From a virus (taxonomy: Duplodnaviria > Caudoviricetes), in IMG/VR virus record IMGVR_UViG_3300025326_000032, positions 1-63,352 of that record: a stretch of DNA of 63,352 bases. The stretch is one strand, 5' to 3'. This document shows positions 1 to 63,352 of the stretch, piece after piece; position 1 is the stretch's first letter; the number at the start of each line of letters is the position of its first letter. The translations under genes and the position numbers were made by a program. The notes beneath the pieces are model-generated. The model saw only the letters and a program-made list of their open reading frames with translations, had not been told where the DNA came from and ran no database searches.

Positions 1-181
1 GAGCGGGACAGGTATCGCGGGCTGCTGAACTTCCCCGACGCCGTGTTAGAAATCTTCCGTACCACGCCTGACTACGCCTACATCGCTTGGAACGCCGCCA
101 GCCAGCACACTCTAGATACAATGTGTAAAGCTCACGCTGAAGCAAAGATGGAGGCGCGAAACGCAAGACAGGAGCGCGACC
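1..181. repeat. Terminal direct repeat, left copy (circular-assembly overlap)
   Basis: 1-181 equals 63172-63352 except T55 vs A63226. Confidence 0.95.
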
Positions 182-288
182 AGCAGCGCGAGGACATCCG
201 GCGGCTGGTGGCGGAGCTAAATAGGCTCGCCGTCAGTGAATCTCTAGAGGCCCTCCTCGCTGAGATGAAGGAGCGATATGATGCCTGA
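1..288 (+). CDS. 3' part of a coiled-coil hypothetical protein that starts at 63076 and spans the junction
   Basis: Frame from ATG 63076 continues through the repeat into ORF 43..288. Confidence 0.75.
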   Translation, partial: ERDRYRGLLNFPDAVLEIFRTTPDYAYIAWNAASQHTLDTMCKAHAEAKMEARNARQERDQQREDIRRLVAELNRLAVSESLEALLAEMKERYDA

Positions 289-607
289 GATAAAGGAAGG
301 CTGGGCGAGGTGGTTGACGGAGACGGAGCGGGAGACCCTGCGGAGTTGGGCTACAGGCACGAGAGTCTGGAAGCTTGCCCGCACCCTCGCCGCCTTGTGG
401 GCGCTGGTGGAGAAGAAGGACAAGGCGCTGGAGGCTGTGTTGGGCGCTTGGCTCGGCTCTGCCACTCCGCAAGAGTTCTGGGAAAAGTTTAGCGATGAGA
501 ACGAAGGAGACGATTTATGGGGCGATGTCGCTGTAGCCTGTGCCCTCACAGCCCTTACGGAAGAGGATATACTAGGGCGACTGGGGATATATATAAATGA
601 AGACTGA
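278..607 (+). CDS. Hypothetical protein
   Basis: SD AAGGAG upstream; overlaps both neighbours; GC-rich. Confidence 0.7.
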   Translation: MMPEIKEGWARWLTETERETLRSWATGTRVWKLARTLAALWALVEKKDKALEAVLGAWLGSATPQEFWEKFSDENEGDDLWGDVAVACALTALTEEDILGRLGIYINED

Positions 608-1034
608 AACAGGTAACATATGGGATACTAAATACAGTACTATAGTAATACCTTCTAATATAGGTTGGACTAAGGCAGGCTATAATGTTATGGGTAGGGG
701 CGTAGCAAAACAAGCATCTGAGTTATATCCCAGTTTGGCTAAATGGTATGGGGATCAGTGTTTTCTATATCAACAGGATATGCCTTGTTTAAGATATGAC
801 AGATTAATTCTATTCCCTGTTAAAACACTGAATAGGCTTCATCCACATTTGTCTTGGCAAAGAAGTGCTAGTCTAACTCTTATTGAAAGAAGTACTAAGG
901 ATTTAGCAAGATTTCCTGATCAAGAAATAGCACTTCCTTTAGTTGGATGTGGTAACGGTAGATTGGCTGAATCTGATGTACTTCCTATATTAAATATGTA
1001 TTTAAATGATAGGTTTACATTAGTAATACAATGA
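597..1034 (+). CDS. Macro-domain (ADP-ribose binding/hydrolase-like) protein
   Basis: Macro-domain motifs IVIPSN..G..VMGRGVA, LILFPVK, LPLVGCGNGRL. Confidence 0.75.
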   Translation: MKTETGNIWDTKYSTIVIPSNIGWTKAGYNVMGRGVAKQASELYPSLAKWYGDQCFLYQQDMPCLRYDRLILFPVKTLNRLHPHLSWQRSASLTLIERSTKDLARFPDQEIALPLVGCGNGRLAESDVLPILNMYLNDRFTLVIQ

Positions 1035-1765
1035 TTACTAAACAGCCTCACTTTATATCAATGGATTCTAGAATAAAGCTATATCATGGTAACAGCCATG
1101 AGTTAATATCAGAGTTAGAAGATGCTAGTATTAAGGCTATTTTAACAGATCCTCCATATGGTATTAATTGGAAATCTAATTGGGTTCCTAAACATGAACA
1201 AAAAGAGATACTGGCTGGTGATAAAGACTTAAGCTGGATGGGTGATTTTCTTATAGAATGTGAAAGATTACTAGAACCAAATGGAAGTCTTTACATCTTC
1301 TCTAGATGGGATAAAATAGGCTTTATTCAGGGTTTAGTTAGAAATCTTACTGAGCTGAATGTTAGAAATTGTATTGTGTGGGATAGGATTATACATGGCT
1401 TAGGTGATATAAGCAGCTTTGCCCCTGTATATGATCTAATACTATATGTTACTAAGGGTAAGCCGAAATTATTAAGTGATTATAGATATACTAATTTGTG
1501 GAGTGTGAACAGGGAGCGAGACAGAGAATCAAAGCATTCTACTAGTAAACCTGTAGCTCTGTTTGAGAAAATGATGATCTGCTCCACTAATCCTGGCGAT
1601 TTAGTTTTAGACCCATTTGTGGGTTCTGGTGCTAGTCTTGTAGCTGGTAATAAACTTAATAGAAAGATGATAGGCATAGAGATAGATGAAGCCTATTGTG
1701 ACATAGCTGCATCTAGGCTACAGCAACTACCTATGTTTATGGAGCAGGGTGAGATGACGATATGA
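1031..1765 (+). CDS. N6-adenine/N4-cytosine DNA methyltransferase (beta class)
   Basis: Catalytic DPPY near N-terminus; H..SKP; SAM motif VLDPFVGSG near C-terminus. Confidence 0.92.
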   Translation: MITKQPHFISMDSRIKLYHGNSHELISELEDASIKAILTDPPYGINWKSNWVPKHEQKEILAGDKDLSWMGDFLIECERLLEPNGSLYIFSRWDKIGFIQGLVRNLTELNVRNCIVWDRIIHGLGDISSFAPVYDLILYVTKGKPKLLSDYRYTNLWSVNRERDRESKHSTSKPVALFEKMMICSTNPGDLVLDPFVGSGASLVAGNKLNRKMIGIEIDEAYCDIAASRLQQLPMFMEQGEMTI

Positions 1766-2505
1766 GAAATTTAAATAGTGCTCTTTACTGGTTTCCTAAA
1801 ATAGAACAGGTTGGCTTGAAGGTGCCTAAGACTGTTTTTGTTACATATAATCATAACGAGTGGTTAGATGCTGTAGAAAGTGAGAACGACTCTTACAAAT
1901 CTGTTATAGAAAAAACTATGTTAGAGATAGAAGCATCAGCACAAGAAATTGGCTACCCTGTATTTTTTCGTACCGATCAGACTAGTGCCAAGCATTCAGG
2001 TGCAGAAGCTTACTTGATAAAGAATAAAAACGATATACTTCGTGTCGTTTGGGCTACTGTAGAAGATAATGAGTTAAAGCTTTGGATGAGTCCAGACCAG
2101 CCACAAGCTTTTATGATACGAGAGTTTATTAATCTGGATGCTCCTTTTATCGCATTCGGTGGTCATCCTATAGCTAGAGAATGGCGATACTTCACTTATA
2201 ATAATGAAGTTCTATGTAAGCATTTCTATTGGCCTGAATCTGCTATCAAGTTCTATACTGAAGAGTATCATAGCGGAAGAGAACCTGATAATTGGAAACA
2301 GCTTTTAACTGATCTTAACACACCAATCCCTAATCTTGATCAGGAAGCTATTAGTACTGCACTTAGTTGTGATGATCATAACTTCTGGAGTATTGACTTC
2401 GCTCAAGACAAATCTGGTCAGTGGTGGCTTATTGATATGGCTCTAGGTGAAAAAAGTTGGCATCCAGAGTGTCAAATACTAGAAGATCTTAAGCGCCGCC
2501 TTTAA
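1762..2505 (+). CDS. ATP-grasp fold protein
   Basis: PVFFRTD..SAKH, REWRYF and WSIDF...WWLIDM resemble ATP-grasp (R2K/DUF4343-like) motifs. Confidence 0.6.
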   Translation: MRNLNSALYWFPKIEQVGLKVPKTVFVTYNHNEWLDAVESENDSYKSVIEKTMLEIEASAQEIGYPVFFRTDQTSAKHSGAEAYLIKNKNDILRVVWATVEDNELKLWMSPDQPQAFMIREFINLDAPFIAFGGHPIAREWRYFTYNNEVLCKHFYWPESAIKFYTEEYHSGREPDNWKQLLTDLNTPIPNLDQEAISTALSCDDHNFWSIDFAQDKSGQWWLIDMALGEKSWHPECQILEDLKRRL

Positions 2506-2600
2506 ATATATATTAGGTGCAGTAGGCACACAAAACCTCAGATATTAATCTAATTCCTAACAGCAGATGAATTCTAGTAGTTCTTCGTGTATTCTAATAC

Positions 2601-2629
2601 TTGACAAACTCTCAGATGTGTGTTATGAT
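2601..2629 (+). promoter_or_regulatory. Sigma70/SigA-type promoter
   Basis: TTGACA-17 nt-TATGAT with extended TG. Confidence 0.75.
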
Positions 2630-2827
2630 ACTGATGGCCCTAAGAAAGTATAGTTAAATTCAGTAGAAAGGAGGTTTTATATAAAATGGAAGGAGTTGTG
2701 AATGCTACAATAGAGTATGTTAAAACTACTGAAGAATTAATAGTTCTTCAGAGAGAACGATGTGTGTTATGTTCTAAATAAGAACGTGATCTTCAAAGAC
2801 TTTCTAGATTAGAAAGGACAATATAAG

Positions 2828-3298
2828 ATGGCTACTAAAGATGAGATCAGTATTCTAAATGCTGAAGTTGTACGTGGTGTAAGACAGATAGCAAAAGGCA
2901 TAAAAGAGAGCCATAGGACAGCAGAGATAGTAATCCAAAGACTATATCTCATTCCTAAGTTATCAGAGGATGAGGCTCAGGAATTACGTACTGAGTTGAC
3001 TCTAAAGGAACAGGAACATAAAGTAATATCCAGTCAAGCTAGTAGTCTCTACAATGAAATTAGAAAGATTAAAGATAGATTAGCTAACAGAGTTTCATCT
3101 GAGGATTATACACGAGCAGCGTACATGGTACAATCTGTAAAAGAGTTTATATCTTCATGGCTATTAGAGCAAATACAATCAGGTAATAATGATATAGTGA
3201 CAGATACTTATGTTCATATAACAGAACAATTCATTGATGCATATATGAATGGCTGGCGTCCTGTGATTCGTGGTAAGCCTCAGAAGGAGACAAAGTAG
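2828..3298 (+). CDS. Hypothetical coiled-coil protein
   Basis: 156-aa ORF, SD GAAAGGA. Confidence 0.75.
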   Translation: MATKDEISILNAEVVRGVRQIAKGIKESHRTAEIVIQRLYLIPKLSEDEAQELRTELTLKEQEHKVISSQASSLYNEIRKIKDRLANRVSSEDYTRAAYMVQSVKEFISSWLLEQIQSGNNDIVTDTYVHITEQFIDAYMNGWRPVIRGKPQKETK

Positions 3299-3305
3299 GT
3301 AAATT

Positions 3306-4388
3306 ATGGATGATCAGTTCTGTCAATATTGTCAACAGGGGCCTTTCGAGTCAGTAATGATTCGTAAGATACATGAACAACAGTTCTGTCCTGATGCTCC
3401 AAAGACATCAGAACAAGTATCTGCACAAGCATGGGGAGAAGATCAGCCTAGCGTGTTTCAAGAGCAATTAGGACAATCTGGTTCCAGTATTAATGATGAG
3501 ATTAAAGAAGAGTGGTCTAAACAGACAGGACGAGTCACTAGACTCTTGTTTTATAATCCTGATCCTAACTTCTTAGTCTCATCTAGACTTCAGGCGAAAC
3601 TGGAGCGTATTAATGAAATGCGAAAGCGAGAACCACAGAAGATTTGGTTAGTAGGAGATGCAGGTACAGGAAAGACAAGCCTAGCCTTGCAGTTTGCAGC
3701 TAAGACTAAATCACCCTGTCTCAAGTGTCCTTGTCCTGCTATGACTGAAGTGAGTCAATGGATGGGACGTACTGAGTATCATCCTGAGCGTGGTACTCAT
3801 TATATTCCTAGTCTATTTATTGAAGCTGCAGAGACACCAGGAGCAGTTATCATTCTGAATGACATAACTCGTGTAGAGAATCCTAAAGTGCTGAATCCAC
3901 TTATGGATATAACTGATGAGACTGGCTCTACATGGTCAGATGAATTGGGACGGGAAGTTCGAGTTGCTGATGGTGTGGTCTTTATTGCAACTAGTAATGA
4001 AGGATGGGAGTATACGGGTGCAGATGATCCAGATGCAGCTCTTAAAGAACGGTTTGATGTCATTCATATGCCACTGCCTCCGAAGGCTCAACTGAAAGAA
4101 ATTGTTGCTCGTAAGGTTGGCAATTCACCTGAGATAGATTCTGCTGTAGAATTCTTCTTGCAGTGTTTGTCTAAGGGTATTCGTATGTCTCTTAGACATG
4201 TACTGCGTATGTGTAAGGATATTAAGTATGGTGCTTCTCTAGTAGATGCCGCTGTGCTTAGTGCAATAGGTGATATGGATAAAGACCATCAGCAAGAGGC
4301 ATTACAAATTCTTCAGGTTCAATCATCTAGTGTCTCAGGATTGGCTGAGCTAATTAATATGGATGAGTCATGGGGAGAATGGCAATAA
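3306..4388 (+). CDS. MoxR/CbbQ-like AAA+ ATPase with N-terminal Zn-finger-like motif
   Basis: Walker A GDAGTGKT, variant Walker B IILND, FIATSN, AALKERF; N-terminal C-x2-C...H...C. Confidence 0.85.
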   Translation: MDDQFCQYCQQGPFESVMIRKIHEQQFCPDAPKTSEQVSAQAWGEDQPSVFQEQLGQSGSSINDEIKEEWSKQTGRVTRLLFYNPDPNFLVSSRLQAKLERINEMRKREPQKIWLVGDAGTGKTSLALQFAAKTKSPCLKCPCPAMTEVSQWMGRTEYHPERGTHYIPSLFIEAAETPGAVIILNDITRVENPKVLNPLMDITDETGSTWSDELGREVRVADGVVFIATSNEGWEYTGADDPDAALKERFDVIHMPLPPKAQLKEIVARKVGNSPEIDSAVEFFLQCLSKGIRMSLRHVLRMCKDIKYGASLVDAAVLSAIGDMDKDHQQEALQILQVQSSSVSGLAELINMDESWGEWQ

Positions 4389-4389
4389 T

Positions 4390-4629
4390 ATGGAAGCTCA
4401 GAATAGTGGTATTGATTTTGTGGTAGATGGACAAGCAAAATGGGAAGAGCTTCAAGCACTAATAGTTTCTCTATCTAGAGAAGATGAGACTCCTGAACAG
4501 GAATTCTTGCAAGAGTTTCTAGTAGGTATTCAGAAGGTGCATAAGTTATCAGGTGAGTTACGTGATTTGATTCTTAGTAAGATTATGCAAGATGGTGAAC
4601 AGATAGATGATGACAGGGAATTAGTATGA
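4390..4629 (+). CDS. Hypothetical protein
   Basis: Tightly packed in operon. Confidence 0.65.
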   Translation: MEAQNSGIDFVVDGQAKWEELQALIVSLSREDETPEQEFLQEFLVGIQKVHKLSGELRDLILSKIMQDGEQIDDDRELV

Positions 4630-4835
4630 CTAGCCCAAATATAGAATATGCTTGTTCACTATGCAAGCATAAAGCTGAGGATGATGAACAGATGTTTATT
4701 GTTACCAGTGAACATGTAAAGTATACTGTAGGAACAGATATTAAAGATGCAGTTAAATTAATGATCACAGTTCTTATCTATTGCAGGATTTGTTATCGAT
4801 CATCATCTTATGGGTATTCATATGAGTCTAAGTGA
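4626..4835 (+). CDS. Small Cys-rich hypothetical protein
   Basis: Two CxxC pairs; ATGA overlap. Confidence 0.6.
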   Translation: MTSPNIEYACSLCKHKAEDDEQMFIVTSEHVKYTVGTDIKDAVKLMITVLIYCRICYRSSSYGYSYESK

Positions 4836-6834
4836 ATTCTGGAGAGTTAAGAAATCTTATGACCGTAATGTAGAAATGCGTTATCTTCTTGATGGCTTAC
4901 ATAGTTTCATAACTATGATGGCTGACCAAGGAGATATTAAGGTTATGTGGTCTAGGGATTCAGTTCATATGTCTGGAGCCACTCCAGAGATTAAACTGAG
5001 TTACTTGCCTATTAATAATGCAGAGGCTCCATTTGAAGGTGATAGAGTAGATGCTATAGTAGGATTTGCTGCACATGAGGCTGGTCATAGACTCAGATCT
5101 AAAGATAATATACCTATTAATAATCATACTAATCCTTTTAATACTGGTAATCCTCTGAATCCTCTGAGTATATATCCTGTTCAGCCTATGCCTGATAGTG
5201 TATTTAAGCTTATTTCTAATTTGTTAGAGGATGTCTATATAGATAAGTATATGTATAGATACTCTCCTGTTCTAGTTAAGTATATTAAGTCAGGTAGACA
5301 ATGGGATTTAACTAGACCAGAGTATCAGCAACGTTGGGATGAGTTATGCGATAAGGCTAAGACAGGTCAGCTTGATAAAGTTGATATGCTTAATCTCTGG
5401 ATTCAGTATGAGTTATACGATAAGAATACAGCAGAGATACTAAAAGACTTTCCTCAAGAAGCGTTAGAGAATCTATTAAAGCTTGCAGAGATTACACAGG
5501 ATTATTGTGAACGGGCTGGTCTTGTTGATATAGATAAGCTGTTTACTACTATTTGGGATGAATTAAGCAATTATCCTGATCCAGATCTGGAGGATAAGAG
5601 TCAGCAAGATGAGCGAGAGTCAGAGTTTAGTGATAGTACTCTAAGTGGTACACCAGCTAGTTTCGGTAAGTCTGATTCATGTGAGGATGACACTGATGAT
5701 GAAGATGCTTTATCTGACTCAGATAACGAAAACGAGTCTAGCGAGTCTAGTGATAAGCAAGAATCTGAATTGGGTGCATCAGATGATAAAGGTAAAGAGG
5801 ATAGTGAGCAAGATGAGCTTGGTTTAGATAATGGAGACGAGGAGGAAAAAGAAAAGAATAGTGATAGCAGCGATAGTAAAAATAAGGAGACTGATCCATA
5901 TGAGGACTTACTAACATGTGTGCAGTCTAGTGAGCATGAAATACCGGAGAGTGTCTTAGAAGAATTTAGACAGGCAGTATCTCTTGATCGTGAAGATATA
6001 ACTCAAGACTTAAGGGATGAGCTAACTCAACAGTACCAACTACCTCAGCAAACCCACTCTGGTATTATCATGGAGAAGGCTGCTGAGACTGTAGTATTTC
6101 CTAAACCTGACGAAATGTCTAAACTAGTAAATCAATTATTTGAGTTTAGGCGTAGGCGTCATTCCAGATGGTCTAGAGGTACAGAGGACGGTAGACTATC
6201 TCAGTCTAGGCTACATAGAGCAGCTTACGATACCAATCATATACACGAACGTAAGGAGATTAAGGATAGTCTGAATCTAGGTGTATGCTTACTTGTAGAT
6301 GCTTCTAGTTCTGTGACTAAAAGTTGGCCCATCATAGAGAGAATAGTCGAAGCTCTGGCTTTAGGACTAGAACATAAGAAAGGTATTAAGATATGTGCTA
6401 TTGCTTATCAGTCTGTTTATGATAGGAGTAGTGGAGTTGGCAATGTACAGCTAACTCGTTTATATGAATCTGGTAATACTACTATTGGCAAGCATAAGTC
6501 TGATGGTAATACACCAACTGTTTCTGCATTACTAGCTACTCCTATGATTATGAATCGTTTGTTAGGGCATCCTAAAGATAAATTGATTATTCATGTGACT
6601 GACGGTGCTGCTGGTGATGAAGAAAGTATGAAATGTACTGTTAAAGAGGCTGTAGATATTATTCGTAAGAAGTATGGATTAGATATATACTGTTTTGGTA
6701 TAGGTGGTAGCTCGTACTTTGGTAATAGCGAAAAGTTCAAAATAGATTATAATACTAGTTATACTAATCTAGATACGTATGAGCAACTACCAGAAGCTTT
6801 AAAGAATCTACTCAGAGATATATTGGTAAGATGA
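4810..6834 (+). CDS. vWA-domain protein with N-terminal HExxH domain (CobT-like partner of the AAA+)
   Basis: HEAGH plus NLLED, long acidic linker, MIDAS DASSS..GNTPT..VTDG; start may be 4822. Confidence 0.85.
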   Translation: MGIHMSLSEFWRVKKSYDRNVEMRYLLDGLHSFITMMADQGDIKVMWSRDSVHMSGATPEIKLSYLPINNAEAPFEGDRVDAIVGFAAHEAGHRLRSKDNIPINNHTNPFNTGNPLNPLSIYPVQPMPDSVFKLISNLLEDVYIDKYMYRYSPVLVKYIKSGRQWDLTRPEYQQRWDELCDKAKTGQLDKVDMLNLWIQYELYDKNTAEILKDFPQEALENLLKLAEITQDYCERAGLVDIDKLFTTIWDELSNYPDPDLEDKSQQDERESEFSDSTLSGTPASFGKSDSCEDDTDDEDALSDSDNENESSESSDKQESELGASDDKGKEDSEQDELGLDNGDEEEKEKNSDSSDSKNKETDPYEDLLTCVQSSEHEIPESVLEEFRQAVSLDREDITQDLRDELTQQYQLPQQTHSGIIMEKAAETVVFPKPDEMSKLVNQLFEFRRRRHSRWSRGTEDGRLSQSRLHRAAYDTNHIHERKEIKDSLNLGVCLLVDASSSVTKSWPIIERIVEALALGLEHKKGIKICAIAYQSVYDRSSGVGNVQLTRLYESGNTTIGKHKSDGNTPTVSALLATPMIMNRLLGHPKDKLIIHVTDGAAGDEESMKCTVKEAVDIIRKKYGLDIYCFGIGGSSYFGNSEKFKIDYNTSYTNLDTYEQLPEALKNLLRDILVR

Positions 6835-7230
6835 ATGAAGTATCTAGATATCAAGAATTACTATCAATGTGAATTCTCAGGGATGCCACATAAATTTAAG
6901 AACTATCCAGTATATAGATTTAATGGGACTTCTTATAGTAATGTTGTTATCTGTCAGAAATGCTTTGCAGCCTTTGTGTTTCCAGGTATCGACATTACCA
7001 GAGCGCAAAACCTACTAGACGAAATACCAATGAGGCAATATGAGCTAAAACCATTATCTAAAGTACTACAGCATCAGGCTGCTATGAAAAAGATTGCGGA
7101 CATAACTAGAACTATATTATCTGGAAAGTGGGTGCAGGAAAGCATAGAGTTTGCAGAGGAGGCAGCAAGGATATCCAAGCAGGAGCGTAAAAAGCATAAG
7201 AAACAAAATATATGGAGGATGGCTAAATGA
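6835..7230 (+). CDS. Hypothetical protein
   Basis: Abuts vWA gene. Confidence 0.7.
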   Translation: MKYLDIKNYYQCEFSGMPHKFKNYPVYRFNGTSYSNVVICQKCFAAFVFPGIDITRAQNLLDEIPMRQYELKPLSKVLQHQAAMKKIADITRTILSGKWVQESIEFAEEAARISKQERKKHKKQNIWRMAK

Positions 7231-7505
7231 GTAATAAGATTCAGTCACCTGTAATGTCTAATTATGATAAGTCTAGGATAGGAGAAATCATAGCAGATAA
7301 GACAGGAGTAAAATATGATTGGTACGATGCTTGTCTAATTAGGCTAATAGCTAAAGCAGATGCTCCTAATTTAGCGATACTGGCGAGTGTTTATCCTGAG
7401 TATGTATCCAGTGTTAAAGCTTATCTGGAAGGGTATAGATATTGCGTTAAGTATCATAACTGGAGTCACATGAATAAGGAATGTGACTGTAATAATAAGA
7501 AGTAG
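7227..7505 (+). CDS. Hypothetical phage protein
   Basis: ATGA overlap; LIRLIAKAD..NL..L...YP motif. Confidence 0.7.
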   Translation: MSNKIQSPVMSNYDKSRIGEIIADKTGVKYDWYDACLIRLIAKADAPNLAILASVYPEYVSSVKAYLEGYRYCVKYHNWSHMNKECDCNNKK

Positions 7506-7520
7506 AAGGAGGATATTACT

Positions 7521-7727
7521 ATGGAGAACTTAAAGCTATATATAGAGTACGATGAGACACGAAGAAGTAGACCAGCTCTGATTAGAGAGCTAGATGATCT
7601 TCTAATAAATTATGCCGTACAGAGAGGATTAAGATATGTTAGACTTGGGATAGAAGATAAAATCAATTATGAATTTGGCTGGCGTATGGAGCCACAGAAG
7701 ATATCACGTAAAAAGGTCAAAGTATAA
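7521..7727 (+). CDS. Hypothetical protein
   Basis: Strong SD AGGAGG. Confidence 0.7.
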   Translation: MENLKLYIEYDETRRSRPALIRELDDLLINYAVQRGLRYVRLGIEDKINYEFGWRMEPQKISRKKVKV

Positions 7728-7979
7728 ATGTCTGAGTATGCCGCTTGTTCATTTCAAGATATACCAGATAAAAGTTTAGAAACGATGAGGATACTATTAG
7801 GTAACTTATATTCCCATATGAGAACAGGTCATTTAAAGGCCAGAGTGTCTCTTAACGAAGCTGATGCTATGAAGCTGACTCTTGATATAATTGCCAATGA
7901 GCAAGCCGCGCGCGCCTTTGATCATGAGTGTTATCAGCCATCCGGCGAGAATGGCGAGGATAGGGCAAAGATGTGTTAG
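7728..7979 (+). CDS. Hypothetical protein
   Basis: Abuts previous stop. Confidence 0.65.
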   Translation: MSEYAACSFQDIPDKSLETMRILLGNLYSHMRTGHLKARVSLNEADAMKLTLDIIANEQAARAFDHECYQPSGENGEDRAKMC

Positions 7980-8177
7980 CATGCGTTTCTACCCACCTTA
8001 TTGCTTAAAACCATAGGGAACCTAAGGTTAGTATAAATCTAGGCAAATCGTTTGTATCTAAGACTCATGCTAACACTCGTGAGCACGATTTGTATCTACA
8101 TTATGTAAAGATATGATATATAGTAGATATAGTAGTGTGTAGTAAAGATGTAAAGGAGTACAAAGGAGTACAGAAGA

Positions 8178-8465
8178 ATGGATAGAGGTATAAAAAGAGA
8201 ACTGGCTGAGCGATATGAAAAAGCTATGCATTCAATGCAAGCTGGTGTAGCTCTTCTGATGGGATATGATCCTTCTGAGACAAGTCCCAAGCATTTAAGA
8301 GTTGGAATAAATAGTGCTATGTTGGAGTCTAATGCTATGGGAGAGCTTCTTATTAAGAAAGGACTTATTACTGAAGAGGAATACATGATTGCAATAACTA
8401 AAGCTGCTGAAAAAGAGGCTAATAGGTATAAGGAATATCTTACTGATATTACTGGGCTAGCATAA
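8178..8465 (+). CDS. Hypothetical phage protein
   Basis: SD AAGGAG; HSMQAGV..ETSPKHLRVGINSA motif. Confidence 0.75.
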   Translation: MDRGIKRELAERYEKAMHSMQAGVALLMGYDPSETSPKHLRVGINSAMLESNAMGELLIKKGLITEEEYMIAITKAAEKEANRYKEYLTDITGLA

Positions 8466-8487
8466 CCCTTATATAAAGGAGTACTAA

Positions 8488-8712
8488 ATGCCTGAACTAG
8501 AAAGAGCTGCTAGTAAGATTAAACCTTGTGATTGTAGGACAGAATATATAGGTGCAGGAGATAGTGAGATAACATATTGTATTGTTCATGAGAAAGCTGA
8601 GGATATGTATCAGTTACTACTAAAACTGAGTGCAGATGCTGGTAAGAATTCTAACAGTATTCTATATGCAGCAATTAAGATTATAGAAGAGATAGATAAA
8701 GAGTATGAGTAG
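8488..8712 (+). CDS. Hypothetical protein
   Basis: SD AAGGAG. Confidence 0.7.
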   Translation: MPELERAASKIKPCDCRTEYIGAGDSEITYCIVHEKAEDMYQLLLKLSADAGKNSNSILYAAIKIIEEIDKEYE

Positions 8713-8968
8713 TTTAGAAGTAATAGCTGATATACTCAAAGCTAAAGAATATGTAGATAAGGCTATACATGCAGGAACAGTTATCTTTGAACGGGATGAT
8801 TTAGAACATATGCTAGATGCTATAGAAGCTATGGAGTATACAGCCATAGACTTACAGTTTGAAGCATGGCGTCTTAAGATGACTCTATGGAGTGATATGG
8901 GTAAGATTGATCCAGCCTGGAAGCCTAGTCCTAGTTTCATGGGTACAAGGAGTATACCTGATGTTTAA
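8705..8968 (+). CDS. Hypothetical protein
   Basis: Overlapping operon ORF. Confidence 0.65.
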   Translation: MSSLEVIADILKAKEYVDKAIHAGTVIFERDDLEHMLDAIEAMEYTAIDLQFEAWRLKMTLWSDMGKIDPAWKPSPSFMGTRSIPDV

Positions 8969-9161
8969 TAATGATTTAGATAAAGCATATGGGTATAATG
9001 TCTATGTTTATAGTAAGATATCTAATCTAGAAGAACTTATAGCTTTTGATATAGAAGCATTGGAGGCTGTATTAGACGATAAGGAGTTCGGGTATAATAT
9101 GGATTCTTATTATGATGAGTCTAACAGATTTGAGTTCTACTATTCTCAGAATATTAACTAA
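8961..9161 (+). CDS. Acidic hypothetical protein
   Basis: SD AAGGAG before ATG 8961. Confidence 0.6.
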   Translation: MFNNDLDKAYGYNVYVYSKISNLEELIAFDIEALEAVLDDKEFGYNMDSYYDESNRFEFYYSQNIN

Positions 9162-9187
9162 TATAAGTTATATAAGTAATACTAGTA

Positions 9188-9634
9188 ATGCGCCAGAAGC
9201 CTAAGTATAAGTATCGTAGGGGCCAGAATCCTAACAGTCAAAAGAATCTCAAGATAGGACAGGCTATTGCTCATAAGAGTAATCGGACGCCTGCTATTTC
9301 AGGTGCAGCGGGTGATAATCTAGTTACTCTACCAGTAAATGTAGAGTTTGCACTTAGTCGTGCATGGCCTCAGTTATCAAGGCGTGAAAGACAAATATTG
9401 TACTTATATTTAATTAAGGGATTAACACGTTCAGAGTTATGTGAGATACTAATAGTAGCAGTGGGAACATTGAATTTCTATAGTCAGAGAATACGTGAAA
9501 AGCTTGGAGCTAGAACAGCTCCACAATCTTATGCTATTGCAGCTATTAGATATTATCAAGAACTACAGATTATAACTCAAGTGCTTACATCTATGGCTGT
9601 TTATCCTTACCCAGCTAGTCTAGCAGGAAGATAG
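9188..9634 (+). CDS. LuxR/sigma-region-4 type HTH transcriptional regulator
   Basis: LSRRERQILYL..KGLTRSELCEIL.VAVGTL......IREKLGA. Confidence 0.75.
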   Translation: MRQKPKYKYRRGQNPNSQKNLKIGQAIAHKSNRTPAISGAAGDNLVTLPVNVEFALSRAWPQLSRRERQILYLYLIKGLTRSELCEILIVAVGTLNFYSQRIREKLGARTAPQSYAIAAIRYYQELQIITQVLTSMAVYPYPASLAGR

Positions 9635-9637
9635 AAC

Positions 9638-9787
9638 ATGAGTAATAATAATTCAAGAATGCCTGTTATACTTATAATAGTTATAGTAGCTATAGTGGTC
9701 TTTTTAGTACCTCTATATATACTAATACCTCTGTGCTTAGTAATCATTGTAGCGATCCTGTTACTTAACACTACTAAGAAGAAATAG
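9638..9787 (+). CDS. Small membrane protein (49 aa, not in ORF track)
   Basis: MSNNNSRMPVILIIVIVAIVVFLVPLYILIPLCLVIIVAILLLNTTKKK; fills the gap between neighbours. Confidence 0.6.
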   Translation: MSNNNSRMPVILIIVIVAIVVFLVPLYILIPLCLVIIVAILLLNTTKKK

Positions 9788-9788
9788 A

Positions 9789-10103
9789 ATGGATAGTCTT
9801 CTTGTATGCACACTGATAACCGATATGGATGTAACTCCTATCCCTAGTTATAAAGATAGATGCGCTTCTTGTAAGTCTGAGATATGGGTTGCAGAATCTA
9901 CCAAAGAACTAGGCAAGTTAAATAAGATGTGTACTGACTGTTTTCTAGAGTCAGGCTTAGGTAGTATAGGTGAAGCCACTATGAGTAATGAACAGCGTAG
10001 AGAACTTAAAGAGATAATGGGATATACTGACAAAGAAATAGATAAGCTGTTGGCAAGATACAGTGATAGAATACGTCAGATATCTGGAACAAGTGATAAC
10101 TAG
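9789..10103 (+). CDS. Zn-ribbon hypothetical protein
   Basis: CASC...CTDC. Confidence 0.7.
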   Translation: MDSLLVCTLITDMDVTPIPSYKDRCASCKSEIWVAESTKELGKLNKMCTDCFLESGLGSIGEATMSNEQRRELKEIMGYTDKEIDKLLARYSDRIRQISGTSDN

Positions 10104-10117
10104 CTGAGATCAGATAT

Positions 10118-10146
10118 GCCGAAGTGGTGGAATGGTAGACACTGCA
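10118..10146 (+). pseudogene. 5' half of a Leu-type tRNA
   Basis: GCCGAAGTGGTGGAATGGTAGACAC gives acceptor 5' strand plus D-arm; no T-arm or 3' half follows. Confidence 0.65.
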
Positions 10147-10287
10147 GTGATTAAAGTGTATGGCCCATATGTTAGAGAAGATGGAAGAAAGCATGTAATA
10201 CTTTATGATGGAACTCGACGGACAGAGTGTCATTTTGCAGTAGACATTGTGCAGGTAAAAGAAATGCGGGAGTGCTGGAATAGGTAG
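10132..10287 (+). pseudogene. Truncated HNH homing endonuclease N-terminus
   Basis: KVYGPYVREDGRKHVILYDGTRRT resembles the N-terminus of tRNA-associated phage HNH proteins; HNH core absent. Confidence 0.55.
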
Positions 10288-10350
10288 ACAGGCTCGTCTT
10301 AAAAATGAGTGTCGAAAGACGTAAGGGTTCAAGTCCCTTCTCCCGCACCA
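10266..10350 (+). tRNA. trnL: tRNA-Leu (anticodon TAA)
   Basis: Acceptor GCGGGAG/CTCCCGC, anticodon arm CTCGT-CTTAAAA-ATGAG, long variable arm, GGTTCAAGTCC, encoded CCA. Confidence 0.93.
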
Positions 10351-10353
10351 AAT

Positions 10354-10428
10354 GCTGCTGTAGCTTAATGGTAGAGCAGATGCCTTTTAAGCATCCAGAT
10401 ATAGGTTCGACTCCTATCAGCAGTACCA
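10354..10428 (+). tRNA. trnK: tRNA-Lys (anticodon TTT)
   Basis: Acceptor GCTGCTG/CAGCAGT, anticodon arm GATGC-CTTTTAA-GCATC, GGTTCGACTCC, encoded CCA. Confidence 0.93.
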
Positions 10429-10583
10429 GTTTAACCTGAATTCTAAAATCGGTTCAAAGCGCTGATACTAAAATAGGCTGAAAACGGTTCAAGCGTCTGA
10501 ACGGGTGCAGTAGGTGCAGCTCAGATGATTCAGATTCGGGGCCGGCAAAGTTTCTCTCAGCCCGAAGATGCTCAAACTGATAC

Positions 10584-10612
10584 TTGACAAACATTCAGAT
10601 CCGTGGTATAAT
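10584..10612 (+). promoter_or_regulatory. Consensus sigma70/SigA promoter (early region)
   Basis: TTGACA-17 nt-TATAAT with extended TG. Confidence 0.88.
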
Positions 10613-10678
10613 AAACAGAGAAAAAAAAGAGACAAATAAGGAGAGTTCTCAGAGTGCAGTTCTTGAAAGGGGCAGCAC

Positions 10679-10738
10679 ATGAAGAAAAAGCAGCGTCACA
10701 TAGCGGCGCTTGTTGTGCTTCTAACGGTCGGTTTGTAG
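10679..10738 (+). CDS. Putative 19-aa basic/hydrophobic peptide
   Basis: MKKKQRHIAALVVLLTVGL, SD GAAAGGGG. Confidence 0.4.
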   Translation: MKKKQRHIAALVVLLTVGL

Positions 10739-10758
10739 TAAAAGGAGATTAAGTAGTT

Positions 10759-11088
10759 ATGGAGCGTATGTATCGAATCAGGATTATGGGTAGTTTCAAT
10801 CCATATAATCGAGGAGAATCAGAGACTTTAGAGCAACGAGCAATTAGCCAAATTGCTGATATGCTTAGATATGATTCAGGTGTTGTAGAGAGCATCGAAG
10901 TCAGTGGTGTACGAAATAATCAGCTAACAGCAGTCATAGCGTGTGCGGGATTCACCCCTAGACGATGGGAGAGTTTCGGATTTTACACAGAGGAAATCGA
11001 GAGCTGGAAAGTTAAGGAGACAGAATGGGGGATGTTTGCTAGAGAGGCTACACAAGCAGCCAAGAAGATTCTAGAAAGGAGCGACTAG
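10759..11088 (+). CDS. Hypothetical early protein
   Basis: SD AAGGAG; DMLRYD..FTPRRWESFG. Confidence 0.75.
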   Translation: MERMYRIRIMGSFNPYNRGESETLEQRAISQIADMLRYDSGVVESIEVSGVRNNQLTAVIACAGFTPRRWESFGFYTEEIESWKVKETEWGMFAREATQAAKKILERSD

Positions 11089-11093
11089 GGGAA

Positions 11094-11276
11094 ATGGCAA
11101 GCACAGTTGTTGAAGTTACAAGCCTCCCCGCTTGTGACTTCTGTGATGATACGGCTCAGTTTGATGGAAGAACTAAGCATGGGTTCTGGGCCTATATGTG
11201 TGGACGATGTTTCAGTCACAATGGTATGAGTCTAGGGCTTGGCGTAGGCCAGAAGCTCACAGTTAAAGGAGCGTAA
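11094..11276 (+). CDS. Small Zn-finger-like phage protein
   Basis: CDFC..DGRT..WAYMC..CF..GLG.GQ. Confidence 0.75.
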   Translation: MASTVVEVTSLPACDFCDDTAQFDGRTKHGFWAYMCGRCFSHNGMSLGLGVGQKLTVKGA

Positions 11277-11281
11277 CTGAA

Positions 11282-11611
11282 ATGCTTATCCAAGAGAACA
11301 TCAGACGTATGAAGCCCGTCCTAGTCCTAGTGCCACGTCAGCTAAAGGAGCGTAGCAAGATAGGCCATTACCACGAATGCTACTTTTGCGAGGATAAGAA
11401 AGTCAGATGCGTCGATACATTCTATGTCAGACGCACCGGACTAGGTGACTTCACTATCTGTCGTACTTGTGCCAAGCTAGATGACATGAAAGGGCTGTTT
11501 CCTAAGCTAACTGCAATGCTCAAGATACGCGATAATCACTCACATGATCCTTATGCAATGAAGGCATATAAGGAAATACTGAATGTGGGTGCAGCGAAAG
11601 GAGGAAAGTAA
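11282..11611 (+). CDS. Cys-rich hypothetical protein
   Basis: SD AAGGAG; two CxxC. Confidence 0.7.
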   Translation: MLIQENIRRMKPVLVLVPRQLKERSKIGHYHECYFCEDKKVRCVDTFYVRRTGLGDFTICRTCAKLDDMKGLFPKLTAMLKIRDNHSHDPYAMKAYKEILNVGAAKGGK

Positions 11612-11614
11612 ATA

Positions 11615-11815
11615 ATGAAGTTTCCACAATACCTATGGCGTATAGGCACTCGTGAAGGCGCGATACTTCTTAGGCGAGGTAATACACCAGATGAAGCTTT
11701 AGCTAAGTATTCAGTACCCTCTCGATTGCTACCCATAGGCATTGCAGATCATTGTGAACTCAGTGACAGGCAACGCTATGACTACGATCATCCTTGGGAC
11801 TGGATGAATAGCTAA
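11615..11815 (+). CDS. Hypothetical protein
   Basis: SD AGGAGG. Confidence 0.65.
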   Translation: MKFPQYLWRIGTREGAILLRRGNTPDEALAKYSVPSRLLPIGIADHCELSDRQRYDYDHPWDWMNS

Positions 11816-11833
11816 TAAAGGAGAAAGATAGAA

Positions 11834-12013
11834 ATGGCACAAACAGAAGAGAACCGTCGTCTGGATGTAAAAGAGTTTCTGGATATGGCAATCTCGTATA
11901 TCCAGCAAGCAGACAGAAGTTGTGTCACACCGGAGGCTCATCATCTAGGATCAGCATTAAAGTTAATTACAATTGTTAGAGAAGCGGAAACATCAGATAT
12001 GAGGACAACCTGA
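11834..12013 (+). CDS. Hypothetical protein (59 aa, not in ORF track)
   Basis: SD AAGGAG; MAQTEENRRLDVKEFLDMAISY... Confidence 0.65.
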   Translation: MAQTEENRRLDVKEFLDMAISYIQQADRSCVTPEAHHLGSALKLITIVREAETSDMRTT

Positions 12014-12015
12014 AA

Positions 12016-12207
12016 ATGAGTGCAGTAATCTCAGAACAAGAACTACCGGAGCTAACAAGCGAGGAGCAGGCTTTAATATATGAAATAGAGAATAGTACTA
12101 GTATTAATAGTAATACTATTAGTAGATATCTGTTGTTCTTGCAGGAGCGTAGAAAGCTGACCGATGTGATTATCGACGCTAAGCTTAGAGTAGCGCAGGA
12201 GGCATAA
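12016..12207 (+). CDS. Hypothetical protein
   Basis: SD GAGG; operon packing. Confidence 0.65.
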   Translation: MSAVISEQELPELTSEEQALIYEIENSTSINSNTISRYLLFLQERRKLTDVIIDAKLRVAQEA

Positions 12208-12208
12208 A

Positions 12209-12451
12209 ATGCTCTACATCGTTACAGTTGACTTAGGAAAGAGATTTGAGGTTATTAGCAAACATGATAGATTCCATAAGAAGCGAGGCCCTTGTCCTAT
12301 ACAGCCTTTAATAGAATGCACAGATATTACAGGGGCACATCATTCAGCAGTTGTAGAAGCTCGAAGCGAACAAGAAGCGAAAGACGTATTCTGTAACTGC
12401 AACACTACAAGAGTAGAAGTAGTTAATACTAATATCTGGAAGACTGAATAA
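12209..12451 (+). CDS. Hypothetical protein
   Basis: SD GGAGG. Confidence 0.7.
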   Translation: MLYIVTVDLGKRFEVISKHDRFHKKRGPCPIQPLIECTDITGAHHSAVVEARSEQEAKDVFCNCNTTRVEVVNTNIWKTE

Positions 12452-12802
12452 ATGCCTGATATAATCAGAGTCAAAGGTGAGATAGTAGCAATCAAGCCAC
12501 CTAGACGAGCTGACCGTTACGATCCAGATGCTATGGGTATAACAGTCAAACCATCAGGTTCTATGACAGCTTACTGGTTCCGTTGGAATCTAGAAACCAG
12601 AGGTATGCTCAGGAAGGGAGAGATTATAGATATACAGGCTGTTCAGTCCGGTAAGTCCGATGACGGTAAGATGGTATTCCTATCCAGAGTTAAAATAGAA
12701 GGAGATAAGATATGTACCCATAGTCTTATAGTGCGAGAAGGTAAGAAGTACATCTGTGAAGCCTGTGGTGTGGGTGCAGTTGTTTCAGTCAAGGAGGAAT
12801 AA
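12452..12802 (+). CDS. Possible OB-fold protein with C-terminal Zn ribbon
   Basis: Beta-rich pattern ending FLSRVK; C-terminal C.H...CEAC. Confidence 0.55.
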   Translation: MPDIIRVKGEIVAIKPPRRADRYDPDAMGITVKPSGSMTAYWFRWNLETRGMLRKGEIIDIQAVQSGKSDDGKMVFLSRVKIEGDKICTHSLIVREGKKYICEACGVGAVVSVKEE

Positions 12803-12805
12803 AAG

Positions 12806-13105
12806 ATGGCGTGTGAATGTGGGTATATAGGAAAGACATACTTAGTTAATATAGAAGTCTGTCAGGAATGTGAGCCAGATAGAACTAATGCTTTAGATGA
12901 GTTAGAGAAAGAGAATCCAGTTATCTCATTAAGAATAGATGATGCTGGCTCTATATGGATTGGTTTTCCTAGGACAAAGACAAGCCATCTGCAACCTAGT
13001 TCTTATAATCCAGTAATGCCTGTCAGTAGTCTAGCTTATGTGTTGTCTGATAGGTTTAACAAAGATATAACAGATACAGTGTTTGAGCTAAGAGAAAAGA
13101 TATAA
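12806..13105 (+). CDS. Cys-rich hypothetical protein
   Basis: SD AGGAGG. Confidence 0.7.
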   Translation: MACECGYIGKTYLVNIEVCQECEPDRTNALDELEKENPVISLRIDDAGSIWIGFPRTKTSHLQPSSYNPVMPVSSLAYVLSDRFNKDITDTVFELREKI

Positions 13106-13208
13106 GGAGTTAATATGACATCTAATGAGAAGATGAGCGCAGCTACACTACTAATAGGCACGTTCGTAATAGCAATACTGTATCACTTGTAAAGGAGTGT
13201 GCAAAGGA

Positions 13209-13466
13209 ATGGTAGCACATATTCAGCATCCAGATTCGCATGTATATGGACTAATTGATAACTGTCCTAGATGTGCTGAACATGCAGAACATCCATTTGA
13301 CGGTCTGGATGATAGGAATTTAAAAACCCTTATTCTTAAAGTTCGTTTGGATGACGAACCAAGAAGTCAAAATGAAGCTGAGGCAATGTACCGTATAGGA
13401 AAGGCTATTCTTATATCTGATAAGATAAAGTCTCTTGAAGAAGAGATAGGTAAAAAGGAGGCGTAG
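13209..13466 (+). CDS. Hypothetical protein
   Basis: SD AAAGGAG; CPRC.EH. Confidence 0.7.
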   Translation: MVAHIQHPDSHVYGLIDNCPRCAEHAEHPFDGLDDRNLKTLILKVRLDDEPRSQNEAEAMYRIGKAILISDKIKSLEEEIGKKEA

Positions 13467-13472
13467 GAGATA

Positions 13473-13727
13473 ATGATTAAAATATCCAGTGATGATATCA
13501 AAGCTATACAAGAATATGGCTTCTTTGGTCATTCTACTGGATGTTATTCTGAATGGGGTGCAGTGATAGGAGATAACGAGTATATCGTAATACTGGATGA
13601 TTTAGGAGATTCAATAGCTCATAGAAGTGAGTTTGATTTCAGTGATGTGTTTGTAAGAATACATCATCCAGAGAACATAACACCACTACCCGTATTTGAC
13701 GATATCTTTGAAGTAAAGGAGTTATAA
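13473..13727 (+). CDS. Hypothetical protein
   Basis: SD GGAGG/AGGAG. Confidence 0.65.
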   Translation: MIKISSDDIKAIQEYGFFGHSTGCYSEWGAVIGDNEYIVILDDLGDSIAHRSEFDFSDVFVRIHHPENITPLPVFDDIFEVKEL

Positions 13728-13820
13728 GTTATAATGAAAGACTATCTCAATGCACTAGGATATCTACTTATAGTACTTATAGTACTTATAGTTATGTTAG
13801 GATATAAGGTGGTGACTTAA

Positions 13821-14081
13821 ATGTCTAGTAACTATCCACCTGGAGTTACGGGTGCAGAGTTCCAGATAGCAGGGCCTGACTACGAAAAGGAATCTACAGT
13901 CCTATGCTCTAAGTGCAGAGGTCATACTACGGAGTTGGGTTTCAGAGGCGAGCGGTGGTTAGTATGTCAGCGTGAAGGCTGCAATGAGACTATGGACTTA
14001 GAGCCATCCCGCTTTGATGAACCAGATCCAGATAGAGCATATGACGAAGCTCGTGACCGCAAGATGTTCGGAGATGAGTAG
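13821..14081 (+). CDS. Hypothetical phage protein (NYPPGVT motif, Zn ribbon)
   Basis: SD AAGGTGG; CSKC...C....C; PDPDRAYD. Confidence 0.7.
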   Translation: MSSNYPPGVTGAEFQIAGPDYEKESTVLCSKCRGHTTELGFRGERWLVCQREGCNETMDLEPSRFDEPDPDRAYDEARDRKMFGDE

Positions 14082-14256
14082 TATAGAATCAGTAACCGCT
14101 AATGTCAAAGGCTATTGCAAGAATCCAGGCTGTCAAAAGGATAACATACCAGTCTCAGGAGCCATATGTCTCATATGTTCTTCGGAAGATAGAGAGGCTT
14201 TCCATTGCCATAACCACATTAAATCTCACATGACTAAGTATCATAATAAGGAGTAG
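14074..14256 (+). CDS. Cys/His-rich hypothetical protein
   Basis: Several Cys/His clusters; overlap start. Confidence 0.6.
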   Translation: MSSIESVTANVKGYCKNPGCQKDNIPVSGAICLICSSEDREAFHCHNHIKSHMTKYHNKE

Positions 14257-14263
14257 TATACTA

Positions 14264-14476
14264 ATGGAAAATCTTCCTGTATTTCAGATAGATAGAGCGG
14301 ATGATTTATCCTATAAGTTCACTGTTAATGATGATCCAGAAGGGAGAGAATGGATACTTCTTAGAATACAAGCACAGATAGGAGATTCACTTAATATAGC
14401 ATTCTCTTCTGAGGATGAAGTAATACGTTTTATATCTACCCTCTTGAGACATTATACCGATGATACGGTAGGATAA
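14264..14476 (+). CDS. Hypothetical protein
   Basis: SD AAGGAG. Confidence 0.7.
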   Translation: MENLPVFQIDRADDLSYKFTVNDDPEGREWILLRIQAQIGDSLNIAFSSEDEVIRFISTLLRHYTDDTVG

Positions 14477-14518
14477 AGATATCATAATAAGCAGTACTAA
14501 GATTGAGGAGTGTTAGAT

Positions 14519-14728
14519 ATGAGCACGCAAAAGACAGAAAGTATGGAAACCTTCTTATCTGGTATCTCCAAAGCCTTGTTCGGTCATGCTAGAGACGAAG
14601 GAGTATGTGTTACCTGTGGCTCTGAGCGGGTGCAGGAGAACCAGTTTAGAGATGCACTCAGCCTAAGAGAATATCAGATATCTCGTATGTGTCAAGACTG
14701 TCAAGATCAAATATTTACAGAGTCCTAG
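14519..14728 (+). CDS. Small Zn-binding phage protein
   Basis: SD GAGGAG; CVTCG..FRD.LS.REY.IS.MCQ.CQD. Confidence 0.75.
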   Translation: MSTQKTESMETFLSGISKALFGHARDEGVCVTCGSERVQENQFRDALSLREYQISRMCQDCQDQIFTES

Positions 14729-14821
14729 TCACACGAAACCCGAACATAAATCCTAGTCTAAAAGCGCCATTTCGTATCTAACTGGCGGTATAAATCGTTC
14801 TCAAGATGATGATGAAAAGCC

Positions 14822-14850
14822 TTGACAAGCAATTCAGTTTATGCTATTCT
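14822..14850 (+). promoter_or_regulatory. Sigma70/SigA-type promoter
   Basis: TTGACA-17 nt-TATTCT with extended TG. Confidence 0.7.
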
Positions 14851-14915
14851 AGGAGCGTAGGAACGGGCATTTTATGGGCAAGGTTCGGCCCACAAGCATA
14901 GAGAGGAGAACCCAG

Positions 14916-15506
14916 ATGGCTACTCCAAGCGACAAGGTTCGGGAACTGGCAGAGCGCCTAGCAAAGCTTAGTCCTGAAGCTCAAGAGGAAGAGATAGCGC
15001 GGATAGACCGCAATGTCTCAAAGCGGGAAGCTAAGGCTCAGAAGGGAGTTCTAGAGGTACACAAAACAGAGATTGCCTCTGCATTCGTAGACACGCTGAA
15101 TCTCTACTGCCGTGAAAAAAAGATTGATGTTGCAACCGTATTGCCGCTGAATACACATATCGCAATGGCTGCAGACGGTAGTGGTATTACGGGCACAATC
15201 TCTGGTAAGCGTGGCAGTTCTGGTGGTGGAGGTGGGACTCGTTCGCCTAGTTTCTTCAAGCAGAAGGGCGTCAGTGCTATCAAGCTAAACGGTAAGTCCC
15301 TTGAGAAGGCTACTGAATCTGAGGTTCTGCGTGTTGCTCATGGTGTCAAGACAGCTAAGGAAGTCTATGGCACTGCATCCCCTCACGCCGTTGCATTACA
15401 GACCGAGAACCAAGAGAAGATTAAGAGTATGGGCTTCGTTGCTGTTCTTGAAGATGGCAGCGAGGTTCCGCTTATCAGTCTGTACAGTAACGGTAACGGT
15501 AGTTAA
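14916..15506 (+). CDS. Basic coiled-coil/Gly-linker protein, paralog A (possible nucleic-acid binder)
   Basis: SD GAGAGGAG before ATG 14916; shares motifs with 16128..16691. Confidence 0.8.
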   Translation: MATPSDKVRELAERLAKLSPEAQEEEIARIDRNVSKREAKAQKGVLEVHKTEIASAFVDTLNLYCREKKIDVATVLPLNTHIAMAADGSGITGTISGKRGSSGGGGGTRSPSFFKQKGVSAIKLNGKSLEKATESEVLRVAHGVKTAKEVYGTASPHAVALQTENQEKIKSMGFVAVLEDGSEVPLISLYSNGNGS

Positions 15507-15539
15507 TCATCCAGCCATAGCCCGTTCCAGCTAGATAAC

Positions 15540-15579
15540 AGAGACCCAGGGTTTTAGATAGCTCTGGGTCTCTTGTTTT
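15540..15579 (+). terminator. Intrinsic terminator
   Basis: 13-bp stem AGAGACCCAGGGT/GCTCTGGGTCTCT followed by TGTTTT. Confidence 0.8.
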
Positions 15580-15664
15580 GCCCTTTAATCTGATATTAAC
15601 AGTTTTAGATTACTCAGCCTTATCAGTGGATTCAGATTCAGCCGAGGTTTAGGGCGTTCAGATA

Positions 15665-15790
15665 TCAGATTGGGTGCAGATTTAAATTCAGATTTAGAAA
15701 TCTCAGTTAGAATTACCGTTTGTGAATTTTGTGTGAAGATTATAGGCTAACCTGAACACTGAAGCCCTTTAAATAGCTGCACCCAACTGA
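15665..15790. repeat. Long imperfect inverted repeat in non-coding DNA
   Basis: TCAGATTGGGTGCAGATTTAAA (15665-15686) vs TTTAAATAGCTGCACCCAACTGA (15768-15790). Confidence 0.65.
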
Positions 15791-16048
15791 GAAATCTAAC
15801 CCTAATCTCACTACCTAAAAACATACCGAAGATATGATAAGGCGAACATGCGATTACATATTGTCCGTAGGACACTAACTCTGTTTAGAACATATGATTA
15901 TATCTAGATTTCGATATTGTGTACGCGCCTGAGCGCATAGCTTTTATGTTCTTTTTGAAGGCTAACCTCACTACAAAAGAGTCTAACTAGATAGTGTTTA
16001 GAACACCCTTCCGTAAAAAGATTCACGGAATAAACCGTCATTTAGGGA

Positions 16049-16076
16049 TTGACAAGTCTAGATATGCCCCTACAAT
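16049..16076 (+). promoter_or_regulatory. Sigma70/SigA-type promoter
   Basis: TTGACA-16 nt-TACAAT. Confidence 0.6.
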
Positions 16077-16127
16077 TAACAAGGATAGAGAACGGGGATA
16101 CCTAGCAGAGAAAGCGGGGACATAGAA

Positions 16128-16691
16128 ATGTCGAAAACCAAAATGGCGGCTAAGGGTAGCAAGGTATCCGCTACCACTACCGTCAACAAAATAGCCGAAC
16201 TGGAAGCGGCCCTACGCGCGGCCCGCAAAGTTGAGAGTGACAAGAGCGACGCGCAAGCCGTCCTCAAGGGCAAGGTAGCTAATGCCCTACACAAAGCTTT
16301 GCTTGTGTCAGCGGCCCGTCACCACGTAGACGCCATCGTTCTAGGAGCGTTTTGTGTGGACGCAAGCGGCACATCCTATGGCAAGCGCGGCAAGGGCGGC
16401 ACGAAGAGCCCTAGTGCCACTAAGACGCGCAACGTCATAGACTACGCCGTCACTCTGAACGGCAAAGAGATTCGCATTGGAAGCGGCCTAGTGAGCCGTC
16501 TCCTTATGTGGACGGCGATTAACATCGATGGTCGCAAGGGCATCGCCAAGCCGCAAGAAGTGTACGGCACAGACTCGCCCATCCGCTTCGCAACAAAGCC
16601 TAAGATGGCGGCAAGTCTTAGCAAGTGCAAAGCCGTCGCCATCGACATAGATGGCAAGCGCATCGCTCTGAGCGAGCTTTTCACGGCATAA
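16128..16691 (+). CDS. Basic coiled-coil/Gly-linker protein, paralog B
   Basis: GC-rich ORF; GKRG..GGTKSPS, LNGK and EVYGT.SP shared with 14916..15506. Confidence 0.8.
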   Translation: MSKTKMAAKGSKVSATTTVNKIAELEAALRAARKVESDKSDAQAVLKGKVANALHKALLVSAARHHVDAIVLGAFCVDASGTSYGKRGKGGTKSPSATKTRNVIDYAVTLNGKEIRIGSGLVSRLLMWTAINIDGRKGIAKPQEVYGTDSPIRFATKPKMAASLSKCKAVAIDIDGKRIALSELFTA

Positions 16692-16755
16692 CCACACCGC
16701 ATGATGTATTCCCGTTCTCTATCCAATCTAAACTCTAGTATAAGGAGATGCTAAG

Positions 16756-16851
16756 ATGATTTCGTTTAGTTGTTATCTGAAGAGACATAGTGAATGTCGG
16801 GGTGACAAGTGGGCGAAGCCTTACACTTGCTTATGTCATCATGGATGTTAA
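16756..16851 (+). CDS. 31-aa Cys/His-rich peptide
   Basis: SD AAGGAG; MISFSCYLKRHSECRGDKWAKPYTCLCHHGC. Confidence 0.5.
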   Translation: MISFSCYLKRHSECRGDKWAKPYTCLCHHGC

Positions 16852-16967
16852 GCAACTCTCAGGTAAGCCCATGCTAATAAGCGCCCTTAGATATCTCAGC
16901 GGATCCAGATTAGTAGATTCTCAGATTTATGTCATATAGTGAAAAAGGCCAGGCTAACCCTCTCTAA

Positions 16968-17088
16968 AATACCTAACAAGTTTCTGAAATACCTAGTTTC
17001 TGGCCAGGCCTTTCTGTTTTAAATACCTATTCTTGCTCTTGAAAAAATATCTATTCTTGAACAATACCTATTCTTCGTAAAATACCTA
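16968..17088. repeat. Six direct repeats of AATA(C/T)CTA, iteron-like
   Basis: Copies at 16968, 16988, 17022, 17046, 17063, 17081. Confidence 0.75.
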
Positions 17089-17168
17089 ACAGGTTTTCAC
17101 AAACTCAATCTCTGTTAGTCTTACTTACTAAGCTGTGCGCTACATGAGGCATGGGGCATAGGAGCTGT

Positions 17169-17588
17169 TTAGGCTATCTCGGCCTTTAGGCGCTTTCTAA
17201 GTCTTAAGGCTTCGACAGGGCTCATATCTTTATTGCCTCTGTAGGCTTGGCTGTAGCGTACAAGGCGTTCAAAGTCAGTCCTATGATTCATAATCAGATT
17301 ATCTAAATCAAATTTAGCATTTAGATAGGCTTCGTGATCTGTAATTGTATCAGCTGTCACTGCATAGGCTTCTGCTTTAACCCAGCGTCTATGTTTATCT
17401 CTTGTTTGGGTATATATCTCAAAACGGACAGCCTGATTTAGGTACGCCCTTGCATACTTGTTTATTCTAATATTGTTCGCTAGAAATCTAAGTATTATTA
17501 CATGAGCGACTTCATCAGGGTCATCTGTATTTTGCATTCTTGCTATTCTGACTAATACACGTTCAATGATATCAGCAAGAATGTTCAT
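17169..17588 (-). CDS. Hypothetical protein, weak resemblance to ECF sigma region 2
   Basis: DDPDEVAH..IL.F.......ARAYL..AVR; coupled to dcd. Confidence 0.5.
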   Translation of the reverse strand: MNILADIIERVLVRIARMQNTDDPDEVAHVIILRFLANNIRINKYARAYLNQAVRFEIYTQTRDKHRRWVKAEAYAVTADTITDHEAYLNAKFDLDNLIMNHRTDFERLVRYSQAYRGNKDMSPVEALRLRKRLKAEIA

Positions 17589-18154
17589 ATACCTTTAGAT
17601 GCTTCTGGCTCCTTTTGGTTCTGATATTTAGAGCCTAATCCTGCATCTCCATATGTACGGTTAACTGGCGTAGACATATACTGAAATGATACTTGGCAGA
17701 TACGAGAATTAGGATATATAGCAATAGGTAGTGGTGACAGATTAGACAATTCTAATGTCAATGTACCTTTGAATCCTGGGTCTATATATCCTGCAGTAGC
17801 ATGTACCAATAATCCAAGTCTTCCTAAGCTTGATCTGCCTTCTATTCTACCTACTATGTTATCTGGTATACTCACGTACTCTAGTGTTGTACCTAGCGCA
17901 AACTGTCCAGGTTTTAGAACAAAATACTCGTCTAGTCCTATATCTATTAATCTAGTTAAATTAGAATCAATATTTTTAGTATCTATGAAACCATTAACTA
18001 CAGAAGTACTATTTCTAAAATTAAAAATCCTAAATTTATTCCCAAGTCTTAAATCCACAGAAGCAGGCTGAACATTATTAATCTCAAAGGGTTTAATCTT
18101 AATTCTTCCTGTATTAATCTCAGCTATAATACTTCTATCACTGAGTAAGCTCAT
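17585..18154 (-). CDS. dcd: dCTP deaminase
   Basis: LLSD, QPASVDLRL, EGRSSLGRLG, TAGYIDPGF.G.LTLE, KYQNQ. Confidence 0.95.
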   Translation of the reverse strand: MSLLSDRSIIAEINTGRIKIKPFEINNVQPASVDLRLGNKFRIFNFRNSTSVVNGFIDTKNIDSNLTRLIDIGLDEYFVLKPGQFALGTTLEYVSIPDNIVGRIEGRSSLGRLGLLVHATAGYIDPGFKGTLTLELSNLSPLPIAIYPNSRICQVSFQYMSTPVNRTYGDAGLGSKYQNQKEPEASKGI

Positions 18155-18351
18155 GGGATACCTTTTTTATGATTGATTGGGAAGACTAAGATACGGCTAG
18201 TCTCTGAGTGACAGTTTTTCAAATGTTCATCCATACTACCATATGAAATAGGTTGTTGACATCCCATACAGATAGTACAACAGTTAAGCTGGAATTGACT
18301 AGCACCAACTGGAAGATGCTCTAACTTAACACAAACATGTTCACAAGTCAT
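18151..18351 (-). CDS. Small Zn-finger-like protein
   Basis: CxxC...H...H; ATGA-coupled to dcd. Confidence 0.6.
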   Translation of the reverse strand: MTCEHVCVKLEHLPVGASQFQLNCCTICMGCQQPISYGSMDEHLKNCHSETSRILVFPINHKKGIP

Positions 18352-18374
18352 AATTAGATAATAAACTGTGTCTG

Positions 18375-18521
18375 TATAAAATGATAGAGGCTAGACTGTC
18401 GCCAAATCCAGCCTCTATCTCACCCATCCACAGTCTATCGCCTCAACAGATAGACTGTCCCAAGAAGGAGAACACCAATGGCTCACCTATCTAAGCATAA
18501 CATACTTTCTATCTATGTCAA
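18375..18521 (-). promoter_or_regulatory. Minus-strand promoter with structured leader/attenuator for the dcd operon
   Basis: TTGACA (18521-18516)-16 nt-TATGCT with extended TG; 10-bp hairpins at 18430-18458 and 18383-18419, the latter followed by a U-rich run. Confidence 0.55.
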
Positions 18522-18574
18522 GGTTTTTAGATTTCCTCTTGACACATCGGCTATAATATGATAAGAGTATAGAT

Positions 18575-19201
18575 ATGCTTAGCTTGCCATCCCAACTCGT
18601 TCAACCTCCAGGGTTATTCGATGAAGACTCTGGACGGTATATATGTGGTGAGGAAATACGTTCCGGTCTTCGGTGTAGAGGTATTCCTATATCTCCTAAC
18701 TGGAAATGTGAACGTCATGGCGGTAATCCTAACAGACCATCTATAGCTATTCAAGCTGGTCTCTATGCTAGACATCTAAAGAGCAACGGTCAGCTTAAAG
18801 CTTTACATGATGAGTTAGCTCGTGATCCAGATGCTCTTGAAGATCTATTTCGTACTGATGTTATGGATGAGTTAGCTGTAGGACGTATGCTTCTTATAGA
18901 GGCTCTTCAAGATAGAGCATCATTAAGTAATCGAAAGCAGTTAATTGAGATTCTAGGTCTAGTTACAAAAGTAGCTAAAATAGCCCAAGAGATTCGTGAT
19001 CGAGAAGAAGGTCTAATTAAGCGTGAGTTTATGGATACAGTTATCCAAGCAGTTACACAAGCCTTCACACGAGCTAATCAGCTTGTTCGGCCATCTGATC
19101 GTGCTCGTATTTTCATGTCAGAGTTTGCTAATGCTCTCCCAGGTAATGTAACTCTCAACGTTCCTGTCTCAGATGATATAGTGATAGAACATGAAGTCTA
19201 A
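18575..19201 (+). CDS. Putative terminase small subunit
   Basis: Directly upstream of TerL; ICG...RSG.RC.......C.RHGG motif. Confidence 0.65.
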   Translation: MLSLPSQLVQPPGLFDEDSGRYICGEEIRSGLRCRGIPISPNWKCERHGGNPNRPSIAIQAGLYARHLKSNGQLKALHDELARDPDALEDLFRTDVMDELAVGRMLLIEALQDRASLSNRKQLIEILGLVTKVAKIAQEIRDREEGLIKREFMDTVIQAVTQAFTRANQLVRPSDRARIFMSEFANALPGNVTLNVPVSDDIVIEHEV

Positions 19202-20858
19202 TAGTTACGATTATCTAGTTCAACAGATGCAAGGCACTCTATCTGAGACTATAGAGTCTGAGACGGAGTTACTAGCTTGGACTAAGAAATATCGTCTAAT
19301 TAACGGCTTGCCTCCTGAACTACCCCCAAGCCAAGTAGCTATGTATCAGGACTTATCTCCTGAAGTGGTTGTTATGAAAGGTACACAGATTTTTATATCT
19401 GAGTATCTTATTAATCTATCACTTTGGGCTCTAGATACTAAGTTTGGTTCCAGGGGTAATATTCTCTATACTATGCCTACACAACTACAGATGGATGACT
19501 TTGCCCAGTCGCGGATAGATAAGGCAATAGAAGACTCTCCTTACTTGAGACGCCGATTTGAGAAAGCTTTTCTTGCTAAACAGGTCAACAGAACTAGACT
19601 AAAGCGCATAGGTGGCAGTTCTCTGCACTTAAGGGGTTCTGATTCTCTAAAACAACTAATCTCAGTAGATGCTGATATAGTAATCAATGATGAAGTGGAC
19701 TGGTTCACTGAAGATACAGTTGCATGGTCTAAAGAACGTCTAGGTTCTGCTAAACATCCCTTATTCCGCGCTGTTTCTAAGCCAACATATCCAGGCTACG
19801 GTATTCATTTAATGTATCAGAACTCGGATCAGCGACACTGGCAAATTAAGTGTGAGCACTGTAATCGTTGGCAGGTTCTTGATTGGGAACATAATATAGT
19901 ATTTGATGTAGATAACGAAACTAGTTCAGCTTATAATATCCAGTGTCTTTGTGCTCACTGTAAACAAACTCTAAATCGTCTTTCAGCTAATGGCGAGTGG
20001 GTAGCTGATTCTCCTGGTAGACAAGTTCACGGTTATCACTTACCTCGTCTTATTTCTCCTCTGGCCAATCTCAAAAAGATGGCTGAAGACTCTCTTAATA
20101 TAACCGATATTCCCAAGATTCAAAGCTTTTATAACTCAGGCTTAGGCTTAGCTTATGCCCCTAAAGGTGGACACTTAAGCGAATCTGAGCTTAGGTTTTC
20201 ATCTGAGCGCTTATTAGAACCAGCACTTTCAGGCTATGGTGGTGTGGACGTAGGACTCAAACTCCATGCTTGTGTTATCCAACATGATCCAGATGGGCTT
20301 TTAGTCTGTCAGGCAGACGAGTTTGATGACTTCAGTGAGCTAGACATCTGGTTTAAACGCAATAATATCCGTATGGCAGTTATAGATGCCAGAGGTGACC
20401 CTAGAGCTACATTAGAGTGGACTGCTAAGTACCCTGGTCGCGTCTATCGCTGGAGCCACATTGAGAACATGAATGATGTTCGTTACAGTGAGGAGACTCA
20501 GGAAGTCAAGTTGAATCGGACTGTCTTATTAGACAGTATGTATTCTAAGATACGTGATCAGTCTCTTATCTTTCCTGTTATGATTAGACAAATCCCAGGC
20601 TTTATCCCTCACATGAGAGCTTTGGTACGTGAACTAGTTAAAGATCAGCGACTAAATAAGCTTATTCCTAGATATATTGGAGCTGCTGCTGATCACTATG
20701 CTTTTGCATTAGCCTATGCTGTACTTGCTGCAGTGCATGATACAGCTTCACCTCCACCTAGATCAGTAAGTAAAGATGATTTAGTATATGCGGGACATCG
20801 ATTACCAACATCGTCATGGACTGGTGGTATAAGTTCCAGAGGATGGAGAAGGCGATGA
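19191..20858 (+). CDS. terL: Terminase large subunit (lambda GpA-like)
   Basis: VMKGTQIFISE (variant Walker A), INDEVD, SKPT, Zn cluster C..C..WQ...C.HC, nuclease GVDVG and DHYA. Confidence 0.9.
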   Translation: MKSNSYDYLVQQMQGTLSETIESETELLAWTKKYRLINGLPPELPPSQVAMYQDLSPEVVVMKGTQIFISEYLINLSLWALDTKFGSRGNILYTMPTQLQMDDFAQSRIDKAIEDSPYLRRRFEKAFLAKQVNRTRLKRIGGSSLHLRGSDSLKQLISVDADIVINDEVDWFTEDTVAWSKERLGSAKHPLFRAVSKPTYPGYGIHLMYQNSDQRHWQIKCEHCNRWQVLDWEHNIVFDVDNETSSAYNIQCLCAHCKQTLNRLSANGEWVADSPGRQVHGYHLPRLISPLANLKKMAEDSLNITDIPKIQSFYNSGLGLAYAPKGGHLSESELRFSSERLLEPALSGYGGVDVGLKLHACVIQHDPDGLLVCQADEFDDFSELDIWFKRNNIRMAVIDARGDPRATLEWTAKYPGRVYRWSHIENMNDVRYSEETQEVKLNRTVLLDSMYSKIRDQSLIFPVMIRQIPGFIPHMRALVRELVKDQRLNKLIPRYIGAAADHYAFALAYAVLAAVHDTASPPPRSVSKDDLVYAGHRLPTSSWTGGISSRGWRRR

Positions 20859-21076
20859 GTGCTGGGACTAAAGAACAAGCAATCTTAGAGCTTAGACAGT
20901 TTATTGATGAGATAGAATCAGATCGATATGATCTTATCTCCATACAATCACAGACTCCATACAAGATAGAGCTATATAATAGTTGGCTAGAAGTGGTATC
21001 CAGACTAGGGTATCATATAGTCATTTCCGCACGAAGAACAGGCAGTACAGATAGATCAGTAGGTAATGTATTATAA
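20855..21076 (+). CDS. Hypothetical protein
   Basis: ATGA overlap with TerL stop. Confidence 0.6.
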   Translation: MSAGTKEQAILELRQFIDEIESDRYDLISIQSQTPYKIELYNSWLEVVSRLGYHIVISARRTGSTDRSVGNVL

Positions 21077-21090
21077 ATAGGTAATGTATT

Positions 21091-22593
21091 ATGGTTGATG
21101 ATACTGAAGATATCTCTAAAACTGAGTCAAGGCCACGGCTTCAGCCTCGCTTATCTAGTTCTGGGCTTAAAATCTGGGGAGGCCAAATTCAGGAGGATTA
21201 TCTTCCTGAGTTACAAGGTAAGCGGGCTATTGCTGTCTATGATGAAATGCGTAAAGGCAATTCTATTGTTGGTGGCTTTGTACGTGCTGTTGAAATGGCG
21301 TTTAGATCAGTTGTATGGGCTGATATTCCATATGATGACTCGCGTGAAGGTTTAGAGCGAGCAGCTTTACTAACCTCAGTACGAAATGATATGCGTCATG
21401 CCTGGACTGCTTTTACAGCTAATAGTATGACAATGCTTCCGTTTGGACATGCTCCGTTTGAAATGACGTTTAAAGTTAGAAGCGGCTATCCTAAATCTAA
21501 ATTCTCAGATGGTAAAGTAGGATTAGCTAATCTAGACTTGATTGCTCAAGATAGTATAGAGCGATGGGAAACTGAAACGCTAAGTAGCTGTGATATAGTT
21601 GCTATAACACAGCGAGTACCAATTACATCGCAAGAAATACGTATTCCGATAGATAAGGTTGTTAATTTTAGAATACGGCTGGAAAAGGATAATCCTGAAG
21701 GAGAAAGCTTATTCAGGCAAGCTTATCGTGATTGGTATTACATGAATAATTTGGAGGCAATAGAGGGAATCTCACTGGAACGTACTGGTGCAGGCATTCC
21801 CTGTATTACACTTCCAAAGGGTGCTTCTACCATAGATGATACAGGCGCTCTTTCTGATGAACAGGCTGCTATAGACATAGTAAAGCAAGTTCGTGTAGAT
21901 GAGCAAGGTGGTATAGTCCTTTTTAATGGATGGGAATTTAGATTGGCTAGACCAGAGGGTCGTGTTGATCCTGACCTGTTTGATTTAGCCATTAAGCGCC
22001 ACAGATCAAACATGCTTATCTCGGTTCTAGCTACCTTCCTAGAATTTGGCACATCACGAGTAGGCTCGTTTGCTTTAGCACAGCAGTCTCGTTCATTCTT
22101 TGAGGTAGCTTTAGAAGGCTATGTTAATATCTTTGAAGATACTTTTAATAAAACTGTTGTACCATTACTATTTGAACTTAATGGTATAACTGATGGTCGT
22201 TATCCATCACTATCACACACAACTGTAGGAGACCCTGAACTCAGTATTATAGCTAATTACATTGAGCGGCTTAGGAAAGTTGGTCTATTACAGGATGTTT
22301 CTCCTGTTCTTGAACAATATCTAAAGGACTTAGCGAAATTCCCTAGAGGCGCAACATTAATAGATCAACAAGATCATTCTTCTGATCGCTACGAGCGGGC
22401 GACGCCGGAAGGTCAAGATAATAACAGTAACAGTAATAATAGTGATAATAGCCAAAATCAACGTAATAAGCCCAATAATCCTGCTGTCGATTCTACTAAC
22501 GGTGATCGCCCTACCGATAATAACATTAATAGCATAGATCAGGAAGAGCAACTAGCACAAATGCGTCGTTTAGCACGAAAGGCATCTGATTAG
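21091..22593 (+). CDS. Portal protein (DUF935/Mu gp29-like)
   Basis: Position after TerL; NPEGESLFRQAY..W, IEGISLER...G.P, GSFALA. Confidence 0.88.
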   Translation: MVDDTEDISKTESRPRLQPRLSSSGLKIWGGQIQEDYLPELQGKRAIAVYDEMRKGNSIVGGFVRAVEMAFRSVVWADIPYDDSREGLERAALLTSVRNDMRHAWTAFTANSMTMLPFGHAPFEMTFKVRSGYPKSKFSDGKVGLANLDLIAQDSIERWETETLSSCDIVAITQRVPITSQEIRIPIDKVVNFRIRLEKDNPEGESLFRQAYRDWYYMNNLEAIEGISLERTGAGIPCITLPKGASTIDDTGALSDEQAAIDIVKQVRVDEQGGIVLFNGWEFRLARPEGRVDPDLFDLAIKRHRSNMLISVLATFLEFGTSRVGSFALAQQSRSFFEVALEGYVNIFEDTFNKTVVPLLFELNGITDGRYPSLSHTTVGDPELSIIANYIERLRKVGLLQDVSPVLEQYLKDLAKFPRGATLIDQQDHSSDRYERATPEGQDNNSNSNNSDNSQNQRNKPNNPAVDSTNGDRPTDNNINSIDQEEQLAQMRRLARKASD

Positions 22594-22880
22594 TGGTAAA
22601 GCCCAGAATAAAGCCTGGAAAGAATAAAGTCTTAGTATGTCTATATAATCTAACTAATCCATACATTCATTTGCCAGATGAATATAAGAAGCCTGCCCTA
22701 TCAGTAGCCGAAATCATAGATGGCAACGGCGCATTTATACAGGGCCAGAAGGTACTAGTTCCAACTAAGGCAGGACTAGATATCAGAGATGGGAAGAACA
22801 AACACAGGCTTATAAATATCAATGATATAGTAGCTAGTATTATCAATGAGGAGGGACAGAGTGGCAAATGCTCTGTATGA
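22593..22880 (+). CDS. groES: GroES/Cpn10-like co-chaperonin
   Basis: IKP..NKVLV, IHLPD, G.KVL..KAG.DI, RLI..DIVA.I. Confidence 0.7.
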   Translation: MVKPRIKPGKNKVLVCLYNLTNPYIHLPDEYKKPALSVAEIIDGNGAFIQGQKVLVPTKAGLDIRDGKNKHRLININDIVASIINEEGQSGKCSV

Positions 22881-23268
22881 TTTTGGCCGACAGGGTTTCC
22901 TAGAAGGCACAATTGATTGGGATACAGACACCATCAAAATTATACTAATAGACGCTGCTGATTATACTAAAGATCTTGTAAACCATGATAACCTAAATGA
23001 TGTTCCGGTGGCAGCTCGTGTAGCGATATCAGCTGCTCTTGCAGGCAAGACAGTTGCAGCTGGCGTAGCTGATGCTAATAATGTTACTTGGTCTGCTGTT
23101 TCAGGAGACCAATCTGAACAAATCATAGGTTATAAGGATAGTGGCGTTGAATCTACAAGTCGTTTGATTTTCAACATTGATACAGCTACAGGTTTGCCGG
23201 TTACTCCTAATGGTGGCGACATAACTGTTCAATGGGATGATGGCGCTAATAAGATTTTTAAACTGTAA
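22861..23268 (+). CDS. Virion structural protein
   Basis: GTG start with SD GAGGAGG; IDW.TDTIK..L..., LPVTPNGGDITVQW family. Confidence 0.75.
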   Translation: MANALYDFGRQGFLEGTIDWDTDTIKIILIDAADYTKDLVNHDNLNDVPVAARVAISAALAGKTVAAGVADANNVTWSAVSGDQSEQIIGYKDSGVESTSRLIFNIDTATGLPVTPNGGDITVQWDDGANKIFKL

Positions 23269-23630
23269 TGTCTAAGCAAGAACTAACAATACGGCAAGAA
23301 GGCACTCACGTATATTTGCTTGTTTCAGGGCAAGCCATAGCTGATATACCTTGGGATGCTGCTCTTGAGCTAGCCAAAGCTATTTTCATACAAGCTAAGA
23401 AAGCCGAAGAGTTAGCTAAAGCTCTGGACATAGTACAAGACCAAGCTATTCTAATTCGTTCTGGCTTCCCTGTGAGTCTTACAGCTAACCCTGACATTAA
23501 TGCTGAAGCTTTGAAAGAAGCCCAAACTAATAGAGATCTGAGACGCTATATACCGATACCTGGAATTCGCTCAGGTGAGAAGATGGGTATCCCGAATCTA
23601 ATTCAGTCTAGGCCAGAAGAAAGAGAGTAA
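23268..23630 (+). CDS. Hypothetical virion-associated protein
   Basis: TAATG-coupled ORF. Confidence 0.7.
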   Translation: MSKQELTIRQEGTHVYLLVSGQAIADIPWDAALELAKAIFIQAKKAEELAKALDIVQDQAILIRSGFPVSLTANPDINAEALKEAQTNRDLRRYIPIPGIRSGEKMGIPNLIQSRPEERE

Positions 23631-23631
23631 G

Positions 23632-23865
23632 ATGGATTATTCTAACATGACACTGGAGCAGCTTGAAAAGAAGCAACAGGGCTTAGGTGACAAACAGGGT
23701 GACATAAGAACCGAGAAGGCTGCAATTCAGGATGCTATTGATGCTAGAGTTGCTGAATCTGAGGCACAAGCTATTATTGAGCGATCTTCAGAGAAAGTCT
23801 TACAGGAGCTACGTCGGCAGCTTAGCCTTATGCCGTCTGATATTGAGAACACTGATATTCCTTAA
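23632..23865 (+). CDS. Small coiled-coil protein
   Basis: Operon packing. Confidence 0.7.
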   Translation: MDYSNMTLEQLEKKQQGLGDKQGDIRTEKAAIQDAIDARVAESEAQAIIERSSEKVLQELRRQLSLMPSDIENTDIP

Positions 23866-23867
23866 AT

Positions 23868-24614
23868 ATGAGACGTATCTTCCTGAATCAAGACTTACGT
23901 GGGCAGACGCTTGATGCTAGTCTTGAGTTAGATAGCAATGCCCGTGAATCATTCTTTGCAGATTGCCTGACAGATATAAACACACGCTTTATCGGCGATT
24001 GGCGAGGTAGTGATTTTTTCCGTCTTTCTGGCCCTGCTGATTGGTCGCAGGCACAAGTCTATGCCTGTTACTGGCGAGGTAATACTAATCTTAAAGGCAG
24101 TTTCTGGCCTGCAGATATTGGCTGGTTACATCATGAACCTGTTAGTGCAATTTTGCAAGGTTCGCCTGTTGCTATAGTTAGGAACGTAGGTAATTTTGTT
24201 CTTACAGGTGGCTATCGTCTAGCTTCCTGGGATACGTCAAAAACTGGCTGGTGGGATAACGCCAGTCAGAATATAAAGAATAAACGCATAGCTAACTTTC
24301 GAGCAGCTTTTGCTCCTTACCCAATTTTAGCTAATCGGTTTGAGGAGTTATTAGTTGCACTCCAGAACGGCTATGAATTATTTACAGGAACCAGCGGGCA
24401 GATGGCTGTCACATGGGGTGATGGTGTTACTATCACTATTGATGCTGATAACTTACCAGTGTTAGCTGATACTTCTCGCTATGCTCTTGCTCGCTGGGTA
24501 GAGTTGCAAGCAGGCCCTAGTCATCCTTGCTTCATTTACAGTATTGACCCTCCCCGACCTAGAGCACTTGTTCAGCCTGATGACTGGTTTCAGTCACCTT
24601 GGGGAGGCTTCTAG
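23868..24614 (+). CDS. Hypothetical protein with pentapeptide-repeat-like N-terminus
   Basis: QDLRG, GDWRG, SDF, ADWSQ, TNLKG periodicity. Confidence 0.6.
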   Translation: MRRIFLNQDLRGQTLDASLELDSNARESFFADCLTDINTRFIGDWRGSDFFRLSGPADWSQAQVYACYWRGNTNLKGSFWPADIGWLHHEPVSAILQGSPVAIVRNVGNFVLTGGYRLASWDTSKTGWWDNASQNIKNKRIANFRAAFAPYPILANRFEELLVALQNGYELFTGTSGQMAVTWGDGVTITIDADNLPVLADTSRYALARWVELQAGPSHPCFIYSIDPPRPRALVQPDDWFQSPWGGF

Positions 24615-24619
24615 AGTCA

Positions 24620-27184
24620 ATGACTAAAGAATGGGTCTTTCATTGTGGTTGGGAGCCTGGGAAGCTGCTTTTGGGTAATGTACTTTCTGAACAGCCATAT
24701 ACCTTTATAAATCAAGATTGTTGGAATCTAGGTGCGGGCTCACCAGCTATTCAAGATGCTGATGCAGGTGGGAATGTTCGCAGTGGCCGTTATGCTTGCG
24801 AGTGGCCTATTGCTGGGTTCGGTAAAGTAGCGTTTCAAAACCCTAATGCGGTGTTACCCAGAACTAAGAATTTTCTGTGGTACGTCCACGGCATCGATAT
24901 GCGGGGATCAAGTGGTGGTGGTACGCCCCAGGGCGGTGATCGTTATATTCTTGCTCGCTACTGTGATAGGAATAGTGGCTCTTCTCTGCCAGGTACGTAT
25001 TACTTTGGGTTAGAGATGGTCATTCAGGTTGTAGGGCCACCTAGACAAGTTAACTTTCGTATTGTCTATTTTAACAAGTCAACTGGAGCTTATGTAAATC
25101 CTACAGGCAGTACATCACCGAATTTTGTAGTGCCGACAGGTTGGTTATGGTTAGCTTTCCAGATTGACGTCACAAGTCAACAACATCGGTTATTTGTTAA
25201 TGACGTTGGGGTAGGCTCAGGGCCTACAGCTTTTCCTGGCAGCATGGTTACAGAAGGCTATATCCTGCCAGATAATAGTTTCCAGGCAGGTAAAGGTGGG
25301 GATATCGGCCCTAGGATACACTATGACGATTGGGGTTCTTGTCAGGGAGATGATGCTATAAACGATCGGCCTACTGCTTCGACTAAGATGATTCTTTATC
25401 AGCCTAACTGTGATGTTGATGGATTTAGTGATTGGACTGGTGCAGGTGAAACTACACATGGGAAAAAATATGGCAACTGGGATGATGTGAATGATGATAA
25501 CCCCGTTGACCCAGATTATAATGATCCTACGGCAGATGGGCAGAAGCAAGCAAGTAAGTTTGCTGATGAAGCTAGTGGGTTAGTCGAGGGAGCGCGCTTT
25601 CACTGGGATGATATCTATTCTGGCGTGACACCTGAAAATAAGCTAAGTGCTCGCTCAGATGCCGCAAGTTGGATAGAGCTTGCTAATCCGAGCAATGGGA
25701 TCTGGAGGGCAGTGGGCCGAGAATGGCATGGACGTCAGATGAAAGTAAATCCAGAGGGCAACGGTTGGACAACAGCCCGATTTAATAGTTTAGAGGGAAT
25801 GCTAGAGCAGATCCCAACAGGTGGTATAAATGTAGGAGAATTCTATGTTGTTGCTGTTGGTCAGAATCTTATTCGTCCAGCTAAGACTGTAACACCAGTA
25901 CCTGCTTGTCCTGTAGGAGCTTTAATAATATCACCCTCTGGCATTGTGTCAGTTGAAACTTTCGGTACTTGTACTCTGTTGCCAGGCGCTGTAAGTATCT
26001 TACCTACAGGAATGGCTAGTGTGGAAGCTTTCGGTACTCCTCTATTAAATTATATCTTATCATTGTTAGGTATTACATCATCTGAATCTTTTGGAACAGC
26101 AATTATCCAGCCTGGCAATGTAAATATTATTCCAGCTGGGATTATTAGCAATGAAGTATTTGGTACTCACATTTTGCTACCAGGTACTGTAAGTCTCCTG
26201 CCTATAAGTATTATTAGCGAAGAGCTATTTGGAACCGCAGTTTTAGCCTTATATCTCAATCCGCCAAGTATCACTGCAGAAGAAGCATTCGGGACAGCTG
26301 TACTAACATCTATAGTCTATATCAGTCCTACGGCTATAAGCTCTGCAGAAGCTTTTGGTAATGCTACTATCATATTATATCTACTGCCAGCAGGGATTTC
26401 ACCTGAGGAGCTTTTTGGCACACACCTGCTCAATCTTACTCTTCTGATATTGAGTATAACCTCAGAAGAAGCCTTTGGCTTATCAACACTTCACTTGATT
26501 CTATTCCCGACTGGGGTGGTAAGCTCTGAAGCATTTGGTACAGCAATTATTGTTCTTGGTCTATTTACTATCTTCCCAGATGCAATAGCTTCCCAAGAAA
26601 TCTTTGGAGCAATACAGCTTGTTCCAGGCTCTGTTATTATCTCTAATGCTGGTAATATTGCAAGTCAGGAAACTGTTAGCAATCCCCAGTTAAATCTATT
26701 TCTTACGCCAACTGGTATACTCACAAATGAAGCTTTTGGTGTAGTAGTAGTTCTAGTTACTTTACCTATCATATCACCTGCAGGCATTTCAACTGCTGAG
26801 GCATTTGGAGTTATAGTTATCGTAGGTGGTGTGTTAACTGCTCTGCCTTTAGATATAACTGTAGTTTTATATCCTGGTATCTTGACGGTTGGTCTCGAAA
26901 GGGCTATTATAGATATAACTACGCATTTAGGTGTTGGTGATATAATTAAGCATTTCGGTTCTGTGGATATAGCTAAATACTCAGGTGTTGCAGAGATAAC
27001 TAAGCATAAGCCTATTAGTATTATGGATATAACTAAATATTCAGGTATTATGGATGCCATAAGACAGTCTGGAAATACAGACATTGTTATGCACATAAGC
27101 ACTATAGACATAACTAAGCATTGGAACGCTTTAGATATAACCAAACTCTCAGATGTTAGTGATATAGTGATAGAGATTAATTAA
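24620..27184 (+). CDS. Large fibre-like structural protein: LamG-like N-terminal domain plus two repeat tracts
   Basis: W..LAFQID....RLFVND, IHYDD; 14 P.GI.S.E.FG repeats; about 10 DITK-type 9-mers. Confidence 0.7.
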   Translation: MTKEWVFHCGWEPGKLLLGNVLSEQPYTFINQDCWNLGAGSPAIQDADAGGNVRSGRYACEWPIAGFGKVAFQNPNAVLPRTKNFLWYVHGIDMRGSSGGGTPQGGDRYILARYCDRNSGSSLPGTYYFGLEMVIQVVGPPRQVNFRIVYFNKSTGAYVNPTGSTSPNFVVPTGWLWLAFQIDVTSQQHRLFVNDVGVGSGPTAFPGSMVTEGYILPDNSFQAGKGGDIGPRIHYDDWGSCQGDDAINDRPTASTKMILYQPNCDVDGFSDWTGAGETTHGKKYGNWDDVNDDNPVDPDYNDPTADGQKQASKFADEASGLVEGARFHWDDIYSGVTPENKLSARSDAASWIELANPSNGIWRAVGREWHGRQMKVNPEGNGWTTARFNSLEGMLEQIPTGGINVGEFYVVAVGQNLIRPAKTVTPVPACPVGALIISPSGIVSVETFGTCTLLPGAVSILPTGMASVEAFGTPLLNYILSLLGITSSESFGTAIIQPGNVNIIPAGIISNEVFGTHILLPGTVSLLPISIISEELFGTAVLALYLNPPSITAEEAFGTAVLTSIVYISPTAISSAEAFGNATIILYLLPAGISPEELFGTHLLNLTLLILSITSEEAFGLSTLHLILFPTGVVSSEAFGTAIIVLGLFTIFPDAIASQEIFGAIQLVPGSVIISNAGNIASQETVSNPQLNLFLTPTGILTNEAFGVVVVLVTLPIISPAGISTAEAFGVIVIVGGVLTALPLDITVVLYPGILTVGLERAIIDITTHLGVGDIIKHFGSVDIAKYSGVAEITKHKPISIMDITKYSGIMDAIRQSGNTDIVMHISTIDITKHWNALDITKLSDVSDIVIEIN

Positions 27185-27185
27185 T

Positions 27186-27515
27186 ATGCTTACATGGTTT
27201 AAAGACGACAGGCTCCCCAAATTTCAATTCACAGTTAAAGATGAAGATGGAGTTGTTGTAAATTTATCTAATCCTGATGCCACGGCTGCTGTATGCCTAA
27301 TACGAAAAGAAGATGCAGTAGCTGATGTGTTCTCAGGCGCAGGTACCAATGCTACGTTTATTGATAAAACAGTAGGCCGTGTAGATTATCTTATGCCTAC
27401 TGGCGGTATTGATGCGATAGGTATCTACTCTGGCCAGCTTAAATTTACGTTTGCTGATGGCTCTCAGCATACTGAGCGTTTTCAGTTTGAGGTTAAAGCA
27501 AGGTTAGGCGCGTAA
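27186..27515 (+). CDS. BppU N-terminal-like adaptor domain protein
   Basis: D..P.FQFTVKD..G.VVNLS...G.V.Y.......D..G.Y.GQ....F.DG. Confidence 0.65.
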   Translation: MLTWFKDDRLPKFQFTVKDEDGVVVNLSNPDATAAVCLIRKEDAVADVFSGAGTNATFIDKTVGRVDYLMPTGGIDAIGIYSGQLKFTFADGSQHTERFQFEVKARLGA

Positions 27516-28330
27516 TGCCTGTTAGCGAACGCCAGAGAAAACTTATGTGTGCTGTCTGTGGTGATAAAGTTAAGCTTAAGCCTGAACAGACTATACCTGA
27601 TAAGCCTACTGCTTGTGAGATGTGTAGAGCTGAGATTAAGAAAGTTAATCGACCAACTCGTGCTTACTTAATTAAATTAGCAGAGTTATTAAAGACACAT
27701 CTTCCGCCTTATGCTGTACGATTAGCAGTTAAACAAGCACGAAGTCATGCTGGAGGAAAGATGATGGGTCAGATTACTCGTGTTGCTCAACAAGGCCAGA
27801 TAACTAAAAAGGTGCTATCAAGTCAAGAACGTAAACAACTACCAAGAACTGCCTTTGCCATACCAGAACGTAGGGCTTATCCAATACATGATGAAGCTCA
27901 TGCTCGTAATGCTTTAAATCGTGTATCTCAGTTTGGTTCTGAGTCTGATAAAAAGCGTGTTATAGCAGCAGTAAGACGCCGTTATCCAAAAATAGATATT
28001 TCTAAAACTGAAGTTATCAAATCAACGGGAGATAAATTAGACAGAGATATTGTTGGCTACAGAGACGCATCTCTAGAAGAAAAACAGGGTGGGTTTACTT
28101 GTGTTACTTGTAACTTATTTCAGTTTGATGGGAATACAGGCTCTTGCTCAGTTGTCGAAGGCGATATTCAGTCAGATGATATTTGTGATCTATGGCGTCC
28201 TAGCGAATATTATACAGGCATAGTAACTCATATGATGAAGTCTCAGCCTGATATAGATGATATACATGTAGACGGCTTATTGAATATAGATGAACTCTGT
28301 AAGTTTGAATCTCCAGATGACTTAGAATAA
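27515..28330 (+). CDS. Multi-domain head protein: DUF6582-like plus HiPIP-like modules
   Basis: LS..ERK.LP..AFA.P.RR.YPIHD.AHARNAL.R; V.Y......C.TC.LF......C.VVEG.I.....C.LW. Confidence 0.7.
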   Translation: MPVSERQRKLMCAVCGDKVKLKPEQTIPDKPTACEMCRAEIKKVNRPTRAYLIKLAELLKTHLPPYAVRLAVKQARSHAGGKMMGQITRVAQQGQITKKVLSSQERKQLPRTAFAIPERRAYPIHDEAHARNALNRVSQFGSESDKKRVIAAVRRRYPKIDISKTEVIKSTGDKLDRDIVGYRDASLEEKQGGFTCVTCNLFQFDGNTGSCSVVEGDIQSDDICDLWRPSEYYTGIVTHMMKSQPDIDDIHVDGLLNIDELCKFESPDDLE

Positions 28331-29196
28331 TGCTTCCAGTAAGACGATTTTATTTAGAACGCCATACTGATGAATCAGGTGTATCTGGTACTGGCAAGGT
28401 TGCTACTGGCTGTCAATTTCCGTCAGGTAAATGCTATCTTGAATGGCTTGTTTCTCCACGGTCAGCTACTATGCATGATAATATGGATGCAATGATGCAG
28501 GTTCATGGACATAATGGAGCGACAGAGTTAGTATGGATTGACCCCGCTCAAGAAATTATTAAAGGCGACTGGGAGAACAAACACATGCCGGAGAGAAACC
28601 GGACATATACAGCTATTTGGTCTGCTGTACGCTCTGGTAAGATTAAGCGTGGCAAGTGTCGTGTTTGTGGTGCTACTAAGACACAAGCACATCACTACGG
28701 TAACTATTCAGGTACTAAAGGTGTAGTGTGGCTTTGTGATAAGCATCACAGAGCAGCACATGTTAGACTTCGGAAGGCTCATAAAAATATCTCTAAGAAT
28801 GAAGTTATAAAAAGTGATAATTCTAAACATATAGTATATATGATAGCAGCGAAGCCCAATGAACTCGATACGGATTCTCAGTGGTGGCTTCCAGAAGATA
28901 TAGAGGTTCTAGCATGGAGGTTCTTGATAAATTATAGACTTCAGCAAGCTGATATATTTGAGGAACATACTCAGAAGCGACCTGATATATTTTTAGTTGA
29001 AAGTTATGTAGCTCCTACGTCTTTTATGATTACAGACTCAAAAGGTCAAGAACGTACTGTAACACAAGGAACATGGATAGTGGGATTTTGGATTCCAAGT
29101 GACGAAACATGGAATAAAGTTTTACAAGGTCAGATAAAGGGTGCTAGCCCGAGAGGCCCAGGTCAAATAGTATCTGGTGAACTACCGGCTAACTAG
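28330..29196 (+). CDS. XkdF-like prohead protease fused to two N-terminal domains (SGVSGTG domain, HNH-like)
   Basis: C-terminal IVY.....PN..D........E.IE..A..F...EEH...VESYVAP...GTW...W.KV..G.IKG.S..G; middle CRVCG...QAHH...WLC..HH. Confidence 0.78.
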   Translation: MLPVRRFYLERHTDESGVSGTGKVATGCQFPSGKCYLEWLVSPRSATMHDNMDAMMQVHGHNGATELVWIDPAQEIIKGDWENKHMPERNRTYTAIWSAVRSGKIKRGKCRVCGATKTQAHHYGNYSGTKGVVWLCDKHHRAAHVRLRKAHKNISKNEVIKSDNSKHIVYMIAAKPNELDTDSQWWLPEDIEVLAWRFLINYRLQQADIFEEHTQKRPDIFLVESYVAPTSFMITDSKGQERTVTQGTWIVGFWIPSDETWNKVLQGQIKGASPRGPGQIVSGELPAN

Positions 29197-29389
29197 ACTG
29201 ATTCTTATATTTCTTATATATAGTAAATACCCGTTGTCTAGAAAGACTGATATCTTTTCGATTTCCTATACGTCCAAATGACCAACCATCATTTCTAAGT
29301 TGTACAATAAGTCTGTTGCGTTCTATCATCCAAGCTTCTTGGTGATCATTGTTGTGAAACTGTTGACATTTATCACAATCAGTAGTCAT
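29189..29389 (-). CDS. Small HTH regulator
   Basis: ERN..I..LR..G.SF..IG.....LSRQRV..I; has its own promoter. Confidence 0.7.
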   Translation of the reverse strand: MTTDCDKCQQFHNNDHQEAWMIERNRLIVQLRNDGWSFGRIGNRKDISLSRQRVFTIYKKYKNQSS

Positions 29390-29416
29390 CTGTACAAACC
29401 TCAGCTCTCATATCCT

Positions 29417-29445
29417 ATTATAGCGGCTTAAAAGGCCATCGTCAA
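29417..29445 (-). promoter_or_regulatory. Sigma70 promoter for the minus-strand HTH gene
   Basis: TTGACG-17 nt-TATAAT on minus strand. Confidence 0.75.
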
Positions 29446-29536
29446 TAGGTAACTTACGTTAATTTAGACTAATCGGCTTTATGTCTCTTGACTTTCAATC
29501 AGATTTAAACGATGCTATAACTTAGGAACAACTCAT

Positions 29537-30409
29537 ATGGTAGATACTAATAACGTAATACAAGCTCTGCGAAGTAGGATTCGTATTCCTGGTCGTATCG
29601 AGAACGTCAATCCATTTGATCTAACCATTACAAGGATGCCTGCAAATAAGGAGGATATTCTAATGACTAAGACTGCAGAACCAGTGGTCTACGATTTCTC
29701 AAAGGCTACAGATGAAGCGAAGACTGCTTTAGCACTTTCTTATCAGGTAATTAAGTCAGCGCTTGATGTTATGCCTGACGAGATCAAGGATTTTTATGAG
29801 TCTGCCCAAAAAGAGCTAAACTTGGAAGCCATCATTAAATCAGCCCAAGATGCTGCTGATAAGGATAAGGATGGCGAGGATAGTGATAAGGACAATGACA
29901 ATAAGGAGTCAGAAGCCCTAGTCGAGATTGTTAAGTCTGCACTTCCTGGTGTTTTTGAGACTGTCATTGCTAAGACTACAGAACCTCTCTTAGCTGAGAT
30001 TAAGAAGTCTCAGGATCGTATCGATGAGCTAGAGTCTCAGCGGACTCGTGATGAGTTACGCCAGACTGCTCAAACACTTACTGCAGATGGTAGTCAGCCC
30101 TCAGATGGGTTTGTTACTCAACTTGCTCTTATTCAGAAGTCTATGACTCCTGAGCAGTTTAAGACATATCTTGAAGGACAGCGTTCTCAGATTGCGATGA
30201 TTCAGAAGTCGCAGTTATTTGAGCGTCAGTCTAGTCCTATCGCTACAGCTCCAGGCTCAGCTTATGAGGAGCTGGAGGTCATTGCTAAGAGTATTCTCGA
30301 AAAGTCTGAGGTTAAGGACTTCAGTGCTGCTTGGGAATCTGCTATTCACCAGAATCCTAACCTTTATGCGCGATATCAGACTGAACAAGCTAAGGCTGTT
30401 TCTGTATAA
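29537..30409 (+). CDS. Head scaffolding protein (second in-frame start at 29663)
   Basis: Between protease and capsid; coiled coil; C-terminal NPNLYARY; SD AAGGAGG before M43. Confidence 0.8.
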   Translation: MVDTNNVIQALRSRIRIPGRIENVNPFDLTITRMPANKEDILMTKTAEPVVYDFSKATDEAKTALALSYQVIKSALDVMPDEIKDFYESAQKELNLEAIIKSAQDAADKDKDGEDSDKDNDNKESEALVEIVKSALPGVFETVIAKTTEPLLAEIKKSQDRIDELESQRTRDELRQTAQTLTADGSQPSDGFVTQLALIQKSMTPEQFKTYLEGQRSQIAMIQKSQLFERQSSPIATAPGSAYEELEVIAKSILEKSEVKDFSAAWESAIHQNPNLYARYQTEQAKAVSV

Positions 30410-30450
30410 ACTAATATAGGTTATAAGTTATAAGTCTGGAGGATTAACAA

Positions 30451-30843
30451 ATGCCAGGACAAGCAGGTGGAAATCTTATCACACTTCCTGCGTCTGCAGA
30501 TCTAAGCGCATCACAGTTTTGTGCTGTAAAAGTAGACTCCAATGGTCAGGTTGCTTTAGCTCAAGGTAATGCAGCTATCCCTGACCAAATTATTGGCATT
30601 TTACAGAACAAGCCTGCTGCTGCAGGACGACCTGCTGTTATTCAAACCAATGGCGTTTCTAAGGCAAAGGCAGGTGGTGCCTTAGCAACGATTGGTGTTA
30701 AGGTATCTTCTACTGCAGCGGGCGAGTTAGTTGCAGCAGTTACCACTGATATTATTGTTGGTGTGCTTTTAACTGCCGCAGGTGCTGATAATGATATTGT
30801 AGATGTTGTTATTCAAATTGGTGAAGTTACAGTAATGTCATAA
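30451..30843 (+). CDS. Capsid cement/decoration protein (DUF2190-like)
   Basis: A.ADLS..QF..V, IGILQNKP, G.SK..AG; directly before capsid. Confidence 0.8.
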   Translation: MPGQAGGNLITLPASADLSASQFCAVKVDSNGQVALAQGNAAIPDQIIGILQNKPAAAGRPAVIQTNGVSKAKAGGALATIGVKVSSTAAGELVAAVTTDIIVGVLLTAAGADNDIVDVVIQIGEVTVMS

Positions 30844-30905
30844 TTGTTCTAACTATCTTAGTCTGATAGATATACAATTAAGTAAGTGAAGTGAGGTAGA
30901 GAAAA

Positions 30906-31859
30906 ATGCCAGGATATCAGCCAGATGTCGGAGATGTCCATGTTGATGCGCTTTTAACCAATATCTCAATTGGTTATCGCAACAAGCGTTATATCGCACA
31001 AGATATCTTTCCTATTGTTCCAGTAGGAAAGCAGTCAGATATCATTCCACGATTTGACAAAGATAAGTGGTTTAGAGAGCAGATGAAGGTACGTGGCCCA
31101 GGAGCACCTGTTGCCACCTCTGGTTACACAGTTGATAATACTCTTAAATTCTTCTGTGACAACTTTGCTCTCGGTAAGGAAATTCCTGACGAGGTTCGAC
31201 TAAATGCAGATCAACCTTATGACCTAGACCGTGATGCAACCATGTGGCTAACCGAGATGGTTCAGCTGCATTGGGAAAAGAAGTTTGCGGCTGATTTTTT
31301 TGCTACTGGCAAGTGGGGTACTGACTATGCAGAAATAGCAGCATGGGATAATTATGCATCTTCTGATCCTATCGTAGATATTCGTACTATGCGGGCTAAT
31401 GTTCTTGCTAAGTCAGGCCAGCCGGCAAACTTACTTGTTACAAATAACAAGGTTATTGATGTTCTTCTTGATCACCCCATTCTAGTTGAGCGTGTTAAGT
31501 ACACTGGCGGACAAGTTACTGAAGCTCTTATTGCTCAGCTTGCTAGATTAGAGAGAGTGCTGGTCGGTGATGCAATTGAGGCAACTGCACTAGAGGGTAA
31601 TGCTACTCAGACTTATGCGGCTATGTGGGGTAAGCACGCTCTTGTGTGCTATGTTCCGCCTTCTCCTGGCCTATTTACGCCAACAGGCGGCTACACATTT
31701 GTATGGCGTCCTCTTGTCGGTGGTGGAGCAGCTCCGTGGTTTATACGTCGTATTCGTGATGACAAGCTTCGTAAGGATACTATCGAAGTTCACACTTACT
31801 ATGACCAGAAGCAAGTTGATGCAGAGATGGGCCAGCTTGCTCTTAGCGTTATTAGCTAA
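30906..31859 (+). CDS. Major capsid protein (HK97 fold)
   Basis: DVHVD..LTNISIGY.N..YIA..IFP.VPV.KQSD, SDPI.DI, P..GYTF.W; SD GAGGT. Confidence 0.88.
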   Translation: MPGYQPDVGDVHVDALLTNISIGYRNKRYIAQDIFPIVPVGKQSDIIPRFDKDKWFREQMKVRGPGAPVATSGYTVDNTLKFFCDNFALGKEIPDEVRLNADQPYDLDRDATMWLTEMVQLHWEKKFAADFFATGKWGTDYAEIAAWDNYASSDPIVDIRTMRANVLAKSGQPANLLVTNNKVIDVLLDHPILVERVKYTGGQVTEALIAQLARLERVLVGDAIEATALEGNATQTYAAMWGKHALVCYVPPSPGLFTPTGGYTFVWRPLVGGGAAPWFIRRIRDDKLRKDTIEVHTYYDQKQVDAEMGQLALSVIS

Positions 31860-31883
31860 CAGATATATAACTAGGGGTTAGTT

Positions 31884-32237
31884 ATGTCAAGAGGGTATGC
31901 TGTCTTTCACGAAATGCACTACGACTACCGCAATTTAGAACGTGGTGAGTATGTAGAGTTAGAATTCGGCATACAGAAGAATGATAAGTCCCTCTTAAAT
32001 ATTGGCTATATTAAAGAACATGATGGTGATAACTTAGAATCCTGCCTTAGATGTGGAAAGAAGTTTGTGGATAGCTTTTTTCTCAGGCATCACGAGGAGA
32101 CCTGCCCAATGGTTGATATAGAAATTCCACAAGCGTCTGGGCAGGAATCTGAGCAAGAACCAGTTATAGTGACCTCTGGTGGACTTAGTATCGCAGAACG
32201 AGCTATGGCTGCTAGAGCTAACGAGAATGAGAGTTAA
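31884..32237 (+). CDS. C2H2-like Zn-finger hypothetical protein
   Basis: CLRCGKKF.....L..H. Confidence 0.65.
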   Translation: MSRGYAVFHEMHYDYRNLERGEYVELEFGIQKNDKSLLNIGYIKEHDGDNLESCLRCGKKFVDSFFLRHHEETCPMVDIEIPQASGQESEQEPVIVTSGGLSIAERAMAARANENES

Positions 32238-32239
32238 TT

Positions 32240-32752
32240 ATGGCTGCTGGAGCTGCACATCCAAGTGGACGATCTAAGGGGGCGCAAGCGGCAGATGGTG
32301 GTTTTATCTCTAAAAATGGCATAGCTACTATATGTGAAGAAGTCACAATTGCTGAAACTACAGGAGCTGGTACATATTCAGGTTCAGTTGATATACCAGC
32401 TGGTGCAACTATTCTTGATGTTAAAATTAGGAATACTGCTGCATGGACTGCTACTACATCAGCAACACTAATTGCTGGTGATACCGAAGACCCTAATGGT
32501 TTCTACGATGCTATTAACCTTAAGGCTACTGATCTTGTTGTTGGTGAAGAATTAAACTTTGAGAATTTAGGTGGTAAGCCTGGAGTTTATCTTGTTGCAG
32601 CTACTGGACATCGTGATGTATATCGACCATCAGCAACTAAAGTTACAGTAGAAGTAATTACAGTTGGCGCTGCAGGAAATGCAGGTCGTACTCGTATGTT
32701 AGTCATATATGCAGCACCTGCAGCTATTGTTCGTGCAGCGACTAAAGTTTAA
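32240..32752 (+). CDS. Putative head decoration/structural protein
   Basis: IPAGATILDV..AW......L.AGD..D.NG. Confidence 0.7.
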   Translation: MAAGAAHPSGRSKGAQAADGGFISKNGIATICEEVTIAETTGAGTYSGSVDIPAGATILDVKIRNTAAWTATTSATLIAGDTEDPNGFYDAINLKATDLVVGEELNFENLGGKPGVYLVAATGHRDVYRPSATKVTVEVITVGAAGNAGRTRMLVIYAAPAAIVRAATKV

Positions 32753-32795
32753 AGAATAATAAGCGGCTATATGCCGCAAGTGGCAGTAATGCTGA

Positions 32796-32831
32796 ACTAG
32801 CGGCTCGTGTTCTATGGGCCGCTAGTAGTTT
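32796..32831 (+). terminator. Hairpin/putative terminator after head genes
   Basis: 11-bp stem ACTAGCGGCTC/GGGCCGCTAGT then AGTTT. Confidence 0.55.
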
Positions 32832-32846
32832 AGAGAGAGAGATAGA

Positions 32847-33134
32847 ATGCTTGATGAAACTGAGTCTCAGTCAGAGGAAGTACAGCCTGATGAGGGACAG
32901 CCTGAAGTAGAGGCACTTGAAGAAGCTGTCTGGGAACCTACGGGCGGTGGCTGGTACGAGAATTCTATAACAGGTGAGCGAGTTAGAGGTAAAAAGAATA
33001 TTCCTTTTGGAACATTACTTACAACAAGTGCTTCTGAGTCTTCTGAAGAGACTCGTACTATGTGCAGCGTCTGTAACCGTGTTACACTACACATTAATAA
33101 GACTTGTCGAGTCTGCGGTGAGGTAAATGCCTAA
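32847..33134 (+). CDS. Hypothetical protein
   Basis: GGGWYE..GERVRGK motif; C-terminal CxxC pairs. Confidence 0.7.
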   Translation: MLDETESQSEEVQPDEGQPEVEALEEAVWEPTGGGWYENSITGERVRGKKNIPFGTLLTTSASESSEETRTMCSVCNRVTLHINKTCRVCGEVNA

Positions 33135-33345
33135 AAAGCCAGAAGAGTCTAAATCAGTACCTGTAGGAATAGAAGCACATCACTGTTCACAGTGCAATCG
33201 TTCTAATGAGCATTTGCTGTTTGAACACCCTGACGGTTTTATAATGCAATGCTCTAGCTGTAGTTATCAATTTGTGGATGTACGAAATCAGGAATCAGAA
33301 TCAGTTTCCAAAGTAGAAGTAGAGAGTGAGTCTGATGCCAACTAA
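33127..33345 (+). CDS. Zn-ribbon hypothetical protein
   Basis: SD GAGGT; CSQC...CSSC. Confidence 0.65.
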   Translation: MPKKPEESKSVPVGIEAHHCSQCNRSNEHLLFEHPDGFIMQCSSCSYQFVDVRNQESESVSKVEVESESDAN

Positions 33346-33742
33346 TCTTCTACATGGTAGTAAAGTAACAGTCTATGCTGGTGCGGCTCGAACGGCTACT
33401 CCTGCAGTAGCTGAATTTCTTGTTGCTGATCGTGCAATCCGTGGTATTATGATTGCAGTGAATGTTACAGCTAATGCTGCTACTCCTAGTGTTGTTCCCA
33501 CACTGAAAATAAAGGTAGATGGTACATGGGTAACACTAAAGGCTTTTACAGCTATTACTAATATAACAGGCAATGGCTTATATCTCTATATTATTTACCC
33601 AGGTATTTCTGATTTAGGGCTCTCAGGTATCGTTATTGATGAGGTAGTCGCATATCCTATTCCCACTAATTTTGAATTCTCTATGGTTCATGCTGATACG
33701 GATTCTATTACTTATGCAGTTAATCTTGAGTGTTTAAGATAA
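33335..33742 (+). CDS. Beta-rich structural protein
   Basis: AARTAT...NVTA..ATPSV...YPG...DSITY. Confidence 0.7.
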   Translation: MPTNLLHGSKVTVYAGAARTATPAVAEFLVADRAIRGIMIAVNVTANAATPSVVPTLKIKVDGTWVTLKAFTAITNITGNGLYLYIIYPGISDLGLSGIVIDEVVAYPIPTNFEFSMVHADTDSITYAVNLECLR

Positions 33743-33743
33743 C

Positions 33744-34277
33744 ATGGCTAACTTTGAGAAAGACTCAGGCGATATTCTCAGCATGGTCAGTATGCTTGAG
33801 AGGCATCTGATTCGTGATGGGTTTGATTCTACAAGTAAGCCTAGTATAGAACAAGTAGAAGAAGCACTTGAGACAACTGAGCAAGAAATCTTTATATGGC
33901 TTGCTGCTGAAGGATACTCAACAGATATAGCTGATTACTCAGCTTTAGCAAAGCAATTTATCTCTTGGTATGTATCATTAGGAGTAGCATATAGATTGGA
34001 ATTGTCTCAACCTGGAATTCAATCTAGTGCTCGTGGTAATAGTAGGTGGAGTGTTCTTTATCAACAGTACACTAGCCTAAAAGATATAATAGCAGGAGCA
34101 GCACTTACTCGTTTAGGTGTTATACAAACTGTGGCTGCTCGTTCTATTTTGACAGGTGTGAGTATAGCTGATAAAGCTACATTAACTGAAGATTCAGATG
34201 CTGTCCAACCTCAATTCACCCGCGAGTTAATGCGTAATCCTAATCGAGCTGGCTCAACGAATACTCCAACAATATAG
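33744..34277 (+). CDS. Putative head-tail adaptor
   Basis: Position; T.P...V...I...L...GY and P.FTR resemble gp36/gp6-like adaptors. Confidence 0.6.
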   Translation: MANFEKDSGDILSMVSMLERHLIRDGFDSTSKPSIEQVEEALETTEQEIFIWLAAEGYSTDIADYSALAKQFISWYVSLGVAYRLELSQPGIQSSARGNSRWSVLYQQYTSLKDIIAGAALTRLGVIQTVAARSILTGVSIADKATLTEDSDAVQPQFTRELMRNPNRAGSTNTPTI

Positions 34278-34279
34278 TA

Positions 34280-34747
34280 ATGGCTGCAGCATTTAAAGAG
34301 GTTCTGGACGCTCTGTATGATCTATTAGATGCACAAACAGCATTTAAATCTAAGGTGGGTAAAAATGACTTTTCTAAAATATATGATACGGGTGATAGTT
34401 GTCTTATTCTGCGCCCTAGTAGTTTTACCTCTACAGATGATGCCTTCGGTGGTGTCTACGCTGTAGTATGGGATATCATCGTAGAGATATATGAACCGTA
34501 CAGATCAAACATTGGTGATGTATTAGCAAGTCTTATAGATAACAGAGATATTATTATAGACTTAATTCAACAAAAGATGTATTTAGGTAAAGGCCAGGGA
34601 AACTCTATTAAGATACAGGCAGCAAATGTCGTACAAGGTGGTGAACTAACAGCTATTCTTGCTGATGATGGCGAAATGATCACTCACTTAATGTTGTCTG
34701 TGTTGATTAGAGTAGATCAATTAAGAACTGTAGTATTAGAGACATAA
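34280..34747 (+). CDS. Putative tail terminator/completion protein
   Basis: Position and size. Confidence 0.5.
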   Translation: MAAAFKEVLDALYDLLDAQTAFKSKVGKNDFSKIYDTGDSCLILRPSSFTSTDDAFGGVYAVVWDIIVEIYEPYRSNIGDVLASLIDNRDIIIDLIQQKMYLGKGQGNSIKIQAANVVQGGELTAILADDGEMITHLMLSVLIRVDQLRTVVLET

Positions 34748-34748
34748 G

Positions 34749-35249
34749 ATGACTATAGAAGTTCAAATATCTCTTACAGGCTTTGACAATGCTATGCGCC
34801 GTCTGCGCTTACTAGATAGACCAGAACGCTTAGTTCGTGGAGCTAAATTCTTTGCTCGTAAACGATTTGAAGATACGGGTGTTGAGCTTATTAGAAAGAA
34901 TGCTCCCTGGGATACAGGAGAATTAGCAAACAGTGCAAGGTTAACAGTTTTTGAAACGCCAGATAGTATAGAAGGTTCACTAGTTCTAGATGTTAAACAT
35001 GCTAGATGGGTTGTTCGTGGTACTGGCATATATGGGCCTCAGCAGCAACCTATTGTACCTACTCAAAGAAAGTTTATGGTTTTCTATTCTACTAAATTAG
35101 GCGGGGTTATACGTGCCAGGAGTGTTAAAGGGCAACGTCCTAATCCATTCTTGAAGAATGTAATGAGTATTCTTAGACAGAGACTAATGACTACACTTCC
35201 TATTGATATTCGTAAAGATATAGAAATTGCAGTGAAAGAGGGTGCCTAA
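34749..35249 (+). CDS. HK97 gp10-like neck protein
   Basis: AP.DTG.L.NS, HA.WV..GT, G..PNPFL. Confidence 0.75.
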   Translation: MTIEVQISLTGFDNAMRRLRLLDRPERLVRGAKFFARKRFEDTGVELIRKNAPWDTGELANSARLTVFETPDSIEGSLVLDVKHARWVVRGTGIYGPQQQPIVPTQRKFMVFYSTKLGGVIRARSVKGQRPNPFLKNVMSILRQRLMTTLPIDIRKDIEIAVKEGA

Positions 35250-36034
35250 TGGCGTCTCCAAGAATTGCAGGCAAAAATGCAAGGTTATATGTAGCTGATG
35301 TTCCATTATATCTTGATGCATTTGAGGCTGAAGACCAGATAGAGTTAAACCTTGAAGATGGTACACCATTTGGTGCTGACTGGCGTGAGATGACTCTTAT
35401 TGATGGACAGATATCTTTTGCTGTTAATGCATTCATGGATACTAAACGACCTCCTGATTTTACTGCTGATTATGTAACTGATAGGGCTTATTGGGATACT
35501 GCAATAGATGGTTCAAATAATATTAAGGCTAATCCTAATGTTCCTGTGATATTTGTGCCTGGAGCTGCTGCTGCTAGAGGAGATCCCGCTAAATTCTTAA
35601 ATTCTATTCTTGGTTCTCTTGCTATAAATACTCCGAGGTCTGGTCTAGGTAAATTACGAGGTAGGTTTGCAGCATCAGGTCAATATGGTAATGGCTTTAT
35701 TATCGCACAAGTAGAACAGTCATTCCCTACTGGTGTGACTCTAATACCAGCATCAGGCGGTACTGATATAAAGGTTGCTGGTACAACAGGAGTAATGGCT
35801 GCTATATGTGTATATAAGAAATCAGCTGGAGCCACGTTTACTATCAAAGTACAGGATTCAACTACATCAGGTGGAGCATATGGAGATGCAATAACGTTTG
35901 ATGCAATTACTGCTGTTGCAGCGCAGTTTAAGAGAGACTTATCAGATGCGGGTAAACAATTCCACCGTGTCTCTGTAAATAATGCTGGTTCGGCTGAAAC
36001 ACTTGGTTTAATCATTGTTTCGACTAATATATAG
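35249..36034 (+). CDS. Tail tube-like protein, paralog 1 with C-terminal extension
   Basis: N-terminal part aligns with 36054..36494. Confidence 0.65.
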   Translation: MASPRIAGKNARLYVADVPLYLDAFEAEDQIELNLEDGTPFGADWREMTLIDGQISFAVNAFMDTKRPPDFTADYVTDRAYWDTAIDGSNNIKANPNVPVIFVPGAAAARGDPAKFLNSILGSLAINTPRSGLGKLRGRFAASGQYGNGFIIAQVEQSFPTGVTLIPASGGTDIKVAGTTGVMAAICVYKKSAGATFTIKVQDSTTSGGAYGDAITFDAITAVAAQFKRDLSDAGKQFHRVSVNNAGSAETLGLIIVSTNI

Positions 36035-36053
36035 CTAGGAGGTAATATAAGAA

Positions 36054-36494
36054 ATGGCTAGTACACGTATTGTTGGTAAGGATGCAGTTTTCAAGGTTGC
36101 TGCTGATACAGGTGCAGTTGTAGATATCTCAGCAGATGGTAATGAGATAACTTTAAATCTAGAACTTAACAATGAGGATGGTACTGGCTTTGGTGTAAGC
36201 TGGAGAGAGTTTACACTAATCGATGGTACATTCTCTATTGATTATGCTTCTTGGTATGCCACGGGTACTGGTGTCATTGATGAAGTTCTAATGGGTGGGC
36301 CTACTATGGCTACACTGTTTGCTAAGAGACTATTTGAATTTCATCCTAATGGTGTAGGGCCATCTGCTACTAAGCCTAAATATTCTGGCTCTGTTTTCTT
36401 GGCATCTGCTCCCATCTCTGCGAATCGTAGTGGTATTACTACTATGCGAGCGCGCTTCAGCGGCGCGTCACAACTTGCAAGGGCGGTGGCCTAA
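36054..36494 (+). CDS. Major tail tube protein, paralog 2
   Basis: SD AGGAGGT; EDGT.FG..WREF, F.P.G....PKYSG, F.G...L.R. Confidence 0.75.
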   Translation: MASTRIVGKDAVFKVAADTGAVVDISADGNEITLNLELNNEDGTGFGVSWREFTLIDGTFSIDYASWYATGTGVIDEVLMGGPTMATLFAKRLFEFHPNGVGPSATKPKYSGSVFLASAPISANRSGITTMRARFSGASQLARAVA

Positions 36495-36495
36495 C

Positions 36496-36939
36496 ATGAC
36501 TCAGGAACCAGCTGAATATTTAGAAACAGAAGATACTGTATCTATGACTATAGATGGTATAGCATATATTCTTGCACGAGAGATAACTGGTGAGCAATAT
36601 TTGATCCTGCAGCAGAAATCCATTAAATCTGCTAATGGCGTACCTACTGAGTTTCAATCAGATGATAGACCATCCATTACAATAGATAGCGATCAGTATA
36701 ACCACTGGAATCTTATTCTCAGATTAATAGAACCTGATTTAACACCTGAGCAAGTTAAAGCTTTAAAACGCAAGATATATCATCCTTTGGCTCTTCTTGC
36801 AGCTCGATTAGATGCTGAGGAAGCGAGAAGCATTAGTGATTTTTTAGTCGCCAACTCACAATGCTTCCGAATGTCGGGATCGACCTTGGAACCCTTCTTA
36901 GACTCCCTTCAGGTTACATCAGAAGCCTCGGAAGAATAG
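36496..36939 (+). CDS. Tail assembly chaperone (G-like)
   Basis: Between tube and tape measure; contains slippery heptamer. Confidence 0.75.
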   Translation: MTQEPAEYLETEDTVSMTIDGIAYILAREITGEQYLILQQKSIKSANGVPTEFQSDDRPSITIDSDQYNHWNLILRLIEPDLTPEQVKALKRKIYHPLALLAARLDAEEARSISDFLVANSQCFRMSGSTLEPFLDSLQVTSEASEE

Positions 36940-37025
36940 CAGCTCAACGCATTTCTGATGATTTATTCAGACAGTCTCTTAATGAGGCTGATTCTGATGT
37001 AGTTTCACGTTCTTGGGGTGGGTAA
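36840..37025 (+). other. -1 programmed frameshift site T_TTT_TTA and extension frame (GT-like product)
   Basis: Heptamer 36840-36846; -1 frame open to TAA 37023-37025. Confidence 0.75.
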
Positions 37026-37080
37026 TTCTTAATTCTCAGGATTTAAAGGCTCTTTAAGATTTAAGATTTAGGATAGTTAA

Positions 37081-39825
37081 ATGGTTCAATCAGCTGGTGG
37101 TGGTAATTTAGAGCAGGTTCAGATTAATCTGATTATTAATACTATTGCTCAAATGCAGCAGCTGCGTCTATTTACTACTGAATTAGAACGCTTGGGTGAA
37201 CGTGTCCAACAGAGAAATCCTCTAGGTCAATTTACAAAAACTACTCAAGAACAATTTAGCGAATTACAACGTTCAGGTCGTGACTTAAGCCAGACTTTGC
37301 AAGAAGGATTTGGCCCTCGATTTATTTCCAGTACAGGCCAAGCTAACTCAGCTCTTATCCGTATTGGTAGCACATTCGGGGTCTTTAGTGCTAAAGCACA
37401 GGCTGCTGGCCAGATTAGTAGTGCTCAAGCTGCTAACTTTCAACAATTATCAGGTCAAATAACTGGCATAGGTGTATCAGGTCAGGCTTCAGCAGCAACA
37501 CTTCAAGCTTTAGTAAGTAGACTCAGCCAGATATCAGCAACGAGCATGGTTGGTCGTTCTGCGATTAATGCCCTAAATGCTGAATTGATGGGATTACAAC
37601 AACAGATTCAGCGTGTTGGGATAGAGCGTAATCTAACTCAACCTCTTACTGGCGCTGCAGCTGCAGGCCAAGGCTTATTACTAAGCTTCTCTATTTCTCA
37701 AGCTATAGCTGGTAGACTATCAGCTGCGTTGTTTGGTCTTGGTTTTGCATTAATTTTCACTAAGACTGGCTTCTTAAATCTCACTACAGTTGCAGTAGCT
37801 CTTGCTGCATCTCTGGGCACATTAGTATTAGATAAATACGCAGGTAGTCTTTTCAAGAGTACATCAGAATCTGAGCGTCTTGCTGACAGTCTAACTAAAG
37901 CAAATGAGAGATTAGAAGAATTTAGAAATAAGTTAACAGCAGCTCAGGCTTTAGCTGATTTAGGTATATCTGATCCATTAGAGTTGTTAGGAGAAAGAGA
38001 TGTAGGAGATTTAGGGAATAAAACTCTAAAGGAAATTCGCGCGACTATAACTGCTAATGTAGTTGAAATAAGAGAATATAATAGAGGCATAATCGAATTA
38101 GCTCGTTCAGGAGAAGACATATCTCTGGTTTTTAGAAAAGAAGCTGAGGAGTTAAGAGAACTACAAGCAGAACTAAATAAGTCAGCTTCTTTTACGGATA
38201 ATTTTAAAACAGCATTAAAGGGTGTTATAGGATTAAAGTCACCATTTAAGTTTGAAAAACCTTCTACAGATGTTTTTGAGGACTTTGTTTCTCGTATCGA
38301 TGGTCTAATGGCAGAAGCTCGTATTGCTTATGAAGATGAAGTAGCTAACATCACTAGAGAATTTGAACAGGCTGATCAATTAAAGATAAAGCTAAAGCCA
38401 ATTAAGATAGAGCGTCAGAGACTAGAGACTACTTTTGACATCCAGACTGATGTAATTCAAAGAGAAGTAGAGCGACAAGCTAATATAGTTCGTGAAGTAA
38501 CAGAAGGTCAAGTTGATGCTCGTCGTCGTGCATTAGAGACTGAAACAGATATTATTCGTCAAAGTTATGATGATCAGACAGACACTATTCGTCAAAGATT
38601 AGAAGATCAGCTTAGTGCTTTAAGAGATGCTGATGATAAGCGTATTGATGTTATCCGTGATGCTCTAAATGAAGAGATAGAACTATTACGTGATCAATCT
38701 GAAATACGCATTGATACTATTAGTAAGAATGCTGAAGCTGAAATAGATGTTAATAAAGATCGTATTTCTAAGATTCGAGAACAGGAGCGTGAATTAACAA
38801 AAGTCTTATCTGATTTACGAAGTAAGCGTGAGGAAGTCCGTGCAGATATTATCGGCCAGGAGGCGATGCTTGCTGCTATAGAGCGAGATGCTAGAGCATC
38901 TGGTGTTATGGCTCTTGAAGAGCAAACATTAATCCGTGCTCGTATAGAAGGCCTTCAGGCTGAGGATAATGCACTTTCTAATACTATAGCTGGACGTGAA
39001 CAGGCTCTAAATGCAATTCAAAACCAGATTAATTCTATAGAAAACCTAATTAACAAAATAGAAGAAGCAAGGGATCAGGCTATTAAGGCTGCCCGTGATG
39101 AAGCTGAGGCTCGCCAGAAGGTAGTACAAAATGCAGCGGATAACGAAATTAAAGCAATACGTGATGTTGCAAATCAGCGAGAAAGGGATGCTCGAAGAGC
39201 TGCTGATACTCAGGTAGAACAAGTAAATCGTGCTCGTGATGCTACTATACGAGCTGCACAAGATTCTGCAAACGCTGACATTAAAGCGATACAGCAAGTT
39301 GGAAGTGCTCGTATTACCGCTGTGCGTAATTCTGGTCAAGTAATAGAGGGTATATTACGTAAACAGCAAGATATTCAGGGTGTAATTCTTGATCAACAAG
39401 AAGAGGAAATACGTAGAGCTGATAGATTAGCACAAGCAATTGACCCAATTGTGAGGGCTTATAGAGAGTTACTAAAGATTCGGGTTGTTACTTCTATTAT
39501 ACTTGGAATACCATTACCATCTCTTCCGTCTACTATTACAGATGTTCCTGGTACGTCATTTCTCCCAAGGTTACCTAGTCGTCAGCTGGGCGGTATAGTT
39601 CCTGGGCCTATAGGACAACCTAGACTTATTAAGGCTCATGGTGGGGAAGAGATACGTCGTCCTGATCAGCAGAATCTTTTGCCTGCAGGTAGTGTCTCAA
39701 TTATTATTGAAAATCTAAATGTTAATGACCCATCTGATCTTGACCGATTTGAGCGAGTTATTAATAATGCTATTGGTCGTAAAACTAAGCTAGCTATCCG
39801 TTCTAAGAAACATATGTCGAGGTAA
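37081..39825 (+). CDS. Tape measure protein
   Basis: 914 aa, helical/coiled coil, hydrophobic segment, C-terminal GG.VPGP.G.P.LI.AHGGE. Confidence 0.9.
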   Translation: MVQSAGGGNLEQVQINLIINTIAQMQQLRLFTTELERLGERVQQRNPLGQFTKTTQEQFSELQRSGRDLSQTLQEGFGPRFISSTGQANSALIRIGSTFGVFSAKAQAAGQISSAQAANFQQLSGQITGIGVSGQASAATLQALVSRLSQISATSMVGRSAINALNAELMGLQQQIQRVGIERNLTQPLTGAAAAGQGLLLSFSISQAIAGRLSAALFGLGFALIFTKTGFLNLTTVAVALAASLGTLVLDKYAGSLFKSTSESERLADSLTKANERLEEFRNKLTAAQALADLGISDPLELLGERDVGDLGNKTLKEIRATITANVVEIREYNRGIIELARSGEDISLVFRKEAEELRELQAELNKSASFTDNFKTALKGVIGLKSPFKFEKPSTDVFEDFVSRIDGLMAEARIAYEDEVANITREFEQADQLKIKLKPIKIERQRLETTFDIQTDVIQREVERQANIVREVTEGQVDARRRALETETDIIRQSYDDQTDTIRQRLEDQLSALRDADDKRIDVIRDALNEEIELLRDQSEIRIDTISKNAEAEIDVNKDRISKIREQERELTKVLSDLRSKREEVRADIIGQEAMLAAIERDARASGVMALEEQTLIRARIEGLQAEDNALSNTIAGREQALNAIQNQINSIENLINKIEEARDQAIKAARDEAEARQKVVQNAADNEIKAIRDVANQRERDARRAADTQVEQVNRARDATIRAAQDSANADIKAIQQVGSARITAVRNSGQVIEGILRKQQDIQGVILDQQEEEIRRADRLAQAIDPIVRAYRELLKIRVVTSIILGIPLPSLPSTITDVPGTSFLPRLPSRQLGGIVPGPIGQPRLIKAHGGEEIRRPDQQNLLPAGSVSIIIENLNVNDPSDLDRFERVINNAIGRKTKLAIRSKKHMSR

Positions 39826-39826
39826 A

Positions 39827-42592
39827 ATGACTGCTGTACTTAAAATTCAATCTGGGAATACTACTAATACTGATATAGTTGACTTTATCACATCAGGTAC
39901 GACTTATGTTCTGCTTGAGAATGGTGTTTCTATACCAATACCATCAGTAAAGCGTGCTATGTCTGCCAGTTCTGGCTTCAGAGGCGAACGTATACTAAGT
40001 AAACATTACTCTAACAGAGAAATAGAGATAAACTTTGATATTAGGGCCAATAGTCACGACCAGCTACTAGAATCAGTTAGGAAAATACAAAGGCTCATAG
40101 ATAGAGCTATTGAGAATACTCGAACTGGGCATGGCGAAAAGATATATTTAGAGTATAAACTGAACAATGCTACAAGCTCAGTGTATTTTGATATCCTTGA
40201 TGGTTCTCTTGCAATTGGTGATACTGCAGATGTTACTGTACATAGAGATAATAAGTTACGTGGTAACAAGCTAACTCTGATATGTGAGCCTTTTGCTCGT
40301 GGGGCTACGGCTCCTGTCAAACTAAGAAATCTGTTAGTGAATCCAGGTTTTGACTGGAATCCAGGTGAGTCAGCTCTGGATTCCAGTGGTCGTTATTTTA
40401 TAACAATAGATGACAATACTAAGTATCTGAGCCATGCAACGGCGAGTAACTTTAAGCCAACAGGTACTGCTCCTAACTTTTTAACTTGTGGTTGGTGGAT
40501 TAAGCGCGGTGCTACAGGTGGCGCAGGCGATGATGTCATAGCTATATGTGGTGATACAACTCCAGCCTGGAAGTTATGGATAGATGCAACTCATGCTCTT
40601 CGTTTCTCCTGGTGGGATACTGGTAGTACTGAGCATAATATAACAGGCTCAGGCGCTTTAGTATTAGGAAGTGGCCCTCATTTGGTAAGTGTCTGTATGT
40701 ACAGCACGAATGGTACTGATATTGTTGCTATACTGGTAGTTAATGGTAAAGTTGTAGGCTCTGATCGTGTTGCTAGTCCATTAGCGATGAGAACACCTTC
40801 TGGTGCTTACAAGGTTGGTCAGCAAAACTCAACTAACTGGTTCGAAGGTAATATTTATAGTGGTTTTGTGCTAGTAAATATGGCTGTCCTACCATTTCAA
40901 CTCACTGATATTTTTCTGTACGGACTAGATCATTTTACAGGCAATGGGCCATTTGGAGAGGCATATTGGGCACTTGATTCTGCTTATCTCAAGGGTCTAT
41001 GGATGATTGATCCGGCAGATGATGTGCTTGACCAATCTGGCAATGGCAATACTTTAATAGTTAATGGCTCGCCCGCTAGAACTTGGACAGAACGTAAGCC
41101 TAAAGGTTGGACGTTAGGAGCTGCTTTTCAAGCATCAATTTCATCTGGTCTAGTGTCAGTAGGCAGCAAGCATGGAGCGTATAGTATTTACTTTTGGGAG
41201 GCTACCGGCACAGCTACTATGACAGTGGAACAAACTGTTAATGTGCCAGTAGGAACTACTGAGTTAACTTTAGTTGTATGGCTTAAAAGAGTCCTGTTTG
41301 CAGGATGGGCGTCAAAGATAGAGATAGAATGGGAAGGCTCCACTGATACTATTGAACTGACTGGAGCCGCAGCCTGGCATCAATATTATAAAACCAAGGA
41401 ATCTGGGATTGGTACTTCAACGACTGTTAAGTTTAAATACACGATTGCGGCTTCTACTAGTATCCAAATAGATTCTATAATGATATTACCAGGCAAACCA
41501 TTCGGGTCAGCTCTGACCTGGACAGAGAAAACTGCGCCTTATCTACCTTATATTGGCTCGTCAAGGATGCGTAATACTTTTGATCTCACAGGTACTGATA
41601 TCAGAGTTCCAGTTCTTGAAGTAGCTGAGATACCTGGAGATATAGATGCCTCTTGCCGAGTTATTTTAGAAAACTCAGGTGCTGGGGTTAATTTAGGGCC
41701 AATACGAATAGGTTTCACAGGTGCAATATCTCAACCCTGGGCATCCAGATTTGAATGGCGCTTGAATTCGTTCGTGCCATTATGGGATAATGATACAGAT
41801 ATAGTAGCCATAGGTTCTGATCCTGTTGTGCGTTCTAGGGCTGAGACAATTCTTAAGGACAGAATTGCTATTCCATTAGGCAGATTATTCCCAGTGCCAC
41901 ATATACAATCAGGTTCTTATAAAGCTTTTATTTGCGTCCAAAGTGAACTAGATATGATATCACTCCTAAGACTGCAATCTCAGATGGCTAAGATACCCCT
42001 AACGTTTGATCCTATTAAAGATATCAATGCTGCCTCCAGCACATTACATTTAGTAGATGGTGGTATTCTAACATGGCCTCCCGATATAGGCGTTAGTTTA
42101 GCTCGAACTGGCTTTTTTACATCTGTACCTAGAAATGCTAAGAGTGCTCAGTATACGCCAAAATTACTAGTTTCTAACATAGCAGATGTTGAGATTGCAG
42201 CTCCTAATATTAGTTATGAATGGCTTATACTTATTCCTGTAGATGGGGGATTTGCGATAGCCCAGCCTGCTAATGCTAATCCTGAAAGTGCCTTATTGCC
42301 TAACGAAAGATTAGTTATTGATACTATAGATGAAGAGTCAACTCATGTAGGCTATCTATCTAAGAGAACGACTTATAATATTACGAAATATAATGAATTA
42401 CTGTCTACGGAAAGTTCTGACTTACCTATTTTTTCATCTGGCTTCTATCTACCTACTGGTGTAACAGGTGAAAGTATGTTCGTTGCTCATGTATCTACTC
42501 CAGGCAGTTCAGATGAGCCTTTCGGTTCCTTCATCCCTACTACGACATTTGATATGTGGCTAGAGTATATGCCTAGATATCTCTATGTCTAG
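39827..42592 (+). CDS. Distal tail (Dit)-like protein with LamG/carbohydrate-binding insertions
   Basis: NREI....I, L.L.CEPFARG, LamG-like W.K...IG.....F.G.I, C-terminal Y.PRYL. Confidence 0.7.
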   Translation: MTAVLKIQSGNTTNTDIVDFITSGTTYVLLENGVSIPIPSVKRAMSASSGFRGERILSKHYSNREIEINFDIRANSHDQLLESVRKIQRLIDRAIENTRTGHGEKIYLEYKLNNATSSVYFDILDGSLAIGDTADVTVHRDNKLRGNKLTLICEPFARGATAPVKLRNLLVNPGFDWNPGESALDSSGRYFITIDDNTKYLSHATASNFKPTGTAPNFLTCGWWIKRGATGGAGDDVIAICGDTTPAWKLWIDATHALRFSWWDTGSTEHNITGSGALVLGSGPHLVSVCMYSTNGTDIVAILVVNGKVVGSDRVASPLAMRTPSGAYKVGQQNSTNWFEGNIYSGFVLVNMAVLPFQLTDIFLYGLDHFTGNGPFGEAYWALDSAYLKGLWMIDPADDVLDQSGNGNTLIVNGSPARTWTERKPKGWTLGAAFQASISSGLVSVGSKHGAYSIYFWEATGTATMTVEQTVNVPVGTTELTLVVWLKRVLFAGWASKIEIEWEGSTDTIELTGAAAWHQYYKTKESGIGTSTTVKFKYTIAASTSIQIDSIMILPGKPFGSALTWTEKTAPYLPYIGSSRMRNTFDLTGTDIRVPVLEVAEIPGDIDASCRVILENSGAGVNLGPIRIGFTGAISQPWASRFEWRLNSFVPLWDNDTDIVAIGSDPVVRSRAETILKDRIAIPLGRLFPVPHIQSGSYKAFICVQSELDMISLLRLQSQMAKIPLTFDPIKDINAASSTLHLVDGGILTWPPDIGVSLARTGFFTSVPRNAKSAQYTPKLLVSNIADVEIAAPNISYEWLILIPVDGGFAIAQPANANPESALLPNERLVIDTIDEESTHVGYLSKRTTYNITKYNELLSTESSDLPIFSSGFYLPTGVTGESMFVAHVSTPGSSDEPFGSFIPTTTFDMWLEYMPRYLYV

Positions 42593-44924
42593 TTTAATTA
42601 TTGTTCTAACTAACAAAGCTAACAGGAGTAAACAGATTACTCCTGTAATAGAAGATATTACTCGCAAGGTATCTAATGTTAGATTTGGCTCGTCTCTTGG
42701 GACTGGTTTCTCAGCCTGTGAACTTGATATTGCTATGCCATTTACTAAAACTAGAGAGTGGTATGAGCGATATTTGTTTTACGGTATTAACATTTATGAG
42801 GCTGATGAACCAGTATGGGAAGGCCGTATTGAAGCTATAAGGATAACTGATGAGGGTATAAGTCTTACCTGTAATGGTTATTGGTCAAATCTAGCTGATC
42901 AAAGACTGTATTCTTTCTGGGCTGATAACCGGATGGATGCGTGGAAAACTCCCATAGAAGGTGCGGGTAACATTTCTGATGAAATTGGGCTTACTAATCT
43001 GATCAATCGTAGGGGCTGGATTTCAGTTGAGCGTGCCCTATGGGGATTTGGTCATAAAAGAGGTCTGGATTATGCTGAAGGCGAAAGGGTGGCAATCTAC
43101 TATAGACTTCCACGTGTAGATAATCTATCAGATAAAAGGATTTTTCAGCCTAATACTATTCACTCTATACAATATCAATGGGATAGAAGTTCACCCATAC
43201 CATCAGGGTTTACACATAGAATTTGGACAGCTCCATATGATAAAAGTACATCATGGACTGAGAAGGACGCGACTAGTCCTGTTCTTGATTCTCCTGGTGT
43301 AAAAACTGTCAATTTGGCTGCTAATGGTGATGTAGTACAGGCAGTCGCATTCGGGTATCAAATAGTCTCCCCTGGTATTACAGACTATCCAAATGATGAT
43401 GGACATGAGCGTATGATATTCACTAATGTTACTATATGGGCAGAAAGAGATGCAGCTCGTGGTCAAGCCAATGAGAATACAGCCCGTAAGATTATTACAG
43501 ACTTGCTATTAGGCAATAGTAATGTCAGTGTTGATTCAAAAGGAAATCAGATATCGGATGACGCGCTAGATATCCAAGATAACGATGTAGAAGTTATTCC
43601 TGCTGTTTTTGCAGATGAATCATTACATGATATCATAAATAAACTAGTGGGTTATGGTATTGGTGTAGAGACTAACCTGGTTAATAATCCAAGTCTAGAA
43701 ATAGACACAGCAGGCTGGACAGACGAAGCTGGTGGTGCCATAACTCGTGATACTACTACGGCTATAAAAGGTTCAGCCTCAGCAAAAGTTGCTATAGCTA
43801 ATGCTGCTGGTGAAGGCTTTATTATTAAGAGGCGAGACACTACACGCATTCCAGTTACAGGAGATAGACATTATACTTTTTCATGCTGGGCCAAGTTGGA
43901 CGCTGGCATTGCTAAAGCTTTCTTGGTGACTATGCGTTGGTATACAAGTGGTGATGTAGAAATAAGTGCATCATCAACGATTGCAGCAATCCAGACTGGC
44001 ACTGTCTTTGGTAGAGATGTAAAGCTTATTAATTCAAAGTCACCATCGAATGCAGCTAAAGTACAACTTGAATTAGTAACACAATCAGCAGGTGGAGCAT
44101 ATAATTTATGGGCAGATGGTGTTATGTTTCAAGAGTCTGAGAGACTAGAGCCCTACATAGATGGGAATGAAATAGAAGGAATCTGGTCTGGCGACGCACA
44201 TAAGTCAACATCGTTAAAACTACTACCTGCTAATTATGGTGTATTTGGACGCAGGCGATTACATATAAAGCCACGAGATAGAGAGAACATAAGATGGGTT
44301 ATTCCTCTATCAGCTATAACAGATAATGGTTTAAGCTTAGAGCGTACAGTAGAAGAATTCTGGGTTCGTGTCTGGAGTAGATTTAACGAGTCCTTTACAG
44401 GCTTACCGTCTTATACCGATGTAGCTCAGAACATACTTAATCAACAATTAATCTCTGATGAACGTGACAGAACTTATGATGTAGGCTCAGCTCTTACTGA
44501 GTTTGCTGAAGCAATTAGCCGTATAGCTTTAACTGATTTCAGTATAACAAGACAAAGGGCTGAAATAGAAGTAAAAACCTATATTTTGAATATATTTGGA
44601 GTGCGAGAGCCTTTATGGCGTATCAGAGCAGGAGACTTAATGATAGTACCAGATCTGATTCCATTAGTAGTATATGGTCATAAAGACATAAATAAGAATG
44701 ACAAATACAACAGATTAGATAATGGGACTGTCTTTGTTGTCCGTGAAGTAGAATATGATAGTGAGAGTGACTCTGCTACTATATTACCTGACCTAGTATC
44801 ACAAGGTCTAGAATCTATTCTGGCACAAGCGACGCTATTGCCATCTCTGTCACCTAGGACTTCAACACCATCACCGATACCCTCTGGATCAGGTGGACTC
44901 AGTGGAGCTGGAGCCACATTTTAA
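42585..44924 (+). CDS. Tail tip/baseplate hub (Tal-like) with CBM-like insertion
   Basis: VWEGRIE, C.GYW, NLV.NPS.E....GW, YTFS.W.K, IRAGD. Confidence 0.7.
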   Translation: MSSLIIVLTNKANRSKQITPVIEDITRKVSNVRFGSSLGTGFSACELDIAMPFTKTREWYERYLFYGINIYEADEPVWEGRIEAIRITDEGISLTCNGYWSNLADQRLYSFWADNRMDAWKTPIEGAGNISDEIGLTNLINRRGWISVERALWGFGHKRGLDYAEGERVAIYYRLPRVDNLSDKRIFQPNTIHSIQYQWDRSSPIPSGFTHRIWTAPYDKSTSWTEKDATSPVLDSPGVKTVNLAANGDVVQAVAFGYQIVSPGITDYPNDDGHERMIFTNVTIWAERDAARGQANENTARKIITDLLLGNSNVSVDSKGNQISDDALDIQDNDVEVIPAVFADESLHDIINKLVGYGIGVETNLVNNPSLEIDTAGWTDEAGGAITRDTTTAIKGSASAKVAIANAAGEGFIIKRRDTTRIPVTGDRHYTFSCWAKLDAGIAKAFLVTMRWYTSGDVEISASSTIAAIQTGTVFGRDVKLINSKSPSNAAKVQLELVTQSAGGAYNLWADGVMFQESERLEPYIDGNEIEGIWSGDAHKSTSLKLLPANYGVFGRRRLHIKPRDRENIRWVIPLSAITDNGLSLERTVEEFWVRVWSRFNESFTGLPSYTDVAQNILNQQLISDERDRTYDVGSALTEFAEAISRIALTDFSITRQRAEIEVKTYILNIFGVREPLWRIRAGDLMIVPDLIPLVVYGHKDINKNDKYNRLDNGTVFVVREVEYDSESDSATILPDLVSQGLESILAQATLLPSLSPRTSTPSPIPSGSGGLSGAGATF

Positions 44925-44929
44925 CTCTG

Positions 44930-45103
44930 ATGAGTATTGATGACAGCCTTCACCAAAAAACACATACTGAGATTGAGATTCGTCTTAAAGCTATTGAGGG
45001 TGATATTAAGCTTGCTAAAATCGCTCTCCAGGTTGCGCGTTGGGCAGTTGGCATTGGTATTGCTACTGCTATTATTATCATAGTGGAGCGGTTATTTCAA
45101 TGA
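44930..45103 (+). CDS. Small coiled-coil plus single-TM protein (XhlA-like; not in ORF track)
   Basis: MSIDDSLHQKTHTEIEIRLKAIEGDIK...RWAVGIGIATAIIIIVERLFQ. Confidence 0.65.
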   Translation: MSIDDSLHQKTHTEIEIRLKAIEGDIKLAKIALQVARWAVGIGIATAIIIIVERLFQ

Positions 45104-45402
45104 GTGGTAATATCATTCTTGATATTGGAAGTCTATCCTTATTGTTCCTAGTTGGACTGACGCTTCGTGTCGTAGCAGGTATAAATGGTTGCAAGTCTCA
45201 CGGACAAGAAGCGTTAGTTGTCTCTGTTGGTGTTCTAATGACTATTCTACTTATACGTATATTTAGAGATAATCTTAATCTTATCTCTAGTGAACAGGCA
45301 ACTAAGATAGCTAGTATCGTTTACTTAACAGGAGTGATTATTCTAAGCCAACTTATATATATTCTTCATAAGGTAAATCATGTATCTAATCATTCTGATT
45401 AA
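45100..45402 (+). CDS. Three-TM membrane protein (holin candidate)
   Basis: ATGA-coupled start at 45100; three hydrophobic segments. Confidence 0.6.
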   Translation: MSGNIILDIGSLSLLFLVGLTLRVVAGINGCKSHGQEALVVSVGVLMTILLIRIFRDNLNLISSEQATKIASIVYLTGVIILSQLIYILHKVNHVSNHSD

Positions 45403-45742
45403 TAGCCTTATCAAATTTATATGGTTCGCCTAGACCTTCTATTACTTTTTCGGCAGAAGATAAATCAAATTGAAATTTGATATTTTCTTGTTCACAATCT
45501 TCAAAGAATTCTTGTGTTAAAATGTATACAGCGCGTAGATATTCTCTGATACCTTGGGCTTTAGCTTTAACAGTCCAAGAGTGTCTATATTGTGGCATAG
45601 CTCGCACAAGCCATTCATGTATATCAGATAAAGAGTCAAGCATAGCTATTTCAGGACTACGAGCAGTCCGTACCGTGTTTAATAAAAATCTAGAGTATCC
45701 TCTGTGTTTAATGCTTAACCTTCGGTCTGATTTTGGTTTCAT
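45386..45742 (-). CDS. Hypothetical protein
   Basis: Protein-like minus-strand ORF divergent from the 45760 promoter; start uncertain. Confidence 0.55.
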   Translation of the reverse strand: MKPKSDRRLSIKHRGYSRFLLNTVRTARSPEIAMLDSLSDIHEWLVRAMPQYRHSWTVKAKAQGIREYLRAVYILTQEFFEDCEQENIKFQFDLSSAEKVIEGLGEPYKFDKAINQND

Positions 45743-45759
45743 TTCAATCTCTGTATTAC

Positions 45760-45788
45760 TTGACACAACTGCTCATTACGTGTATTAT
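45760..45788 (+). promoter_or_regulatory. Sigma70-type promoter for replication module
   Basis: TTGACA-17 nt-TATTAT. Confidence 0.7.
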
Positions 45789-45863
45789 ACCACATGTACA
45801 CATCTTTATAAAGGCTCACCGTCTACTCGACATAATCCTCCTGCACTTTTTCTTGCTGGCCTC

Positions 45864-46058
45864 ATGCCTAAAACCTACTATCGCAAACTGCTTCGTATTG
45901 GCTCTAAGTATAAGAGTCTTGCTGTCTCTATTCCTAAAGAGATTCTAAATGAGGCTTTGTCTGAAGAAGTCTTACATACTATAGTTTCTATTAAGCTAAA
46001 TAATAGTTCTCCTGATACCGTGGACGTTACAGCACATCACACTTATAAGGAGAATTAA
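45864..46058 (+). CDS. AbrB/MazE-like small DNA-binding protein
   Basis: RKL.RIG....SLAVSIPKEI. Confidence 0.6.
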   Translation: MPKTYYRKLLRIGSKYKSLAVSIPKEILNEALSEEVLHTIVSIKLNNSSPDTVDVTAHHTYKEN

Positions 46059-46059
46059 A

Positions 46060-47073
46060 TTGGCATTCAGACCTTTCTCTGTTGTTGACTACCTGGCTCT
46101 TAAATTTCCTCATAATGATATTATAGAAAAGGGAATTCTAACAACACAGAGCCGCATGATTATAGGTGGTCATCCAGGGATAGGAAAATCTATATTAGCG
46201 ACACAGCTAGGTATAGAAGTATCTCGTGGTGACTTAGTTACAGATAAATTTAAGAGTGTTAAAAAGCGTGTGTTATATGTTCAAGAGGAAATTGGCCCAC
46301 GAAGTTATCAACAACGTTTAGAGCAAGTTAGTAACTATTATAAGACTATAGATTCATTCTTTATTGTTAGCTCTGCAGGATTTTCATTTGATGATCCTGC
46401 ATTGGTACTTCAACTTAAGCAATATATACAAGCTTTGAAAATTGAGATATTGATTCTAGACCCGCTATATAAGATTCATGGTAGAAGAGAGAATGATGCT
46501 ACTGAGTTAGCACAGTTAGCACAGTTAGTTGATAGGCTAATAGTTGAGCTAGATATTGCAGTTATTCTAGTACACCATCTACGTAAACCTTTTACTACTA
46601 ATAAAGGTGAGACGTTAGCAATGAGTATGATGGATTTCAGAGGTTCAACAGTAATACCAGCATGGGCTGACACAATGCTTATGCTTGAAGCAACTGACGA
46701 AGAAGATAAAGTTCGCTTAGATTTTGTAAAGACTAGAAATGCTCCTGAGTATATCCAGTCTATATATCTAAGACTTGATAGACAAAATATGCGGTTTGCG
46801 TTAATAAGAGGAGATGGCTCTAGTCTCTTATCTATAGATGATGATATTATAGAAATGCTTAAAACTGGAGGCTCTATATCAGAAGGTCATATTCTCAGTG
46901 GTATTAAGAATCTTCATATGAATGTAAAGCTGAACATAGCACATATTAGAGATTCACTGAATAATTTAGTTATGTCGGGTAAACTGGAGCGTCAGCAAGG
47001 CATGGTTTGGATTAAACCTGATATAGTTTCTAGTGGTTCTGATTGGGAGCTGGACAACTCAAGTGAGGATTAG
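46060..47073 (+). CDS. RepA/AAA_25-type replicative helicase with C-terminal winged-helix-like tail
   Basis: GHPGIGKS, VLYVQEE, ILDPL, VHHLRK, RGS; TTG start with SD AAGGAG. Confidence 0.85.
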   Translation: MAFRPFSVVDYLALKFPHNDIIEKGILTTQSRMIIGGHPGIGKSILATQLGIEVSRGDLVTDKFKSVKKRVLYVQEEIGPRSYQQRLEQVSNYYKTIDSFFIVSSAGFSFDDPALVLQLKQYIQALKIEILILDPLYKIHGRRENDATELAQLAQLVDRLIVELDIAVILVHHLRKPFTTNKGETLAMSMMDFRGSTVIPAWADTMLMLEATDEEDKVRLDFVKTRNAPEYIQSIYLRLDRQNMRFALIRGDGSSLLSIDDDIIEMLKTGGSISEGHILSGIKNLHMNVKLNIAHIRDSLNNLVMSGKLERQQGMVWIKPDIVSSGSDWELDNSSED

Positions 47074-47344
47074 GAAGTGCCACCATTAAATATACCAATT
47101 TACTGTCATAAATGCTCACTAAGGTTTAATTCTGTAGTAAGAGCATGAAAAGTCTATTTGAGCCAAGCAAACACTATGCTAACACTTTGCTAGATATGAA
47201 AATGGCGAGCGTCAAAGCGAGGATACCTATCCTATGGGTTGGCTTTGAAACCCCCGTGAATTTGGATGCTAACACGCGGTCGGCGCTTGAGTGGCACCCT
47301 TGAAACCGCACCGGATGGTCAAACGACCAAGAGCCCATGTAAAC

Positions 47345-47620
47345 ATGACGAATCGGATTAGATCTGTACGACAGGCGCAAACTAAAAAACTGAAACAAGC
47401 TGATGTTGCAAATAAGCTCTCAAACATAGTAGGCTTTCCTGTGTCACGGTCTACATATGCTTCTGTAGAATCAGGAACAGTTATGCCACATAAGATAATC
47501 TTAGATGGATTGACTAAGATATTTAACTGTAGAGATACAGACTTATTTGCTGGTGTTTATTTAGATATGATTCAGCTTGAAAGTTCTTGGAGCTACGATG
47601 ACTCAAACGAAGACTTGTAG
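47345..47620 (+). CDS. XRE/Cro-C1 HTH regulator
   Basis: NRIR..R....L.Q.DVA.......VSRSTYA.VE.G...P......L...F....DLF. Confidence 0.8.
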   Translation: MTNRIRSVRQAQTKKLKQADVANKLSNIVGFPVSRSTYASVESGTVMPHKIILDGLTKIFNCRDTDLFAGVYLDMIQLESSWSYDDSNEDL

Positions 47621-47725
47621 ACATTGCTTAAAACCTATGCCTATATTAAGTATACTAACAACAAGTAATCAAATTATTACAGTTAGAGGATATTGTCCTT
47701 CTTGTAAAAGAGCTGGAGGCTAACA

Positions 47726-49798
47726 GTGGCAACACTACCACATCCTATACCAGAATTAACTCAAGTAGGACGAGAGATATTTGACAGACGTTATCAATGG
47801 CAAGATGAAACACCATCTGGAATGCTGGAGCGTGTAGCAAAGCATATAGCATTAGCTGAGGAACCTGATAAGCGCCCAGAGTATAAAGAACGTTTCTATG
47901 AGCTGATGTCATCACTCAGATTCTTACCGAATAGTCCCACGTTGTTTAATGCTGGTACGGGACAGGGATTATTGAGTGCCTGTTTTACGTTTTATGTGGA
48001 TGACAGTTTAGTGTCTATAATGGAGTGTCATAGGCTTGCTGGCTTGGTTATGAAATATGGTGGTGGTGTAGGTTATGGTCTTAGTCGTGTTAGGCCAGCA
48101 GGTGAACAGATTAAGACTGTTCAAGGTAAAGCTTGCGGGCCTGTTAATCTATTACCTTATTATAATAGCATAGCTAATCTTATAACTCAGGGTGGGAAGC
48201 GTTCAGGTGCCCAGATGGGCATACTATCTATAGATCATCCTGATATTAGAGATTTTATACACTTCAAAGATAAGAATCCAGATAGCCTACACACATTCAA
48301 TATCTCAGTCTCAGTGACTAATGAGTTTATGCGCCGATATAAGACTGGTAATAAAGAGGCTACAGAGTTATTTAGAGAGATTGCTGAGTCAGCATGGACA
48401 ACGGGCGATCCAGGTGTTTGGTTTGTAGATACTATAAATGCGACTAATCCGACACCGTGGTTAGGAAAATTGGAGAGTTGCAATCCTTGCGGAGAGGTAC
48501 AGCTTTATCATGCTGAGGCATGTAACCTAGGTAGTCTTAATTTAGGAAAATACATTATTGATTATGGATCAGAGCCTATCATATTGTGGGATAAGCTAAA
48601 GTCTGATATTAGACTAGCTGTTAGATTACTAGACAATGTAATAGATGTAAATGATTTTCCTGATCCTATAATTACTGAAGCTGTTAATAAGACACGTAAG
48701 ATAGGATTAGGTGTTATGGGATGGGCTGACTTACTTGCTTTGTCCGACATTCCATATGACTCAGATGCAGCTGTTATGCTTGCTGATGAGATTATGGAAT
48801 TTATCTCTAAAGAGGCTGACAGAGCAAGTTACGAGCTAGGTCAAGAGCGAGGTATCGCACCAGCATATGAGCATCCAAATGCTCCAGCTCAGTTAGGATT
48901 TGCAGCTAGAAATACTACTAGGACTTGCATTGCACCAACAGGCTCTATATCGCAACTTGCTGGTTGTTCTTCAGGAATAGAGCCACATTATGAGTTAGAA
49001 TATACCAGAATCATGATGGATAGAGGCCAACCAGTTGAGCTTCATGTTAAAGAGCCTGTTCTAGATATTCTGCAAGAGTACGGTATAAATCTACCTAAAA
49101 CGGCACACGAAATTGCACCCGAATGGCATATAAATCATCAAGCAGCATTCCAACAGCATACTAATTTATCCGTTTCCAAGACGATAAATCTACCTGAAAC
49201 TGCCACAGTTAATGATGTTGAGACTAGCCTTGTTCGCCTTTGGGAGACTGGGTGTAATGGCGGGACGATTTATCGTGATAAGAGCCGTGATACCCAAGTC
49301 TTAGGTGAGAATCGTGGCAAAGTAGAAGATAGACAGAATGAGCGTCGTAGATTGCCTGATGAAAGACAGTCTATAACACATAAATTTAAAGTGGCTGACC
49401 AAGAAGGCTATCTTACTATTGGATTATACGAAGATGGTAGTCCTGGCGAGGTCTTTATTAAGATAGCTAAAGAAGGTTCGACTGTTGCAGGCACTTATGA
49501 TGTAACAGGTATCTTAATGTCTTTGGCTCTTCAATATGGTGTTCCTTTAGAAAGTATTGTTAGTAAACTTACTAATATGCGATTTGAGCCAGCCGGTCTA
49601 ACAGGTAATCCTGCTATTCCTTACGCGATGTCTATACCGGATTATATATCTAGATATCTACATAATAAATTTAGTAATGGGAATGAATTGTCTAATGTAA
49701 CAGGTTTGTTTTGTTCTGATTGTCAGAGTGAGTTAATTGCTCAAGAAGGTTGTTTAAAATGTTCAAGTCCTGTATGTGGATACGTGAGATGCGGTTAG
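47726..49798 (+). CDS. nrdJ: Class II (adenosylcobalamin-dependent) ribonucleotide reductase with C-terminal TSCPD-like domain
   Basis: FLPNSPTL.NAG, LSACF, GGGVG, NPCGE, IAPTGSIS, SKTIN, RRLP.ER.S.THKF, terminal Zn ribbon. Confidence 0.95.
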   Translation: MATLPHPIPELTQVGREIFDRRYQWQDETPSGMLERVAKHIALAEEPDKRPEYKERFYELMSSLRFLPNSPTLFNAGTGQGLLSACFTFYVDDSLVSIMECHRLAGLVMKYGGGVGYGLSRVRPAGEQIKTVQGKACGPVNLLPYYNSIANLITQGGKRSGAQMGILSIDHPDIRDFIHFKDKNPDSLHTFNISVSVTNEFMRRYKTGNKEATELFREIAESAWTTGDPGVWFVDTINATNPTPWLGKLESCNPCGEVQLYHAEACNLGSLNLGKYIIDYGSEPIILWDKLKSDIRLAVRLLDNVIDVNDFPDPIITEAVNKTRKIGLGVMGWADLLALSDIPYDSDAAVMLADEIMEFISKEADRASYELGQERGIAPAYEHPNAPAQLGFAARNTTRTCIAPTGSISQLAGCSSGIEPHYELEYTRIMMDRGQPVELHVKEPVLDILQEYGINLPKTAHEIAPEWHINHQAAFQQHTNLSVSKTINLPETATVNDVETSLVRLWETGCNGGTIYRDKSRDTQVLGENRGKVEDRQNERRRLPDERQSITHKFKVADQEGYLTIGLYEDGSPGEVFIKIAKEGSTVAGTYDVTGILMSLALQYGVPLESIVSKLTNMRFEPAGLTGNPAIPYAMSIPDYISRYLHNKFSNGNELSNVTGLFCSDCQSELIAQEGCLKCSSPVCGYVRCG

Positions 49799-49881
49799 CT
49801 ATTTGCTCAGTCGAAATCTGTACTAGGCCAGTCGTTTTAACTGGACAGAATATAAGATTCACGAAGACTGGTATGTGAGAT

Positions 49882-50055
49882 GTGGCTAAACCTAAATCAG
49901 ACACCGTACAAGAACAAGAATTAAAGACTTTGACGAAACAGGTAATAGATTTACAAGATAGAACAGCTAAGTGGTATGGTGTGTTTTGTGCAGAGACTAA
50001 TGGATTTCTTATTGAGATAAACAGATTAATTAGACAAGTTAATAAGAAGGTTTAA
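49882..50055 (+). CDS. Hypothetical protein (57 aa, not in ORF track)
   Basis: GTG start, open coiled-coil-like frame. Confidence 0.5.
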   Translation: MAKPKSDTVQEQELKTLTKQVIDLQDRTAKWYGVFCAETNGFLIEINRLIRQVNKKV

Positions 50056-50188
50056 TTCTTCTATGCAGGACAGAAGAAAGGAATAGGCTAGATACTTCGT
50101 GGTGGATACTAAGATGAGTAAGGTCTGTTTGGATATGTTGCCGCACCCCCGATAACATATATATATCTGTCCTGCATAGAGTGATTAA
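50052..50188 (+). ncRNA. Candidate structured RNA closed by a long terminal stem
   Basis: Perfect 15-bp IR 50060-50074/50166-50180, extendable to about 23 bp; internal hairpin with C-rich loop. Confidence 0.55.
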
Positions 50189-50191
50189 GCT

Positions 50192-50362
50192 ATGAAAATA
50201 GACTGGCATGATGATAGTCTTTTTCTACCTATAGATATTTGGCAATTGTTATTAGATTGGCTTAGGAAAGGAACAGTAGAATTTCCTATTCGCTGTGCTG
50301 AGTGTGGAAGTAAGACAAAAGGTAACAGAATTATAGGCTACAGGATGGGATGCAATCACTAA
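50192..50362 (+). CDS. Hypothetical protein (56 aa)
   Basis: TAATG-coupled to methyltransferase; CAEC. Confidence 0.5.
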   Translation: MKIDWHDDSLFLPIDIWQLLLDWLRKGTVEFPIRCAECGSKTKGNRIIGYRMGCNH

Positions 50363-51468
50363 TGGCTGATTGGATTAATCCAGATGGTAAAGTTAAACTC
50401 TTGCATGGTGACTGTATGATTAGAATGCAAGAGATACCATCTAATTCTGTAGATGCTATAGTTACCGATCCTCCTTATGGCCTTTGTTTTATGAACAGAG
50501 AATGGGATGATATCAGTAAGATTAAACTGTTTCATCACAAATGGGCAATTGAAGCTCTTAGAGTCTTAAAACCTGGAGGACATTTATTATCTTGCAGTGG
50601 TACTAGGACATATCATCGAATGGTCTGTGCCATAGAGGATGTAGGGTTTGAAATACGTGATGCTATTCTCTGGGTTTATGGTAGCGGCTTCCCAAAATCA
50701 CAAAATATAGCAAAGGCTATAGACAAGAAACTCGGAGTTAAGTCAGAAGTTATAGGTACACAAACTCTACCTGACCATCGTGGCGACAACTATAAACAGG
50801 GCCATAGAGATTATGAATATATAGAGCATGAAGTTACTAGAGCTACAAGTAAGCAGGCTAAAGAGTGGGAGGGTTGGGGAACAGCTTTAAAGCCAGCAGT
50901 AGAACCAGTGTGTCTTGCACGTAAACCGATAGCTGAAAAGACTATAGCTGCTAATGTTATGGTTTATGGAACAGGTGGTTTGAATATAGATGCTAGTCGT
51001 ATCTATAGCTCAGAGGAAGATGCTTATGGACGTTATCCCAGTAATCTATTATTAGATGAAGAGGCTGCGCAAATATTAGACGAAGGTTCTGAGGTTACTA
51101 AATCCTCAAGAGCTAGTCTGACCAGCAAGCCTGGAAAGATATATGGTGGTGGAGATGGCCTGCCTAGTTATACTGGTTTATATGGCTTTAATGATTCAGG
51201 TGGGCCTAGTAGGTTTTTCTTTGTAGCTAAGGCTAGCTCTAGTGAGCGTAAGGGCTCAGAACATCCTACTATAAAACCAGTTACTCTTATGAAATATCTT
51301 GTAAGGCTTATAACTCCTCCTGATGGAACTGTTCTTGATCCTTTTGCTGGCTCTGGTACTACACTAGAGGCTGCTTATCAATTAGGATTCAATGCTATTG
51401 GAATAGAATTAGATATTGAGAATCTAGAGACGATGATTAAGCGTATGCAGCAGGGAGTACTATTATGA
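50362..51468 (+). CDS. Second N6/N4 DNA methyltransferase (beta class)
   Basis: VTDPPY, GSGFPKS, LKPA.EP, HPT.KP, VLDPFAGSGTT; start may be 50350. Confidence 0.92.
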   Translation: MADWINPDGKVKLLHGDCMIRMQEIPSNSVDAIVTDPPYGLCFMNREWDDISKIKLFHHKWAIEALRVLKPGGHLLSCSGTRTYHRMVCAIEDVGFEIRDAILWVYGSGFPKSQNIAKAIDKKLGVKSEVIGTQTLPDHRGDNYKQGHRDYEYIEHEVTRATSKQAKEWEGWGTALKPAVEPVCLARKPIAEKTIAANVMVYGTGGLNIDASRIYSSEEDAYGRYPSNLLLDEEAAQILDEGSEVTKSSRASLTSKPGKIYGGGDGLPSYTGLYGFNDSGGPSRFFFVAKASSSERKGSEHPTIKPVTLMKYLVRLITPPDGTVLDPFAGSGTTLEAAYQLGFNAIGIELDIENLETMIKRMQQGVLL

Positions 51469-51575
51469 CAATTAGCAGAAATCACCCTCATAAACGTTGC
51501 TTCAGATGTCATATTAGAAAGCGTATTTGTAAAGGCTACAACACTTGTTACATGTGTAGGAAAAAGAATGCCTAA
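51465..51575 (+). CDS. 36-aa Cys-rich basic peptide
   Basis: ATGA-coupled; CFRC..C...CYMC. Confidence 0.5.
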   Translation: MTISRNHPHKRCFRCHIRKRICKGYNTCYMCRKKNA

Positions 51576-51711
51576 ATTACCTAGAAATCTAAAAAAGACT
51601 AATAGTACTGAAGTAGTAAAGGCTGCAGACTATCCTCACACATGCCATTTTTCAGGATATCCTAAAGAAAAAACTAGATGTAAATATTGCGGCAAAAGGA
51701 AGGATGAATGA
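51568..51711 (+). CDS. 47-aa Cys-containing peptide
   Basis: Overlap-coupled; CKYCG. Confidence 0.5.
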   Translation: MPKLPRNLKKTNSTEVVKAADYPHTCHFSGYPKEKTRCKYCGKRKDE

Positions 51712-51818
51712 GTTGTACTTTATGTAAGGCAGGGTTTAAATTACCACATGGTCATATATATAGCCTAGAAGAATTTCAAGATATCCTGAAGCGTATTGTA
51801 CAAGAAAATAAGAAGTAA
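51708..51818 (+). CDS. 36-aa peptide
   Basis: ATGA-coupled; SD AAGGAAGG; CTLC..H.H. Confidence 0.5.
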   Translation: MSCTLCKAGFKLPHGHIYSLEEFQDILKRIVQENKK

Positions 51819-51819
51819 A

Positions 51820-51993
51820 ACTTGAGTGTCTTAGAGTGCAGAGAGGCTGCACTTGGGAGTGACAGGAAGTAACCTGTTGCTGCAAGAGCACAGAGAGAAC
51901 AACAAAATAGTCTTCATGGGCGCGAAGTATATAACAGTAACAGCTCCAACTCCAATTAAGGGTGATCCTCTCTGTGCTCTAAGATATTCGAGT
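51820..51993 (+). ncRNA. Candidate structured RNA with 27-bp closing stem
   Basis: 51820-51846 pairs fully with 51967-51993 using 5 G-U pairs on the + strand. Confidence 0.7.
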
Positions 51994-52004
51994 AACTGAC
52001 ATAG

Positions 52005-52033
52005 TTGACAAATATAGGATATTAGTTTAAAAT
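52005..52033 (+). promoter_or_regulatory. Sigma70-type promoter upstream of endolysin
   Basis: TTGACA-17 nt-TAAAAT. Confidence 0.75.
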
Positions 52034-52085
52034 AATGTTCAATGTATGTTACACATCCAGAATAGCTTAAGTGATAGGTAGACTT

Positions 52086-53060
52086 ATGAAGGGTCTTGAT
52101 CTCAGCTTCGCTTGTCCTCCTCTTGACTGGTGGCAACGTCGTCGGTCTGATGGATTTGAGGTCGTGTTCCAGTGCCTGTGGACGGGTGGCTTCGCGGGCA
52201 ACGACGGCATCAAGGCTGCGGCTGAGACGAACCTACGCAATGCCAGGATGACGGGGTTCAGAACGGTGGGCGGGTACGCCAACGCCAGTCCACCGTCTTG
52301 GTGGCCGCTGGATGTCCAAATGCGAGAGATCAGGGCTAACGCCGGTGGCGAGTGGACGATCCTCAAACGAGTCGCCGTCGATCTAGAAATCCCAGGCCTC
52401 ACGCTCGCACGGGCCGAGGAACTGGCAGATGCTCTGAAGCGTGAAGGCAAGAACGTTGAGATAGTAGACATTGGCTACACTGCCCGCTGGTTCTGGGTAG
52501 GTCACATGGGAAACAGCCTTAACCCACGTTGGCTAAGGTTCAAGTTGTGGAACGCTAACTATGACTGGAACCCCGACATCGATTTCGGCGCGGCTCCCTA
52601 CGGGCCGTGGAAAATGACTGACCTTGTGGGCGAGCAGTATCAGGGCACCACGCAACTGGATGGCTATGCCGTTGACCTCAACACCTTCATAGACAGCGCC
52701 TTTGCGCCGTCAGTACCAACACCAGTTCCTACACCAGAGGAGGTTCTCATGGGCAAGATAGCAGATGATTTCGCAGCGCTGGGACGCACCGTCGAGGCTG
52801 AGGTTGAAGCGGCCAAGGCATTGCCAGCACCAATTCCAGGGCCAGTGGGGCCTACAGGCCCAGCAGGCCCAGCGGGCGGCACTGTGCCCGCGCCTTCCGG
52901 AGCGCGCTACGACACGCTGCTCGCAGCGGACGGCCACTTCACCGGCTTCTGTGCGCGCAACGGGATTACAGTAGAGCAGGGCAAGGCGCTGAATCCAAAT
53001 GGCCCGCCATCCGGTAATTGGAACATCGTCCACGCTGGCGAGGTCTACAGGGTAGCCTGA
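52086..53060 (+). CDS. Endolysin: GH25-like muramidase, Pro/Gly linker, LysM-like C-terminus
   Basis: GLDLS, AVDLE, YTA.WFW, LW.ANY, QY......VDLN; C-terminal GIT...KALNP......IVHAGEVYRV. Confidence 0.85.
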   Translation: MKGLDLSFACPPLDWWQRRRSDGFEVVFQCLWTGGFAGNDGIKAAAETNLRNARMTGFRTVGGYANASPPSWWPLDVQMREIRANAGGEWTILKRVAVDLEIPGLTLARAEELADALKREGKNVEIVDIGYTARWFWVGHMGNSLNPRWLRFKLWNANYDWNPDIDFGAAPYGPWKMTDLVGEQYQGTTQLDGYAVDLNTFIDSAFAPSVPTPVPTPEEVLMGKIADDFAALGRTVEAEVEAAKALPAPIPGPVGPTGPAGPAGGTVPAPSGARYDTLLAADGHFTGFCARNGITVEQGKALNPNGPPSGNWNIVHAGEVYRVA

Positions 53061-53171
53061 CATGGAAGCGCAGAGCTGCGCTTGATCCCGTCAGAGGCTG
53101 ACATGAACGGGGGGCATACCAATTCCAGCGCTATGGCCCATGCGGGAAGGGTCACATAAAGCCGGTAGGAG

Positions 53172-53354
53172 ATGACTGTCCCCGATGCGCTTATTGGCTT
53201 CGCCGCGATAGTCATCATGTTCTTGGGAAGCTACTACGTCTTATTCAGCGCCGAAGCGGAGATAAAAAGAAGAAAGGAAAAACTAGAAAGTGACAAAGAG
53301 AGGAGAAGAACAAAAAGAAAATCATTTCTTAAAAATAGACGTATCATTAAATAA
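53172..53354 (+). CDS. Single-TM protein with basic tail
   Basis: SD AGGAG; N-terminal TM. Confidence 0.65.
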   Translation: MTVPDALIGFAAIVIMFLGSYYVLFSAEAEIKRRKEKLESDKERRRTKRKSFLKNRRIIK

Positions 53355-53382
53355 TATAATTAGTTTTATAAGGAAAGGTACA

Positions 53383-53577
53383 ATGACTGAATTATTTAAC
53401 CAGTTAGGCGGACGAAAATTTACACTTGGCATAGGGAACTTTGTTGCTTTGATGCTTACAACAACAGGAACAATAGATGCGGGAACTGAAGTCCAAGTAG
53501 CCAATGCTATCGGTATGGCTATCTCTGTCATTATGATTGGTCTTGTTGATATTGTTAAAGCTACGAAGAGTAAGTAA
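53383..53577 (+). CDS. Two-TM holin candidate
   Basis: SD GAAAGG; GRKF followed by two hydrophobic helices; near endolysin. Confidence 0.6.
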   Translation: MTELFNQLGGRKFTLGIGNFVALMLTTTGTIDAGTEVQVANAIGMAISVIMIGLVDIVKATKSK

Positions 53578-53783
53578 TGTCAAAACAGTATCTGGTTAAT
53601 TCCGATACTAAAGAAATACATGACTTAAACGCACAAGATTCTCGTTGTAATATTCCTACAGCTCGTGAAGATGATAGCAATCTTAAACGTATCTGCGTTA
53701 AGGAATTTATGCTTCTTATACGAGAAGGCTTCGATACCTGTGGCTGGTGTTTCGCGGATGAGTCTGATTTAGAGTCTGTATAA
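53577..53783 (+). CDS. Small metal-binding-like protein
   Basis: YLVN..TKEIH......C....GFD.C.WC. Confidence 0.65.
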   Translation: MSKQYLVNSDTKEIHDLNAQDSRCNIPTAREDDSNLKRICVKEFMLLIREGFDTCGWCFADESDLESV

Positions 53784-53794
53784 CGCTATCTATT

Positions 53795-53938
53795 ATGATA
53801 TTGCGTAAATGGCAGCGTCGAGACAAAAGACGCAAACAGGATAGTCGTATTCGACTGCGTAATCTGCGTAATCATAATGTGCCAATTACTGGTACTAGCA
53901 TTATTCGTCGTAGCAAGCGAGATAACGGCAATAGATAA
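53795..53938 (+). CDS. 47-aa Arg-rich peptide (not in ORF track)
   Basis: MILRKWQRRDKRRKQDSRIRLRNLRNHNVPITGTSIIRRSKRDNGNR; no clear SD. Confidence 0.4.
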   Translation: MILRKWQRRDKRRKQDSRIRLRNLRNHNVPITGTSIIRRSKRDNGNR

Positions 53939-54018
53939 AGAAGCTGAACATGCGGCAATAGGAACTTTCGGGAACTCCCAACAGAATCGGGGGGGCGGGC
54001 GTAGCCCGCAACTTACAT

Positions 54019-54378
54019 ATGTTTGAAACAACAAGGGGTTATGGATACATAGAATTTACACGCTGGATTAAAAGAAGTGTTAATTACAGATGTTCAATTT
54101 GTCTTTGGAGAGCTAAAGGTCATGAACTGAAGTTAGATATAGTTCTTCATCATAAAGATTCTAATCCTTATAATAATAAAGCAACAAATCTTATTGTTGT
54201 ATGTTGTGACTGTCATGATGAATTACATGGTAGAGAAATATCTAGGAGAAGACGAGCAGTTGTAGTCAAACGCCGTCGGACTCAGAGACATGATAAGCAA
54301 GGCTGGCCACTGGTTGATTCGTACTTACATAATACAGCAATAAGATATCGGCTTAAGGAAGCGCGTAAATGTGAGTGA
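54019..54378 (+). CDS. HNH endonuclease
   Basis: CSIC...HHKD.NPYNN...NLIVVC.DCH..LH. Confidence 0.85.
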   Translation: MFETTRGYGYIEFTRWIKRSVNYRCSICLWRAKGHELKLDIVLHHKDSNPYNNKATNLIVVCCDCHDELHGREISRRRRAVVVKRRRTQRHDKQGWPLVDSYLHNTAIRYRLKEARKCE

Positions 54379-54434
54379 GGCGGCGAGAGTGGCAAGAAAG
54401 TCTACTCTAATTCTCTTTTTAGGATCAAATAATT

Positions 54435-54761
54435 ATGAGAGTTTATATTGCAGGCCCATATACTCAGGGTGACGTAGCTGAAAACATCAGACAAGTTATA
54501 TATGCTGCAGAGCAGGTGCGAGAAGCTGGTCATGTTCCTTTTGTTCCTCATTTATATCATTTATGGCATCTGATATCTCCTCAGCTACCAGAATATTGGA
54601 GAAAACTAGATATTGATTGGCTAGTTATATGTCATGCTTTTATCAAACTAGATGGTGATTCCAAGGGAGCTGATTTAGAGGAAGATCTGTGTAGTGAGAT
54701 TAATATTCCTATTTATTATACAGTGAAAGAATTTTTAAATACTGTATTGCTTGACAAGTAA
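54435..54761 (+). CDS. DUF4406/nucleoside deoxyribosyltransferase-like protein
   Basis: VYIAGPYT.G, G..PF.PH, D..WL..C.A...L.G.SKGA..E. Confidence 0.75.
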   Translation: MRVYIAGPYTQGDVAENIRQVIYAAEQVREAGHVPFVPHLYHLWHLISPQLPEYWRKLDIDWLVICHAFIKLDGDSKGADLEEDLCSEINIPIYYTVKEFLNTVLLDK

Positions 54762-54779
54762 TTAGAATTGTGTCATAAT
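54751..54779 (+). promoter_or_regulatory. Sigma70-type promoter
   Basis: TTGACA-17 nt-CATAAT with extended TG; ATG at 54786 may be leaderless. Confidence 0.65.
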
Positions 54780-54785
54780 TATAGT

Positions 54786-55010
54786 ATGAATAGTCTATTA
54801 TCTTGTCAACATCCTAAGTTAGCTTGCAGATGGCAAGTTAAGACTGAGCAGCGTGATGCTGCTTTAGTTTCATGTAAGTCATGTGGCTTCAGTATAGAAA
54901 TTATTGCCAGTAATTGCGATGAGGCTTTAACTGAAGCTAGTATTATTACTGAGTTTAATGCTGCAGCTGATCGTTACAGACGTGGCAAAGTGATAATTGC
55001 CTTAAATTAA
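54786..55010 (+). CDS. Zn-ribbon hypothetical protein
   Basis: CQH...CKSCG. Confidence 0.6.
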   Translation: MNSLLSCQHPKLACRWQVKTEQRDAALVSCKSCGFSIEIIASNCDEALTEASIITEFNAAADRYRRGKVIIALN

Positions 55011-55258
55011 TAAACGAAGTGCAGCTTTCTTAATTGCCTTAGTTCCAATCTTCACTAATGAGATTATGTCAACTTTTAATTGACACCGTAGCATTTTGGG
55101 GATTTAATGCTAAAGGCTATTGACAAGGAATGCATTTTTGCGATAAAATGCTATGGGGTTTAAATGGATTTGTATCTATACAAGTCCGAAAGCACTTTCA
55201 TTACAACCTATGGTTAGTTATAGGTAGCCGATCCCCCATAGTCAAACAAGTTTTGGAA

Positions 55259-55771
55259 ATGCAGAGATTACCGAAGAGGATAGAAAATTTACGGCAGAAG
55301 TCTATGAGGTCGCCTACACTCCGACAACGTTATCTTAAGTATACAGAAGGTTATTTAAGAGGACAGACTGATGCGGAGAGTATATATCGTCCAGATATAT
55401 CTTTTAGGAAAATTGCGGAGCTGATACAGTCACAAGGGAAAGTAACTCTGAGACGTAAGAGTTATCCTATGGTGATTATTAGGCTGTCGCTTAAAGATAC
55501 TGATATATACTACATAAGGCCTATATATGAAAAGATACCGTGGACTAGGTTCCTGTCATGGGCTTCTAACCGTCCAGAATTATATTTTGTTTGGGAGGGA
55601 TACAATGCCCAAATCTTATTGTCTAAATGTAAACAATATTTGCCTGATGATTTAATGTCTGTGATCAAAAAAGCCTTAAGGTGGATTCCGATGAAAGGAG
55701 TAGAGATACCTGAAAATGAAATGAGAGAATTGCTGAATGATAATCCTGCTTATCCAGTATCTAATTTATAA
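55259..55771 (+). CDS. Degenerate LAGLIDADG-like DNA-binding protein
   Basis: GYLRGQTDAES resembles a LAGLIDADG helix; start uncertain. Confidence 0.45.
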   Translation: MQRLPKRIENLRQKSMRSPTLRQRYLKYTEGYLRGQTDAESIYRPDISFRKIAELIQSQGKVTLRRKSYPMVIIRLSLKDTDIYYIRPIYEKIPWTRFLSWASNRPELYFVWEGYNAQILLSKCKQYLPDDLMSVIKKALRWIPMKGVEIPENEMRELLNDNPAYPVSNL

Positions 55772-55783
55772 GGGAGAACTATA

Positions 55784-56560
55784 ATGGCTGATAATGATGC
55801 ATGGGAGTTAGAAGAGCTAACCCCAATAAATAATGCTGAGGTTACAATTGCTGATTCTTATTTTGAAGAAGGTAAATATGGCACACAGTTAACATTAGTA
55901 TGTAATATAGATATACCTATTGATCCTGTAGATATTTCCTTCTCTACTTTTAGTATCTGGTATGGAGTGGGTAAAGGTTGGCAGATTCTAGAGAATGGTG
56001 GGCGTATAGTTAAGCCAGATACTGATCCTGCTAAGCCAGTTAAGATTCACGCTTCGAGTCGCTTAGGTAAGCTTATTGCGCGGGTTATTAAGGACTTGAA
56101 GTTTGATATGCAACCAAGAGGACTTCCGACTGAAGCCAAAGTTTGGAAAGGTCTTAAAATGCATATGCTTCGTGAGCTAGTGCATTATGAAGGTATAGTA
56201 GATGAGGTAAGTGGCGAAGCAAAGACTATTGATTCGAGTATCCTGCTTCCTACAGCTGTTTCAATTGGGCAATTAACTCCACCAACTGTTGCTGGATCAG
56301 TTCCTCAAGCAAGTTATCAACCTACTACTACAGCTAATGAGCCAGTTTCAGCTAATGGTTTAAGTGATACTGATAAGCATATATTAAGTCTTGCTGTTGG
56401 TAAGGCATCATTAGCAGAGGCTAAAGCAGCTATTGTTCGTGATCCTGTTATTGCAAATGATAATGCTGCATCTTCTAGGGTTTTAGAGCATGGCTTACTA
56501 GAACAGTGGATGGCTTCAGGTATTTTACAGTCTGTTGATGGTAGGCTTATAGCAGTGTAG
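55784..56560 (+). CDS. Hypothetical protein, possible ssDNA-binding protein
   Basis: SD AAGGGAG; recombination neighbourhood; function inferred from context only. Confidence 0.6.
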   Translation: MADNDAWELEELTPINNAEVTIADSYFEEGKYGTQLTLVCNIDIPIDPVDISFSTFSIWYGVGKGWQILENGGRIVKPDTDPAKPVKIHASSRLGKLIARVIKDLKFDMQPRGLPTEAKVWKGLKMHMLRELVHYEGIVDEVSGEAKTIDSSILLPTAVSIGQLTPPTVAGSVPQASYQPTTTANEPVSANGLSDTDKHILSLAVGKASLAEAKAAIVRDPVIANDNAASSRVLEHGLLEQWMASGILQSVDGRLIAV

Positions 56561-56629
56561 AGATAACTACTTATTTTATATGGATTGTATGAGTAATTGC
56601 AAATATAGTATTAGAAAGGAGGTGACAAA

Positions 56630-56770
56630 ATGGATTATGAGCGAGAGCGACCAAATGGTCAAGAAGAGGTAACTACTCCAGAGCCAGAACCAGAATCTGA
56701 TGTTGAGGAATCATCTGCTGAGGAATCAGCAGCTCCTGATGAATCTGAGTCTTCGGCTAAATCAGAGTAG
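56630..56770 (+). CDS. 46-aa highly acidic peptide (not in ORF track)
   Basis: Very strong SD AGAAAGGAGGTGA; MDYERERPNGQEEVTTPEPEPESDVEESSAEESAAPDESESSAKSE. Confidence 0.7.
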   Translation: MDYERERPNGQEEVTTPEPEPESDVEESSAEESAAPDESESSAKSE

Positions 56771-56885
56771 TCAGTATTTAGGACAGCGACACACACTTGT
56801 GGGGAATCCTCGATAGAGTCTTGGGACTGAGGACATAGGAAACAGATGGGGCTTAGGTTTCCTAATAGATAACAAGGAGATATCA

Positions 56886-57242
56886 ATGCCGATGTATATC
56901 AGGGGCGTGGATTTAGTTAGACGAATGAAAGAGCGTTCTCTCTTATTAAAAGAGAATGCTCGAACTATTCGGTTGGAGGCCAAGCAGACAGTAGATGGTA
57001 TAAATGCTGCAATACCAGCATCTATGAGAGCTGGTATGGCTCAAGCTGATGCTCAAGCTATGTCTATGGTTGAAGGAGCAGCCTTAAGAAATGAGACTAT
57101 GGCTGATGATTTAGAATGGCTTGCTGCTGTTATAGTAGAAGATAAGACTCATATTATTAATGCTTCTGAGTTAGAATGTCTTGGAGTAATTAAGACACCT
57201 ATTGGGAGAATAATGGGTATGGATATTTCCAGTGAAGATTAA
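56886..57242 (+). CDS. Hypothetical protein
   Basis: SD AAGGAG. Confidence 0.7.
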   Translation: MPMYIRGVDLVRRMKERSLLLKENARTIRLEAKQTVDGINAAIPASMRAGMAQADAQAMSMVEGAALRNETMADDLEWLAAVIVEDKTHIINASELECLGVIKTPIGRIMGMDISSED

Positions 57243-57519
57243 TACTGAAGAAGTGGTTATAGAGTTTGACTGGCCTATTAATGTAGCTAGTCTTTGTGTA
57301 GATGATGATATAGAAGTATGGATGGCTTGGTGTGCTAAAAGCTCTGGTGATTCTAAATGTATATGTTATCCTAATACACCAGTAGCATTTGGGGATACGC
57401 GGGAAGAAGTCTTAGAATTCTGGCATAACCAACATTTTCCAATAATTGCTTATAAGATGCGTGATGAACAAGGTGAGACAGTTGGAGTTGACCTTAGTGG
57501 ATTTGGATTACCACTGTAA
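57232..57519 (+). CDS. Hypothetical protein
   Basis: Coupled ORF; HicB-like AFGDTREE motif. Confidence 0.6.
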   Translation: MKINTEEVVIEFDWPINVASLCVDDDIEVWMAWCAKSSGDSKCICYPNTPVAFGDTREEVLEFWHNQHFPIIAYKMRDEQGETVGVDLSGFGLPL

Positions 57520-57773
57520 TGAGTATTTGGAGAGACGGTAAGTGGTTTTGTGATGTAGGTATATGGCGATATATTCCTGCTGGTACATATAATCCCGCAG
57601 TTAGAATTGAAAATGATCAGATTGTACATAGTTTAGAACCGCGTGAAGTTGATCAACTTGTAGATGCACTTCAAGAAGCTCATTGGATAAAACCTAAAAT
57701 AGATGAACGAGTAAGAGAAGAAGATATTAAAATAATCCATCGCTTACTTGATATCATTGAGAATAGAGAATAA
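57519..57773 (+). CDS. Hypothetical protein
   Basis: TAATG-coupled. Confidence 0.65.
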   Translation: MSIWRDGKWFCDVGIWRYIPAGTYNPAVRIENDQIVHSLEPREVDQLVDALQEAHWIKPKIDERVREEDIKIIHRLLDIIENRE

Positions 57774-58055
57774 TGTTCTTTTAGAAGCCTTGGAGGAGGC
57801 CCTAGATTTATCACAGTACCTCATGCAGATGTGGTTGGAGAGAGAAAATGAAGTCATCAAAGGAAGTTCTTATGGGTAAGATAGCAGATCAGTGTCATGT
57901 GCGAGACCGATAGATACTGGATTGGCGTCTATCAACGCATTCTGCGAGAGCATCTGGCTTGCCACCGGCGCGGCCCCCTCGAAAGAATCCGCTGATGGTT
58001 GATGGTGAGAAGAGAACGCCGTGCGGTGGCCGAGCGCTTCAAAGACCTGAAGTAG
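57772..58055 (+). pseudogene. Patch of gene remnants
   Basis: Headless frame LEALEEALDLSQYLMQ (57772-57879); GC-rich frame 57897-58055 broken by TGA at 57993. Confidence 0.45.
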
Positions 58056-58104
58056 CGGCCCTATAATCAACACATGGCTAGTCAGTAGTATTTGGAGGAA
58101 TGTA

Positions 58105-58341
58105 ATGGCACTTAGCTCAGATGAAGCCTATGGTCTAATTGGTCAGATAGAAGAAGTTCGACGTGAAATGGCTCTTTCTCAGGCTGCTCTAATTGCTTTT
58201 GCCCGTGGTAAACTAGGTCAGCCTGGGCAACCAAACACAATTGATGTTTTGCGTATCTCTGCAGCTGCAGCGCTTGCATCTCAGGCTGCTCAGCGCTTAG
58301 TTCAAGAAGCTAATGATATAGGTGGAGCCTTTGGAGGCTAA
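58105..58341 (+). CDS. Hypothetical protein
   Basis: SD GGAGG. Confidence 0.7.
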   Translation: MALSSDEAYGLIGQIEEVRREMALSQAALIAFARGKLGQPGQPNTIDVLRISAAAALASQAAQRLVQEANDIGGAFGG

Positions 58342-58388
58342 AGAAAACTAGGATGAGGATGATAAGTTAAGAGAGGATACGCTTCAGA

Positions 58389-59327
58389 GTGGTATTTGAT
58401 AATTCTACAGTAACATCTTTTATTCCTCCTGAATGGCCTGGATATTGGACATCATCACAGCTTGGCTGCTGGCGATGTATGTATCTTGTGTCTCAAGGTA
58501 TAGAAGGTGATTTCGTAGTTGATTCACCAGTTTTTGAAGAAGGTCGTTTACATGAGGATGATATTTTAGCTAAACTAGCCGTCAAAGGCATCCGTGTATA
58601 TGATAGGCAGGTAGAACTGTCACATCCTCTATTGCCGTTTAAGGGCCATCCTGATGCATGGGCTGATATGGATACAGAAAATCAATGCATTACCCGTATA
58701 GTTGATGTAAAGTCAATGGATAGGTCTTATTGGTATAAGGCAGTTACTGACTTTATACTTAACTTCAGACATCTGTATTTACAAGTTCAATCCTATTCTC
58801 TAATGTCTAGACAAGAACCTATTTATATACCTGTTAAGAATAGAGCAACAGGCCAAATACATGAGTTATACTTTGAACCTGATCCTGTGGCGTTTGCTGA
58901 AATAGAAGCAGGCGTAGCTCTTCTTGGAGCTGCTGTAGAAGATAAGTTATTTGATTATTTAACATTAACTTGTCCTCCTGAAGATTCTATTAAAGCTAAA
59001 TGGTGTCCTTATAGAAAGCGTGGTTTGTGTGAACATCAGACTAATATACCTGATGTTACTGAATCTGAGGTAGTACAAGCTATTTCCAGTTATGATGAAG
59101 GACGTGTTCTTACTAGGCAAGGTGATAAGCTAAAGGCTGAAGCTCGTAAGATTATTGTTACTTATCTTAAAGGTCATGGTTTAAAGAAGATTAAGGTTAT
59201 GGGTAAAACTCCTAGTCTTATAGATATGTCTAGACGTAACTGTGATTTTGAGAGATTACTTGAATTAGATAAGGCCATATATGATGAAGTAGTCTCTGAG
59301 ACTAATTATGAGAAGTTTGATGTTTAA
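58389..59327 (+). CDS. Cas4-like PD-(D/E)xK exonuclease
   Basis: S.LGC.R, G..HE, GHPD, DVKS, Q.Q.Y, WCPY....C. Confidence 0.82.
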   Translation: MVFDNSTVTSFIPPEWPGYWTSSQLGCWRCMYLVSQGIEGDFVVDSPVFEEGRLHEDDILAKLAVKGIRVYDRQVELSHPLLPFKGHPDAWADMDTENQCITRIVDVKSMDRSYWYKAVTDFILNFRHLYLQVQSYSLMSRQEPIYIPVKNRATGQIHELYFEPDPVAFAEIEAGVALLGAAVEDKLFDYLTLTCPPEDSIKAKWCPYRKRGLCEHQTNIPDVTESEVVQAISSYDEGRVLTRQGDKLKAEARKIIVTYLKGHGLKKIKVMGKTPSLIDMSRRNCDFERLLELDKAIYDEVVSETNYEKFDV

Positions 59328-59346
59328 TGCTTAATCTCTGACTTAC

Positions 59347-59375
59347 TTGACATTCATTCAGTCATGTGTTATAGT
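59347..59375 (+). promoter_or_regulatory. Sigma70-type promoter
   Basis: TTGACA-17 nt-TATAGT with extended TG. Confidence 0.75.
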
Positions 59376-59404
59376 TAGTGTAAAGGTAATATAAGGAGCG
59401 TAAT

Positions 59405-60235
59405 TTGGCACCACGAGAGCGTGTTCTAATAGGTGGAGAGTCAGGCTCAGGGAAAACATATGCTTGGCTATCTATTGCACGTTATAATCCTCAGTCTCAA
59501 TTCTATGTGGCAGAAGCTGATGATGGTGTTACTAAAGTTCTATCTTTAGAATATCCTGATGTATTAGCCAATGGTAATGTACATGGAGTTAGAAACGAGA
59601 ATGGTATCTGGCAACCTCCTGACTTAATTCAAGAATGGGTTGACTTTAGGCACTTCGTAGAAACCCTTAAAGAATTCAAAGAATCTGGTCAGCTCCAAGA
59701 ATCTGACTGGATTATTGTTGAGGGTATAGACTTAATTAAGAATACTATTACTTATAACTATATAGATAAAGTATATAAGATAGATCGTAAGACTAAACGA
59801 GCTATTACAGATCCTTGGGATGCTATTATAGCTCAACGTTCTAGAGGTTCACCAATACTTGATCCTTCTGATCGTGATGCTATTAACTCTGAGTATGAGG
59901 CACAGTTAACTTGGCCTGCATATATATCTCAGTGTAATCTAGTAGGTACAGCTGCCATATCTCGTATCAATTTTGATTCTGATTATGCTGATAAAGGTGT
60001 TAAAGAGTATTATGCTTCTCTAGGTACACCACTAAGGATAGATGGACACAAACGTAGCCCTAGAATGTTTGATACTCTAATATATCTTTTTGCAGGCAAT
60101 ACATACCAGATGCAGATTCTTAAGGATAGAGGCATAGGTCGTCAGATATCCCTAGTGGATACTGGTGAGTTTTATCTCTCTTTGGAAAAGTTTAGAACTA
60201 CTACTATGTCAGCTAGAAGTCTAGGAGTATCTTAA
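59405..60235 (+). CDS. P-loop NTPase (Sak4/AAA_24-like recombinase)
   Basis: GESGSGKT, WIIVEG, G.K..P..FD, KDRG; next to Cas4-like nuclease. Confidence 0.75.
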   Translation: MAPRERVLIGGESGSGKTYAWLSIARYNPQSQFYVAEADDGVTKVLSLEYPDVLANGNVHGVRNENGIWQPPDLIQEWVDFRHFVETLKEFKESGQLQESDWIIVEGIDLIKNTITYNYIDKVYKIDRKTKRAITDPWDAIIAQRSRGSPILDPSDRDAINSEYEAQLTWPAYISQCNLVGTAAISRINFDSDYADKGVKEYYASLGTPLRIDGHKRSPRMFDTLIYLFAGNTYQMQILKDRGIGRQISLVDTGEFYLSLEKFRTTTMSARSLGVS

Positions 60236-60394
60236 GTGACTAAATGTGTATTTTCTAAAGCATGGGCAAAACTTAAAATTGGTTTAGAGGATAAGACTTC
60301 ATGGGGAAAGACCGAACTCAAAAATCTTATGTTTATATGTTTAGAAAATGCAGCACTAGAAGACGACAATGAAAGGCATGGGAATGATGACTAA
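60236..60394 (+). CDS. Hypothetical protein (52 aa, not in ORF track)
   Basis: GTG with SD AGGAG; KTSWGKTELK. Confidence 0.55.
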   Translation: MTKCVFSKAWAKLKIGLEDKTSWGKTELKNLMFICLENAALEDDNERHGNDD

Positions 60395-60395
60395 T

Positions 60396-60677
60396 TAAAA
60401 CTATTATAGAGTCTACTCAGAACGGTAGATCAGGATGCGCTGTCTGAATATTATGTTTTTCCTCGCTTTCTCCTGTATTTAGGCAGCAATATTACGCTCA
60501 CCGTCTCCTGTGCGCCTGAGCAGTCTAGGTCTTTTGCTGGATACTAGGCTTGACTGATGAGATTACTAATTAAATTCTTATTAGTCAGTAATGGAGGGTC
60601 TAGGAATTGTCCTCCCACAGTTTCTAGCAGCGAAATTAGTAATAGCTGAATTCTGGGTAGACTCTACGATAGTTTTA
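60396..60677 (+). ncRNA. Candidate 282-nt multi-hairpin ncRNA with C/U-rich loops
   Basis: 26/27-bp closing stem (2 G-U), four internal hairpins, 10-bp loop pairing. Confidence 0.72.
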
Positions 60678-60702
60678 TTTAAGCTGAGTTTGGAATGTAA
60701 GA

Positions 60703-61071
60703 ATGGGATTAGTAAGAACAAAGATATTAGCATTACCTAGACCATTAGAACAAACACTAACAGATATCGCAAAGGATTTAAATGTCAGTAGACAGTATGT
60801 TCATCAGATAGTAACTACTGAAAGAATATCTCAATATAGGCGTAAACGACCGTTATGTAAAGGTTGTGGAAAGAATGAAGCTAACGGATATAAAAGACGA
60901 TATTGCCCTGACTGTATAAGTCAGGATTTGCATAATAAGAACAAACGGACTGGTAAAGAATTTAAGTGCTATAGGTGTGGTATAATGGTTTATAGAAAGC
61001 CTTCTCACATTAAACGTATGAAACCAAATGGTAAATCTTATTGCTATGACTGTTATATGTTTAATCGCTAG
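60703..61071 (+). CDS. HTH plus Zn-finger DNA-binding protein
   Basis: TLTDIAKDLNVSRQYVHQI; several CxxC. Confidence 0.75.
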   Translation: MGLVRTKILALPRPLEQTLTDIAKDLNVSRQYVHQIVTTERISQYRRKRPLCKGCGKNEANGYKRRYCPDCISQDLHNKNKRTGKEFKCYRCGIMVYRKPSHIKRMKPNGKSYCYDCYMFNR

Positions 61072-61074
61072 ATA

Positions 61075-61758
61075 ATGGATATTCTAATCTCTCCAACTGA
61101 GCCCTACGAAATAAAGTCAGACTTTGGTGAATATGGTATATCTGCTCCTCACTTACCATCAGATTATGGTTGGTATGTAAAGGGTAAACGAAGTCTGGTT
61201 CAACGTAAGCATATTCCAGGTGATATGTTAGCTTCAATACAAGATGGACGATTTCAGCGAGATATGCAGATCCTACTTGAGAATATAGAACAAGGCGGTA
61301 GGAGTTATCTACTGCAAGAAGGTCATTGGTCTTGTGATAAACAGGGTATGATTCTTAATCCTACAAGACCGTCAGGATGGAGTTATGAAAAGATATCAGA
61401 ACTACTATCTACTGTACAAGAAATGGGTATAGAATTACTTATAAGTCCTGATATTAGTATGACTGCATTAGTTATTATCAGTCAAGTTAGATGGGAGCTT
61501 AAAGAAGATCATTCAAGCCTTTCACGCAGACCAGGATTAGTAGCCGAATGGGGTAAGCCTAGTTATGCTTCTTATACTATATGGTCTTACCAAGGTATTC
61601 CAGGTGTAGGTGCAGATATAGCTGAGATACTATTTAAGTCAGCTCCTACATGGGAGAAGCTAGTAGATATGAATATAGCTGAATTTCAGGAGCTAAAGCA
61701 TTTCGGGAAAAAGCGAGCAGAGCGTGTATATAACTTTATACATAAGGGGAAGTTATGA
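61075..61758 (+). CDS. ERCC4/XPF-family nuclease with HhH motifs
   Basis: DY...VQRK...D.LASI.DGRF..., L.EG, IPGVG, FGKKRA. Confidence 0.85.
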   Translation: MDILISPTEPYEIKSDFGEYGISAPHLPSDYGWYVKGKRSLVQRKHIPGDMLASIQDGRFQRDMQILLENIEQGGRSYLLQEGHWSCDKQGMILNPTRPSGWSYEKISELLSTVQEMGIELLISPDISMTALVIISQVRWELKEDHSSLSRRPGLVAEWGKPSYASYTIWSYQGIPGVGADIAEILFKSAPTWEKLVDMNIAEFQELKHFGKKRAERVYNFIHKGKL

Positions 61759-62033
61759 ATTGGAATAATCGTATATGTGAATCTAAAGGTGTAGATGGTG
61801 TCACTTCTATTTATGCTGTACATGAAGTATATTATGATAATGAAACAGGTGAAATTACAGGATGGACTGCAGAACCAATAAAGCTAGGTGGTTTTGATTC
61901 TATTCAAGACTTAGTTGATTTAGTAAGTAAAATATATTATGATGCTGAGTATACTTTAAAGAATCCTAGCTTGTTACCAGTTTTAAACTTGTCTGAAATA
62001 GAGAGTAAAATTGGAGATAAATCTAGTACCTAA
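61755..62033 (+). CDS. Hypothetical phage protein
   Basis: WN.R...Y.VHEVYYD..G...WT.EP. Confidence 0.75.
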   Translation: MNWNNRICESKGVDGVTSIYAVHEVYYDNETGEITGWTAEPIKLGGFDSIQDLVDLVSKIYYDAEYTLKNPSLLPVLNLSEIESKIGDKSST

Positions 62034-62232
62034 ATCAGAAATGCCTATAGGTATTAAAATTCAGATAACAGGTACAAGACGGACAGATAAACATCATTTG
62101 AGTGATGTCGGTAAAATAGGATATATACTAGATTGGATAGAAGTGAAAGAGTTTGATTGTTGGATTCCTGTTATAGAATTAGAAGATGGGACTAAGTGTT
62201 ATGGTTCTAATGTTTGGTGGTTTAAAGTATGA
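62011..62232 (+). CDS. Hypothetical protein
   Basis: Coupled ORF; start 62011 or 62041. Confidence 0.6.
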   Translation: MEINLVPKSEMPIGIKIQITGTRRTDKHHLSDVGKIGYILDWIEVKEFDCWIPVIELEDGTKCYGSNVWWFKV

Positions 62233-62384
62233 AGGATTTTCTAATGGCATTAGTAGTCTTTATAGGTATAATGATAATTGGTATTAGTATACTTATATTA
62301 GTAAAGGGAGGATAGTAATATGTCTATGTATCAACTAGCACAAATTGGAGTGGTAGGATAAAATGGCAGTTACCGTTTCTGCTT

Positions 62385-62933
62385 TTGTTGTGTGCGGTGG
62401 TAGTATGGTGGGCAGAAACGGCTATTGCTATTAATGAAGGAAACAATGAACGATCTAGTATTCGTAGCCTTCCTCTTGGGCCTGACGCTGTTCTCCGCTC
62501 TCTGGGCGGCGCAGTGGCTCTCGGCCCGCCGGCATCGGAGGCGGATGGAGCTGCGGCTGAGGGAGCTACGGAGCACGTACAGCCTGACGTATCCGAACAT
62601 CCCCAAGCCGTACCAGTGGAAGGTGCGGTAGCTGATGCTGTCCCCCTCACGTTCTATGTCTGCGTGGGCGCTCCTGCAGGATTCCAGGACGGCTACTGTG
62701 GACGAATGGCGTCTGGTGCAGGAGTTTATCGCGGAGCAGCGGCTTGTGGCTATGTTTGGCCTCTGGGTACTAGATTCACAATTGAGGGAGACTCAGCGGG
62801 GCTTGTCTACACTTGCGAAGATAGAGGGCTTGGCTCTGCACAATGGGTGGACATCTGGTTCTATGACTACGCGAGCGGTCAAGCGTGGCGGAATCAGCTT
62901 CCTATCTATGTTACTGTGAGGATACTACCATGA
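62385..62933 (+). CDS. Membrane-anchored/secreted 3D-domain (lytic transglycosylase-like) protein
   Basis: N-terminal hydrophobic helix; TFY....MASG......AAC...PLGT......Y.CEDRG.....VDIW; frame open from 62319, true start may be ATA 62358. Confidence 0.75.
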   Translation: MLCAVVVWWAETAIAINEGNNERSSIRSLPLGPDAVLRSLGGAVALGPPASEADGAAAEGATEHVQPDVSEHPQAVPVEGAVADAVPLTFYVCVGAPAGFQDGYCGRMASGAGVYRGAAACGYVWPLGTRFTIEGDSAGLVYTCEDRGLGSAQWVDIWFYDYASGQAWRNQLPIYVTVRILP

Positions 62934-63075
62934 CATACCTACCCCAGTATTAACACAGTAGGGAGTGTGCCACTTTGTTTTTATATCTAATATCAGAGAG
63001 TGCTAGATATGTTTGTGTCGTTGTATCCACATATATTATAAAAGGACTTTGACACAGAGGGAAAATGGAGGATAA

Positions 63076-63352
63076 ATGATGAGCGATGTCCTCTGGCCTA
63101 CTGAATGGAATTTACAAAGGGCTGAGGCCCGCATCGCGGAACTGGAGGCTGAAGTCGCACGGCTCACGAAGGAGCGGGACAGGTATCGCGGGCTGCTGAA
63201 CTTCCCCGACGCCGTGTTAGAAATCATCCGTACCACGCCTGACTACGCCTACATCGCTTGGAACGCCGCCAGCCAGCACACTCTAGATACAATGTGTAAA
63301 GCTCACGCTGAAGCAAAGATGGAGGCGCGAAACGCAAGACAGGAGCGCGACC
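63076..63352 (+). CDS. 5' part of junction-spanning coiled-coil protein
   Basis: SD GGAGG; MMSDVLWPTEWNLQRAEARIAELEAEVARL...; no stop before window end. Confidence 0.75.
   Translation, partial: MMSDVLWPTEWNLQRAEARIAELEAEVARLTKERDRYRGLLNFPDAVLEIIRTTPDYAYIAWNAASQHTLDTMCKAHAEAKMEARNARQERD
63172..63352. repeat. Terminal direct repeat, right copy
   Basis: Matches 1-181 with one mismatch. Confidence 0.95.

Follow-up and report, generated by a model that had tools for sequence, protein, structure and literature searches.

Conserved structured RNAs closed by long helices lie between genes of an uncultured soil siphovirus-like phage

What are the three non-coding elements that lie between plus-strand genes of the viral record IMGVR_UViG_3300025326_000032, each shut end to end by a long helix, and are they cut out of the mRNAs that would carry them? 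The question matters because little has been charted of the non-coding RNAs of phages, and RNAs that are both large and intricately folded are uncommon and often associated with unusual biochemistry. The window analysed here (the whole stretch of 63,352 nucleotides) covers almost the entire genome of an uncultured, siphovirus-like soil phage. A first-pass annotation, made from the letters of this stretch, had placed three such elements in it, here called E1, E2 and E3, together with two mRNA cassettes closed in a similar way, and had proposed a genome-wide theme in which RNase III releases structured effector RNAs from polycistronic transcripts.

Syntenic relatives of this phage were present in four other viral records, with proteins that are mostly 35-65% identical. 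These relatives were found through a methyltransferase, a Cas4-like exonuclease and a three-protein alignment; single-protein searches of viral_contigs with the products of 59405-60235, of the RNR gene and of 61075-61758 yielded no relatives. Among cultured phages, the E3 region had no DNA match and the upstream neighbour of E3 no protein match, and the identity of the major capsid protein to any counterpart in a cultured phage does not exceed 37%. Searches of genome_contigs returned neither a relative of the E3 neighbour protein nor the E3 core, and provided no prophage or host clue. The phage is contained in 20 of the 23 sequencing runs listed for the stretch, all of them DNA runs and none RNA.

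An ungapped duplex scan of the window, which permitted G-U pairs and a span of up to 1500 nt, ranked the closing stems of E1, E2 and E3 as the three strongest long-range plus-strand duplexes (scores of 49, 48 and 42, respectively). In 30 dinucleotide shuffles, the best score per shuffle lay between 30 and 39, such that all three stems exceeded 30 of 30 shuffles and the places given to the elements by the first-pass annotation were borne out. An independent repeat search also listed E3, E1 and the pair at 16083 as inverted repeats. When folded as single sequences, E1, E2 and E3 had z-scores of -5.2, -6.9 and -7.3, respectively, and shuffled sequences that folded as well as the native one numbered 0 of 200 for E1, 0 of 200 for E2 and 0 of 100 for E3.

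E1 is a 143-nt structured RNA on the plus strand (50049-50191), delimited by duplex scan, folding, homologues and covariation. Its closing helix (P1) pairs 50049-50074 with 50166-50191 and has 26 bp (21 Watson-Crick pairs, 4 G-U pairs and 1 mismatch), enclosing two hairpins. Homologues of 109-143 nt place E1 in five genomes (the window, L003, G001, G002 and G004), with one copy each in a shared slot after the RNR gene; E1 is tied to this upstream gene, while the downstream genes vary between genomes and a downstream start codon directly abuts the 3' arm only in the window. Compensatory changes on both sides were found for 15 of 27 P1 pairs, and 96.2% of alignment cells were paired as compared to 35-44% in a slid control. 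A covariance model built for E1 found exactly one copy per genome, with scores of 86-105 bits on the plus strand versus 34-49 bits on the minus strand, and matched neither E2 nor E3. The 57-aa ORF at 49882-50055 on the plus strand ends in a TAA stop that falls within the 5' arm, and in all five E1 loci the upstream stop ends between -2 and +6 nt from the start of the arm. E1 carries a C-rich apical loop motif (50144-50150, plus strand), which reads CACCCCC in the window and CCCUCCC in two relatives; the C-rich loop is kept in 5 of 5 copies and is predicted to be unpaired in 4 of them (mean probability 0.67-0.87), the motif in the G004 copy being present but partly paired in the prediction. With regard to possible targets of this loop, the best partner within the genome is 53985-54000 (-25.5 kcal/mol), which is not clearly conserved in the relatives. 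The idea of a conserved G-rich target for the loop upstream of the ORF at 54019 was dropped, as it is suggestive in the window only.

E3, the largest of the three, is a 290-nt multi-helix RNA on the plus strand (60392-60681) that was identified by the same four approaches. Its closing helix spans 31 positions (60392-60422 with 60651-60681; 27 Watson-Crick pairs, 2 G-U pairs and 2 mismatches), and ten helices are predicted overall, with homologues ranging in length from 232 to 290 nt. Four genomes (the window, G001, G002 and G004) carry E3, in one copy each and in the same slot directly upstream of an HTH/zinc-ribbon gene. This downstream gene is shared by 4 of 4 genomes and a homologous upstream gene by 3 of 4, G004 being the one that differs; the start codon of the downstream gene and the 10-34 nt preceding it lie outside the E3 helix. 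E3 sits within a replication/recombination module and adjoins an ERCC4-type nuclease gene. Compensatory changes on both sides affect 33 of its 76 pairs and are found in six further interior helices besides the closing stem; 98.3% of cells were paired, compared to 38-44% in the slid control, which is the fairer control as shuffles overstate significance among related sequences, and 0 of 500 shuffles equalled the native value. A near-invariant core of 25 nt (60501-60525, plus strand), which was defined from the alignments, covers a junction and a small hairpin. A scan of viral_contigs with the exact 18-nt core pattern matched no records other than those of G001 and G002, and a degenerate form of the 25-mer had no match in genome_contigs. 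The alignment also revealed a bulge, UCAGG (60430-60434, plus strand), as a candidate for pseudoknot pairing with the CCUGA loop (60515-60519); the five pairs are present in every one of the 4 sequences, with one two-sided change (U-A to C-G in G004). Four short segments of E3 change jointly in G004, where they permit alternative pairings. Two further readings of E3 were considered and dropped: a hammerhead ribozyme, since the word CUGAUGA occurs in the window copy only and Rfam gives no match to E3, and an intron, since E3 is not spaced uniformly from the ORFs on either side and G004 has a different gene upstream.

E2 is a lineage-specific element of 174 nt (51820-51993, plus strand) that is able to adopt two alternative pairings; it was defined by duplex scan, folding and a single homologue. 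That homologue is found in the close relative L002/L010 (L010 is identical to L002 across E2), and a scan with the E2 core pattern detected only the L002 contig in viral_contigs, and the same contig (L011) together with L010 in metagenome_contigs. The closing helix (51820-51846 with 51967-51993) has 27 bp (22 Watson-Crick pairs, 5 G-U pairs and no mismatch); between the window and L002, 21 of these 27 pairs are the same, 3 have one-sided changes, 2 have two-sided changes and 1 is broken. Conservation is concentrated in the 5' part (51820-51900; 72 of 81 positions identical to L002), which at 89% identity exceeds the 65% of the upstream flank, whereas the middle (51901-51966) is variable (18 of 66). 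In the alternative pairing, an inner 5' arm (51885-51897, plus strand) pairs with 51968-51980 and replaces the upper part of the outer arm. This alternative is the minimum-energy fold of L002, in which 11 of its 13 pairs are unchanged and 2 are now wobble pairs; the two pairings are mutually exclusive, and both are retained in L002. Among strain variants in contigs of four DNA runs (40 of 121 positions listed), a G>A change at 51990 turns a U-G pair of the E2 stem into U-A. In G004, the slot that corresponds to E2 holds an interior unrelated to that of the window.

The two mRNA cassettes fared differently. In the cassette at 16083-16724 (plus strand), an ORF (16128-16691) lies between a paired 5' UTR and 3' UTR; the pairing of 16083-16101 with 16706-16724 comprises 19 bp (18 Watson-Crick pairs and 1 G-U pair), its score of 37 was equalled by 3 of 30 shuffles, and the gene ranks 1st of 93 window genes for pairing between its 5' and 3' flanks, while its G002 homologue ranks only 16th of 106. 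The cassette at 14860-15528 (plus strand; ORF 14874-15506), by contrast, is weak and not comparable, with a flank pairing of only 9 bp (14860-14868 with 15520-15528) and a rank of 3rd of 93 in the window and 20th of 106 for the G002 homologue. What had been described as a genome-wide theme amounts to a pair of conserved families, a further element that is lineage-specific and a single convincing mRNA cassette.

Across the window and its relatives, 12 of 12 closing stems are 26-31 bp long, with 0-2 non-standard pairs each, so that the long stems of the first-pass annotation hold while its range of 22-27 bp does not. Stem length is constant, while the interiors enclosed by the 12 stems range from 51 to 228 nt and are separately folded and partly conserved. 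Deviations in these stems consist of 40 G-U, 6 A-C and 6 other pairs, in agreement with the earlier remark that they are mostly G-U on the plus strand; the excess of G-U over A-C indicates RNA made from that strand. The elements also begin, as had been noted, at or near an upstream stop codon: the stop of the upstream ORF ends 6 (E1), -2 (E2) and 2 nt (E3) from the first base of the arm, and this distance is at most 7 nt in each of the 11 loci where an ORF precedes the arm, including the G002 E3 locus, where proximity is due to a 36-aa ORF and the 70-aa homologue of the window ORF ends 63 nt upstream. No promoter-like site (at least 10 of 12 matches) immediately precedes E1 or E3; the nearest ones are at 47618 and 59347. 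Such sites do occur directly after E2 and after a hairpin at 55019-55135, which suggests that some elements may do no more than flag the 3' end of a transcription unit.

Within this phage clade, E1 and E3 form conserved RNA families that lie outside Rfam. At the gathering score, Rfam 15 matched only 2 tRNAs in the whole window; with E values of up to 10, there was no match in 49900-52100, and 60300-60800 had 6 chance-level matches (snoRNA, miRNA and lncRNA; E of at least 3). In the loci of five relatives, Rfam gave 2 unrelated matches, both away from the elements. The stems themselves are conserved in the relatives through the compensatory changes described above, in families that are small (4-5 sequences each for E1 and E3, and 2 for E2). 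Tests against other classes were likewise negative: there was no match to the PF00078 reverse transcriptase of a retron msr-msd in the record (E up to 1), and, with regard to a Y RNA or YrlA, which would combine an end-to-end stem and a Ro-binding site with a nearby Ro (TROVE) protein gene and a tRNA-like module, there was no TROVE, RtcB or Rfam match and no tRNA-like ARAGORN call outside 10266-10428. Searches for a phage-encoded RNase III, dsRBD protein, RNA ligase, RtcB or TROVE protein found none (E up to 1); the lack of the first four counts against the excision reading that follows.

The reading that we favour, and consider moderately probable, is that these elements are structured non-coding RNA modules between plus-strand genes that are carried in polycistronic mRNAs and cut out by host RNase III at the closing helix. 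All 12 stems provide the continuous helix of about two turns (22 bp) that is typical of RNase III substrates; since the closing helices are of the kind that RNase III cuts, the elements are probably cut from mRNAs as rRNAs are, and excision by this enzyme is the best mechanism and a plausible one. According to this reading, modules would be transcribed as part of polycistronic mRNAs, with each one opening at the stop codon that ends the ORF before it and shut by its predicted near-perfect end-to-end helix. Host RNase III would then cut both strands of this helix, as in rRNA precursors, which would part the flanking cistrons from each other and free the interior as a separate RNA with the leftover half of the helix as its cap. 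Once released, E1 would probably use its C-rich loop to act on ribosome-binding sites that are G-rich, and E3 may, as a guess, form the core of a protein-RNA complex. Of the effector roles suggested previously, an anti-SD-like one is consistent with the C-rich loop of E1 only, while decoys and antitoxin mimics found no support.

Several other explanations account for parts of these data. The long helices may be the whole function, serving as intercistronic processing or stability signals in the style of the T7 early sites, which would divide the mRNA into segments and shield the 3' and 5' ends so created, with interiors that are tolerated spacers rather than trans-acting RNAs. The placement of the elements exactly between cistrons, the strong promoter-like sites that immediately follow two of them, and the constancy of the stems while interior length varies freely all suit this explanation, and the unrelated interiors in the E2 slot fit a function of the stem as well as they fit a released effector. 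We nevertheless regard it as rather doubtful, because the interiors are conserved (the E1 loop in every copy, the near-invariant E3 core with its six additional compensating helices, and the 5' 81 nt of E2) to a degree not expected of spacers; moreover, arms that enclose separately folded sequence of this size set the elements apart from T7-type intercistronic signals.

Less probable still, and in our view unlikely, are cis-acting leaders or operators that do not require RNase III, with E3 as a protein- or ligand-binding leader of the HTH/zinc-ribbon gene and E2 as a two-state switch. Both the fixed association of E3 with the same downstream gene and the joint changes of its four segments in G004 are compatible with such a role, as are the mutually exclusive pairings of E2. 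However, the switching helices of known riboswitches are far shorter than the P1 helices of 27-31 bp found here, the start codon of the gene downstream of E3 and the nucleotides just before it are outside the helix, and E1 follows its upstream rather than its downstream gene. Features at the level of DNA (MITE-like inverted-repeat elements, cruciforms, replication origins or sites for structure-specific nucleases) are very improbable, even though long inverted repeats in intergenic DNA are what such features would present and the surroundings of E3 could accommodate them. The G-U pairs of the stems would be A-C mismatches on the minus strand, the arms of E1, E2 and E3 are mutually unrelated in sequence, E1 is single-copy in each genome, and no target-site duplication was evident by eye in the flanks, all of which agrees with the earlier view that these are not copies of one mobile element; in addition, the elements occupy the same slots in diverged genomes, and compensatory changes extend to interior helices for which a DNA repeat would have no use.

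A bolder version of the favoured reading, excision by RNase III, is possible but tentative. It would have this clade mature several RNAs from its mRNAs in the manner of rRNA, with E3 representing a novel class of RNA that is large (232-290 nt) and pseudoknotted, a ribozyme or an RNP core working with the HTH/zinc-ribbon protein or with recombination genes rather than a simple antisense RNA, and with E1 as a C-rich-loop riboregulator that shuts G-rich ribosome-binding sites. The invariant junction core of E3 would point to such a sophisticated job. Apart from this, the analysis adds two RNA families, backed by covariation, that Rfam lacks, one of them near 300 nt, and a testable maturation logic shared by both, in which an rRNA-like processing helix starts at a stop codon; the elements are compact, and in vitro tests of them do not require the host to be known. 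If RNase III does release these modules, phage operons would be able to encode stable intercistronic RNAs without promoters or terminators of their own, and the annotation of intergenic gaps in phages would change.

Comparison with known systems places these elements among several precedents. The RNase III sites of T7 early mRNA are local hairpins of approximately 50-60 nt with an internal loop, from which no separate RNA is known to be released, whereas DicF is an sRNA that is released from an operon transcript and also needs RNase E. Like these, the elements described here would involve RNase III acting at structures between the cistrons of polycistronic transcripts from a phage or prophage (prophage DicF is cited in PMC8687705 and PMC12197685), yet their helices enclose large folded interiors and occur several times per genome. 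With rRNA precursors they share a long flanking helix that brackets a structured RNA within a longer transcript, and their helices exceed the 22 bp of the idealised Escherichia coli RNase III substrate (PMC3867540); they differ in that a phage mRNA is the transcript, the RNAs held within the brackets are of 109-290 nt and putative function, the 5' arm starts at a stop codon, and the cleavage is predicted. The sRNA CJnc190 of Campylobacter jejuni, which RNase III matures via a long duplex between the two ends of its precursor and which targets a ribosome-binding site that is G-rich, resembles E1 in its end-to-end duplex alongside the conserved C-rich loop; CJnc190 has a chromosomal gene, its own promoters and an antisense partner, while E1 is inside a phage operon and has no sequence relationship to it (PMC8687705). 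The same report cites DicF and the Bacillus subtilis scRNA, such that calling the strategy undescribed was an overstatement; with rRNA, DicF and CJnc190 as precedents, RNase III excision is itself not a new kind of strategy. Structured-RNA candidates mined from IMG/VR are likewise motifs from intergenic regions of comparable viral contigs and are supported by covariation; their lengths of 29-151 nt (mean 67; PMC10690425) exclude full-length E3, while E1 could by size be among them. Finally, base-pairing sRNAs with C-rich loops, in which an accessible loop is complementary to G-rich ribosome-binding sites, offer a possible comparison with E1 in how it may work, rather than as a sequence family.

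The four top-scoring long-range duplexes on the + strand of the window, found by an ungapped scan of both strands that allowed G-U pairs and spans of up to 1500 nt, are the closing stems of three non-coding elements and a pair of arms flanking an ORF. They comprise E2 (51820-51846 with 51967-51993; score 49; length 27, with 22 Watson-Crick pairs, 5 G-U and no mismatch), E3 (60392-60422 with 60651-60681; score 48; length 31, with 27, 2 and 2), E1 (50049-50074 with 50166-50191; score 42; length 26, with 21, 4 and 1) and an mRNA cassette (16083-16101 with 16706-16724; score 37; length 19, with 18, 1 and 0). The best duplex per shuffle scored 30-39 in 30 dinucleotide shuffles; the E1, E2 and E3 stems exceed chance, and judged genome-wide the cassette is a borderline hit. 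E3 alone scored highly on the - strand, and a separate repeat search independently lists E3, E1 and the 16083 cassette. RNA folding energies of E1, E2 and E3 are -54, -71.8 and -106.9 kcal/mol (z = -5.2, -6.9 and -7.3). The first-pass annotation had reported three such elements, starting at or near an upstream stop codon and closed by stems of 22-27 bp; the elements are present, the distance from the end of the stop codon to the start of the arm is 6, -2 and 2 nt (E1, E2 and E3, respectively), and the stems are indeed long, with a measured length of 26-31 bp.

The record (63,352 bases; 40.5% GC; estimated completeness 96%) carries nearly all of its genes on the + strand and encodes a large terminase, portal, major head protein and tail module as well as a class II-like ribonucleotide reductase, two DNA methyltransferases and a recombination module. 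Identity between its major capsid protein and those of cultured phages does not exceed 37%, and the phage therefore belongs to an uncultured clade. Most single-protein searches for relatives gave no match; a methyltransferase search yielded L002 (95% identical) and L003 (67%), a Cas4-like exonuclease search G001 (34.8 kb) and G002 (67.15 kb; complete, with terminal repeats), and a three-protein alignment search G004 (31 kb). All relatives are collinear with the window, with 76-79% identity for the capsid protein and 35-65% for most other proteins. When the duplex scan used on the window was run on these relatives, their top + strand long-range duplexes coincided with the E1 and E3 slots. The reductase ORF of G004 (13215-16259, locus L028) has 1014 aa versus 690 aa in the window, with 75% identity over 436 aligned residues, and its extra length suggests a putative insertion, e.g., an intein. 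In one contig from a soil DNA run, 57521 is followed directly by 58087, leaving out 565 bases, and this segment seems to be absent from some strains.

An E1 homologue lies 3' of the reductase gene, usually with a small ORF between, in all five genomes compared (the window, L003, G001, G002 and G004); a sixth contig, L010, ends within the E1 3' arm. Over the 27 aligned pairs of the closing helix, standard pairs occupy 96.2% of cells versus 35-44% when the partner was shifted by 1-3 columns, and changes on both sides are seen in 15 pairs versus 1-4 in the shifted controls. The E1 covariance model scores 86-105 bits on the + strand versus 34-49 on the - strand. The interior varies in length (51-91 nt among five copies), and a C-rich motif (CACCCCC, CCCUCCC or CACCCCACC) is kept in 5/5 copies and predicted to be unpaired in four; this loop may pair with G-rich sites. 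Of the sites in the window, 53985-54000 is its strongest partner (-25.5 kcal/mol), for which conservation in the relatives could not be shown. The surrounding 233-nt gap before ORF 54019 (53786-54018) has no + strand ORF, contains a seven-G run followed by a GC hairpin, and is the window's best complement to the loop; G-rich, GC-rich stretches precede genes homologous to ORF 54019 in G001 (26960-27075) and G002 (22530-22600), and L003 has a stretch like these at 3990-4100.

E3 homologues are found directly 5' of the same HTH/zinc-ribbon gene in 4/4 genomes, with a homologous upstream gene in three. In the consensus structure of ten helices and 76 pairs, 98.3% of cells are paired (38-44% when slid) and 33 pairs changed on both sides (2-5 when slid), values matched by none of 500 shuffles. 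The sequence is invariant over long stretches, including a 25-nt core (60501-60525) with no occurrence elsewhere in the viral collection and none in the prokaryote genome collection. In each of the four sequences the bulge at 60430-60434 is able to pair with the hairpin loop at 60515-60519, making a candidate pseudoknot; both sides changed at one pair, in G004, a change that also makes pairing with the top of the closing helix possible as an alternative.

E2, by comparison, has a homologue only in the close relative L002/L010, with identities of 72/81 in the 5' part, 18/66 in the middle and 26/40 in the upstream flank; 21 of its 27 closing pairs are the same, three have changed on one side, two on both sides, and one is broken. 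A second, inner 5' arm (51885-51897) can displace the upper part of the outer arm, and this pairing, in which two substitutions are both wobble-compatible, is the minimum-energy fold in L002. In one strain variant, A replaces G at 51990, and a U-G pair of the stem becomes U-A. The same slot after the methyltransferase in G004 holds a 107-nt element with a 27-bp closing helix that is unrelated to E2. The gene after E2 (52071-53060) has 59.5% GC versus 40.5% for the genome, no Pfam or PHROG match, a promoter-like site before it at 52005 (11/12 matches) and partial matches in soil-run contigs of other, GC-rich organisms; it may be a recent acquisition.

Inverted repeats of this length could also be mobile DNA repeats or cruciforms. 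Among 332 positions in 12 closing stems, 280 are Watson-Crick, 40 G-U, 6 A-C and 6 other, a G-U count to be read with the caveat that arm boundaries came from a scan rewarding G-U on the scanned strand; each of these 40 would become an A-C mismatch if the - strand or a DNA cruciform were what folds, and the asymmetry (40 versus 6) argues for + strand RNA and against mobile repeats or cruciforms. Compensatory changes in interior helices, conserved slots and a single copy per genome point the same way, and the claim that the elements are not copies of one mobile element holds, as the E1 model matches exactly once per genome and at neither E2 nor E3. The unrelated phage contig L005 has a near-perfect inverted repeat of 41 bp (1584-1742; spacer, 77 nt), which looks DNA-level rather than like an RNA stem because it scores similarly on both strands.

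Known RNA classes offer a further set of explanations for these + strand RNAs. Searches of the phage found no gene for reverse transcriptase, Ro/TROVE, RtcB, RNA ligase, a dsRBD protein or RNase III, which leaves retron, Y-RNA and self-contained processing or ligation models without partners; a retron was rejected for want of the reverse transcriptase, and a Y-RNA for want of Ro/TROVE and RtcB. E1-E3 have no Rfam 15 match in the window or its relatives. A published IMG/VR mining study gives structured-RNA candidates of 29-151 nt (PMC10690425); on that range full-length E3 cannot be among them, and E1 might be.

The mRNA cassettes had been described as similarly closed, which is borne out at 16083/16724 (ORF 16128-16691) by the 19-bp, borderline-scoring stem and fails at 14860/15528 (ORF 14874-15506), where only 9 bp form (14860-14868 with 15520-15528). 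Their flank pairing energies rank 1/93 and 3/93 among window genes, and those of their G002 homologues 16/106 and 20/106. Both ORFs are richer in GC (50% for 14874-15506 and 56% for 16128-16691), lack a family match and have homologues in G002; inspection by eye shows a separate promoter-like TTGACA site for each, and a terminator-like hairpin lies 3' of 14874-15506. Short CGGG/CCCG flank pairings recur in 4/4 copies (window and G002). Between them, 15507-16127 (about 600 nt without an ORF of at least 50 aa) is a possible origin or regulatory region; both strands of 15507-15903 fold well (z = -4.8 and -3.9), and TCAGAT occurs five times within 15588-15693. The gap at 18352-18574, between the sole - strand gene block (17169-18351) and the terminase genes, has an unusually good - strand fold (z = -5.8). 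A long imperfect hairpin at 55011-55135 (z = -3.7), directly followed by a promoter-like site at 55120 (11/12 matches), may mark the end of an operon or constitute a fourth conserved structured element; G002 (23592-23675) and G004 (21162-21229) have long local hairpins in the corresponding position, flanked by homologues of 54768-55010 and 55130-55771.

As + strand RNA structures E1-E3 are conserved, and in the relatives the closing helix keeps a length of 26-31 bp while its sequence covaries. Each element starts at the stop codon upstream, none has a strong promoter-like site to itself, and the helices are longer than the 22-bp idealised RNase III substrate (PMC3867540). RNase III would cut both strands of the near-perfect closing helix, freeing an interior that retains half of the helix and parting the flanking cistrons; we regard such excision, although unproven, as the leading hypothesis. 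Conservation of the interiors argues that E1 and E3 RNAs, once released, would do something. The earlier observation is confirmed and now covers a small phage clade, and its interpretation, that effector RNAs are cut from polycistronic transcripts, is partly supported; the solid result is that E1 and E3 are RNA families absent from Rfam and that E2 is a lineage-specific element. The strategy had been called undescribed, yet the early sites of phage T7 are one precedent for RNase III processing. Others are rRNA precursors, prophage DicF and the B. subtilis scRNA (PMC8687705), and the strategy is therefore a variant of a known one rather than a new kind.

What the first reader, a model, noticed from the sequence alone, without database searches (positions are those of the whole stretch)
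51820..51993. Stem-closed RNA element 2: 27-bp duplex with an internal competitor strand
Seen: all 27 positions pair, five as G-U, which works only for + strand RNA and argues for RNA-level selection. Internal AGAGCACAGAGAG (51885-51897) is a perfect 13-nt complement of the 3' arm (51968-51980), giving two exclusive folds. Internal helices ACAGG/CCTGT and GTTGCTG/CAGTAAC are present. It ends 11 nt before the endolysin -35 box. Inference: bistable ncRNA or processing switch.
Basis: partly seen in the sequence, partly recalled or inferred. Interest (0 to 1): 0.7.

Follow-up and report, generated by a model that had tools for sequence, protein, structure and literature searches.

The report
Two-state RNA hairpin before phage lysis gene
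A 174-base non-coding stretch just ahead of the lysis gene of an uncultured phage can fold, as sense-strand RNA, into either a long 27-pair rod or a four-armed junction; its only known relative keeps both folds, so it is probably a new processing or control element of the phage messenger RNA, though nothing yet shows that it is transcribed or cut.

Summary
All 27 positions of 51820-51846 pair with 51967-51993 (22 Watson-Crick, 5 G-U). 51885-51897 is a perfect 13-nt complement of 51968-51980. The + strand RNA fold is far beyond chance (z -7.3); the - strand is not (z -2.0).

With the competitor it makes a second fold, B: a four-way junction that keeps the outer 13 bp. Rod (A) and junction lie within 3 kcal/mol in the window and 0.5 in the only homologue found (L004, another IMG/VR contig). 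Opening the outer 13 bp tips both to B.

In L004 the 5' domain is 72/78 identical, against 80/131 at four-fold sites of the neighbouring methylase. The 66-nt middle is unalignable and both folds stay 98.8% paired. Two sequences cannot give a covariation test.

There is no Rfam match, paralogue, conserved ORF, terminator or RBS sequestration, and no RNA run. The element starts one base after an upstream stop codon and precedes a putative GH25-like endolysin in both phages.

Best reading: a sense-strand, two-state intercistronic RNA whose rod form is a likely RNase III substrate. That a functional RNA-level element is present is fairly well supported; the RNase III mechanism is inferred. Two further stem-closed elements in the window share the architecture but not the switch.

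The parts
51708..51818 (+). Upstream 36-aa Cys/His-rich ORF. Its stop codon ends 1 nt before the 5' arm. In L004 the homologous ORF stops inside the arm.
51820..51832 (+). Outer closing stem P1, 5' strand (13 nt). It is common to both folds.
   Evidence: two compensatory changes and one broken pair against L004
51833..51846 (+). Inner 5' arm. In fold A it pairs with 51967-51980 (14 bp, 2 G-U). In fold B it is part of hairpin P2.
   Evidence: invariant in L004
51834..51854 (+). Hairpin P2 of fold B: 8 bp (7 WC and 1 G-U) with a 5-nt purine loop.
51858..51881 (+). Hairpin P3: 9 bp with a 6-nt loop, present in both folds. The only changes in L004 are 2 loop bases.
51885..51897 (+). Competitor strand: a perfect 13-nt complement of 51968-51980, forming P4 of fold B. 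L004 has 2 transitions here, and both keep pairing as G-U.
51898..51966 (+). Variable middle, which is the terminal loop of P4 in fold B. It cannot be aligned with L004, and 2 of the 3 natural variants seen in the element lie here.
51967..51980 (+). Inner 3' arm, the pyrimidine-rich hub. It pairs with either the inner 5' arm or the competitor.
51981..51993 (+). Outer closing stem P1, 3' strand. The natural variant 51990 G>A turns a U-G pair into U-A.
52005..52033 (+). Sigma-70-like promoter match (11 of 12) between the element and the lysis gene. It is absent in L004.
52086..53060 (+). Putative endolysin, a GC-rich allele. The start was chosen by alignment with L004 and L018.

Best explanation
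The element is a functional, sense-strand structured RNA in the untranslated gap between a small upstream ORF and the lysis cassette of a polycistronic phage message.

Four segments can pair in two mutually exclusive ways. The segments are the inner 5' arm, its local partner, the competitor and the 3' hub.
- Fold A is a continuous 27-bp rod plus an extended internal hairpin.
- Fold B keeps only the outer 13 bp and forms a four-way junction (P1-P4) with the variable region as the loop of P4.

Inferred mechanism, not shown:
1. The 27-bp rod is long enough to be cut by the host's RNase III. Cutting would separate the upstream message from the lysis-cassette message and release or destabilise the parts, as at phage T7 and lambda RNase III sites.
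2. The competitor and the P2 hairpin set how much of the RNA is in the cuttable form.
3. Whenever the outer 13 bp are opened, the RNA falls into fold B and is protected. A ribosome terminating at the stop codon that abuts the 5' arm would open them.

The strict sequence conservation of the 5' domain suggests that it also binds a partner that has not been identified.
For: Shown:
- A 27/27 paired stem with 5 G-U pairs that work on the + strand only.
- + strand z -7.3 against -2.0 for the - strand.
- As single-stranded DNA the signal is much weaker: z -3.6 (+) and -1.6 (-).
- In 37 other inter-ORF gaps of the window, z never falls below -4.7.
- Nearly all genes lie on the + strand.
- The 5' domain is 72/78 identical to L004, against 80/131 at four-fold sites of the adjacent methylase; Fisher p 3.5e-7. 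The middle is unalignable.
- Folds A and B are within 3.0 kcal/mol (window) and 0.5 kcal/mol (L004).
- Both folds are 98.8% paired in both sequences. There are 2 compensatory pairs in P1, and all 4 one-sided changes keep pairing.
- Removing the outer 13 bp shifts the balance to B by 3.5 kcal/mol (window) and 7.0 kcal/mol (L004).
- Natural variants in four laid metagenome runs: none in 51820-51899, two in the variable middle, and one (51990 G>A) that converts U-G to U-A.
- The position directly upstream of the putative endolysin is the same in both phages.
- Two further stem-closed elements in the window, with arms of 23 and 31 nt, also fold better on the + strand.
- Across the three closing stems there are 9 G-U and 1 A-C; one-sided binomial p 0.011.

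From the literature (passages of PMC5371410):
- RNase III targets in lambda, T7 and T3 are named.
Against: - There is no transcript evidence at all.
- Only two distinct sequences exist, so covariation is not testable. The shuffle control gives 264/500 (fold A) and 239/500 (fold B).
- One pair changes from G-U to A-C in L004.
- In L004 the - strand also folds well: z -4.85, against -6.14 for the + strand.
- RNase III sites need little sequence conservation, so 92% identity over 78 nt is not explained by that mechanism alone.
- The host is unknown, so the presence of RNase III is assumed.
- The excess of G-U over A-C could partly reflect strand-biased mutation. GC skew is positive throughout the profiled stretch 48000-56000.
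- The window has a strong promoter-like site downstream of the element. The lysis gene there may not depend on read-through.
- The other two stem-closed elements have no competitor, so the switch is not a class feature.
Confidence: 0.4

Rival explanations
1. It is a stable small RNA excised from the message. The 27-bp stem acts like the leader-trailer helices around ribosomal RNAs. Cutting releases an RNA of about 120-150 nt, and its conserved 5' domain (P2, P3 and the junction) is the working part, acting in trans on a protein or RNA partner.
For: - Sequence-level conservation of the 5' domain (72/78) is higher than a mere processing stem needs.
- The variable region sits as a terminal loop in fold B, which is typical of structured RNAs with a conserved core.
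- After the outer stem is removed, the RNA settles into three stable hairpins.
- PMC5371410 (passages) notes that RNase III releases 16S and 23S rRNA.
Against: - No complementary target was found elsewhere in the window.
- There is no Rfam family.
- No RNA data are available.
- Only two phages carry it.
Confidence: 0.2
2. It is a DNA-level element. Four copies of a short motif, two direct and two inverted, serve as binding sites for a regulator, initiator or recombinase. Alternatively, they form a conserved boundary sequence at which gene modules are exchanged.
For: - The motif occurs three times in full, plus a partial inverted copy that forms a 19-bp palindrome at 51835-51853.
- Homology with L004 breaks exactly at the element's 3' end, and the lysis gene downstream is a different, GC-rich allele.
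- A promoter-like site lies 11 nt downstream.
Against: - All differences between motif copies are transitions that keep + strand G-U pairing; there are no transversions.
- The conserved block is 78 nt, far longer than an operator.
- The motif occurs nowhere else in the phage beyond chance.
- L004 has no promoter-like site in the scanned stretch, from about 400 nt before to about 220 nt after its element.
- The single-stranded DNA folds are unremarkable.
Confidence: 0.15
3. It is a regulatory leader that senses a ligand, a protein or temperature, and so controls expression of the endolysin.
For: - It has two near-isoenergetic folds, a conserved four-way-junction core and a variable peripheral loop.
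- It lies directly upstream of the lysis gene in both phages.
Against: - No expression platform is present. There is no terminator-like site.
- The ribosome-binding site of the lysis gene lies outside the element and is not paired with it in extended folds.
- In the window a promoter-like site lies between the element and the gene.
- There is no Rfam match even at E up to 10.
Confidence: 0.1
4. It is a non-functional relic: a hairpin left by a local duplication or by a defunct miniature mobile element, kept only by shared ancestry.
For: - Only two related phages carry it.
- The inner 5' arm and the competitor look like a direct duplication.
- Relatives such as L005 and L018 lack it.
Against: - The 5' domain is conserved at 92% where neutral sites are at 61%.
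- No natural variants occur in the 5' domain.
- There are no extra copies anywhere.
- No target-site duplication is visible.
Confidence: 0.1

Closest known systems
RNase III processing hairpins between genes of phage T7/T3 early and late mRNAs, and the lambda sib site (details recalled; that RNase III targets lambda, T7 and T3 RNAs is stated in passages of PMC5371410)
   Same: - It is an intercistronic, sense-strand double-stranded stem in a phage polycistronic message.
- The stem is longer than the roughly 22-nt minimum.
- There is no U-tract and no independent promoter.
   Different: - There is no sequence relation.
- The stem encloses a 120-nt interior rather than a small loop.
- It has a built-in competitor that gives a second fold.
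- The 5' half is strongly conserved in sequence.
- Cleavage has not been tested and the host is unknown.
Leader-trailer helices flanking 16S and 23S rRNA in bacterial precursors (recalled; that RNase III releases mature 16S and 23S rRNA is stated in PMC5371410 passages)
   Same: A long helix formed by sequences on either side of an enclosed RNA would release that RNA when cut.
   Different: The enclosed RNA here is about 120 nt, half of it variable, and has no known function.
hok/sok-type mRNAs with fold-back inhibition, in which a 5'-3' closing pairing alternates with internal pairings (recalled from general knowledge; not checked in a paper here)
   Same: An RNA closed by pairing of its two ends has an internal alternative partner, so that loss of the end pairing triggers refolding.
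   Different: There is no conserved toxin-like ORF. The 48-codon frame in the window stops after 17 codons in L004, and its changes are non-synonymous. No antisense RNA is evident.
Phage T4 lysozyme (gene e) early-transcript hairpin that blocks translation until late transcripts start inside it (recalled from general knowledge)
   Same: RNA structure ahead of a phage lysis enzyme gene could tie its expression to the transcript form.
   Different: Here the ribosome-binding site is not inside the structure.

Membership tests
Any Rfam 15 family (riboswitches, ribozymes, 6S, Y-like, phage motifs) | Covariance-model match | tested here: not met
   At gathering scores the whole window gives only 2 tRNAs. 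There are 0 matches at E up to 10 in 51700-52100.
RNase III processing site | Continuous double-stranded RNA of about 22 bp or more | tested here: met
   27 of 27 positions pair. The 22-nt minimum is taken from PMC5371410 passages.
RNase III processing site | Lies in a transcribed sense-strand message | tested here: inconclusive
   Nearly all genes are on the + strand and the element fills an inter-ORF gap. No RNA run holds the stretch.
RNase III processing site | Cleaved by RNase III, and the host encodes the enzyme | not testable with these tools
   The host is unknown and there is no end-mapping data.
Riboswitch or attenuator leader | Expression platform: a terminator, or sequestration of the start site, coupled to the alternative folds | tested here: not met
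   No terminator-like site is found. The start region of the lysis gene folds apart from the element.
Intrinsic terminator | GC-rich hairpin followed by a run of U | tested here: not met
   0 terminator-like sites in 49500-53500. No T run follows 51993.
Miniature inverted-repeat mobile element | Several copies, with terminal inverted repeats flanked by a target-site duplication | tested here: not met
   - Only one copy exists in the record.
- Three seed scans of public collections found only the orthologous locus plus chance matches.
- No flanking duplication is visible.
tRNA / tmRNA | ARAGORN or Rfam tRNA match | tested here: not met
   The only tRNAs are at 10266-10428.
Small protein gene or type I toxin mRNA | Conserved open reading frame | tested here: not met
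   The frame from 51853 (48 aa) stops after 17 codons in L004. The L004 frame from 1305 is closed by a stop in the window.
Independent small-RNA gene | Own promoter and terminator | tested here: not met
   No promoter-like site lies upstream of 51820 in the window, nor in the scanned stretch upstream of the L004 element. No terminator is found.

The most novel reading that the evidence does not exclude
The element is a translation-gated RNA timer for lysis.
- While ribosomes still terminate at the stop codon abutting the 5' arm, the outer stem is kept open. The RNA then sits in the protected four-way-junction fold.
- When upstream translation falls, the 27-bp rod forms and is cut by RNase III. 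That changes the fate of the lysis-cassette message.

This would be a self-contained bistable switch that couples ribosome traffic to nuclease access, with no known family.
Probability: 0.1. Interest if true: 0.7.

Novelty: new variant of a known kind. Interest (0 to 1): 0.42.

Why it matters
Long intercistronic hairpins that steer processing of phage messages are textbook for T7 and lambda. They are barely explored in uncultured phages.

This one adds a conserved built-in competitor, so that two folds of nearly equal energy exist. It also sits at the entry to the lysis cassette and starts at an upstream stop codon. If the two folds differ in nuclease access or partner binding, it would be a compact, protein-independent device linking translation or time to lysis-gene expression. 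It would also be a candidate new RNA family.

If not, it is still a clear case of nucleotide-level purifying selection on non-coding phage sequence.

The practical limits are severe: two sequences, no host and no RNA data.

Tried and rejected
**Homologue hunting**
- blastn of 51400-52100 against the phage collection found no match.
- The 18-mer from the 3' arm had 0 hits in viral contigs.
- The 18-mer and 22-mer seeds from the 5' domain found only the L004 contig.
- The 19-mer in metagenome contigs gave 5 stretches. Two are L004-type (L014, L015). Three are unrelated chance matches inside coding sequence (L012, L013, L016).
- The same 19-mer in genome contigs gave 1 chance match (L017).
- Protein-anchored scans:
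  - The methylase gave 7 loci, of which only L004 carries the element.
  - The endolysin gave L004 and L018, and L018 has no element.
  - The reductase, the DUF4406 protein and the 276-aa protein gave no relatives.
- tblastn of the L004 endolysin against phages found nothing. The best methylase match was 48%, in Mycobacterium phages.

**Paralogues and targets**
- Covariance model R1 of the 5' domain, run over the window and 8 loci, matched the two inputs. The other 5 matches were weak, the best at E 0.033.
- There is no sequence similarity among the three stem-closed elements.
- No repeated 8-12-mers occur beyond chance.

**Expression**
- No RNA holder was listed among the 22 runs returned.

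**Other**
- My gap scan chose spurious short ORFs over the three elements. It therefore serves only as a background of 37 other gaps.
- Small ORFs next to the element have no homologues in L005.
- A PDB sequence search with the endolysin profile found no relevant match.
- The structure model was of modest quality (pLDDT 59.7). Its fold search gave only weak GH25 muramidase and endolysin matches, the best at E 3.1e-3.
- Literature searches gave general RNase III papers only. I did not find, and did not specifically search for, a description of this element. Two searches failed on term syntax.

Full report
**What the window is.** The window is a whole IMG/VR virus record of 63,352 bases, estimated 96% complete. 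Nearly all ORFs run on the + strand. Pfam finds a gpA-type large terminase and a Mu-type portal. Around the finding it finds a ribonucleotide reductase and an N6/N4 DNA methylase. The phage collection holds no near relative at DNA level. The best methylase match there is 48% identical.

**The observation.**
- 51820-51846 pairs with 51967-51993 at all 27 positions, with 22 Watson-Crick and 5 G-U pairs.
- As + strand RNA, 51815-51998 folds to -71.1 kcal/mol with z -7.34; 0 of 200 shuffles fold as well.
- The - strand gives -50.7 kcal/mol with z -2.03; 7 of 200 shuffles fold as well.
- As single-stranded DNA both strands are unremarkable, with z -3.6 and -1.6.
- 37 other inter-ORF gaps of the window have z no lower than -4.7. 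That scan skipped the three stem-closed elements because spurious short ORFs covered them.
- The competitor 51885-51897 is a perfect complement of 51968-51980.
- ACAGG/CCTGT belongs to a 9-bp hairpin, 51858-51881.
- The proposed GTTGCTG/CAGTAAC helix appears in no predicted fold, and its partner lies in a non-conserved stretch.
- A promoter-like site (11 of 12 match) lies at 52005-52033.

**The second fold.** With it the four segments can exchange partners.
- Fold A is the 27-bp rod plus an extended hairpin in which 51848-51855 pairs with 51883-51890.
- Fold B keeps the outer 13 bp and forms P2, P3 and P4 (competitor with hub) around a four-way junction.
- Enforced ensemble energies in the window are A -73.1 and B -70.1 kcal/mol.
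- In L004 they are A -60.0 and B -60.5 kcal/mol, and B is the MFE.
- Trimming the outer 13 bp makes B better by 3.5 kcal/mol in the window and 7.0 in L004.

**Relatives.** The seed and protein-anchored scans listed under Tried and rejected found one homologue, L004 (IMGVR_UViG_3300025289_000701, 4,418 bases). L015 is the same sequence, and L014 is identical within the element. L005, L018 and the other methylase loci lack the element.

Conservation between the window and L004:
- The methylase is 288/303 identical in protein but only 80/131 identical at four-fold sites.
- The element's 5' domain, 51822-51899, is 72/78 identical; Fisher p 3.5e-7 against the four-fold sites.
- The 3' arm is 22/27 identical.
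- The stretch between the 5' domain and the 3' arm cannot be aligned.

The six changes in the 5' domain are:
- two in the P3 loop;
- two in P1, one giving U-G and one forming part of the G-U to A-C change;
- two in the competitor, both keeping pairing as G-U.

Pairing across the two sequences:
- P1 has two double-sided changes that keep pairing (A-U to G-C and C-G to A-U) and one broken pair.
- Both folds keep 85 of 86 pair cells.
- With two sequences the shuffle controls are not significant, at 264/500 and 239/500. Covariation is therefore compatible with both folds but proves neither.
- In L004 the - strand also folds fairly well, with z -4.85 against -6.14 for the + strand.

**Natural variation.** Contigs of four metagenome runs were laid on 51300-52500. 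They show three variants inside the element.
- 51903 C>T and 51954 A>G both lie in the variable middle.
- 51990 G>A turns the U-G pair at stem position 4 into U-A, the same state as in L004.
- None lies in 51820-51899.
- No run on record as RNA holds the stretch.

**Context.**
- The element begins one base after the stop codon of a 36-aa Cys/His-rich ORF that L004 conserves. In L004 that ORF's stop lies inside the 5' arm.
- Downstream in both phages is a homologous protein, 49% identical overall.
- The L004 copy matches PHROG 3084, endolysin, at E 9.3e-9. The window copy matches nothing in Pfam or PHROGs.
- A modest model (pLDDT 59.7) has weak GH25 muramidase and phage endolysin matches, the best at E 3.1e-3.
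- Two small ORFs follow the gene. By my own reading they are membrane-spanning. 'Putative endolysin' is therefore reasonable but not firm.
- In L004 the gene starts 28 nt after the element, and no promoter-like site is found in the scanned stretch 900-1700. Expression there must come from read-through.
- In the window the gene is a 55-66% GC allele in a roughly 38% GC phage. It is closer to a copy in a GC-rich UViG (L018) and has its own promoter-like site.
- Homology with L004 breaks at the element's 3' end.
- The start region of the gene is not paired with the element in extended folds. No terminator-like site is present.

**What it is not.**
- No Rfam family matches.
- It is not a tRNA.
- It has no conserved ORF.
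- It has no paralogue and no target in the window.
- There are no extra copies, as a mobile element would have.

**A class of elements?** The window holds two more stem-closed intergenic elements, 50052-50188 and 60392-60681.
- Their arms are 23 nt (20 WC, 2 G-U, 1 C-U) and 31 nt (27 WC, 2 G-U, 1 A-C, 1 U-U).
- Both fold better on the + strand: z -5.9 against -3.4, and z -7.0 against -3.8.
- Across the three closing stems there are 9 G-U and 1 A-C; one-sided binomial p 0.011. The constant positive GC skew across the profiled stretch means that strand-biased mutation may contribute.
- In all three, an upstream ORF's stop codon lies at or just before the first base of the 5' arm. For the third element that ORF is only a 52-codon frame.
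- They share no sequence with the finding and have no competitor.

**Reading.**
- Shown: the structure, its strand asymmetry, the two near-isoenergetic folds, nucleotide-level purifying selection on the 5' domain and the arms, and the conserved position ahead of the lysis gene.
- Inferred: that it acts as RNA in the sense transcript, that the 27-bp rod is an RNase III substrate, and that opening the outer stem by a terminating ribosome gates the switch.
- The stem exceeds the 22-nt minimum target size given in PMC5371410. That paper also names RNase III targets in lambda, T7 and T3 (passages only).
- Comparisons with the T7 R-sites, lambda sib, the hok fold-back mRNA and the T4 gene e hairpin are recalled from general knowledge and were not checked in papers here.
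- The strong sequence conservation is not explained by RNase III alone. It leaves room for a trans-acting product or an unknown partner.

**Verdict.** This is a real, non-random, conserved two-state RNA-type element with no known family. It is a new variant of the known kind 'intercistronic processing or regulatory hairpin of a phage message'. The mechanism remains inferred, and the evidence base is two sequences.

Noticed in passing
window 50052-50188: A second stem-closed intergenic element with 23-nt arms (20 WC, 2 G-U, 1 C-U). The + strand z is -5.9 and the - strand z is -3.4. It starts at the stop codon of the upstream 57-aa ORF and ends 3 nt before the next ATG, so its 3' arm covers that gene's ribosome-binding region.
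   Followed up: partly
window 60392-60681: A third and larger stem-closed element with 31-nt arms (27 WC, 2 G-U, 1 A-C, 1 U-U) and a multi-hairpin interior. The + strand z is -7.0 and the - strand z is -3.8. A 52-codon frame (60236-60394) stops at its first bases. It has no sequence similarity to the other two elements.
   Followed up: partly
window 52086-53060: The putative endolysin is 55-66% GC in a roughly 38% GC phage. Its closest relative found is in a GC-rich UViG (L018). The homologous gene in L004 is low-GC. This looks like a recent allele replacement that brought its own sigma-70-like promoter (52005-52033), with the breakpoint at the 3' end of the RNA element.
   Followed up: partly
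window 15507-15903 and 18352-18574: Two gaps fold better on the - strand (z -4.5 and -4.7). They flank the only - strand gene block, 17169-18154.
   Followed up: no
window 51465-51818: Three tiny overlapping ORFs (36, 47 and 36 aa) rich in Cys/His pairs lie between the methylase and the element. They are conserved in order in L004 but diverged, at 53-65% DNA identity. A natural 3-nt insertion variant occurs at 51695.
   Followed up: no
window 10266-10428: Adjacent tRNA-Leu (anticodon taa) and tRNA-Lys (anticodon ttt) genes match A/T-ending codons of a low-GC phage.
   Followed up: no
window 3306-4388 and 4810-6834: An AAA_5 ATPase is followed by a 674-aa protein with a weak C-terminal VWA match. 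The pair is reminiscent of CobS/CobT-like pairs in other phages; that resemblance is recalled and was not tested.
   Followed up: no
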